Assembly: GCA_002269645.1 (NCBI GenBank)
Contig: NIVC01003653.1
Location: forward strand, 1 to 45,949
DNA: 45,949 nucleotides
Origin: Macrostomum lignano
Taxonomy: Eukaryota
Direction of reading: 5' to 3'
Shown here: piece after piece, positions 1-45,949 of the stretch
Layout of the letters: each line of letters begins with the position of its first letter
Numbering within the stretch: position 1 is the first letter of the stretch
The notes under the pieces: model-generated
Told to the model about the DNA's origin: nothing
The model's input: the letters and a program-made list of their open reading frames with translations, nothing else
Databases searched by the model: none
Translations under genes and position numbers: made by a program

Positions 1-618
1 GGCTGCTGCTGCTGCTGCTGCTGTTGCGGCTGCTGCAGCTGCAGCTGTTGCTGCAGGTGCTGCTGCAGGTGTTCCTGTATAATCCTGCTGCTGCTGCTGC
101 GGTTGCGGCTCTGATGCTGTGCTGCTGCGCTGCTGCTGCTGCTGCTGCTGTTGCGGCTGCTGCTGCCGTGCTGGCTGCTGCTGTGCTGGGCGCTGGCTGC
201 TGTGTGCGGCTGCTGCTCTGCTGCTGGTTGCGGCTGCTGCTGCTGCTGCTGTTGCGGCTGCTGCCACAGCAGATGGCCTGCAGGTGCTGCTGGCAACTGC
301 TCCTGGTAGTATTGTTGCTGGTGCTGCTGCGGCTGCTGCTGCTGTTGCGGCTGCGCTGCTGTTGCGCGCTGCTGCGGCGCTGCCACAGCAGATGGTCCTG
401 CAGGTTCTGCTGCTGCTGCTGAAACATAGAGCTGCTGCGTCCTGCTGCTGTTGCCACAGCTGCTGGGCCTGCTGTAGCCACCGCTGCTGCTGCTGCTGCG
501 AGTCTGGCCGCCGCCGCTGCTGCTGCTGCTTCTGCTGCTGCTGTGCCACCGTTGCTGCGCTGCTGCTTCTGCTCCTGCTGTGGCCGCCGCTGCTGCTGCT
601 GCTGCTGCTGTGGCCGCC

Positions 619-649
<31 letters not shown>

Positions 650-700
650 TGGCCGCCGCTGCTTCAATTGGTAATGCAGCGTCTGCAGCTCTGGTGCTCT
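1..700. repeat. Imperfect (CTG/CAG)n low-complexity tract
   Basis: GCT/CTG triplets dominate; internal duplicated motif GCTGCCACAGCAGATGG(T)CCTGCAGGT near 260 and 380. Confidence 0.9.
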
Positions 701-1034
701 GGTCCTCTTTTTCTGCTGCGCTGGCGCACGACGCGGGCAAAGTCACGCCTTCTGACGCAAACTTTTGTGCGGCATTAGCGGGGTTTGCCCTCGCTCTATA
801 GCCTCCGCCACAAGCCTAGCCTCGAGCATCAGCCGCCGCTGCCTCCCGGCTTCTTGTGCGGCTGCTGCTGCTCGCTGGCTGCGTCGTCATTTGAGACGCC
901 GGACGCCTCAACGACGATTCATCCGTGGGCAGCGCAATCACTTCGTTGTTACTGCTGGCTGCCTCAACAGACAGTACGTCTGTGGGCAGCTCAGCCATTA
1001 GGGATGGGTTCGCAATTTCGTCCATATATGGCAT
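1..1034 (-). pseudogene. Degenerate Ala/Gln-rich low-complexity coding-like sequence; acidic N-terminus (MMPYMDEIANPS...) followed by a CAG/GCA-rich tract running off the window
   Basis: Minus-strand ORF 1034-816; the frame continues after TAG as ACGGGYRA...AAAATAA with apparent frameshifts. Lies downstream of a TATA in the left arm of the 1289-1617 inverted repeat. Confidence 0.3.
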
Positions 1035-1288
1035 CAATTAATGAAAGCAAATAAGCAATGATAAGCAATGAAGCAAATTTTAAATAAAAAAGCAAATAAG
1101 AGCAAGTATATACACAAGTAAGAAATACAAATCAAAGCAAATAAGCAAATTGCAAATAAAAAACAAGCAAATAAATGCAAATATATACACACAGTAAGAA
1201 ATATGCAAGAGCAAAAACAAGAAATCAAACTTACGAAAACCTTTGAATTGACACGGAATGAACACTAGATAATTAGCAAACAGATAAA

Positions 1289-1617
1289 GAAAAATATGAA
1301 AAACAGAAGCCGCACCCCTTGCCGTATTTATAGCAGTTGCCAAGAGGGGTTAGGAGCCTGATGGGTTTGGGAGCCTGAGGGGTCTCACTGAGTGGCCAGG
1401 ATAGGCTCCCTCTGACCAGCCAATCCTGGCCCATAGAGGGGTCTCCGAGCCAAAGGGTAGGCAGGATAGGCTGGTCAGAGGGGAGCCTATCCTGGCCCAT
1501 AGAGGGGTCTCGGAGCCAAGGGGTTGAGGGGCTCCCAAACCCATCAGGCTCCTAACCCCTCCTGGCAACTACTATAAATACTGCGAGGGGTATGGCTTCT
1601 GTTTTTCATACTTTTCT
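1289..1617. promoter_or_regulatory. Inverted repeat (~87-bp arms) with an outward-facing CTATAAATA TATA box in each arm
   Basis: 1289-1375 is the reverse complement of 1530-1617 with about 7 mismatches; TATA at 1325-1333 (-) and 1572-1580 (+); the core has a second inverted repeat and a ~33-bp direct repeat. Confidence 0.6.
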
Positions 1618-1803
1618 AAGTTCATCTTCTTCAGTCTCTAAGTGTGTTATGATTTGATTATTATCAATTATTTGATTTCTTGTTCTTGTTCTTGTACTTT
1701 GTGTATTAGCTGATTTGCTTGTTTTTTGACTTTTGCCTATTAAAGTTTTTTATTTAGTTTTTGTTTGATTATTGTTTGCTTATTATATTTCACCTAATGC
1801 ATT

Positions 1804-2123
1804 ATGGACGATCAAGCCTTTGATCAGTTAATTGCTTTTTTGATTGATGAGGACATTGGCGTTCCGCGGAGGTGGCTACGATCGGCCCAAGCGCTGAGGA
1901 GCCCATTTTCTTTAACATCATTGAGGCGCCTGATGTACCCTACATGAATTCACCCACAGTCGATCTGTCGGCTGATGAGATACTCATGCCTGGGCTGCCC
2001 ATGTCTTATGTGCCTGCTTGTATGTGCGCAATCGATTATCTCCAGAATGGCTTAACTGATTTTCATGAGACTTGCACTGCTCGATCAGAAATTTTATTGG
2101 GACGGTACATGCATCTTGGCTAA
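1804..2123 (+). pseudogene. Putative frameshifted acidic ORF (MDDQAFDQLIAFLIDEDIG... / ...IGPSAEEPIFFNIIEAPDVP...)
   Basis: ATG at 1804 downstream of the right-arm TATA; GC-richer than flanks; no recognisable domain. Confidence 0.2.
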
Positions 2124-2610
2124 GAAATTTCTCGATGCTAAAGGCATTAAATATTCGAAAAACATGCTTTTTTGCAAAGGTCAAGCAAACTTTTCGACTT
2201 GAAATGCATTGTAAGAATGCTAGAGAAAAAACTGACTGGTTGAATTCTGATTCTGAAATAGATTGCATCATAACTGAATTGTAACTCCAACTTGAATTGC
2301 GTCACAGTATTGAAAATGCAGTGTGGAAGCGTAGCACCAGACTTGATTTAGATTGCGTAACCATATTGTTAACTGATACTGACTGACTGAGAAATTGATT
2401 ATGTCATAACTGCCTCGTGTGATTTACTCTATGCTTGGATTTTAAAGTGTTGATTTATATAAGTGCTAAAATTATGTTACCAAAACGATGAAAGCTAGCC
2501 TAGAGGTGAACAGACTGAACTGCTAAATGCAGGGATAGTTCGAATTTTCATAGAGTGGAATTTTTTAATTACAGCTTTTTAACGTCAGGAAAACTAAGAC
2601 TTTTTAAAAA

Positions 2611-3007
2611 GAAGCCTCATGAAAAAATCATAGAAGCGTCATGTAAAAATCATAAAGGCGTCATGTAAAAAATTATAGAAGTGTAGAGTAAAAATCATAG
2701 AAGCGTCATGAAAAATCATAGAAGCGTCATGTAAACAATCATAGAAGCGTAATATAAACAATCATAGAAGTGTAAGGTAAAAATTATAGAAACGTCATGT
2801 AAAAATCATTGAAGCGTAATGTAAAAATCATAGAAGCATCATGTAAAAATCATAGAAACGTCATGTAAAGAATCATAGAAGCGTCATGTAAAAATCATAG
2901 AAACGTCATGTAAAAATGATAGAAGCGTCATGTAAAAATCAGAAGTGTAAAGTAAAAATCATAGAAGCGTCATGTAAAAATCATGGAAGCGTCATGTAAA
3001 AATCATG
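2611..3007. repeat. 22-bp tandem array (AAAAATCATAGAAGCGTCATGT), about 17 copies
   Basis: Directly visible repeat; degenerate copies also near 3180-3220 and 3775-3845. Confidence 0.95.
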
Positions 3008-3326
3008 TTTATGGGGGGCATCGCTGACATTTCAAGGCTTACGGGAGGAATAGCTGAGATGTCAAAGCTCACGGGGGTATAAATGAGATTTCAAGGCTAA
3101 AGTCAGAAGCTACATGTATTTTATTTCAAACTTTTTATTACATTATTTGTTGGCTCCTCAGGGGAGAGATCGCTGATAGAAAAAGCGTAATGTAAAAAAT
3201 AAAAGAAGCTTCATGTCGCAGTTAAGAGATTCATTTGGGAATCCCTACGATGTCGAGGCTTGCAGGGAATCGCTATAATGCTGTAGTAGTGCTATAATAA
3301 CTCAGAATTACTGAAATTTCAATGCT

Positions 3327-3901
3327 TTAGGGTTAGGTTAGGGTTAGGGTTAGGCTAGGGTTAGGGTTAGGGTAAGGTGAGGGTTAGAAGGTTGACAGAT
3401 TTTTTTTAGATTTCAAGGCTTATTGGGGCATTGCTGAGATGTCAAGGGGACGTTGATATCTTAAAGCTTGTGGGGGGGGGAATTACTGACATTTTAAGGC
3501 TTACAAGGGACTTCTGATATATATTGCAAAGAGATTCTACATGTACTTTATTACAAAACTTGTACTGCATTTTTGTCTCCCCGTTGCTAAGATACTAAGC
3601 TAAAAAATACTACTAGCGCTTCACAAACTTATCCAGATGTCAGGCTGTAGGGTTAGTGTTCGGGTTGGTATTAGGGTTTAGGTTTAGGGTTAGGTTCAGG
3701 GTTATTGCGTTAAGATTCGTGTTAGGGTTAGGGTTAGGGTAGCTTATAGCTTAGCTCATGTAGCTTATTAAAAATGTTTATCATGGAAGCATCATGCAAA
3801 AATAATGGAAGCGTCATGTAAAAATTATAGAAGCATCATGCAAGAACCCATGGACAAAATATTGAATTTAGGGTTTTGGTTAGGGTTAGGGTTAGTGTTA
3901 G
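3327..3901 (+). repeat. Three degenerate interstitial (TTAGGG)n tracts (about 3327-3387, 3648-3742, 3868-3901)
   Basis: TTAGGG and variants TTAGG, CTAGGG and TTTAGG, recurring with a roughly 300-400 bp module. Confidence 0.85.
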
Positions 3902-4004
3902 AAGTTTGACAGGAGATTTTTTAAGATTTCAAGGCTACATGTAGCTTATTAAAAAACGTGTATTGCATTTCTTTGGCTCCCCAACGGGGGGCGTAGATTG
4001 CTAG

Positions 4005-4044
4005 TCCATATACTAAAAATGAAATCCATATACTAAAAATGAAA
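4005..4044 (+). mobile_element. Tandemly duplicated Helitron 5'-terminus-like motif TCCATATACTAAAAATGAAA x2
   Basis: Starts immediately after CTAG (4004); second copy has A|TC context at 4025; the same 14-mer recurs at 5178 (A|TC). Confidence 0.55.
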
Positions 4045-4047
4045 ATC

Positions 4048-5177
4048 TTGTATGTTTGTACGAAATCGATTTTCTCCTGAATGGCCTGCCCAATTTTCTT
4101 CGAACTTGCACTGTTCGATCAGAAATTTTCCCGTGACGGTACATGTGTCTTCGCTAAAAAATTGCTCAATGCTAAAGGGATTAAATATTCGAAAAACATG
4201 CTTTTTTGCAAAGGTCAAGCAAACTTTTCGACTTGAAATGCATTGTAAGAATGCTAGAGAAAAAACTGACTGGTTGAATTCTGATTCTGAAATAGATTGC
4301 ATCATAACTGAATTGTAACTCCGACTTGAATTGCGTCACAGTATTGAAAATGCAGTGTGGAAGCGTAGCACAAGACTTGATTTAGATTGTGTAACCATAT
4401 TGTTAACTGATACTGACTGACTGAGAAATTGATTATGTCATAACTGCCTCGTGTGATTTGTATGCTACTACTTAAATGAAACTTTTTAAATTCATCATTA
4501 ATTAAAAACAATGAGAGCTAGCCTAGAGGTGAACAGACAGGTGAACAGGTGACCAGTTTGAATTTTATGAGAGTAGAGTTTTTTATTAATTAAAGCTTTT
4601 TTCATTGTAAAATTGTATCAGCTTGCGCGCAGCGAGAGACTTTGCCGTTAATTTTTGTGATTGTGATTTTAGAGCTGTGTGCACCCCGTTGGCAGCTAGA
4701 TAATTACTCGTACTGCCAATATTATTGCACAGACCTGAGACTAATTAAATGTTGAAATTTGGGCTTGACTGTGCCGACCTTGGCTCCTACCCCAAACCCT
4801 TACCCCCTCAAACTTGAGGCAGGCCAGTGTACATTTCTAGCCCTCTGCTTCCGAATGTACACACATGGGGGTCGTACTATAAAGCTGTCGTAGCGTAAGT
4901 TCGATCGTACGTCGGAACTTTTGCACTGCGAAGATAGGAGCTAAGATCGATCTTATCTTACGATGGCTTTATAGAACTGGCCCATGGACTGGAGAGCCCA
5001 CACCGACTCTGTTGTATCTGTCTTATCGGTTTTTTAGTTTTTACAACAATAGCCTAGCCCTAGGACCTGATAAATAACTTGTTATTAAGTTTGGTTAGGC
5101 ACTTACAAGCTCTGATTCTTCAGACATTCAACTCAATCTGTTAAAAACTCTCTTATCATTTCAAGCATTTAATTTTA
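4048..5177 (+). repeat. Dispersed Helitron-internal block; other copies at 2017-2580 (+), 19541-20154 plus 24511-24530 (+), about 24650-24785 (+) and about 37404-37570 (-)
   Basis: Long near-identical stretches, e.g. GAGAAATTGATTATGTCATAA and GAAAAAACTGACTGGTTGAATT, visible across copies. Confidence 0.85.
4868..4983. mobile_element. 116-bp MITE with imperfect ~32-bp TIRs and 3-bp TSD (ATG); PIF/Harbinger-like
   Basis: TIRs GGGGTCGTACTATAAAGC.. and ..GCTTTATAGAACTGGCCC; ATG at 4865-4867 and 4984-4986; the paralogous block has the empty site CATGGACTGG at 19984-19993. Confidence 0.8.
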
Positions 5178-5561
5178 TCCATATACTAAAATTCTATTCT
5201 ATAACTACTATTACTATTACTATTTTAGTATTCTATACTATTACTATTGTAATATGGTTCGACGCGGTGCCAGCAGTTTAAAGAAGAGTCGCGATGCCAA
5301 GCGACGGCGACAGGCTGAATAGGAGGCTGATCGCGAGGCCCGACTGGAAGAAGAACGGCAGCGGGTTTCTAGGAAACATTTAGAAACATTTCTAGGAATC
5401 TGTATTTTGCATAGGAGTGTGTTTCTAAGAATCTGTATTTCTATGAATCTGCATTGCAAGAAACGTTTCTAAGAATCTGTATTTGTAAGAATGTGTTTGT
5501 CGGAGTTTTTATATGTGATAATAAGCTTTTCAGAGTCTAAAGTATAACTTCAATCTTTCAG

Positions 5562-8500
5562 GTTTGGTAGTGGTGAGTTGGCCACACCACCATTCGATAC
5601 GCTAAGTGTTGTTCGGATCCCGGGTGATGGGAATTGTTTTTTTCATGCAGTATGTGACCAGTTTCAGGGCACTCCGCTTGAAACCAATGCAGCGTCTTTA
5701 AGGCATGAGCTGACGTGTCGTGCAGTGCAGGTAATGCCAGAATTGATTGACGAAGGCTTTGTTTTACCGGAAAATGCTGATTCTATTATTAATGAGTCTT
5801 TTTCTGAAGGCACCTACGTTCCTGATGAAGTTGTGCCACTTTTAAGCCGGTTTTTTAATGTTGACCTCGTTATTTATCAGGCAAATGACAGTGTATTGCA
5901 GTACTGTATGTCTACTGTGCAGCCACCCACTGCAATTGTACGCATCATTTTACGTCATGAGCACTATGAGTCGTTGCGCGTGACTGATCCACTGCCAGTT
6001 TCCGAGCCCGTTGCAGATGCAGAGGCGCCGAGTTTCACGGAGCAGAGGGCAGATCTTTCCGATTCAGGTCATTTTGGTGCAGGTCATTCTGATGTAGGAT
6101 CTGCTCTAAATAGGTAGGCTTATTTGTGCTGCTGGTCAGTGTAATTTTTTATATTTTAGTTTTTATATTTACACTTTACATTTCATAAATTTTGGCAGTC
6201 TATATTATAGTAACCATTTGTGCATGCATATACGAGTAACTCGATCACAGGCCTGACAGAATACAAAGGCCAGAGGCCCCGGCCCATGACTGCAGCCCAA
6301 TGAACAGGGCATGCCTGGAATGCGGTGCTCTACTCTGGCGCGTGGAGACCAGGAATTTCTGCTGCGCCAAAGGCAAGGTGAAGCTGCCAGGCCGCACCGT
6401 GCCTCAAGTGCTGGCGGATCTGTACATGGGGCGGCACAGATTGAGTGCCGCATTCCTGGCCAACATCAGGAGCTACAACTCGGCGCTGCACCTGACCTCT
6501 CTGGGTGCGAAACTGCGGTTGGTGCCAGGCTGGTGTCCAAGCTTCATCATCAGCGGCCAGATGCATCACCGCACGGCGCCGCTGTTTGCAGAGGCTTCGG
6601 CTGAAGCTCAGGGATAGCAGGTGTATTTCAACGATCGCGAACTCGAAAGCCGCCTGAGTCTCAGCCAGAAGGTGAAGCCGGAGCTACTGGAGCTGCTGCA
6701 GACGCTGCTTCACGAATGCAACGTCTATGTCCGCAGCCTGAAGGCTGCCGCTGAGCGAATTAGCCAAGACCCGGAGCTGGGAGATGCGCGAATTGTGATT
6801 CACCCTGACCGTTGACCATCTGGGGAACACATTCGGTAAGTTAGTTTGTTTATTATAACGAAACTTAAAAATGTAAACGAAAGCGAAAATAAAATGAAAT
6901 TATGATTTTGATTGTAACTCGGACTCGAAAAAATGCTTAATAAGTCATTCAATTTGATTCAATTTGTATCCCACAAACTCTGTTCAAAATCAGGCGCTAC
7001 AACTTGCCTACGGCAAATGAGGTCGGTATCCTGATCGTTGAGGATAATGAGGACGCACCGGCCAGTCGGGATGTCGTGATTCAGCTGCGTGGGGGCGGTT
7101 CCCAGCGAATCACCGAGACGCACCGCTCATATGACCCGCTGGAGTATGTGCTGCTGTTCCCGAATGGCGAGGACGGATGGCACCCAGAGTTGCGGATAAG
7201 TAATGGCAAGAAATTGACGCCCATGAAATACTATGCGAGCGAAATCATGGTGCGAGCGGGCCAGTTCAGTGTGCTGCACTATGGCCGAAGATTATTTCAG
7301 CAGTACCTGGTGGACATGTGTGCTAAGATTGAGGCAGAGAGGCTGCTGTATTTGCGGACCCATCAACAGGACCTGCGCAGCGAGACGTATAGCGGTCTGC
7401 GGGACGCTTTGTTTGCAGCTGATGGCAGGTCTACTGACAGAGATCCGAGTGACATAGGCAAGCCCGCACATGTGCTTCTGTCCTCAAGCTTTGTTGGCGG
7501 GCCAAGGTACCTGATGGAGAGACTGCAGGACGCTATGACATATGTTCACAAGTTCGGTAAGCCGGACCTGTTTGTCACGGCAACATGCAATCCGAGTTGG
7601 CCGGAGATCAGCGCCCAGCTGCTGCCTGGACAGCGGGCTGAAGACCGGCCGGACATTGTTAGCCGAGTCTTTGAAATAAAGAAGAAAGCTCTGCTGGCCC
7701 AGCTAACGAAGCGCTATGGGAAAGAGGCCGCGCACGTCTGCTCGCTAGAGTATCAAAAGCGTGGTGAGTGCAAGTCTGAGTATCAAGTTTTGTAATATTT
7801 ATATATCGTTACAAAAATACTAAATATAGGCAGGGTTTGTGTGATGCAAATTCGATACAAGTTGGATTATTAGATTGCAAGATGTCTTGATACTTTTCTT
7901 GATACTCCAGGTCTCCCCTATGTGCACTTTCTGCTGTGGCTCGCGAGCGGCCAGCGGGTGACTCCGGACCGATACGATGACATCGTGTCTGCTGAGATTC
8001 CGGACCCACAACAGCAGCCTGTGCTGTATGAGCTGGTGAAGACGCACATGATCCATGGCCCCTGCGGCAAGGACAATGCAGCGTGCCCGTGCATGGAGAA
8101 TGGCGAATGCAGCAAGGGCTTTCCGAAGGAGTTCCAGCAGGTGACGCTGACCAGCGATAGTAGCTACCCTTTGTATCGCAGACGGTCGCCTGAGATGGGC
8201 GGATTTACGGTGGACAAACTGTTTAAAGGCCGGAGCATTGGCATGGACAGCAGGCGAGTTAAAATAATAGTAAATTGCCCGGTGGTATTTTGCTTTTGTA
8301 TTTTTAAAAGTTTATAACAATAATTATTTCATAATAATCTAGGTGGGTTGTTCCATACAGCCCTGACCTGTTGCTTCAGTTTGCGTGCCACATGAACGTT
8401 GAAGTTTGTGCCACTGTGAAGTCGGTCAAATACGTGATCAAGTACTTGCTGAAGGGCGGCGACATGGCGACGTTCAAAGTCGATGCCAATAAGAATTCAA

Positions 8501-10226
8501 CTGATCCGAGAGAGCAGGCTGTGGGTAGCCAACAGCCGGCACAAATGGCAGCGGCAAACGACGGAGAGAGGCCGCGTGATGAAATCAAGGCGTATCTGTC
8601 TGCGCGCTACATTGGCCCAATGGAAGCCGTGAATACTATTTTGGGCTTTGATGTAATTTTAAATTTTAAATATTGCAAAGCTGTGATTTAAGTAGTCAGC
8701 AACAACTTGAAAGCTATTTATTTCTCCCACCTTCTGATCAGGTGCACGACAGATTTCCGGCGGTCATCCGGCTCTGCGTTCACAAGTCGGAGGAGCAGCT
8801 CGTGTATTTCAACGAGCAGACCGCAAGTGCTAGAGCCAGGACGCCGAGGGACTCTACGCTGACGGCATTTTTCAAGCTGTGTCGTACTGACGAGTTTGCT
8901 CGGTCCTTGCTGTACACGGAAGTGCCGTCCTACTTCGTTTGGCATGCCAGTGAAAGAGTGTGGCGGCGAGCGAAGCGAGGCGCCAAAGTCGATGGCCACC
9001 CGGGTGTAGTGCGGAACACAAACGTTGCACGCATGTACACGGTGAGCCCAAGAACTGGTGATTTATTTTATGTTCGCATGCTCCTTTTGCAGGTTAGGGG
9101 ACCAACCAGCTTTGAGGCGCTGCAGACCGTGGACGGCGTTGTGCACCCGAGCGCCAAGGCTGCTTGCATGGCCCTCGGCCTGCTGCAGCGAGATGACCAC
9201 TGGCGGCGGTGCCTAGCTGAGGCCGTTCAGTCAAGAATGCCAAGAGCCTTGAGACACCTTCTGGCTGTCATTCTCATATGGGGCGACCCTGAGGATGGCA
9301 ATGACCTCTGGTGCAGCTTTGCCGAGGATATGTGCGAGGACCTGCGGTTTCATCACCGAGACTTGAGCACCGAGGAGATAACTGACCTGGCGCTGCGCGA
9401 GCTGCAGAGCATGCTGACCTCCATGGGCGGGAACAGCCCATGGATGGACCGAGATTGACCGAGAGTCAAGATGGACCGATGCAGTTCGATGCGGTCGAGC
9501 AAGCGCAGATTACTGAGGCGCGCTTACCAATGCTGACAGATGAGCAGAAAGCAGTGTACGAATCAGTGACTGAGGATCTTGTGAGCGGCAACGGCGGCTT
9601 GCACTTCCTGGACGCGCCCGCTGGCACTGGCAAGACCTTCCTGCTGGAGGTTTTGCTGGCCTTCGTGCGCAGCCGGGGTGAAGTCGCCCTCGCCGTTGCG
9701 GCTTCTGGAATCGCAGCGACTCTGTTGCCAGGTGGGCAGACTGCGCATTCCACGTGAGTTGCTTACTATCTGACTAAGCCGCATTGTTCCGCTGTACATG
9801 ATTGCGCCGAAACCAACTGTTCATGACAGGTTCAAGATCCCTATCCGGGCAGTCCGCTCTAACAAGGACGTCTGCTCTGTTGGAGCGCAGTCCAAACAAG
9901 CCGCTGTGTTTCGGACAGCGCGTCTAATTGTCTGGGACGAGATTTCCATGACTAACCGGAAAGATTTGGAGGCAGTCGACCGGTGCTTGCGAGACGTGCG
10001 AAAGCAGGACGTGCCATTCGGCGGACTGTTGTTTGTTTCCGCTGGTGACTTTCGCCAGCTCTTGCCAGTTGTTCTGAATGGGACGCGCGCGAATAACGTT
10101 ATGGCGTGTGTCAGTAGATCCTCGCTGTGGAAATTTTTCCGGCGGCATCGTTTGACGAGAAACATCCGATTGCTGAGCAGCTCCGATTCTGCAACGTATG
10201 TGAAGTACACCGAGCTACTCAAGCAG
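5562..10226 (+). pseudogene. Helitron Rep-helicase transposase with N-terminal OTU cysteine protease; spliced, inactivated and 3'-truncated
   Basis: Exons 5562-6113 (OTU: GDGNCFFHAV...HEHYES), 6251-6835 (CxxC..CC Zn motif), 6994-7763 (RYNLPTANEV; FVTATCNPSWPEI; EYQKRG), 7911-8253 (LPYVHFLLW), 8343-8652 (VVPYSP..HMNVEVC..KYVIKYLLKG), 8742-9753 (DAPAGTGKT; GIAATLLPGGQTAHST), 9830-10226 (FKIP; IVWDEISM; GDFRQLLPV). All joins are in phase. Stops at 6615-6617 and 6813-6815; frameshift near 9440. Confidence 0.95.
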
Positions 10227-10321
10227 GTTAGTTTGGTGTCTGTTGACTTTAATATGTAACAAATTTTCTTTTTAAGATATCTTAATCTTAAATAAGATAT
10301 TTATTTAAGAGATCTTAAACA

Positions 10322-10690
10322 AGCAGGCTGCTGCTGTCACTTGTGCTGCTGTCACTTGTGCTGCTGTCACTTGTGCTGCTGTCACTTGTGCTGCTGTCAC
10401 TTGTGCTGCTGTCACTTGTGCTGCTGTCACTTGTGCTGCTGCTGTTGCTTGTGCTGCTGCCGTCACTTGTGCTGTTGCTCGTGCTGCTGCCGTCACTTAT
10501 GCTGTCACTTGTGCTGCTGTCACTTGTGCTGTTGCTTGTGCTGCTGCTGTCACTTGTGCTGCTGTCACTTGTGCTGTTGCTTGTGCTGCTGCTGTTGCTG
10601 CTTCTCCTGCTGCTCCTGCTGCTGTTGCCGCGTCTCCTGTTGCCCCTGCTGCTTCTCCTGCTGCTCCTGCTGCTGTTGCTGGCGGACGTA
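10322..10690. repeat. 15-bp tandem array (GTCACTTGTGCTGCT) grading into a CTG-rich tract
   Basis: Directly visible; an expansion at the 3' end of the poly-Q exon on the minus strand. Confidence 0.95.
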
Positions 10691-11331
10691 ATTACGTAGT
10701 GCATTGCATTTGGCTACTTTGTGGTCGGTGCCTCCGCAGGAGTATCAGGCCACAGCTATGAAAGGAAGTAAGGATGGTTAAATTGTTGATTTTAGAATAA
10801 AAACAGTATGTTTGATTGGTACGCAAGTCCGGAAGTAAAATGAAATTTCGGTTCGTATAAAAGAATAATTTGTTTTGTTTTTGTTTGCTTCTCAGAATAA
10901 AGAAGATGAAAAAAAGCAAATTCAAGGTTTAAATTATAATGTAGTATTGGGCATTAACCGAGAATGTATTAAAATGCACGGACTGAATGATATTAAGAAA
11001 GAAGCCCTGTATAAAAATGAGATTTTGGTTCCTAAGAATGATGGTATAATCTCAATCAATATTAAATCAATGTATTGATTCAATGCATGAAGGTATTGAA
11101 TCAGTGATGGTATAACCTCATAATGATATATATATATTCTTGATTGGTTGGCGATTGATTGGCGATTGATTGGTTTGTTTGCTGCTTAGAGTCAAGAGGA
11201 AGAAAGAAAGCAAGTTCTAGGAGGTTGGTAATTAAATGATAAAGTAGTAACCAACAATGTATGCAATACTTACGTTTTCGGTGATGGGGCGGGCGGCGCT
11301 GGTGAGTCTTTTCTACGATAGTTACTTTCAT
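10565..11331 (-). pseudogene. Zinc-knuckle/poly-Q microgene, copy 1 (two exons)
   Basis: Exon 1 11331-11274 MKVTIVEKTHQRRPPHHRK with GTAAGT donor; exon 2 from 10755 after TTTCATAG: PVA*YSCGGTDHKVAKCNALRNYVRQQQQQEQQEK... The TGA at 10747-10745 occupies the first Cys of CX2CX4HX4C. Confidence 0.7.
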
Positions 11332-11399
11332 TGTACGAGCTATATCCAAATCCAATATACTAAAATAAATACTGATAATATATTTACTATATATATATT

Positions 11400-11731
11400 G
11401 GATATCTTAAGTTGGCGTAGAGTAAGAATCTACAATATATACAGCAAAACTTTCTGGGGTTGATTGGTGCTGGCCCAACCCGATTGGCCGTTTCGTGTGG
11501 GGATTAGCCACTCAGGGCTGAGGTGGACAAATGAAGCTAAGCAAGAGTGACGGCAGTGGCTGGACGGGTTGGGGCTGAGCTATGCACGGCTTAGGGGTGA
11601 AGCTCACACTGGACAGAGAGAAGGGGTGAGAGCGCAGTTTTGATTGGGTGACTTAAGCCAAGCTGGGCCTGGGGAGATTGAATCAAAACCAGTTTGAAGC
11701 GGTAAACAACACAGAATACCCTGCACTTTTT
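11400..11731 (-). promoter_or_regulatory. Conserved upstream region of microgene copy 1 (CCAAT boxes, TATATA)
   Basis: Visually about 90% identical to 32830-33180; three CCAAT motifs and TATATATT upstream of the ATG on the minus strand. Confidence 0.55.
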
Positions 11732-11959
11732 AATTGTTGCTACTTTCTTAGTCATTGCAATGACTCAGGTGTAAACTCCGGGGTTATGGTTGATTGCAAG
11801 CAAGAATTAGGAGGGGTGGTGGAGGTAGGCGGGAGATTATATAGCTAATGAGACGGCGGCTACAAACAGAGAAAAGAATAAGAAGACTGAATTAGATAGA
11901 GAAGAGGGTGAGAAAATGGAGTAAACACAGACAAGTTCAGATTAACTGGATAAATGACT

Positions 11960-12198
11960 TAAGAGTTTAATGCATGATTTGGCAGTTGCACGAAGAAGTA
12001 CGAAAGCCACAGTGGGCGAGACGATGTTATTTATTTAATATTTAGTCGGCTACTGCATTGCGTGGGGTGGTGGTCGTAAATGTACACTTTGCTTACTACG
12101 AGTACAGATAAGGGGGCGAGAGTTAGAGAGAGAAAGCCGGCTGACGTACGGACCCGGAAAAATGGGGTGGGCGCTCTATAGCAAATCAATGGCTCACA
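11960..12198 (-). repeat. 3' LTR of Mag-like Gypsy
   Basis: Matches 16470-16708; the terminal dinucleotide is altered. Confidence 0.95.
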
Positions 12199-12470
12199 TC
12201 TCTCCTCAACGCAGAAAAGAAAATCACTTTTGAAAACTCGATGCTTGCATTCGAAGCGCGAGGAGACTCGAACGACATACCGATTGCAGGGGAAATAAAA
12301 TATTGGTTGCCGCTGACCATTGAATAAAAAAAAACAACGGATGCAGCCGGAATAAAAGCATTTCGAGAAACGAAAACAACGCAAAAGGTTACAAAAGACA
12401 TTTAACAGTTTCAAACATTTTTAAACAGTTGCGACGGATTTCAAGACTAGCAAATCACCCCCCCCCTCGA

Positions 12471-15400
12471 TCAAGTGTAGACTTTGAATCCCTCCTTCGC
12501 CGCTCTCGGATGCGGGGTGCGGGCGATCGGCACGTTCTGCTCGACGTCGGCGGGGCCGGCAGCGTCGGGTGCCGCCGCCTGCGGCTCCACCAGGTCGGGC
12601 TCCGGTGGCAGCGCCTTCAGGGCCGTGCAGTGTCGCCGACAAGTGGCCTGACCGCGCCGTAGCTGCAGCGAGTTGCGTTGCACTTTGGTCACAGTCCAGG
12701 GCTCGCTCTCAAATGGGGTTTGGCCCTTCAGCGGGTTGACGCGTTTCCGCAGCACCTGGTCGCCGACCGCGTAGTTGTGCTCTCTTGGTCTTCGAGCAGC
12801 GTCGGCGTGCCGCTTCATCGTCAGCTTCTGCTTGCGGTCGTGCTCCCGCAGCTCCTTGTCGTTGATGCGCACCCGCGCTGGTGGCCGCCGGCCGGGGACG
12901 CCGTTGCCCAAAGCGCGGCCCATCAGCAGCTCCGCGGGTGCGCGTCCGGTTGTGGCGTGTGGCGCCGTCCGGTACGCCAGAATCCACTCGTCCAGAGCCT
13001 CGCGCCAGTCCCTGCTCTCCGCGATTGCAGCGCGGACGACCTTGTTGATCGATCTGTTCAGGCGCTCGGTCATGCCGTTGGCCGCAGGGTAGAGCGGAGT
13101 GATGGCCCGGTGTCGAATTCCGAAGCTCCTGAGGAAATCCTTGAACTGCGCCGACGAGAATGGAGGCCCATTGTCCGTAACGAGCTCCTCTGGGATGCCG
13201 AACCTGCAGAATGATTCCCGCAGCTTCGGGATGACTGCCTCCGCTGTAGTAGACTGCATGACCTGCACCTCGGGATACCGGGAGTTGTGATCCACGCAGA
13301 CGAGCAGCATCTTGTTCTGCACCGGACCGAGGAAGTCGGCGCCAATCGACAGCCAGGCGCCCTTGGGGATGCTGGACGACTGCAGTGGCGTCGCGCTGAC
13401 TGTCGGCTTATGTGATGTCATGATGCAGCTGCGGCAACTGCTGACGGCCTTGTCCGCATCTGCGCTCATCTTTGGCCACCAGACTTTGCTGCTCAGCCTG
13501 GCCAGTGTCTTCCGCAGTCCCAGGTGTCCGGCATGTGCGAGGCGCAACATTGTCTCCCGGAGGCTGCTTGGCACCACAATCCTGTCCCGCCGAAGCAGCA
13601 CTCCGTCCTCCTCAGCAAGCTCGTCTCGTAGTGCATACAGTGACCTCAGCTCCGGGTGGCCGAGGTCCCACCTGGCTCCCTGGATGGCGGCGATTGCGGC
13701 TTTGATCAGCGGGTCAGCCTGCGAGTGCCGCCTGATGTCCTCTACTGTGAGCGCTCTCGGCACCGCGGCCTGCAGTACCGCGCCGATGCTGGCGGAGTTC
13801 TGCTGTGCATCTTTGTTGTGCCCGGATGTCGCTAGCGGTTGTCGGCTGAGGATGTCTGCCGCATTCTGGGGCCCTGGGCGATACACCACCTTGAAGTTCA
13901 TGTGCTGAATCTGCAGAGCCATTCGCTCGACTCTAGGAGGCGGCCTCGACCCTGGCGCCAGCATGTTGACCAACGGCCTGTGGTCCGTGATCACATCGAA
14001 TCGAGGTGCGCCGTGCAGGTAGTATTGGAATCGGAGACATCCGCATTTCACTGCCAGCGCCTCCTTTTCGGTCTGTGAGTATCTGGACTCTACATCGGAG
14101 AGCGACCGGCTGGCATAGGCCACTGGTCTTGAAGTGCCATCTTCTCGCCGCTGCGCCAAGATGGCTCCGAGTCCCCTCGGACCGGCGTCGACTATGAGCT
14201 CGGTTCGCAGTCTCTGGTCGAAGAAGCTAAGGGCGCCGGCTTCCGTGATCTGCTGTTTCAGCTGCTTGAAAGCGGCGTCTTCAGCTTCGCTCCATCTCCA
14301 GACCGCGCCTTTCTTCGTCAGGCGCCGCAGTGGCTCAGCGATTTTTGACAGCTGCGGTGTGAACACAGCCAGGTAGTTGACAAGGCCTAGAAATGACCTC
14401 ACCTGGCTGGTGGTCTCTGGAGCCTTGAATGCCTTGACTGTCTCGATCTTGTCTTCGGTGGGTTGCACTCCACTGGCTGAGAGCTGCATGCCCATGAATG
14501 TGATCTTGTCTCTGGCTAGCTTGCACTTTCCGGGATTGAGCGTGACGCCGTGCTGCTGGAGGCGGGCGAGGCATGCTGCCAGATTCCTGTTGTGCTCCTC
14601 CAAGGAGTTCCCGAAAACAACGATGTCGTCATGAATCCACTTGACCTTGTCGAGTCCAGCCAGGATGCCTGACATGACGACTTGGAGGATTTCCTGAGCC
14701 GTGGAGAGGCCCATGCACAACCGCTTGAGCCGTCGCAGCCCCCGTGGTGTCGAGAAGGTCAGCAGGTTCCTGTAGCTTTCCGCCACAAGGATCTGGTAGA
14801 AAGCCTTGGCAACATCCAGCTCCGAGAAGACTTTGGCGCCTGCCATGCACCCAGTCACCTCCTCGAAAGTTGGGATTTGATGTCGCTCCCTGATGACAAA
14901 CCTGTTGACATCTCGGAGGTCCTGGGTGATTCGAACTTCGCCGGTCTGCGCCTTTGGCACCACGACCATCCGAGCCACCCAGGGTGCCGGGCCGTTGACA
15001 GGCTCGATGATGTCTAGGTCCTCGAGCAGCTTGAGCTCCTTGTCGACCGCTGCGGCCAGGTGGACAGGAACCCTTGAGGGCGCGTGGCAGACCGGCCTGG
15101 CGTCCTCCGTCAGGTGGATCGTTGCCGTGTAGTTCTTGACGCATCCGATGCCGCTGAAAACCTGAGCGTGCTTGGTGAGGATGTGGCTCAGCTGCAGTTG
15201 CTCTGGGAGGCCTTCGTCCGCTAGTCGATTTCCTTTGAGCAGTTGGTCGATGAGGCCCTCTGATCGGTGGACGGCGAGAACCTCGGGTGTCGGCTGACTG
15301 CTGGGCGGGCCGATACGGAGGATGTCCATTTCGATTGCAGATTTTCTGCCGAGGACCGTCGCGCCCCTGCCGTCGAATATAAAAAAGGGCGCGTCTCTGG

Positions 15401-16468
15401 AGACACCAAAACATTTACAGGCAGAGTCACCTTGCCGACCAGCTTCAGTGGGTGCGAGCTTCCGTAGGCAAACAGCTGGCTGCTGGCTGGCTGCAGTGGG
15501 GGTCGGTGTGGCAGGCCATTGAAACTGCTGACGTCCATGATGTTGCAACCGGCCCCGCTGTCGATATGGATGTCCATGGAGGTGCCGCCGATTTGAGCGG
15601 TCACTCTCGCTGACGCCGGATCACTGGCCACGTGGAAGATTCCTTCCTGGACTGGAGCTGAGTCTTTGTCCAGCAGGTAGGTCACGTTCTCCTGCTCGCT
15701 CGGGATGGCGTTGAGCTGGCCGGCCTTACTGGACCTGCACGCACGGGCGAAATGTCCGATTTTGCCGCATTTCCTGCAGGACTTGCCCCGGGCGGTGTCG
15801 CATTCAGCATGCCCTTGTCTGCCGCACCGGTTGCAGGTGACCTGCGACTTTCCGTCTGCCGCTCTCGAGCCGCGGCCGCTGCTGCTCACTGCTGCCACGT
15901 CCTCCGGCACCGGTCGGCTGCCGAGCTCCATTGCTTGCGCCTGTTGCTCCGCTGTTTCTCTGGCGCGGATCTTGGTCAGCGTGTCAGCCAGGCTGATGTC
16001 GCCTGACTGGAGCAGATCGCGCCGCATTTTCTCAGACCGGCAGTACGCCACAATCTTGTCCCGGATTAGCGAGTTGCTTAAGTCGCCGAACTTGCATGGC
16101 TCCGCCAGTTTCTTCAGTCGGACATACCAGGCATCGATTCCTTCGCCCTCTAGCTGTCGGCAGGTCTCAAACATGTATCGTAGGAAGACGATGTTGTTTT
16201 TCTTGTCCAGGTGGCTTTGAATGTTTTCTGCTAGTTTCTTGGCTGATTCGCCTCGTGCAATGCTGTTGTCTTCGACGAGCGAGTGGATGAATTCGCCGGC
16301 TGAGTAGAGTAGGATTTCTTGAGCTTGATTTTCATCTTTGATGCCGGCCGCGACAAGGTAGCTCTCAAAGCGCCGAGTCCAATTTTTCCACTTTTGTGCG
16401 ATGGTATGCGGCTCACCTTCTGCATCGAAGGTGCCAGGTGGCGATAGTGCTATGGCTTGCGACGCCAT
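12471..16468 (-). pseudogene. gag-pol of Mag-like Gypsy, broken by one apparent 1-bp deletion near 15415 in the protease
   Basis: Two CCHC knuckles (CNRCGRQGH, CRKCGKIGHFARAC), protease IDSGA, RT WIHDD, RNase H VDAG..TDHRPL, integrase HAGH..CRSC and D-D-E. Restoring one A gives VTLPVKCFGVSRDAPFF in a single ORF. Confidence 0.9.
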
Positions 16469-16708
16469 GTAAGAGTTTAATGCATGATTTGGCAGTTGCA
16501 CGAAGAAGTACGAAAGCCACAGTGGGCGAGACGATGTTATTTATTTAATATTTAGTCGGCTACTGCATTGCGTGGGGTGGTGGTCGTAAATGTACACTTT
16601 GCTTACTACGAGTACAGATAAGGGGGCGAGAGTTAGAGAGAGAAAGCCGGCTGACGTACGGACCCGGAAAAATGGGGTGGGCGCTCTATAGCAAATCAAT
16701 GGCTCACA
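16468..16708 (-). repeat. 5' LTR of Mag-like Gypsy (241 bp)
   Basis: TG...CA termini; adjacent PBS. Confidence 0.95.
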
Positions 16709-17099
16709 AGAAAGTTTATGCTGCTCTTCATGAGTGTGAAAAACGATAAGTCGCAGACAACGTTGAGAGGGGTTGGCTGTGGTAGTTCAATTAGCGTCGT
16801 GAGATCACGTCACAAGATTCAGAGCCCACCCACCCCAGCGGATTTAGTCTGGAAACGAAGAGATTGCAGACATGTGAGGGAGGGGTATCTGCATTCTGAT
16901 TGGCTGTTTAGTGGTGTGGGTTGACTGCTGGTGATTGAGGTGGGGGCTTGACTATTTAAATCGAAATGTACTGCAAATTGTGATTTTAACCTGCCATTTC
17001 TACTGAAGTATTTTGCACTGCAACATTTCTAGAAGCTATTTCTATTTTTATTTTCTAAGTTTTGTTTATACTTTGTTAAAACTGAACAACTTAGCAACA

Positions 17100-18245
17100 A
17101 TGGCGTCTACAATCACCAAGAAGATTAAGGCTAAAATCTCTGGCCTGAAACTGGGCTACATGAATACAGCGGTTACTGGCCTTGTAACCGAGTCGAAGGA
17201 GATCAGGTCCTACATGAAGAACGATGTTCGAGGCGAAGTTTTTTCATTCGTATTGGTGGACGACTCGGCTGAGATGAGAGTCAGCGTTTTCGGCAAGGAC
17301 CTGCGGTCTATTTGGGAAGTTTGCAATACTTCCGATGCTGTTCGCATAGCCGGCGGTATGGTAAAGACTTCGGATCCGAGATACAACAGCACGAATAATC
17401 CTATGGAGGTGTCTCTTTCAGTCGAAGCAATGAAGTTCCGGCTGTTAGTGAACGGGCGTGTAACTATACGGGAATAAGCGACCTTCAAAACGTACGCCTG
17501 CAAGAGTGAGTTGCATTGTATCTATCTACCTGTATGTATTGTATGGACAGACAGTATACAATATTATTATATGTACAATAGACATAATAGTATAGAAAAT
17601 GTGAATTGTATAGGCAATTATATAGCACTGTAGTGTATGTTCGGCTTTTATAAATTATTTTGTAAAATAATAGCAATCCATTCTATGTCTTCATCCCTTG
17701 ATGTTGGCTAGACTAGCAGTCCATTATATTCATTCGTCTATTGATGTAGGTAGGATTCAAATGAACTTCAAAAAGCGTTTTGAGGTTTTAAAAGACTTTT
17801 AAAACTGTCCCTCTTCATTGCCTTATATTAGAAATGTCGATGTCCTTGGACATTTTTGGACATTAATCGACACACTGCAGCCGCCCGAGGAAGTCATGAC
17901 GAAGGCTGGGAAGCGGATAAACGTAGCCAAAGTGATTATTGTTGACCAGTCCTGTCGTTCTGTCTCCTGCACGTTTTAGGGGTCGTCCTCCGATCAAGCT
18001 GTCAATTGGAGTGTCGGCGACATTTTGTCGATACGACGAGCAAATTACAGGAGTACGCCGGCGCTGTTGTACTTGGATGTACTTGCTCTGAAGTTCGGCG
18101 CAACTCGGACGACACCGAGGTTACGACTTTGACTGACTGGTACACGAATGCTAAGCAGAGCGATACTGAGTTTCAACCGCTGGGTGCTCCGTGTCCATCA
18201 GGCGCGGTTGGCGGCTCTTCTGACCAAAGGGGAACAACAGGCTAG
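17100..18245 (+). pseudogene. RPA70-like ssDNA-binding protein (OB folds DBD-A and DBD-B), spliced and decayed
   Basis: ATG at 17100 after CCAAT and TATTTAAA; IRSYMKNDVRGEVFSFVLVDDSAEMRVSVF resembles RPA70 DBD-A; frameshift to NYTGISDLQN; GT-AG intron 17506-17831; then NVDVLG..VDQSCRSVSCTF*G..LQEYAG..NSDDTEVTTLTDWY resembles DBD-B (TLWG mutated to TF*G). Confidence 0.8.
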
Positions 18246-18876
18246 TTGTTATGCAACTACCGGTTTCGCACGAATCCTTCCGGGATGTAGACGAAATTGT
18301 CTTGGACTTTAGAGAAGGAATAAATGTGCGCGTGTTCATTGTACATGTAACTTATTTAATGTTTAGTATCTTTCTGTAGTACAGATCTATGCACTCTAAC
18401 TTACTACAGTATTGTATAGTACTCGGTCAAGAATGTATAAAATTCTGTTTTAAGCAAACTTGTATATTTTTGTTCATTTATTTTACCTTTCTAAGAAGCT
18501 ATACAGACTGGTGCCGTCTGGTGAGAGCCAACTCGAGTCAACACGAATCGACTGGAGTACGCAGGCTGATGAAAGAAGCAGAATGTCATGCGAAGATTTC
18601 TCTGGCAGTTCAAGAAATCAGTGAGTTATTGAAGCACATGTGTTTAAAAGCCATCAGAAGTAAATTTAAGCATGGAAAAAGAATTGCTACCTTGGCCCTA
18701 CATGCTAAAATTCCTGCTGCATTGGCATTGGCATGAATATGCCAATTGGGTGCGTAAGTCAAATTTGGAGACTAAAATTTAGGATATGGGCTATTTAAGA
18801 TATAGATGGACTGATAACTTGATTGCAGTTTTGGTACCCTAATAGCAAGCATCTAATTCTCCCTTCCCTTCTAGGA

Positions 18877-19516
18877 GTGTCTTCGACTTCTACTTTGTAT
18901 TCTAAGAATGTCTTCTACTTTCTATTCTAAGAATCTCTTCTACTTTGTATTCTAAGAATCTCTTATACTTTTTATTTTAAGAATGTCTTCTACTTTGCAT
19001 TCTAAAAATGTCTTCCACTTTGTATTCTAAGCATCTCTTCTGCTTTGTATTCTTAGAATGAATTCTACTTTGTATTCTAAGAATCTCTTCTACTTTGTAT
19101 TCTAAGAAGCTCTTCTACTTTGTATTCTAAGCATCTCTTCTGCTTTGTATTCTTAGAATGAATTCTACTTTGTATTCTAAGAATCTCTTCTACTTTATAT
19201 TCTAAGAAGCTCTTCTACTTTGTATTCTAAGAAGCTCTTCTACTTTGTATTCTAAGAAGCTCTTCTACTTTGTATTCTAAGAATCTCTTCTACTTTGTAT
19301 TCTAAGAATCTCTTCTACTTTTTATTTTAAGAATGTCTTCTACTTTGCATTCTAAAAATGTCTTCCACTTTGTATTCCAAGAATCTCTTCTGCTTTGTAT
19401 TCTTAGAATGAATTCTACTTTGTATTCTAAGAGTGTTTTCTACTTTGTATTCTAAGAAGCTCTTCTACTTTGTATTCTAAGAATGTCTTTTACTTTGTAT
19501 TCTAAGAATCTCTTCT
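18877..19516. repeat. 25-bp tandem array (CTTTGTATTCTAAGAATCTCTTCTA), about 25 copies with higher-order duplication
   Basis: Directly visible; related degenerate repeats at about 5400-5500. Confidence 0.95.
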
Positions 19517-20457
19517 GATACTGATACTGATCCTGATCGACTGAGAAATTGATTATGTCATAAACGCCTCGTGTGATTGGTATGCTACTACTTAAATGAA
19601 ACTTTTTAAATTCATCATTAATTAAAAACAATGAGAGCTAGCCTAGAGGTGAACAGACAGGTGAACAGGTGACCAGTTCGAGTTTTCTGAGAGAAGAGTT
19701 TTTTATTAATTAAAGCTTTTTTCATTGTAAAATTGTATCAGCTTGCGCGCAGCGAGAGACTTTGCCGTTAATTTTTGTGATTGTGATTTCAGAGCTCTGT
19801 GCACCCCATTGGCAGCTAGATAATTACTCGTACTGCCAATATTATTGCACAGACCTGAGACTAATTAAATGTTGAAATTTGGGCTTGACTGTGCTGACCT
19901 TGGCTCCTACCCCAAACCCTTACCCCCTCAATTTTGAGGCAGGCCAGTGTACATTTCTAGCCCTCTGCTTCCGAATGTACATACATGGACTGGAGAGCCC
20001 ACACTGACTCTGTTGTATATGTCTTATCGATTTTTTAGTTTTTACAACAATAGCCTAGCCCAAGGACCTGATAAATAACTTGCTATTAAGTTTGGTTAGG
20101 CACTTACAAGCTCTGATTCTTCAGACATTCAACTCAATCTGCTAAAAACTCTCCTGTGGCGGACAAGTGCAAGCACACCTGAAGACGGCCGTTTAGATGC
20201 CCTCGCGCTCCCTGCTCATCACGCCGCGTCTATGCGCCACCAACCCCGGAGATTAGGGGTGGGGGTTCGCCCACCCAGCCTGAGCTACGTGGGGGTTGGG
20301 GTTGACTGACTAACTAGCGCGTTGGCCTATTTAACCTGATTGTGCGCAGACGCTTGTAAGAACATTTTGCTCTCCGCAAATACAATTTCAAGTCTGCACG
20401 CAGTAGCTACTGCCCGCTTCATTGGTGAGCCCGACAACCCGCCATTTCGTCTAACAC

Positions 20458-21162
20458 ATGGCGCCACCCACTGAGTCAACTGTTGCACTCAAGCTGCCCA
20501 CGTTTTGGGCCATGCAGCCACGCGCGTGTTTCATCCAGGCAGAGGCCCAGTTCCAGCTGCGCGGCATCACCCAGGACGACACCAAGTATCACCACTTGGT
20601 CGCCTCGCTAGATTAACAAACCGCCGAGCGCCTGCTGGACGTTCTGGAAAGCCCTCCGAGCGAGGACAAATACGGCAAACTGAAAGGGCGCCTGCTCGGC
20701 ACTTTCAGTCTCACCCGGCAGCAGCGAGCTAGCCGTTTGCTCAGCATGTCCGGCCTGGGAGATCGCCGGCCGTCCGAGATGATGGACGAGATGCTGGCCC
20801 TGCTTGGTGATCACCGGCCTTGCCTGCTCTTTGAGGAGCTGTTCCGCCAGCAGCTGCCCGTGGACATCCGGATGGCGCTCGCATCCGCCGACTTCGAAGA
20901 CCCCCGGGCAGTCGCGCAGCTCGCCGACCAGCTCTGGGCCAGCCGGCCCCAGCCAGTGGCCGCTTCCGACCAGTTGGCAGGTCCGCCGGAGGTTTGCGCT
21001 GCGCGTCAGGCTGCGCGTCCCCGCACCACGTCGCCCCGGCCTGGGCACCGCGGCACCCGCGCCCAGGAGCTGTGCTACTTCCACCGCAAGTTCGGCGCGA
21101 AGGCTAGGCAATGCGAGCAGCCCTGCAGCTTTCCGGGAAACGGGCCGGCCGGCCGCCAGTGA
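20458..21162 (+). pseudogene. gag of CsRn1-like Gypsy (in-frame TAA at 20614-20616)
   Basis: MAPPTESTVALKLPTFW..QAEAQF..ITQDDTKY; C-terminal LCYFHRKFGAKARQCEQPC knuckle. Confidence 0.9.
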
Positions 21163-21179
21163 CCATCGCGGCGGCCGGC
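21135..21179 (+). promoter_or_regulatory. -1 programmed ribosomal frameshift signal (G_GGA_AAC + 10-bp GC stem-loop)
   Basis: Heptamer at 21135-21141 in the gag frame; 6-nt spacer; stem 21148-21157 / 21170-21179; the -1 frame is pol. Confidence 0.8.
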
Positions 21180-24100
21180 AACCTGCTGCTCATCCCCGAC
21201 GTCCCATCCGGCCGGCGGTTCCTGCCATTCCTGGTGGACACAGGCGCCGAGGTAAGCATTTTCCCAGCCTCTGCAGATGATGCCCGCGCCCGTTCAACTG
21301 GCCCGCCGCTGTTCGCGAACGGCACCCGCATCCGAACCTTCGGCGGCCGCAGCATCACACTGGACGTCGGCCTGAAGACCTGCACCTGGCCATTCGTGTT
21401 GGCCGAGGTCTCCCGGCCGTTGATCGGCGCCGACTTCCTGCGCCACCACGGCCTGCTGGTGGACCTGCCCAACCGCCGCCTTCTGGACGCCGCCTCCCTG
21501 GCCAGTGTGCAATTGCTGGCTGGCTCCGGTTCTGCGCCTCAGCTCGCCGCCGCGGTTGCCAGGGACCCGTACAGCCGGCTGCTGGCGGAGTTCCCCAGCA
21601 TCACGGAGCCCAGCTTCAGCAAAGCCACGCCGCGGCACGGCGTGGAGCAGTACATCCCGACGACGGGCCCGCCGGTGCACGCTAGAGCGCGCCGCCTGCC
21701 GCCCGACAAGCTGGCCGCGGCCAAGGAAGAGTTTCGCAACCTGGAGCAGCTCGGCATTGTGCGGCGGTCCAGCAGCCCCTGGTCCTCGCCGCTGCACATG
21801 GTGCCCAAGACTTCCGGCGATTGGCGGCCCTGCGGCGATTTCCGGCGGCTCAATGACGCGCGGTGCCCGACCGCTACCCCGTGCCGCATATCCAGGATTT
21901 CTCAGCGCGCCTGAGCGGCTGCACAGTGTTCTCGAAGATCGACCTGGTGCGGGGCTACCACCAGATCCCGGTCGCGCAAACGGACATCCCGAAGACCGCC
22001 GTCATTACACCGTTTGGGTTGTTTGAGTTCCTCCGCATGCCGTTCGGGTTGAAAAATGCGGCACAGGCCTTCCAGTGGTTAGTAGATTCGATCTGCCAGG
22101 ACCTGCCGGCCGTCTTCGCGTACATCGACGATTTCCTGGTCGCCAGCAGCAGCCCCGAGCAACACGAGGAGCACCTGCGGAAGCTGTTCCAGCACCTTGC
22201 CGACAACGGCCTGTTGCTCAACCCAGCCAAGTGCCAGTTTGGCCGCAGCGAGATCGATTTCCTCGGCCACAGGATCAGCGCTGCAAGCGCCATGCCGTTG
22301 CCGGACAAGGTCGACGCAGTCGCCAGGTTCGCGCCGCCCACGACGGTGAAGGGTCTCCAGGAGTTTGCCGGCATGGTGAACTTCTATCACCGCTTCGTGC
22401 CCCGCGCAGCCCGGTTGCTGCGCCCGATCTACCAGGCCATGGCCGGCAAGGAGAAGCTGGTGCGGTGGACGCCGGAGCTGACCGAGGCCTTCGACAAGAC
22501 CAAGCAGGCGCTGGCCGACGCGACCATGCTGGCGCACCCCAGGCCCGACGCGCCGCTGGCCCTCACCGTAGATGCTTCTGACACCGCCGTGGGCGCCGTC
22601 CTCGAGCAGCGTGTCGGCCCCGCCTGGCAGCCGCTCGCATTGTTCAGCCGGCAGTTTCGACCTGCGGAGGTTAAGTACAGTGCCTTCGACCGCGAGCTCC
22701 TGGCACTGTACCTAGCGGTCCGCCACTTCCGTTACCTCCTTGAGGGGCGCCACTTCACAGCCTACACGGATCACAAGCCGTTGGCCGCCGCCATGGCCAA
22801 GCTGTCCGACCCGTGGTCCGCTCGCAGCAGCGCCACCTGGCGTACGTGAGCGAATTCACCACGGACGTCCAGCACATCGCCGGTAAAAACAATCCGGTGG
22901 CCGACGCGCTGTCCCGCTGCACCGTGGCCAGCGTGCTACCCGGCATCGATTTTGCCGCGATGTCGCAGGCCCAGCATGCCCCGACCGAGTTGCCGCCGCC
23001 CGGCTCCGGCCTCCGACTAGAGCGCGTGACCCTCCGCCCAGGCCTGGAGCTGCTCTGCGACGTCTCCACCGGCCACCCCCGCCCGCTGGTGCCGCCCGAA
23101 TTCCGACGGCCGGTGTTCGACGCCATCCACGGCCTCGCGCACCCATCAATCCGCAGCTCCCGCCGCCTCGTTCCAGACCGTTTCGTTTGGCCCGGCCTCA
23201 ACCGCGACGTCGGCCGTTGGGCTCGCAGCTGCCTCGCCTGCCAGACGACTAAGGTCCAGCAGCATGTTGTCAGCCCGCCAGACAGCATCCCGGTGCCCCG
23301 CGACCGCTTCGCGCACGTGCACATCGACCTGGTGGGCCAAGGGTGCTCGCACCTGCTGACCGTTGTCGCCGGTTCACGCGTTGGCCGGAAGCAATTCCGC
23401 TGGCAGACACGTCCGCCGCTACCTGTGCGGCCGCATTCATCGCGCACTGGATTGCCCGTTTCGGTGTGCCAAGCGACCTCACGTCAGACCGCGGCCCGCA
23501 GTTCACCTCGGAGCTGTGGTCCAACGTGTCCCGCTTGCTTGGCACGCAGCTGCACCAGACGACGGCCTTCCACCCTCAGGCCAACGGGCTTGTGGAGCGG
23601 TTCCACCGGCAGCTCAAGGCTTCCCTGATGGCGCGGCTGACGGGGCCGTCCTGGACTGCCGAGCTGCCGTGGGTGTTGCTCGGCATCCGCACCGCTCCCA
23701 AGGAGGATCTCGGCACGTCATCGGCGGAGTTGGTGTACGGAGTCCCACTGGCGGTGCCGGGCGAGTGTCTGCAGGCCAGCTCGCCTACGGGCCATGACGG
23801 GTTCCTCACGCGCCTGCGCCAGGCCGTGCAGGCTTTCCGCCCGCCACCGACCTCCCAGCATGGCCGCCGCCCCACCGCCCTGCCTGCTGTCTTGGACACC
23901 TGCACGCACGTCTTCGTCCGCCGCGACGGGCACCGACCGGCGCTGCAACCGCCTTATCTAGGTCCCTTCAAGGTGCTGGAGCGCGGCGCTAAGGCTTTCC
24001 TCCTCGACCTCGTCACTAGGCGGGACTTCGTGTCGGTGGACCGGCTCAAGCCAGCGGCGCTTGACCCTGCCAGCCCGGTTTCGACGCCTCAAATTCGGCC

Positions 24101-24236
24101 AAGGGGGCGCCCACCGCGCAAGCCCACCGTCCCGGGCGCCGCGACGGCCGAACCGCTGCGCCGCCGCCCGCCGCGGCGCCGCCAGCCACACCGCCGTTGC
24201 CGTCGAGTACCGGAGGCCACCGCTGGGGGGGGGGAG
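21135..24236 (+). pseudogene. pol (PR-RT-RH-IN) of CsRn1-like Gypsy with at least three frameshifts
   Basis: [49 protein letters not shown] spread over ORFs 21111-21914, 21863-22849, 22813-23628 and 23343-24281. Confidence 0.9.
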
Positions 24237-24784
24237 CCGTGTGGCGGACAAGTGCAAGCACACCTGAAGACGGCCGTTTAGATGCCCTCGCGCTCCCTGC
24301 TCATCACGCCGCGTCTATGCGCCACCAACCCCGGAGATTAGGGGTGGGGGTTCGCCCACCCAGCCTGAGCTACGTGGGGGTTGGGGTTGACTGACTAACT
24401 AGCGCGTTGGCCTATTTAACCTGATTGTGCGCAGACGCTTGTAAGAACATTTTGCTCTCCGCAAATACAATTTCAAGTCTGCACGCAGTAGCTACTGCCC
24501 GCTTCACTCCTTTCATTTCAAGCATTTTATTCTATATTCTATTATTATCTATTATTATTCTATTCTACTATTCTATTCTATAATTACTTCTGCAAAAACA
24601 CCTTAATTCTTATCCTTTTATGACTTTGCAATTGTAAATATACGGAGTAAATAAATTAACAGCGTTGAGTTTTGAAGCATAGCACAACACTTGATTTATA
24701 TTGCGTAACCATATTGTTCACTTTAATAGAGACTGGTACTTACTGACTTGCCTAACAAATTGATAATGTCATAACTGCTTCGTG

Positions 24785-24831
24785 TTGTAGTAGTAGTAGT
24801 AGTAGTGTAGTAGTAATAGTAGTAGTAGTAG
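24785..24831. repeat. (TAG)n microsatellite
   Basis: Directly visible. Confidence 0.9.
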
Positions 24832-27800
24832 GTCAGTAAACTCCTAAAATAACGAAGCAGTTCAGCAAAGTTCGAGCAGTGATTCTTTTACGAGTAATCA
24901 AGTCGAATGGTGCAATTAGGTCCTACAAAATTTTTTTGTACGAGTTTGTTTTTTGTCTGAATACGCAGAGAAAAGGATTAATCAATGGGGACTGCTCTCT
25001 TATTACGTCCCTAATTTTTGGAACACTATAATTTCAAAAAGTTTGTTTGTGTGAAGTTTAATGAAAAAAGTTTACTGTTTATTTATTATTAGCCATTCTG
25101 ATATTTCGGTTAGTTAAATTACTTTAAATGTACAAATTTATGAGTCATCAATATGATAGTTCCAGGTTGCAGTGTTTTACTGTAAGTACATGTAGTAAGA
25201 TTTAATTTGTTCTATATTAGTTTCCGCCAATGACTGCGCCTCTACACTAATTCAAAAGAGAAAGTTCAGAAAGCAAACTGTTCAGAAAATTTCACAAAAG
25301 GCAGCAATTTAAGCTATTAAATTTATTTAAGATAATTTATTCAAGATTTATTTAATTTATTTAATAATTTATTTAAGATATATAACATTATGATTAAGAT
25401 TAAGATAGTTTAGAATAAAGTCAATTTAGTTATAGTTAATTTTAATTTTTCTGCTGCTGCTCCTGCTGCCCTTGGCGCTCGCTCTGCTTCTGCTGCTGCT
25501 CTCTCTCTCTCTCTTCACTCCGACCTACGGCCGCCCGCGGGTGGCCGGGCCGGGGCCGCTCTGCCACCTGGATCGTCGATAGGCGGTTCCTGGCGGCCCA
25601 CCCTGCGCAGATAATCACAGAGGAGGCTGCCCTCGCCCCCCAGCACGGTAGTCCAGTCGACGCTGATGCCACCCCAGGTGCGGATGCGGGCCTGGTGGTA
25701 GCCTGAACAGGTAAGAAGCAGATGCTCGACCGAGTCCGGCTCTCCACAAGTGATGCACCGGTCGTCAGTAGTCAGGCCGAAACGGTAGAGCGTATCGCGC
25801 GTGAGCGGAGACTTGCGCGTCCTTAGCTGGCAGAGAGTGACCTGCCCCATCTCGGGAGGTCGTCGTGGCCAGGCGTCGGGCTCGGATGCGGGTGCATGTT
25901 ATCTCGCGTTCTCCGCCAACCTCGGAGGACGTGGTGGATGGCGGTCCTAGCGGCGATAGGGGTGACGGTGTTCGGTTGTTGCTGGGCTTCGGTAGCTCTT
26001 CCGGCCAGCTCATCAGCCGCTTCGTTCCCGGGGATGTTAGCGTGTCCCGGGACCCATTGGAGATGGACTCTGCAGCCACTCGGTAGGGCAGCAATGTTGG
26101 CCCAGACACGCCGGGTGACGTCATCCGCCGCGACGGTCGGGCCACGCAGAATCGTTTGGAGGCCGGCCCGGGAGTCCGTGCACAGCCTGACAGTGATGGC
26201 CGGATTGTCGCCAGCACGGAGGGACTCGGCCAGGCGGGCCAGGGCCGCCTCGATCGCAACGAGTTCCGCACTAGTGCTACTTTGCCAGCGGCCAGCCGGC
26301 ACGCAGATATCTTCATATATACTCAGGAGGTCCGAGGTAATAATAGCTCCTCCAGACGCGGTGCCGTCCGGTCGGGTGGATCCATCTGTCCAGATGATTA
26401 CGTCAGCCGGATGGAGGAGGCCCAGCGTCCTCTCAGCAGCCGCACGGCGGAAGTCCGGGGGGTCTGTACGGCGCGTGGCGGCGACCAGGTCGACCGCAAT
26501 GGTCACCTGCTTATCCAGCCAGTGCCAAGGCGGGAGCGCAGGCTCGACAGGGCGCCTGAGGTCCTCAGGCGCATATCCACTGTCCGACACGGCGGAAACA
26601 AGGTTTGGCGCTCAAAATGATGTCTTCGTCCCATTTCAGAATATCGACAGGTAGCCCGGGACCGACCTCGCGCTTCCAGGCTTCATGGGCCCTGCTGCGA
26701 AGGCGTGGCGGTGGCGCGGTCGACAGCAGCTGGCGCGCTGGGTCATCGTCGGGCAGGCTCATAATACGGATGAACTCATTACTGAGGAGCTGTTTGGCGC
26801 GGAGGTGCAGTGCCGGCAGGTCCGCTTCGGCGAGCAGGGAGCGGCAGTTCGTGACACCAAGGCATCCGGGTGATGATGCGCGCGCACTTGTGTTGTTCAG
26901 CTTCCAGCTTGTCCCTAAGGGTGGGCGCGGCATGGTTGAAGTAGATGGAGGCTCCGTAGTCGAACACCGACCTGATGTAGGCCGTGTAGGCGGTGCGCAG
27001 CGTAGTCCGGTGCGCGCCATAAACCTTGCCAGCGAGAGTTTGCAGGCAGCGCCGCCTAGAAGCCATCTTTTGGCGTACCGCTTCAACGTGGTTAGCAAAG
27101 GTCAATTGATCGTCCAGGCGGAGGCCGAGGAACGTGGGTGCTGGATCCTACTTAAGCTCCTGGCCCTCAATGTGCAAAGTTGGGAGGACCTTTCCGCCGC
27201 ATTCACTAGGATTAAGCGTGAAGGTGGTGAAAACGCATTTAGAGTGACTCATCGTCACCTTCCATTTGTTAGCCCACGCGACGACACGGTCCAATGCGGG
27301 TTGGATCTTCTCGGCGCAGGCATGTATAGATCGGCCCGTCGCCAGAAGCGCCGTGTCATCGGCGAAGAGTGACCGGTGGACACTCTCGTCGATGTCGTGG
27401 TCGATGTCATGGACATAGATAAGCCAGAGTAGCGGTGCTATGACCGACCCCTGGGGCAGACCATCGGAAAAGACTCTCCAGTTGGAGGTCGCGTCTCCCC
27501 AGCGCACGCGAGCGCGACGATCGGATAGGAGGATGACATGCTTGGGGACGCCAAGCCGAGCCATTTTTGCGTAGAGGGCCGGGCGCCACACTCGGTCGTA
27601 GGCCTTGGCAAAGTCCAGCAGGATAAGAATGGGGCGCTCCGGCTTTTTCTGTTCGAAAGCATCGAAAATCGCTTGGGTAATGCGCGTCAGTTGGTCCATG
27701 GTGGAGTGTCCTTTACGGAAACCTGCCTGATTGCGGTTAAGCAGGCTACGGGACTCCAGCCAAAAATACAGTCGGTTTGTAACCATACGCTCCATCAATT

Positions 27801-29179
27801 TCCCGACGCAGCTAAGCAGGGAGATGGGCCTGTAGGAGCTGGTAGCGCTCGCATCCTTCTCTTTTTTGAGAATAGCAATAATCTCAGCCCGTCGCCACGC
27901 GGCAGGGACCTCGCCGGTGGCCCAACTGCGGTTGAAGAGTTCGAGGAGGGTACCTCGGCCTTGATCGCTCAGCTGTTTCAGCAGTTCGTTGTTGATGCCG
28001 TCGACCCCGGGCGATTTTCCGTTTTTGATCTGTCGGATTGCCAAGTTGAGTTCAGTAGTGGTGAAGGGTGCACAGATGTCCGATCTGAGGCCTCCGCAGG
28101 AGCAATCGCGGGTGTTAGTCGCGACATGGGCTTCAGTGATGATTTGTCTGTCGACCTCCTTATTCTTTTTGAGCCTAGAGACAGTCGCGTAATCGGCGCA
28201 GAAAAGCTCGGCTTTTTGGCGGTTGGTAACAGCCTTTTTGGCCGCAGTTAGCTCGGTAGCCGGCTTAGAGAAAATGGCCGCCGGGCGGGCAGATTCTAGG
28301 CGACCATCATATTGCTTGATAAGTCTCCACAGCGAATCCCCCGGTCCAAGCGAGGCGACTGAGTCATGGAATTGTTGGCGTCTTTCCTCTCTAATGATGG
28401 TGGCAGCGGCGGCCTTAGCATCGGCAAGGGCCGCGACAGCATCGGCGTCTTCGGGGGTCGCCATGGCAACCAGCCGGGCCGCTTCTCTACTGTCGGCCGC
28501 CTCCTGGCAACGCTCGTTCCAGAAAGGGGGCCTGATGCGCTTACCGTTTCCAAAGGGGATAGAGGCTCTAGCGGCCCGGGTGATCAGATCGGTGAGGTTA
28601 GAGTTCGCCTTGTCGATGGAGAGCTGGTCACTCGCCGGGAGCCCAGCCAGAGACTTGTCAATGTGGCGGCGATAGGAGCCCCAGTCAGCTTTCTTAAAAT
28701 TGTACCGGCTCTTCCCCGCTTTTTGGAAAGGAGTGGCTCTCTGCAGTAACGTGATCCAGATGGGCAGATGATCGGACCCAATGCTCGGGCCCGTGGACCA
28801 GGTCACCTTGCGGGAGAGATCACTCGTAGCGAAAGTAATATCGTGGGAGGATTTTCCTCCGGTGGCCGGGTTAATGCGGGTACAGCTGCCGTCATTGAGG
28901 ATGTCAAGGTTCAGGCGGGTGCACCATTCTTCGAGTTTGCGTCCCAGCGAGTCTTCGCGTTGGAAGAGATCCCATGCGTTGCTGTGGGCGTTGAAATCTC
29001 CGGCAACCATCGTGTGTCTACCGACGCTGACTGCCTCTGGATTGAAGGCCGATTCCGCACTCCCGTCGCGGAGGGCGCGGGTAGCCGGTGGGACGTAGAC
29101 ATTAACGAGCGTAATCGGTTGACTGTTCTCCGGGAAGATAGTTTGGCAAGTTGGTAGATCTGGTTCTTAGAAAGACGAG

Positions 29180-29405
29180 CACAATTGCCGTGGGTCCAGA
29201 CGAGGCAGCTGCGGCACTGCACCGCAGAGAAACTGCCCACGTTGCGTCCGCAGGAGCCACACGGCCAGGACGGGCCTGGATTTGTTTCGACGTCCCCCGC
29301 TCGCAGGATAAGGCGATCGGAGGCCAGGCAAAGAAAAGCGCAAATAAGAAATACCGGGCTGATGGGCGAGGACAGCCCCCCGAGACGGCCGGTAGAGCGG
29401 GCCAT
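29180..29405 (-). CDS. LINE B leader: hydrophobic segment, 2A ribosome-skipping peptide and PHD finger
   Basis: ATG at 29405; LILRAGDVETNPG|P at 29312-29271 matches D(V/I)ExNPGP; followed by CGSC..CRSC..HGNC. Confidence 0.85.
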
Positions 29406-29440
29406 GGGTGCCTGTCTTCTGCTACTCGGGTGAGTGTGGC

Positions 29441-29508
29441 CGGAACAATTGGCCCGAGGGTTCACCTCGGGACACAGCCCCCGCGTGAAGGGTGTTCCGT
29501 TGGCATGC
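29441..29508 (-). ncRNA. HDV-like self-cleaving ribozyme at the LINE B 5' end
   Basis: P1 GCATGCC/GGCTGT (one bulged T), P2 CGGAACA/TGTTCCG, P3 CCC/GGG, L3 TTCACGC, GT, P4 CCCGAGG/CCTCGGG, J4/2 CCAAT, all in canonical nested double-pseudoknot order. Confidence 0.75.
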
Positions 29509-29547
29509 CACCGTTCTGCTGCTGCTCCTGCTGCTGCTCCTGCTGCT

Positions 29548-32342
29548 TTTGCTTTTTGCTTTGCTGCAGGCTAGCACCTCGCGTGGCACAGGGTCGCGCG
29601 AGCCAGTGCAACCACGCCGGCCGGATCCGAACCCAGGACCGACAGCGGGGGCCGAGGAGTACCAAAAATCTGCGTCCGCCTGGTGTAAAGGGCCGGGCAG
29701 TCGCAGAGCCAGTGGTCGATGGTGTCGTCCGCTTCGGCGCACCGGGCACAAGTGGCGGGCACGGCCGGGTTCAGGACAGCATGATAGGCCCTGAGCGCCG
29801 TGGAGTGGCCGGTGCGAAGCTGGGCGAGCAGTCTTTGATCAGCGCGCGAGGCGATAGCCTCCCGATCGCGGGCTGGAGAGACGAGGCGGTAAGCCTCCCG
29901 TATGCGCGCATGGGCCGCCGGCGGGTCACTGAGGACTCTACGGCAGACGGCGGCGGCGGCGTTGAAGGACACGGGGGCAGCAGAAGAAGGCAGGGCGCAG
30001 CCCTCCTTGGCTAGGCGGTCGGCGTGCTCGTTGCCCGGGACGCCGCAGTGGCTGGGCACCCATTGAATGATGATGTCTGCGTCCGTCAGAGCCAGCGCCT
30101 GCAGGGCAGGACCGACGCCGCGGTTGTTGGCGGCGAGCGCATCGATCATGCTGCGGCTGTCCGAGCAGATGACCAAGGACGGGGGGGAGGTAGCGCTGGT
30201 ACCGGCGTGCACCCAGCAAAGGGCGGCGGACAGGGCGGCGACCTCCTCGTCGAAGCTGGACGTAATGGGCGAGCCGCGGCGGGCCTCGGCATGGACGACA
30301 GTCGGGGCAGACGGATCGCCCTCCGTAACCACAAAAGCGTGGCCTCCGGAAAGCATCCCCCCGGTGGCTGAGCCGTCGGTGTACACCGTCCAGACCGGTG
30401 CGGAGAGCGACGCCGTCAGCTCCCGGATGCAGTCGGTGGCGGCGTTGCGGCAGAGGTCAGGTTCGGTAGGCGTGACGAGCAGCGGGAGGGTGCTGCAGAA
30501 TCTGCGAAGGCGGTGAGTAGGCTGGACGGGAGTGGGAGCGCTCGGCGGGAAGAACGGCTGGGCGGCAGGACTTCGCTGAGCTGAGAGCCGCCAGCTGGGC
30601 CGCACAAGGCGATGGGTGGCGATCCCCGCGGCGGCGCGGTGCCGCGGGTGGTCAGCGGGCAGCCGGAGCGCTTTCTCCCATGATCGCGCGATGAGGCACT
30701 TAGAGTGCATTTTGTAGCTGATGACTCCAGCCTCAAGCCGGAGCGCCTCGACGGGCGAGGTCTGTAGTTGGCCAGTGATGCGGCGGAGAGCTCGGTTCTG
30801 GGTCCGTTCGAGCTCGTCGCGGCGCGATTCGCTGATCCACGGCTGCCAGGCCGGTGCGGCGTAGTCCAGCACAGATTTAATGAGCGCGTTGAAGACGGTC
30901 CGAAGCTTCTCCTTGCGCCAGCCCCAGTCCTGATGAGCCAAGGCGGCCAAGACGTTGCAGCGGGCGCGGGCCTTGGAGGTGACGTCGCGGACGTGAGGAC
31001 CGAAGGTCAGCGTCCTGTCGAGGATGACGCCGAGAAAGCGCGGGTTGGGGTCCACGGCGAGGGGCGTGCCCTCGAGCAGGATCTGGGGCTGAAGGCCGGC
31101 TTCGCTGGTGTAGTTCGTAAACAGCGTGACGACGCTCTTCGAGGGATTCAGGGTCAGCTTCATCTGGCGACTCCAGCTGGCCACCGCGTCGAGGCCCTCC
31201 TGAAGGGAGTTGGTAGCCGCGGCCACAGAACTGTTCTGGACGCGGATGGCAAGGTCGTCAGCGTACAGGGACGGAGCGACCCCGGGCGGGCACACCCGGA
31301 CCACGCCATCGATGAACAGCAGGAAGAGAAAGGGCGCAAGCACCGAGCCTTGGGGCAGGCCCTGGCGAAGCGGCCGCGGATGGCTCAGGGCGCCGTTGAT
31401 GCAAGTAGACGCCCAGCGGTCGTTCAGGAAAGCGAAGCACCAGCGGGTCAGCATTGGCGGGGCGCCAAGTTCAAGCATGATCAGGATAAGCATCTGCCGC
31501 CACACCCTGTCGTAGTCTCTGCTGTAGTCCAGGAGAGCCAGCAACGTCCGGATGTGTGGCTTTGATTGGAAGCCATCGCTGATCGCCTGGGTGAGTTCAA
31601 GAATGGCGTCCTCGCAGGAACGCATGCGCCGGAAGCCAGATTGCCAGCAGCTGATCCAGCCGCGGGCCTCGGCAAGGTCGTAGAGCCGGCAGAAGATCAT
31701 GCGCTCCAAGGTCTTGACGATGCAGGACGTCAGACTGACAGGCCGGAAGCTGTCGATGCGGCTGGCAGGTTTCCCCTGTTTGAGCAGGGGGATGATGGTG
31801 GCCTTCCTCCAGGGGGCCGGGACAACACCAGTCGTCAGGGACTCGTTGAAGACGTTCAGCAGGTTGGCCCGGGCGCGGGGGCCCAGCGCCTTGATGAAGC
31901 TCGGCGGGATGTCGTCGGGGCCGGCAGCTCCCCGGCCACGGAGCCGGGTGATCGCCGAATCCAGCTCCTCCTGGGAGATAGGGGACTCCGGAGGGGCAGT
32001 CGCGACGGCCCTGCCGAGGAGTTTGCGGGCTTGGCGGTTGGTGCGGCGGTCGGCAGCAGAGAAGGACAGCCGGTTAACCGCACTGTAGTGCTGCATGAAA
32101 TGATCGGCTTTGGCCGCGTTCGATATGACAGGTTTGCCGTTGACAGAGAGGGCAGCGTTAGGGGCTGCGGAGCCGTTGCTGCTGCTCAGGGAGCGGATGA
32201 CCCTCCAGGTCTTCTGAAGGTCGGGGCTCGCTTCGAGATCGCCGAGGAAGTCGGCCCAGAACCGCTCTTTGGCTTCCCGGGTGAGGCGGCAGGCTTCCTG
32301 GCAGGCAGCGACCCACTCCGCGCGTTTGGGAGGGCCAGATTA
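29548..32342 (-). mobile_element. 5'-truncated Ingi/I-group LINE 'A' (RT, RNase H, CCHC) with an open frame 32339-29571
   Basis: PQGSVLAP, YADD, FLGV, VYTDGS, SDSRS, WVPSHCGVPGNE, CARC..HWLCDC; GCAAA-like tail; candidate 10-bp TSD TCCTGCTGCT at 29538-29547 and 32343-32352. Confidence 0.93.
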
Positions 32343-32829
32343 TCCTGCTGCTGCAGCTGCTGCTGCTCCTGCTGCTGCTCCTGCTGCTGCAGCTGCTGCT
32401 GTTGGCGGTTGTACTGTTTGAGAGCTTTGCATTTGGCCACTCTATGGCCTCCGCCACAGAAGTAGCACGATATTTCTAGGAAATTGGGCAGGTATGGTGA
32501 AATTGTCAGTTTAAGTCAACACAATCATATTTGATTTAGCTATACTTAAGCATAGTGTTAAAAATAAAATTCACTAATAACTTAATAAAATTCATAACTT
32601 AATTTGACTAAGATTGGTTTGTTTGCTTTAAAGAGTCAAGAAAAGAGGAAGCCAATGTGTGTATTAGCATTCTGTATTTATAGAAATTCTACACTGAAAC
32701 TCTGGAGAGGTAATATAAAAAAGCAGTAACAATCCATAAGATACTTACTTTTGCGGGGTTGGCCCTGGCGACGGCCGCCGGCACCTCTTTCAACAATGTT
32801 ATTTTCATGATAATAGATAATAGATAATT

Positions 32830-33180
32830 TGTTTGGATATCTTAAGTTGGCGTAGAGTGAGAATCTACAATACATATATATACCAGGTATATAGCAAAAC
32901 TTTCTGGGGTGGGTTGGTGCTGGCCCAACTCGATTGGCCCTGTCGTGTGGGGATTAGCCAATTAGGGCTGAGGTGGACAAATGAAGCTAAGCAAGAGTGA
33001 CGGCAGTGGCTGGACGGGTTGGGGCTAAGCTATGCACGGCTTAGGGTGAAGCTCACACTGGACAGAGAGAAGGGGTGAGAGCACAGTGTTGGTTAGGTGA
33101 CTTAAGCCAAGCTGGGCCTGGGGAGGTTGAATCAAAACCAGTTTGAAGTGGTAAACAACACAGAATACCCTGCACTTTTT
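32830..33180 (-). promoter_or_regulatory. Conserved upstream region of microgene copy 2
   Basis: Paralog of 11400-11731. Confidence 0.55.
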
Positions 33181-33512
33181 CGTTCGTTTCCGCCAATGAC
33201 TGCGCCCCTCACCACCGGCTGGGGCGCAAATGAAGAAGTTATTCCGACACTGTACATTGCTAAGTACACGGGCGTGTCCCCTCTGGGGGAATGGGTAGGC
33301 GTATATGATAGTACAGTCTTGTCAGGCAGCTAGAAAAGTTTGGTTGAGAAATTTTTACCAAGCCTCTGCACTGGGGCGCCAACGAACTCGAATTTATTCC
33401 AAAGCACAGTACATGCTATGTACACTGGCCTATGCCGCCTATCCCCTATGATCTGGGGTAATGAGTGAGTGAGAGCGGCCCAATGCCAGAAAAAGCTATT
33501 ATAGCGTCCATA

Positions 33513-34445
33513 TCCATAGAGACCATAGCGAACAAATTTGTAAACAGACAGAAGACTGGGTTCGTTTTAACATTTTAAATCTATACATTAATCACGCACT
33601 CTTATTTCCGTAGTTAAGGAATTAATCAAGTAGAGTTGAAGATATCGATGACGAATTTAGTCTACGAGTCGCACAGATATATTGCATCAGTTAACCAGAC
33701 TGAGTCCATGTATTTCAAAGTTGCATGATTTGCAAAATGGGTCAAGCAAAGTCGTAAAATAACTGAAATGAAAAACTGCTAGAAAACTACAAGTTCCTAG
33801 AGTTGAGTGAGTGAAATTAAAATTGCATTTTAATTACCCTGTGAGTGAATAAAGATGAAAAGGGTTGGGGCACATGCGAACTGCAAGAAAGAACTGTAGC
33901 TAAAAGGAATCATTAGGCTATGCGAAAGTATTGGCAAAATAAAAGTACAAAAGTAAAAATTCTAAATTACGGACACAATAACTTTAAGCAAGTCGAACCA
34001 ATTAATGTAAGTCATTGTACCAGGCAATATCCACTATCAAATAACCACTGGCTCCAGTCACAATAGCCGATGCCAATGTTTGTATGCAAATATTAAAATA
34101 GTTAAGCGTACACAACATTAAACTTGGTGCAACGCCAATGACGCCTCTGCATGATAGGCAACTGTGTTGTTGCCTTTGGGTAACAATATTTTTTGCTGTT
34201 GCTGCTTTTCCAGCCGTAGCAGAGCGTACTTGTAGAAGTAGTACGCTATTGCTCTGAAAGAAGGCAAGGATGGTTGAATTGTCAATGTCAGTTATAAAAT
34301 TCTGCACAAGCATGTTTTGTTGGTACATAAGCCCAGAATTAAAATGAGAATTCGATTCCTAGCCCCCTCCCTAAGAATTCTTTTCATTTTAAAGGATTCG
34401 TCCCTTGCTTATTGGACACCCCGAAGAGGGGCGCTAGATTGCTAG
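33513..34445 (+). mobile_element. Helitron-like unit; 3' end clear, 5' end tentative
   Basis: CCCC-GAAGA-GGGG hairpin + CGCTAGATTG + CTAG (34442-34445) followed by T; tentative A|TCCATAG 5' end at 33513. Confidence 0.55.
34118..34251 (-). pseudogene. Microgene copy 3: exon-2 relic with eroded knuckle
   Basis: Upstream intron end ACAATTCAACCATCCTTGCCTTCTTTCAGAG matches that of copy 1; exon start CAATAGCGTACTACTTCT matches copy 2 AAATATCGTGCTACTTCT; reads IAYYFYKYALLRLEKQQQQK. Confidence 0.6.
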
Positions 34446-34767
34446 TCTCTATCCTATAAATTGTCACTAATATATCTACTTTGAGTAGCGTTGGCAGCCC
34501 TAATCAATGACTCTTTCCTAGAGATTTCTAATTTCACACGATTTCCTAGAAACCTTATGATAGCGTGTAGTGCTCGAGCGGTAAGACACTGTCTAATTCC
34601 CGAGTTCAGTCCGAAGGTCTAGCGTTTTCCGGGGATCAAGGGTATCCAGCGGTAACTAATCTACTTCCCCAATACCTAATCTCTTAATGCCGAATGCCTA
34701 TTATTAGCCTGTACGGCTTTCTTAGGATCTGTACGATCTCGATCTCCCTACTCAGGTTTCTATTCTT

Positions 34768-35056
34768 GGGTCTCCACGACCTCAAGTTTCCTATCCAGAT
34801 CCTTAGTCTTGGGTCTCCACGACCTCAAGTTTCCTAACCAGATCCCTAGTTCTGGGTCTCCACGACCTCAAGTTTCCTAACCAGATCCCTAGTTCTGGGT
34901 CTCCACGACCTCAAGTTTCCTAACCAGATCCCTAGTTCTGGGTCTCCACGACCTCAAGTTTCCTAACCAGATCCCTAGTCTTGGGTCTCCACGACCTCAA
35001 GTTTCCTAACCAGATCCCTAGTTCTGGGTCTCCACGACCTCAAGTTTCCTAACCAG
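34768..35056. repeat. 43-bp tandem array (GGGTCTCCACGACCTCAAGTTTCCTAACCAGATCCCTAGTTCT), about 6.7 copies
   Basis: Units start at 34768, 34811, 34854, 34897, 34940, 34983 and 35026. Confidence 0.95.
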
Positions 35057-35699
35057 TAAATAAATAGTGAAAACAAGTCTTAGCGGAAGTTTTTAGGTTG
35101 AACTTCAATTACTAAGAGTTAAGCTGTTGAACAGGAAAACAAAAGAGGGTTGGTATATTTGCGGCCCAAGTTGCCTCTTTATACGCTCGTATAGTCGTAG
35201 ATAAAGGAGGGGGGAAGCATAAAACATTAAAACAAATTATTATAGGGAAAAATTTAAACAAAGTAGCGTTTTTAACAAATATTAATACATTTAAACAAAA
35301 CGGGAGAAATTTACTGATTGGCTAGGATAAAATGTGCAGATTATATTACTATAAGTAAACTAGTTAGCATATTAATTTTGACCCTACCACAATATGATTG
35401 TCATTATAGATTTTTTGTTAAATTTAAATCTATAATTAATAAGTTAGTATAAATTTTGCACAAAGTAAAATAGCTTTTCAGTCTTTTTAGTTCAACCTAG
35501 CTATATTATTTTAAGATTTAACTGAAATCAACAATTTTATTTAACTAGTCATTACTAGCAATCTTTGCCCCCCGATGGGGGGCATCTAGATAGAATCTCT
35601 GGCTCTCTACAAATATCAAAAAGGCCAAATAAAGCCTTCACATAGACAATAGAAAAACTGCTCAAATGAAGTGCAATGCAAAAAGAAAACATCCCAGGA

Positions 35700-36645
35700 C
35701 AGCAAGCAACCCTCCAGATAGCAATCACCCCCAGATAGCAAGCATCTCCAGATAGCAAGCACCCCCAGATAGCAGGCACCCCAGATAGCAAGCATCCACC
35801 TAATAGCAAGCACCTCAAGATAGCAAGCATCCACCTAATAGCAAGCACCCTTAGAAAGCAAGCACCCCCAGATAGCGAGCATCCACCTAATAGCAAGCAC
35901 CCTTAGATAGCAAGCATCCACCTAATAGCAAGCACCCTTAGATAGCAAGCATCCACCTAATAGCAAGCACCCTTAGATAGCAAGCATCCACCTAATAGCT
36001 AGCACCCTTAGATAGCAAGCATCCACCTAATAGCAAGCACCCTTAGATAGCAAGAATCCCCAGATAGCAAGCACCCCCAGATAGCAAGCATCTCCAGATA
36101 ACAAGCACCCCCAGATAGCAGGCACCCCAGATAGCAAGCATCCACCTAATTGCAAGCACCCCAAGATAGCAAGCATCCACCTAATAGCAAGCACCCCCCA
36201 GATAGCAAGAACCCCCAGATAGCAAGCACCACCAGATAGCACGCACCCCCAGATAGCACGCATCTCCAGATAGCAAGCACTCCAAGATAGCAGGCACCCC
36301 AGATAGCAAGCATCCACCTAATAGCAAGCACCCCCAGATAGCTAGAACCCCCAAGATAGCAAGCATCCCCCCAGATAGCAAGCACCCCCAGATAGCACGC
36401 ATCTCCAGATAGCAAGCACTCCAAGATTGCAGGCACCCCAGATAGCAAGCATCCACCTAATAGCAAGCACCCCAAGATAGCAAGCATCCACCTAATAGCA
36501 AGCACCCTTAGATAGCAAGCACCCCCAGATAGCAAGCACCCCCAGATAGCAAGCACCCCCAGATAGCAAGCACCCCCAGATAGCAAGCATCCCCAGATAG
36601 CAAGCACCCCCAGATAGCAAGCACTCCAAGATAGTAGGCACCCCA
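35700..36645. repeat. ~17-19-bp variant satellite (AGCAAGCACCCCCAGAT / AGCAAGCATCCACCTAAT)
   Basis: Directly visible, with higher-order units. Confidence 0.95.
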
Positions 36646-36649
36646 TTTA

Positions 36650-37200
36650 TGTTTGACATGGTAGCTGTTTTGTGTTTGACATGGTGGCTCTTTAATGTTT
36701 GACCTGGTGGCACCTTAATGTCTGTAATGATGGCTCTTTAATGTTCGACATTGTGGCTCTTTTATGTTCGACATGGTGGCTCTTTAATGTTCGACGTGGT
36801 GGCTCTTTAATGTTCGACATGGTGGCTCTTTAATGTTCGACATGGTGGCTCTTTAATGTTCGACATGGTGGCTCTTTAATGTTCGACATGGTGGCTCTTT
36901 AATGTTCGACATGGTGGCTCTTTAATGTTCGACATGGTGGCTCTTTAATGTTCGACATGGTGGCTCTTTAATGTTCTCCATGGTGGCTCTTTAATGTTCG
37001 ACATGGTGGCTCTTTAATGTTCGACATGGTGGCTCTTTAATGTTCGACATGGTGGCTCTTTAATGTTTGACATGGTGGCTCTTTAATGTTCTCCATGGTG
37101 GCTCTTTAATGTTAGACATGGTGGCTCTTTAATGTTAGACATGGAGTCACATATATGTTTGACATGGTGGCCTTTAATGTTTGAAATGGTGCCACTTTTG
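36650..37200. repeat. 23-bp tandem array (GACATGGTGGCTCTTTAATGTTC), about 23 copies
   Basis: Directly visible; homogeneous centre, degenerate edges. Confidence 0.95.
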
Positions 37201-37267
37201 TTTGACATTGTGCTTCTTTTATGTTTAGCATTTTGTTTTTAGGATGTTTTAATAAAAAATTATTTTG

Positions 37268-37335
37268 CACCACTAAGATTCAAACCCAGGTCGCTGAATT
37301 AGCAGTCCAGTCTGTTCGCATCTAGGCTATCTCTT
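37268..37335 (-). other. tRNA-derived (Ser-GCT-like) relic or SINE head
   Basis: A-box-like TAGCCTAGATG, anticodon arm CTGGA-CTGCTAA-TTCAG, B-box-like GGTTTGAATC; no acceptor stem. Confidence 0.4.
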
Positions 37336-38525
37336 GTCGATTGGAGAACATGAATTGTGGCCCTTATAATTCAATTATTATAGCAAATCGGTTAGAGTAA
37401 AAAGTTATGACATAATCAATTTCTCAGTCAGCCAGTATCAGTCTCAATTTAAGTTAGCAGTATGGTTACGCAATTTAAATCAAGTCGTGTGTGCATTTCT
37501 TTGGCACTGTTTGTAACTTGCTGTGATGCAATCTTTATCAGAATTGAAATTCAGCCAGTCAGGTTTTTCTACACAGTCAGGTTTTTCTACACAGTCAGGT
37601 TTTTTTCTGTTTTTTGTACACGCAGCCGAGTACAGGGACTCTGCTTGGGGCATGATCGGGAACTCTGGGCTCAATCTGGAGGATTTCTCAGCAGGGGATC
37701 CTTTGTGGCTGTGAGCGAGGCTGACTTGCGACTTTGATTACCAAGAGTAGTATCAGGCGAACATGTACTGTCTATAGTTTAGATTGCTCAGGGCGAAGGG
37801 ACGCGTCAGCATGGGGTTGCAACCTTCCTACTGCCATTCTGCGCCAAGACTCGCTAATCCCTCTACTGCACGCACACACGGCCCCGCAGCACGCACTCAC
37901 AGGCGAACTTTGCATGGGGAGAGGCCATTAGCTTACCCAAACTTCCTTATGCTTCGCCACCCCGGGGGAAAGGCTTAGCAAGCCATGAGTGAAATGATGG
38001 TGAAGGAGTGAATAATGATGAGGTTAGTTAATAGTTAATAATTAGGCCCTTAGGCAAATAGTCAGGCAATTAGGCGGCTTCACTATTGAGTAAAATACAG
38101 CAAAAGTTACGGTATCACAATTGGCTCAGCTCTCTAATTAAGCAATGGCAAATAGGCAAACCCCGGATAAGCAAGGCGATTAGAGCACAAATTAGTAATA
38201 GGAACTTACCGGCAGCTGCACAGAGAGAGAGACGGAGTGACCGAGGGCGGCTGTAGGCTGCAGTCAGGCGGACAGTGAAGCGGCGATGCGCTGAAGCGAC
38301 GAGGCGCTGATGTAGATCAGGCGATGCTGATGATGCTGGGCGGTATTAGACCGCTGGCCGATAGGCGAGCTCAATTGGAGAGCTGAAGATAACTTGGCGG
38401 TAACAGACAGCGGACCGGCAGAGGTTCGTCCTATAGACGAATAGGTCAGAGCCACGTCTGACAGCAAGTCCAAAGAAAGACGAGGAGCCCGAAGGTTGAG
38501 GATTCTCATGCCGAAAACCGCTTCC

Positions 38526-38607
38526 TTATATAGCCTTCCCAGCCGCCGCTTCAAGGTCGTTTCCATGACTCCCTCTCTCTGATTGGCTGCCGGCAGAATG
38601 ACGTCAG
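38526..38607 (-). promoter_or_regulatory. Pol II promoter module: CRE (TGACGTCA), CCAAT, TATATAA; probably LTR U3
   Basis: Motifs in canonical order on the minus strand; GTAAGT donor about 300 bp downstream at 38209. Confidence 0.45.
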
Positions 38608-39763
38608 AATGAGTCATGAGGAAAAGCATGAGACCGGCATAGCAACATGAGAAATGGGAGAATTGCGAAATCCGGAGGTGAGGTGTGGGGATAATTGGCG
38701 CAGCGGGAGGTCGCAAAAGTGTTGCGCAAGCAAACACTGAGAACAATCGGGCTGGGGTCGAGAACAAAGGAATTGGAAAACGGGGATAATTGGGGAGATT
38801 TGAGAACAATAGAAAAGCAAACATTGGGGAAAAGGTAATAATTAGGTGCGAAAATGAGAACAATAGAGAGAGAAAATCGGAGAAAATGTGATAATTGGGG
38901 GGTAAAGAGAACAAAAAAATCAAAAACGAGAACAATAGAAGCGGAGGTGGGGTGGGTGTCGCATGAAAAATTTGGGGAGGAGAACAATGGCGTGAGAAAA
39001 GGTTGCGCAAGAGAGGGGGATGAGTCATCGAGGGGAAGAAGGGGTCACACGACTTGCGTCACCGTTTGGGAGTTTGAGAAGGGATGGGGTGACGGTGAGC
39101 GCACAAAATACTGTAAGTAGACGCAGAGAAAGGGAGGACAGCGCAGGAAAATAGGGCGAAAAGGGGCAAAAAGGGGGGAGACAGGAAGAGTGCATAGAGA
39201 ATAGGGAGGCGCGCAGGGGAGATAAGGTAGATGGAGAGGTACAAAGAGGGAGGGGGAGCTCCGGAAAGGCAAGTGTGGCGGCAGGGGAGACGGAGCCAAG
39301 GCAGCAGGGGGGTTGCAGCAGAGCGGGAGTCTCCAGGCCTGGTCGAAGACCTGACCGAGTCTCAACAGCTCTGTGCAGGGGGTGCACGGCGATAGAAGGC
39401 ACTTTCGAAAAAGTTCCCCTGCCCTATGCCGCGACCAGAGCGTGGTTACATCAGTTATTTATTGGCAATAAGTTGGCTAGAAAACGATATTTGAAAAAGT
39501 TTAACATGACGCCGAATCAAAAAGGTGGTGTACTTTTAGGCGTAAAGGCAGCGTGAATTACGTACATATTTGCATATACAGTATTAATAACAGAATAAAC
39601 GATGTTACGTAAAAGTATTAGATTGATTGGATATTGAGAGATGATTTAGTTTTGAGTATAACTGAACTTTTGATGGTAAAGACTCCTGTTTAATGAGCAA
39701 TTGCTTATTTAGTAAAATAGACATGTTGTCACACTGTCATGTAGTTATGTAATTTTAATTTTG

Positions 39764-40906
39764 TTAATAGCGAACAAACTTTTCAAATTCGCTCGGCACC
39801 TCGGCGGCTTGGCCTAAAAAGAAGAGGGTCTTCAAAATGGCTAGTTCCAGCGTAGTTGGGTGCGGCGGCAGCGGCGGTAGGGCGGCGACGGTGCGGCGGG
39901 CTACTTCGGTGATGGCCTGTCGTCGAGCGTCTGCAGTGGCCGCCTGGAAGGTTTCTTGCACATTTGGGGGCCAACGGCGGCTCTGTTGACCGTGCAGGCC
40001 AGCCTTCACAAGCAAGCGTGTCAGCTGACCGACGACCTCCTCGCGGACCGAGGTCAGGTGATTTACCTGAGTCGAGACGTCAGCCTGCTGCGGCCTGGCC
40101 TTGATGGCTGCGTTAATCGCCTCAACCAGCTCAGTTTTCGAAAACAGCCTAGACGGCGACGGGGCAGGCGACGGATGGCGGAAACGCGGCGTCAGCGGAG
40201 TGGGCGGCGTGGGGATGTCATCTAAGTTGAAGACATCCGGCTGCGGCGGCGGCGTCAGTACTCCGAGATAGTGTGCCGGAGGTGGCGAGACCGGTTAGAG
40301 CGGGGTGTGCAATACCTCCATCTGCGGATTCAGCAGGACCGGCGGTTGCGCATCTCTGGCTGGCTGCTCTTGTGGGGGCAGCAGGTCCTGCAGCGGCGGC
40401 AGGAGATCGTCGCCCGACTCCTCTTGTATGGAGCTGCTCAAGCTGCCCAGTAAATTAAGTAGATCGCCAGCCGGCGATTGGTCAGCCTCTGGTGCCTTAT
40501 GCGGCTGCACTAGCGAGCTGAGGGCCGGTCGATCGGTTGTCAGACTGGATAGCGACGCGGCTCCCTCGAGGTTCTTAGAGGCCGGTGGACGGTCGCTGGC
40601 CGAGACGGCCCTTGGCGGGTCCAGACGGAGCCGTATGGCCGCGGCGCGTTCTCTGGCTATGGCTAGCCGGTCGCCGAGCTGGGCGGGCTGGATCGGCGCC
40701 AGCCGTCTTACCTCCACCGTTGGCCGTTGATGGGGCTGCGCATCCCATCGGCTGCGGCGCCTGCGCGTCGGGTCCTGCGCCGGTGTCGGTATGACTCAGG
40801 CCGCGCGGGATGGTAGGGCAGGCCGGGTCCGCTTGCGCCCACTGGCCGGCGAGGGCGTTCTGGACGGCTCGCGATCGCGCTTCTTCCTGTTTTCTTTGCC
40901 TGTCAT
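39764..40906 (-). pseudogene. Unknown 381-codon Pro/Arg-rich ORF with two in-frame stops, 3' of a Gypsy-like pol tail
   Basis: ATG at 40906 (MTGKENRKKRDRE..GRKRTRP); a single frame through TGA 40798-40796 and TAA 40297-40295 to ..SEFEKFVRY*; joins ORF-track fragments 40295-40717 and 39764-40015. Confidence 0.6.
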
Positions 40907-40922
40907 GATGATGCTGCGGTTT

Positions 40923-41570
40923 CTAATGTTGCTTTTCAGCACTGGAACAGGCACCAGGCCGGCGGAAAAAATTGATTAACCGGCTCAAGTAGGACTTTGA
41001 CTTCGATTTAAGAACCAAGCGGTCAGGTTCCTTTCGAGCCCTAACTGGCCTGTCATTGACGGCCCATTTGATTTGAATAGTTGATGGAAAATTGGCCGAC
41101 AAAACATGACTATTCTTTGGAAAATTGACCGACATAACATGACTATTACATTGATTATTGCTATCAGAGTCTAGGTTAATCCTATCGCTATTTCTATTTT
41201 CAGGTCGCCTCAACGGTTCGACTGTAGGAGGGGATGGAGCGTCGCAAGAATCATACGGCAGTGACTCAAGCTCAACTCCATAACTTCAGGTTCCTGGATG
41301 CGGACTTCGGTTGGACGCGCGCCTGGCTGAACAGCTGATCGGAGTCGCCAGCGATAGGCGGGTCTCGTGTCCAGGTCATCTTCTTCTTCGTCAGAGTCTT
41401 CAGAGATGGCGGGGAGTGTCGCAGCTCCCCGGCGTCAGCCTGTCGAACTCGGCGATGATTCTTCGGGTCCCTGGTCCTTCGAGATCTGCAATTGGATAGT
41501 CTGAAGTGGGCACAAGGAGGAGGTTCCGGCGATGAACTACCATCTCGTCCGGTCGTTCTCGAGGGTGTCT
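40923..41570 (-). pseudogene. Probable C-terminal tail of a third Gypsy pol, cut off by the LOA-like LINE
   Basis: Fragments PDEMVVHRRNLLLVP, acidic SEDSDEEEDD and RPVRARKEPDRL, typical of Gypsy integrase C-terminal extensions; no catalytic core in the window. Confidence 0.45.
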
Positions 41571-41573
41571 AAC

Positions 41574-45949
<4,376 letters not shown>

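Follow-up and report, generated by a model that had tools for sequence, protein, structure and literature searches.

RESULTS

A LINE headed by a candidate HDV-like ribozyme

The window, by which we mean the whole 45,949-nucleotide stretch analyzed here (Macrostomum lignano contig NIVC01003653.1, assembly GCA_002269645.1), is eukaryotic DNA rich in transposable elements. Its minus strand carries a LINE, which we call LINE B, and immediately upstream of it a second, 5'-truncated LINE with RT and RNase H, LINE A. LINE B and its borders comprise the following features.

25470 to 29513, minus strand: LINE B, consisting of the predicted ribozyme, leader-2A, PHD finger, C-terminal half of APE, RT, RNase H, CCHC finger, and (GA)n/CAG tail
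29534 to 29514, minus strand: upstream copy of the target-site duplication (TSD), 21 nt, GCAGCAGGAGCAGCAGCAGAA; also the end of the CAG-rich tail of LINE A
25469 to 25449, minus strand: downstream copy of the TSD, 21 nt, an exact direct repeat of GCAGCAGGAGCAGCAGCAGAA, just after the (GA)n/CAG-rich tail of LINE B
29513 to 29509, minus strand: CGGUG, five nucleotides between the TSD and G29508
29508 to 29441, minus strand: HDV-like ribozyme (predicted, degenerate copy), about 69 nt at the start of LINE B
29405 to 29271, minus strand: leader open reading frame (ORF), with its ATG at 29405, ending in a 2A-like GDVETNPGP (29297 to 29271)
from 29267, minus strand: PHD-type finger of LINE B, following the 2A

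Judged from its sequence, this copy of LINE B is dead, because half of APE is deleted (the match covers only positions 150 to 225 of the 225 in the Pfam profile, the C-terminal part), a stop follows RT at 27148, and the frame changes several times. A blastn search of LINE B against the window found no second copy. LINE A and LINE B are ~40% identical in protein and have no DNA in common except the 20- to 21-nt repeat; the best reading of the repeat is accordingly that of a genuine TSD, with LINE B inserted into the CAG-rich tail of LINE A. At the 5' end of LINE A, a weak tblastx match near 33150 was spurious, and this region is unrelated AT-rich DNA; LINE A, which is 5' truncated, provides no second ribozyme.

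Read along the minus strand from 29508 to 29441, the start of LINE B gives P1, P2, P3 with L3, P1', a GU joiner, P4, a J4/2 that begins with C, and P2', in the order of HDV. As RNA the string is GCAUGCC AA CGGAACA CCC UUCACGC GGG GGCUGU GU CCCGAGG UGAAC CCUCGGG CCAAU UGUUCCG, and its parts are as follows.

29508 to 29502, minus strand: P1 5' strand, GCAUGCC; G29508 is the predicted +1, with cleavage predicted on its 5' side, and U29505 is bulged
29501 to 29500, minus strand: J1/2 spacer, AA; an A-rich spacer of 1 to 3 nt in relatives
29499 to 29493, minus strand: P2 5' strand, CGGAACA; perfect 7 bp with 29447 to 29441
29492 to 29490, minus strand: P3 5' strand, CCC; three G-C pairs with GGG at 29482 to 29480, invariant in 7/7 sequences
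29489 to 29483, minus strand: L3, UUCACGC, enclosed by P3; C29487 is the P1.1 partner of G29473
29479 to 29474, minus strand: P1 3' strand, GGCUGU; its 6 nt are the majority length in the family
29473 to 29472, minus strand: J1/4, GU; its G, which is invariant, pairs with the L3 C as P1.1
29471 to 29453, minus strand: P4 hairpin, CCCGAGG-UGAAC-CCUCGGG; perfect 7 bp with loop UGAAC
29452 to 29448, minus strand: J4/2, CCAAU; C29452 lies at the position of the catalytic cytosine
29447 to 29441, minus strand: P2 3' strand, UGUUCCG; 3' end of the ribozyme

The initial annotation of this DNA, made from the sequence alone, had quoted the same helices in HDV order, and its sequence is accurate throughout, with P2 and P4 forming perfect 7-bp helices and P3 three G-C pairs. 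The C that it had placed after P4, at the catalytic position, is C29452, and the first C of J4/2 is invariant in 7/7 sequences (described below). HDV-like ribozymes are cut at the first nucleotide of P1, and L3 and J4/2 make up their core (PMC4908430). When only nested pairs were considered (ViennaRNA, for which the pseudoknot is not scorable), minimum free energy z-scores were modest, from -0.6 to -1.4, except for one related copy, L001, at -4.05.

The same fold in related LINE copies

The proteins nearest to the RT ORF of the window are 50 to 62% identical to it and come from ENA assemblies ERZ25068762 and ERZ25070917 and from the barnacle Amphibalanus amphitrite; trypanosomatid proteins are absent from its 83 homologue matches. 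Six related LINE copies on contigs of ENA assemblies, with proteins ~50 to 60% identical to those of the window, contain the same fold. They represent five lineages (L001/L003, L004, L006, L095, and L097), and their ribozymes lie at these positions.

L001: 4683 to 4757
L003: 5566 to 5640
L004: 1565 to 1627
L006: 3375 to 3437
L095 (the same locus as L096): 3532 to 3606
L097: 1090 to 1157

In these relatives the fold is found ~200 to 380 nt upstream of a D[V/I]ExNPGP 2A motif, and across copies it covers element nucleotides 1 to 63 through 1 to 75. The 2A motif itself is present in the window and in L001, L003, L004, L005, L006, L095, and L097, with a PHD-type finger directly after it in L004, L097, and the window, and Pfam finds APE, RT, and RNase H in the window and the relatives. 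The family layout is a ribozyme in the first ~63 to 75 nt, a short leader, 2A, PHD in some members, APE, RT, RNase H, a CCHC finger, and a GA/GAA/CAG microsatellite tail. L005 has the 2A and no ribozyme; this copy is 5' truncated. Three A. amphitrite loci with related RT genes (L007, L008, and L202) show neither ribozyme nor 2A in the 5'-truncated stretches examined. A 2A motif is absent from all 83 homologous proteins, from which we take it that none reaches the N-terminus, and a protein search with the leader-2A-PHD ORF of LINE B gave no match.

The relation between sequence and structure is clearest in L001, which reads GGACGUC AAC UGGAGCA CCC UCCACGC GGG GACGUCC GU CUCUCCC ACAACCACC GGGAGAG CAAAU UGCUCC as RNA. 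Its P1, P2, and P4 differ in sequence from those of the window yet pair, while P3, L3, J1/4, and J4/2 are nearly identical.

Model searches and chance matches

Inverted repeats could in principle arise by chance in GC-rich LINE sequence and mimic such an arrangement. A permissive descriptor produced 191 raw parses in the window, although these are overlapping alternatives over far fewer loci and the descriptor is too loose, and a strict one, modeled on features of the site itself, matched two loci besides the site. The first, at about 331 on the plus strand, is a CTG-repeat artefact; the second, at 44240 to 44310 on the plus strand, lacks the family core, has a mismatched, G-U-rich P1, runs antisense to a LINE, and matches no model. 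Set against this are the three strict-descriptor loci in the window compared with 0.175 expected per dinucleotide shuffle, and the behavior of a covariance model built from the relatives only. The window site is the sole significant match of that model in the window (38.6 bits, E value of 6.5e-7), and across the 92 kb searched the next-best match reaches 11.6 bits. Six related copies also have the motif, at the homologous position and with covariation. A descriptor or Infernal-type search had been suggested as a check when the site was first described, and the strict descriptor and the relatives-only model both recover it.

Matches to the core motif in unrelated DNA served as a negative control. 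Core-motif scans of JGI metagenomes (86 stretches among the matches listed), GTDB (103), and IMG/VR (1) returned none with P1, P2, and P4. Summed P1, P2, and P4 pairs come to 2 to 13 for the 191 core-motif matches, all in unrelated DNA from metagenomes, prokaryotes, and viruses, compared with 17 to 21 at the LINE-linked loci (eight loci, or seven distinct copies, since L095 and L096 are one locus). A core without helices is thus what unrelated DNA offers, and we consider a chance origin of the window site hardly credible.

Curated Rfam models for HDV-type ribozymes describe, in our judgment, narrow seed families. An Rfam cmscan of the whole window at the gathering score matched no HDV-type family, and relaxing the threshold to an E value of ≤10 over 29300 to 29650 and over 4660 to 4780 of the intact relative L001 gave no HDV, CPEB3, drz-Agam, or other HDV-type match. 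The ribozyme therefore belongs to no curated Rfam seed family, a result that, because the curated models are narrow, is compatible with membership in the broader HDV-like class.

Covariation and a conserved core

Plain MAFFT alignments (A1 and A3) lost register after P1', which is 6 nt long in some copies and 7 nt in others, and were set aside in favor of A2 and A4, padded with N to fit the structure, and A5, derived from a model. Alignment A2, which was N-padded and built by hand around the structure, holds seq­uences from the window and the six copies (seven sequences in six lineages). Standard pairs fill 93.9% of its paired cells, compared with 42 to 54% when the 3' partners are slid by 1 to 3 columns, and both sides have changed in 15 of the 25 pairs (P1, 4/7; P2, 5/8; P4, 6/7). 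None of 500 shuffles reached its covariation score. Because A2 was built around the structure, we made A5 as a control for fitting, aligning the full set of seven to a covariance model in which P2, P3, and P4 alone are encoded and P1 is left out. P1 was still 93.2% paired in A5, compared with 32 to 68% when slid; four of its seven pairs had changed on both sides, and the score was again reached by 0/500 shuffles.

The positions that do not vary are equally informative. P3 is CCC/GGG in all seven sequences, L3 is always 7 nt with the consensus U-N-C-M-C-G-Y, and J4/2 is C-N-A-A-K in 7/7. The first P1.1 pair, between L3 C3 and the G of J1/4, never changes. In the second, the two sides covary: L004 and L097, the only copies with a J1/4 of GC, are also the only ones with G at L3 position 2, and the copies with a J1/4 of GU have U or C there, giving U-U or C-U.

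The initial annotation had named covariation of P1 to P4 among family copies as one test of its reading. Compensatory changes are found in P1, P2, and P4 across the lineages of the relatives, and P3 is fixed. Together with the double pseudoknot in six relatives, the covarying second P1.1 pair, and the invariant core, these changes support the HDV-like reading, of which cleavage itself is a prediction from the modeled fold.

Element 5' ends and target-site duplications

L001 and L003 are two insertions of one family with unrelated flanks, and their homology starts exactly at G1. In L001 a 14-nt TSD, GAGGCACGATATCC, abuts G1 with 0 extra nucleotides, its 3' copy lying after the (GA)n tail. A 14- to 15-nt TSD, GAGAGGGCGAAAAA(A), likewise abuts G1 in L003, as does the 13-nt TSD GAGGGACCGCGGC in L095, where G1 opens a 6-bp P1; neither has an extra nucleotide. 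L097 shows a 13-nt TSD, then 5 extra nucleotides (TCCTG), and then G1. L001, L003, L095, L097, and the window each have a TSD and flanks unrelated to those of the others.

The description of the ribozyme as standing at the exact 5' end of LINE B thus applies to three relatives, whereas in the window the ribozyme starts 5 nt inside the boundary. These five nucleotides, already noticed as CGGTG between the TSD and G29508, are present at 29513 to 29509, and since L097 also has 5, they are not unusual for the family. Most probably they were acquired at the 5' junction when the element inserted; nucleotides that vary or were added there are known from R2 (PMC3774820). The comparison of 5' ends among other copies that the initial annotation had proposed therefore divides into three copies with G1 directly at the TSD and one that resembles the window.

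Element 5' ends coincide with the predicted cleavage site, as self-cleavage would lead one to expect, but TSDs abutting G1 fit a +1 transcription start equally well. The sequence could on that account be a noncatalytic RNA with HDV-like topology (one that serves as an internal promoter, acts in translation or as an IRES, or binds the element's own protein), with G1 as the transcription start. The lack of a matching Rfam ribozyme model would be in keeping with this, and the same 77 nt of L1Tc serve as both promoter and ribozyme (PMC3383444). A DNA promoter, however, needs no compensatory RNA pairs in four helices, including the P1 pseudoknot, and what is invariant in the family are the active-site positions of HDV: the U...C.CG of L3, the P1.1 C-G pair, and the first C and AA of J4/2. 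We therefore regard a purely noncatalytic role as unlikely, while a dual role as promoter and ribozyme, like that of Pr77 in L1Tc, is possible and compatible with the ribozyme reading.

A damaged P1 in the window copy

P1 of the window copy is a 6-bp helix broken by one bulged U (29505). Nucleotides 29508 to 29502 pair with 29479 to 29474 as G-U, C-G, A-U, the U bulge, G-C, C-G, and C-G, for a duplex energy of -5.0 kcal/mol, the weakest in the set. All relatives have perfect 6- or 7-bp P1 helices with G as the first base and energies of -6.8 to -10.8 kcal/mol.

A single restored A in the P1 3' strand had been offered as the repair. It does yield 7 bp (GGCAUGU, -9.9 kcal/mol), but it is not the sole repair and probably not the best, because most lineages have a 6-nt P1'. 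Removing the U from the 5' strand instead gives GCAGCC, which pairs without interruption over 6 bp, the pair at the cleavage site being a G-U (-8.8 kcal/mol). L001 and L003 alone have a 7-nt P1'; that of L004, L006, L095, and L097 measures 6 nt, and both PHD-bearing relatives, the closest in architecture, are among the four of five lineages with the shorter form. G1 lies 15 nt from P3 in L004, L006, and L097, compared with 16 nt in the window. On these lengths, a 1-nt insertion into the P1 5' strand, with GCAGCC as the ancestral state, seems at least as parsimonious as deletion of an A. This ancestral P1 is deduced from more distant relatives, because LINE B's own family yielded no further copy.

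The insertion site of LINE B also allows another pairing. P1 of the window could form with the upstream CAG repeat, GCAGC pairing with GCUGU at 29478 to 29474, so that cleavage would fall in the flanking tail and GCAUGCC would lie within a long J1/2. This 5-bp GCAGCA/GGCUGU duplex, at -6.9 kcal/mol, is stronger than the bulged internal P1 (-5.0 kcal/mol), and upstream cleavage that uses target sequence is documented for R2 and Dong, with many R2 elements cleaving inside 28S (PMC3774820). In all relatives, however, the P1 5' strand lies inside the element, and in three of them the TSD abuts G1; the CAG repeat is LINE A tail and TSD, an accident of the insertion site, and the alternative pairing leaves a mismatch beside P3. 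This makes it very improbable, and we retain the internal P1.

In HDV-like ribozymes that are otherwise good, mismatches in P1 are reported to abolish in vitro cleavage or to lower it strongly (PMC3774820). With the weakest P1 of the set, a 1-nt indel within it, half of APE deleted, and stops, the window copy is, as far as its sequence indicates, most likely a relic whose activity is impaired or absent.

DISCUSSION

A probable self-cleaving ribozyme at the start of a LINE family

We conclude that 29508 to 29441 is probably (at about 0.8) a degenerate self-cleaving ribozyme of the HDV-like type, a nested double pseudoknot that heads a family of single-ORF LINEs and would release their unit-length RNA. 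By analogy with R2 and L1Tc, the LINE would be transcribed within a longer read-through RNA, with its start at a host promoter or in an element lying upstream, such as LINE A. Its first ~70 nt would fold during transcription into the double pseudoknot, the fold for which covariation provides the backing. The J4/2 cytosine, C29452 here, may then catalyze a cut just 5' of G29508, the nucleotide that opens P1, again as in R2 and L1Tc. Upstream RNA would be shed, and the ribozyme would stay at the 5' end of the unit-length RNA. Once copied by target-primed reverse transcription, it would pass to each full-length daughter, which would begin at G+1 and carry the ribozyme in its turn.

Comparison with other LINE-borne ribozymes and with CPEB3

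Elements of the RTE type carry HDV-like ribozymes at their 5' ends. Such ribozymes are also established at the 5' ends of R2, R4, and Dong (PMC3774820) and of L1Tc/ingi (PMC3383444). In whole-element layout, the closest analogue is L1Tc of Trypanosoma cruzi, a statement about likeness of layout and not about RT-clade placement. The L1Tc ribozyme spans nucleotides +1 to +77 and cleaves 5' of +1 (PMC3383444), and L1Tc/ingi elements have a single long ORF with an N-terminal 2A followed by APE, RT, and RNase H (PMC3708506). Shared with L1TcRz/Pr77 (L1Tc of T. cruzi, ingi, and elements of other trypanosomatids) are an HDV-like ribozyme in the first ~70 to 77 nt of an APE-type LINE, with which it travels, a 2A in frame with a single APE-RT-RNase H ORF, and dispersed rather than rDNA-specific insertion. 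The pairing of ribozyme and 2A has so far been known only from trypanosomatid L1Tc/ingi. The differences are that the host here is a metazoan, with the nearest named protein relatives from A. amphitrite, that some lineages have a PHD finger after the 2A, and that the tails are GA/GAA/CAG microsatellites.

The fold is the same in R2, R4, and Dong, as is, by analogy, its role in releasing element RNA from a cotranscript, and they too show compensatory P1 changes, a conserved P3/L3/P1.1 core, and 5' junctions that can be nontemplated or variable (PMC3774820). Those elements, however, encode a restriction-like endonuclease and insert site specifically (into 28S rDNA or TAA repeats), whereas the present family is APE-type with varied targets: neither R2-type trait is found here, as the endonuclease is APE-type and the flanks are unrelated. 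Their P1 often draws on upstream target sequence, J1/2 runs to tens or hundreds of nucleotides, and P4 is small or absent; here P1 is internal, J1/2 is 1 to 3 nt, and P4 is a compact hairpin.

In size and core sequence the ribozyme recalls the intronic CPEB3 ribozyme of mammals, which has a GU J1/4, a C-x-AAU J4/2, and a 7-bp P4. Both are compact (~68 nt in CPEB3), and their L3 loops are near-identical. The CPEB3-like L3 reported in the initial annotation is corroborated by a primer published for the Cpeb3 ribozyme, GTTCACGTCGCGGCC, whose start lies 18 nt from the cleavage site. In contrast, CPEB3 is single-copy, intronic, and mammalian and has no link to a LINE, P3 is CCC/GGG here, and the Rfam CPEB3_ribozyme model matches neither the window nor L001 at an E value of ≤10. 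We do not claim homology to CPEB3, because that model fails and convergence on this active site is documented.

CR1 and Crack are not known to be RNase H-bearing clades, and in this they differ from the elements described here, which have RNase H. They are the clades in which Odon et al. (2013) reported PHD after the 2A, and the leader-2A arrangement of the present family matches that of the 2A-bearing single-ORF APE LINEs of metazoa surveyed in that study (CR1, Crack, L2, Rex1, and Ingi), which mentions ribozymes 0 times (PMC3708506). In the literature searched, we found no paper linking HDV-like ribozymes with 2A-bearing metazoan LINEs, barnacles, Daphnia, crustaceans, or the Ingi clade.

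These parallels invite a broader speculation, which we consider rather doubtful. The ribozyme-plus-2A cassette may be an ancient, widely inherited module of single-ORF LINEs with RNase H that survives in crustacean-type metazoan genomes, and its compact core (L3 UUCACGY, J1/4 GU, J4/2 C-N-AAU) may be the LINE-borne kind ancestral to domesticated ribozymes such as mammalian CPEB3.

Significance

The family is a new example of a known LINE strategy, the trimming of an element's own transcripts with a 5' HDV-like ribozyme, with cleavage in this case argued by analogy. Such ribozymes explain how elements without a promoter obtain unit-length RNAs from read-through transcripts. Most characterized cases are site-specific elements (R2, R4, and Dong) or the protist L1Tc; to these the present case adds a metazoan LINE family that is dispersed and APE-type, has 2A and RNase H, and has a ribozyme predicted from element nucleotide +1. 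The copy in the window is itself a mutated relic with no likely current function. The family as a whole, with its unusually clean covariation over 63 to 75 nt, is a good candidate for cleavage assays, and HDV-like models would gain from it, as those now in Rfam do not detect it at all. For annotation, the motif marks the full-length 5' ends of this LINE family precisely.

Coding organization and defects of LINE B

LINE B, the defective minus-strand LINE headed by the HDV-like ribozyme fold (window 25470-29513, minus strand), is ~4.0 kb long, compared to ~5.2 kb for its full-length relative L001 (4683-9895). Its APE endonuclease lacks the N-terminal ~150 profile positions, a loss that corresponds to an internal deletion running from the PHD finger to 'ITLVNVYVPP'. 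There is also a stop at 27148, after the RT, and there are frame changes ahead of the RNase H. At its 5' end the element carries a short leader:

29271-29405, minus strand: leader ORF, beginning with the ATG at 29405 and ending at its 3' end in the 2A motif GDVETNPGP

GDVETNPGP is a canonical 2A ribosome-skipping motif, and it is directly followed in LINE B by a PHD-type Cys/His finger. This 2A-PHD order is common to the relatives L004 and L097; in five other related copies (L001, L003, L005, L006, and L095) the 2A motif leads into an Arg-rich stretch and then the APE.

Ribozyme and 5' junction in related copies

Two relatives contain an ATG inside the ribozyme itself (in AUGGAG, spanning the joiner and helix J1/2-P2), at ~1572 in L004 and ~3381 in L006, so that, judging from these sequences, translation might begin within the ribozyme in some lineages. 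The L004 ATG is in frame with the 2A motif, with one intervening stop in that copy. In L097 (1-8260), where the element's APE and RT are separated by an inserted MULE transposase gene, five extra nucleotides, TCCTG, lie between the 13-nt target-site duplication and G1, the predicted cleavage site. These nucleotides duplicate the end of the target-site duplication (TCCTGG, TCCTG, G), which suggests that the 5' junction formed with microhomology or slippage.

Insertion of LINE B into LINE A

Directly upstream of LINE B on the same strand lies a second LINE:

29514 to ~32300, minus strand: LINE A, RT and RNase H, ORF 29571-32096

LINE A shares ~40% amino acid identity with LINE B and belongs to a different family. 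It is 5' truncated and terminates with a CAG-rich tail; that tail is the site of LINE B's head-to-tail insertion. Read-through from LINE A into LINE B would yield a co-transcript of exactly the type that the LINE B ribozyme would process.

The pair is flanked by a short motif, one copy on each side, in the same orientation and 93% identical:

25217-25243 and 33183-33209, plus strand: 27-nt motif including GGCGCAGTCATTGGCGGAAAC

One possibility is a small repeat present twice; another is a larger repeat that the insertions have split.

Other repeats in the window

~130-400, plus strand: long imperfect CTG/CAG-type repeat tract
7004-7795, plus strand: Helitron_like_N ORF
12471-16501, minus strand: second Gypsy-like gag-pol, 1025-aa pol ORF (RT, RNase H, integrase) and CCHC gag
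20155-24506, plus strand: Gypsy-like LTR retrotransposon, RT, RNase H, and integrase ORFs at 21863-24281
~35750-35900, minus strand: minisatellite, units with GTGCTTGCTAT...GGTGGATGCT
42150-44138, minus strand: third LINE, RT and RNase H

Loose RNA descriptors match spuriously in both the CTG/CAG-type tract and the minisatellite. Within the window, the third LINE has neither a 2A motif nor a ribozyme match. The Gypsy-like element at 20155-24506 is flanked by 267-bp direct repeats (20155-20421 and 24240-24506) that are 100% identical and are presumably its LTRs; if so, this element would have inserted very recently.
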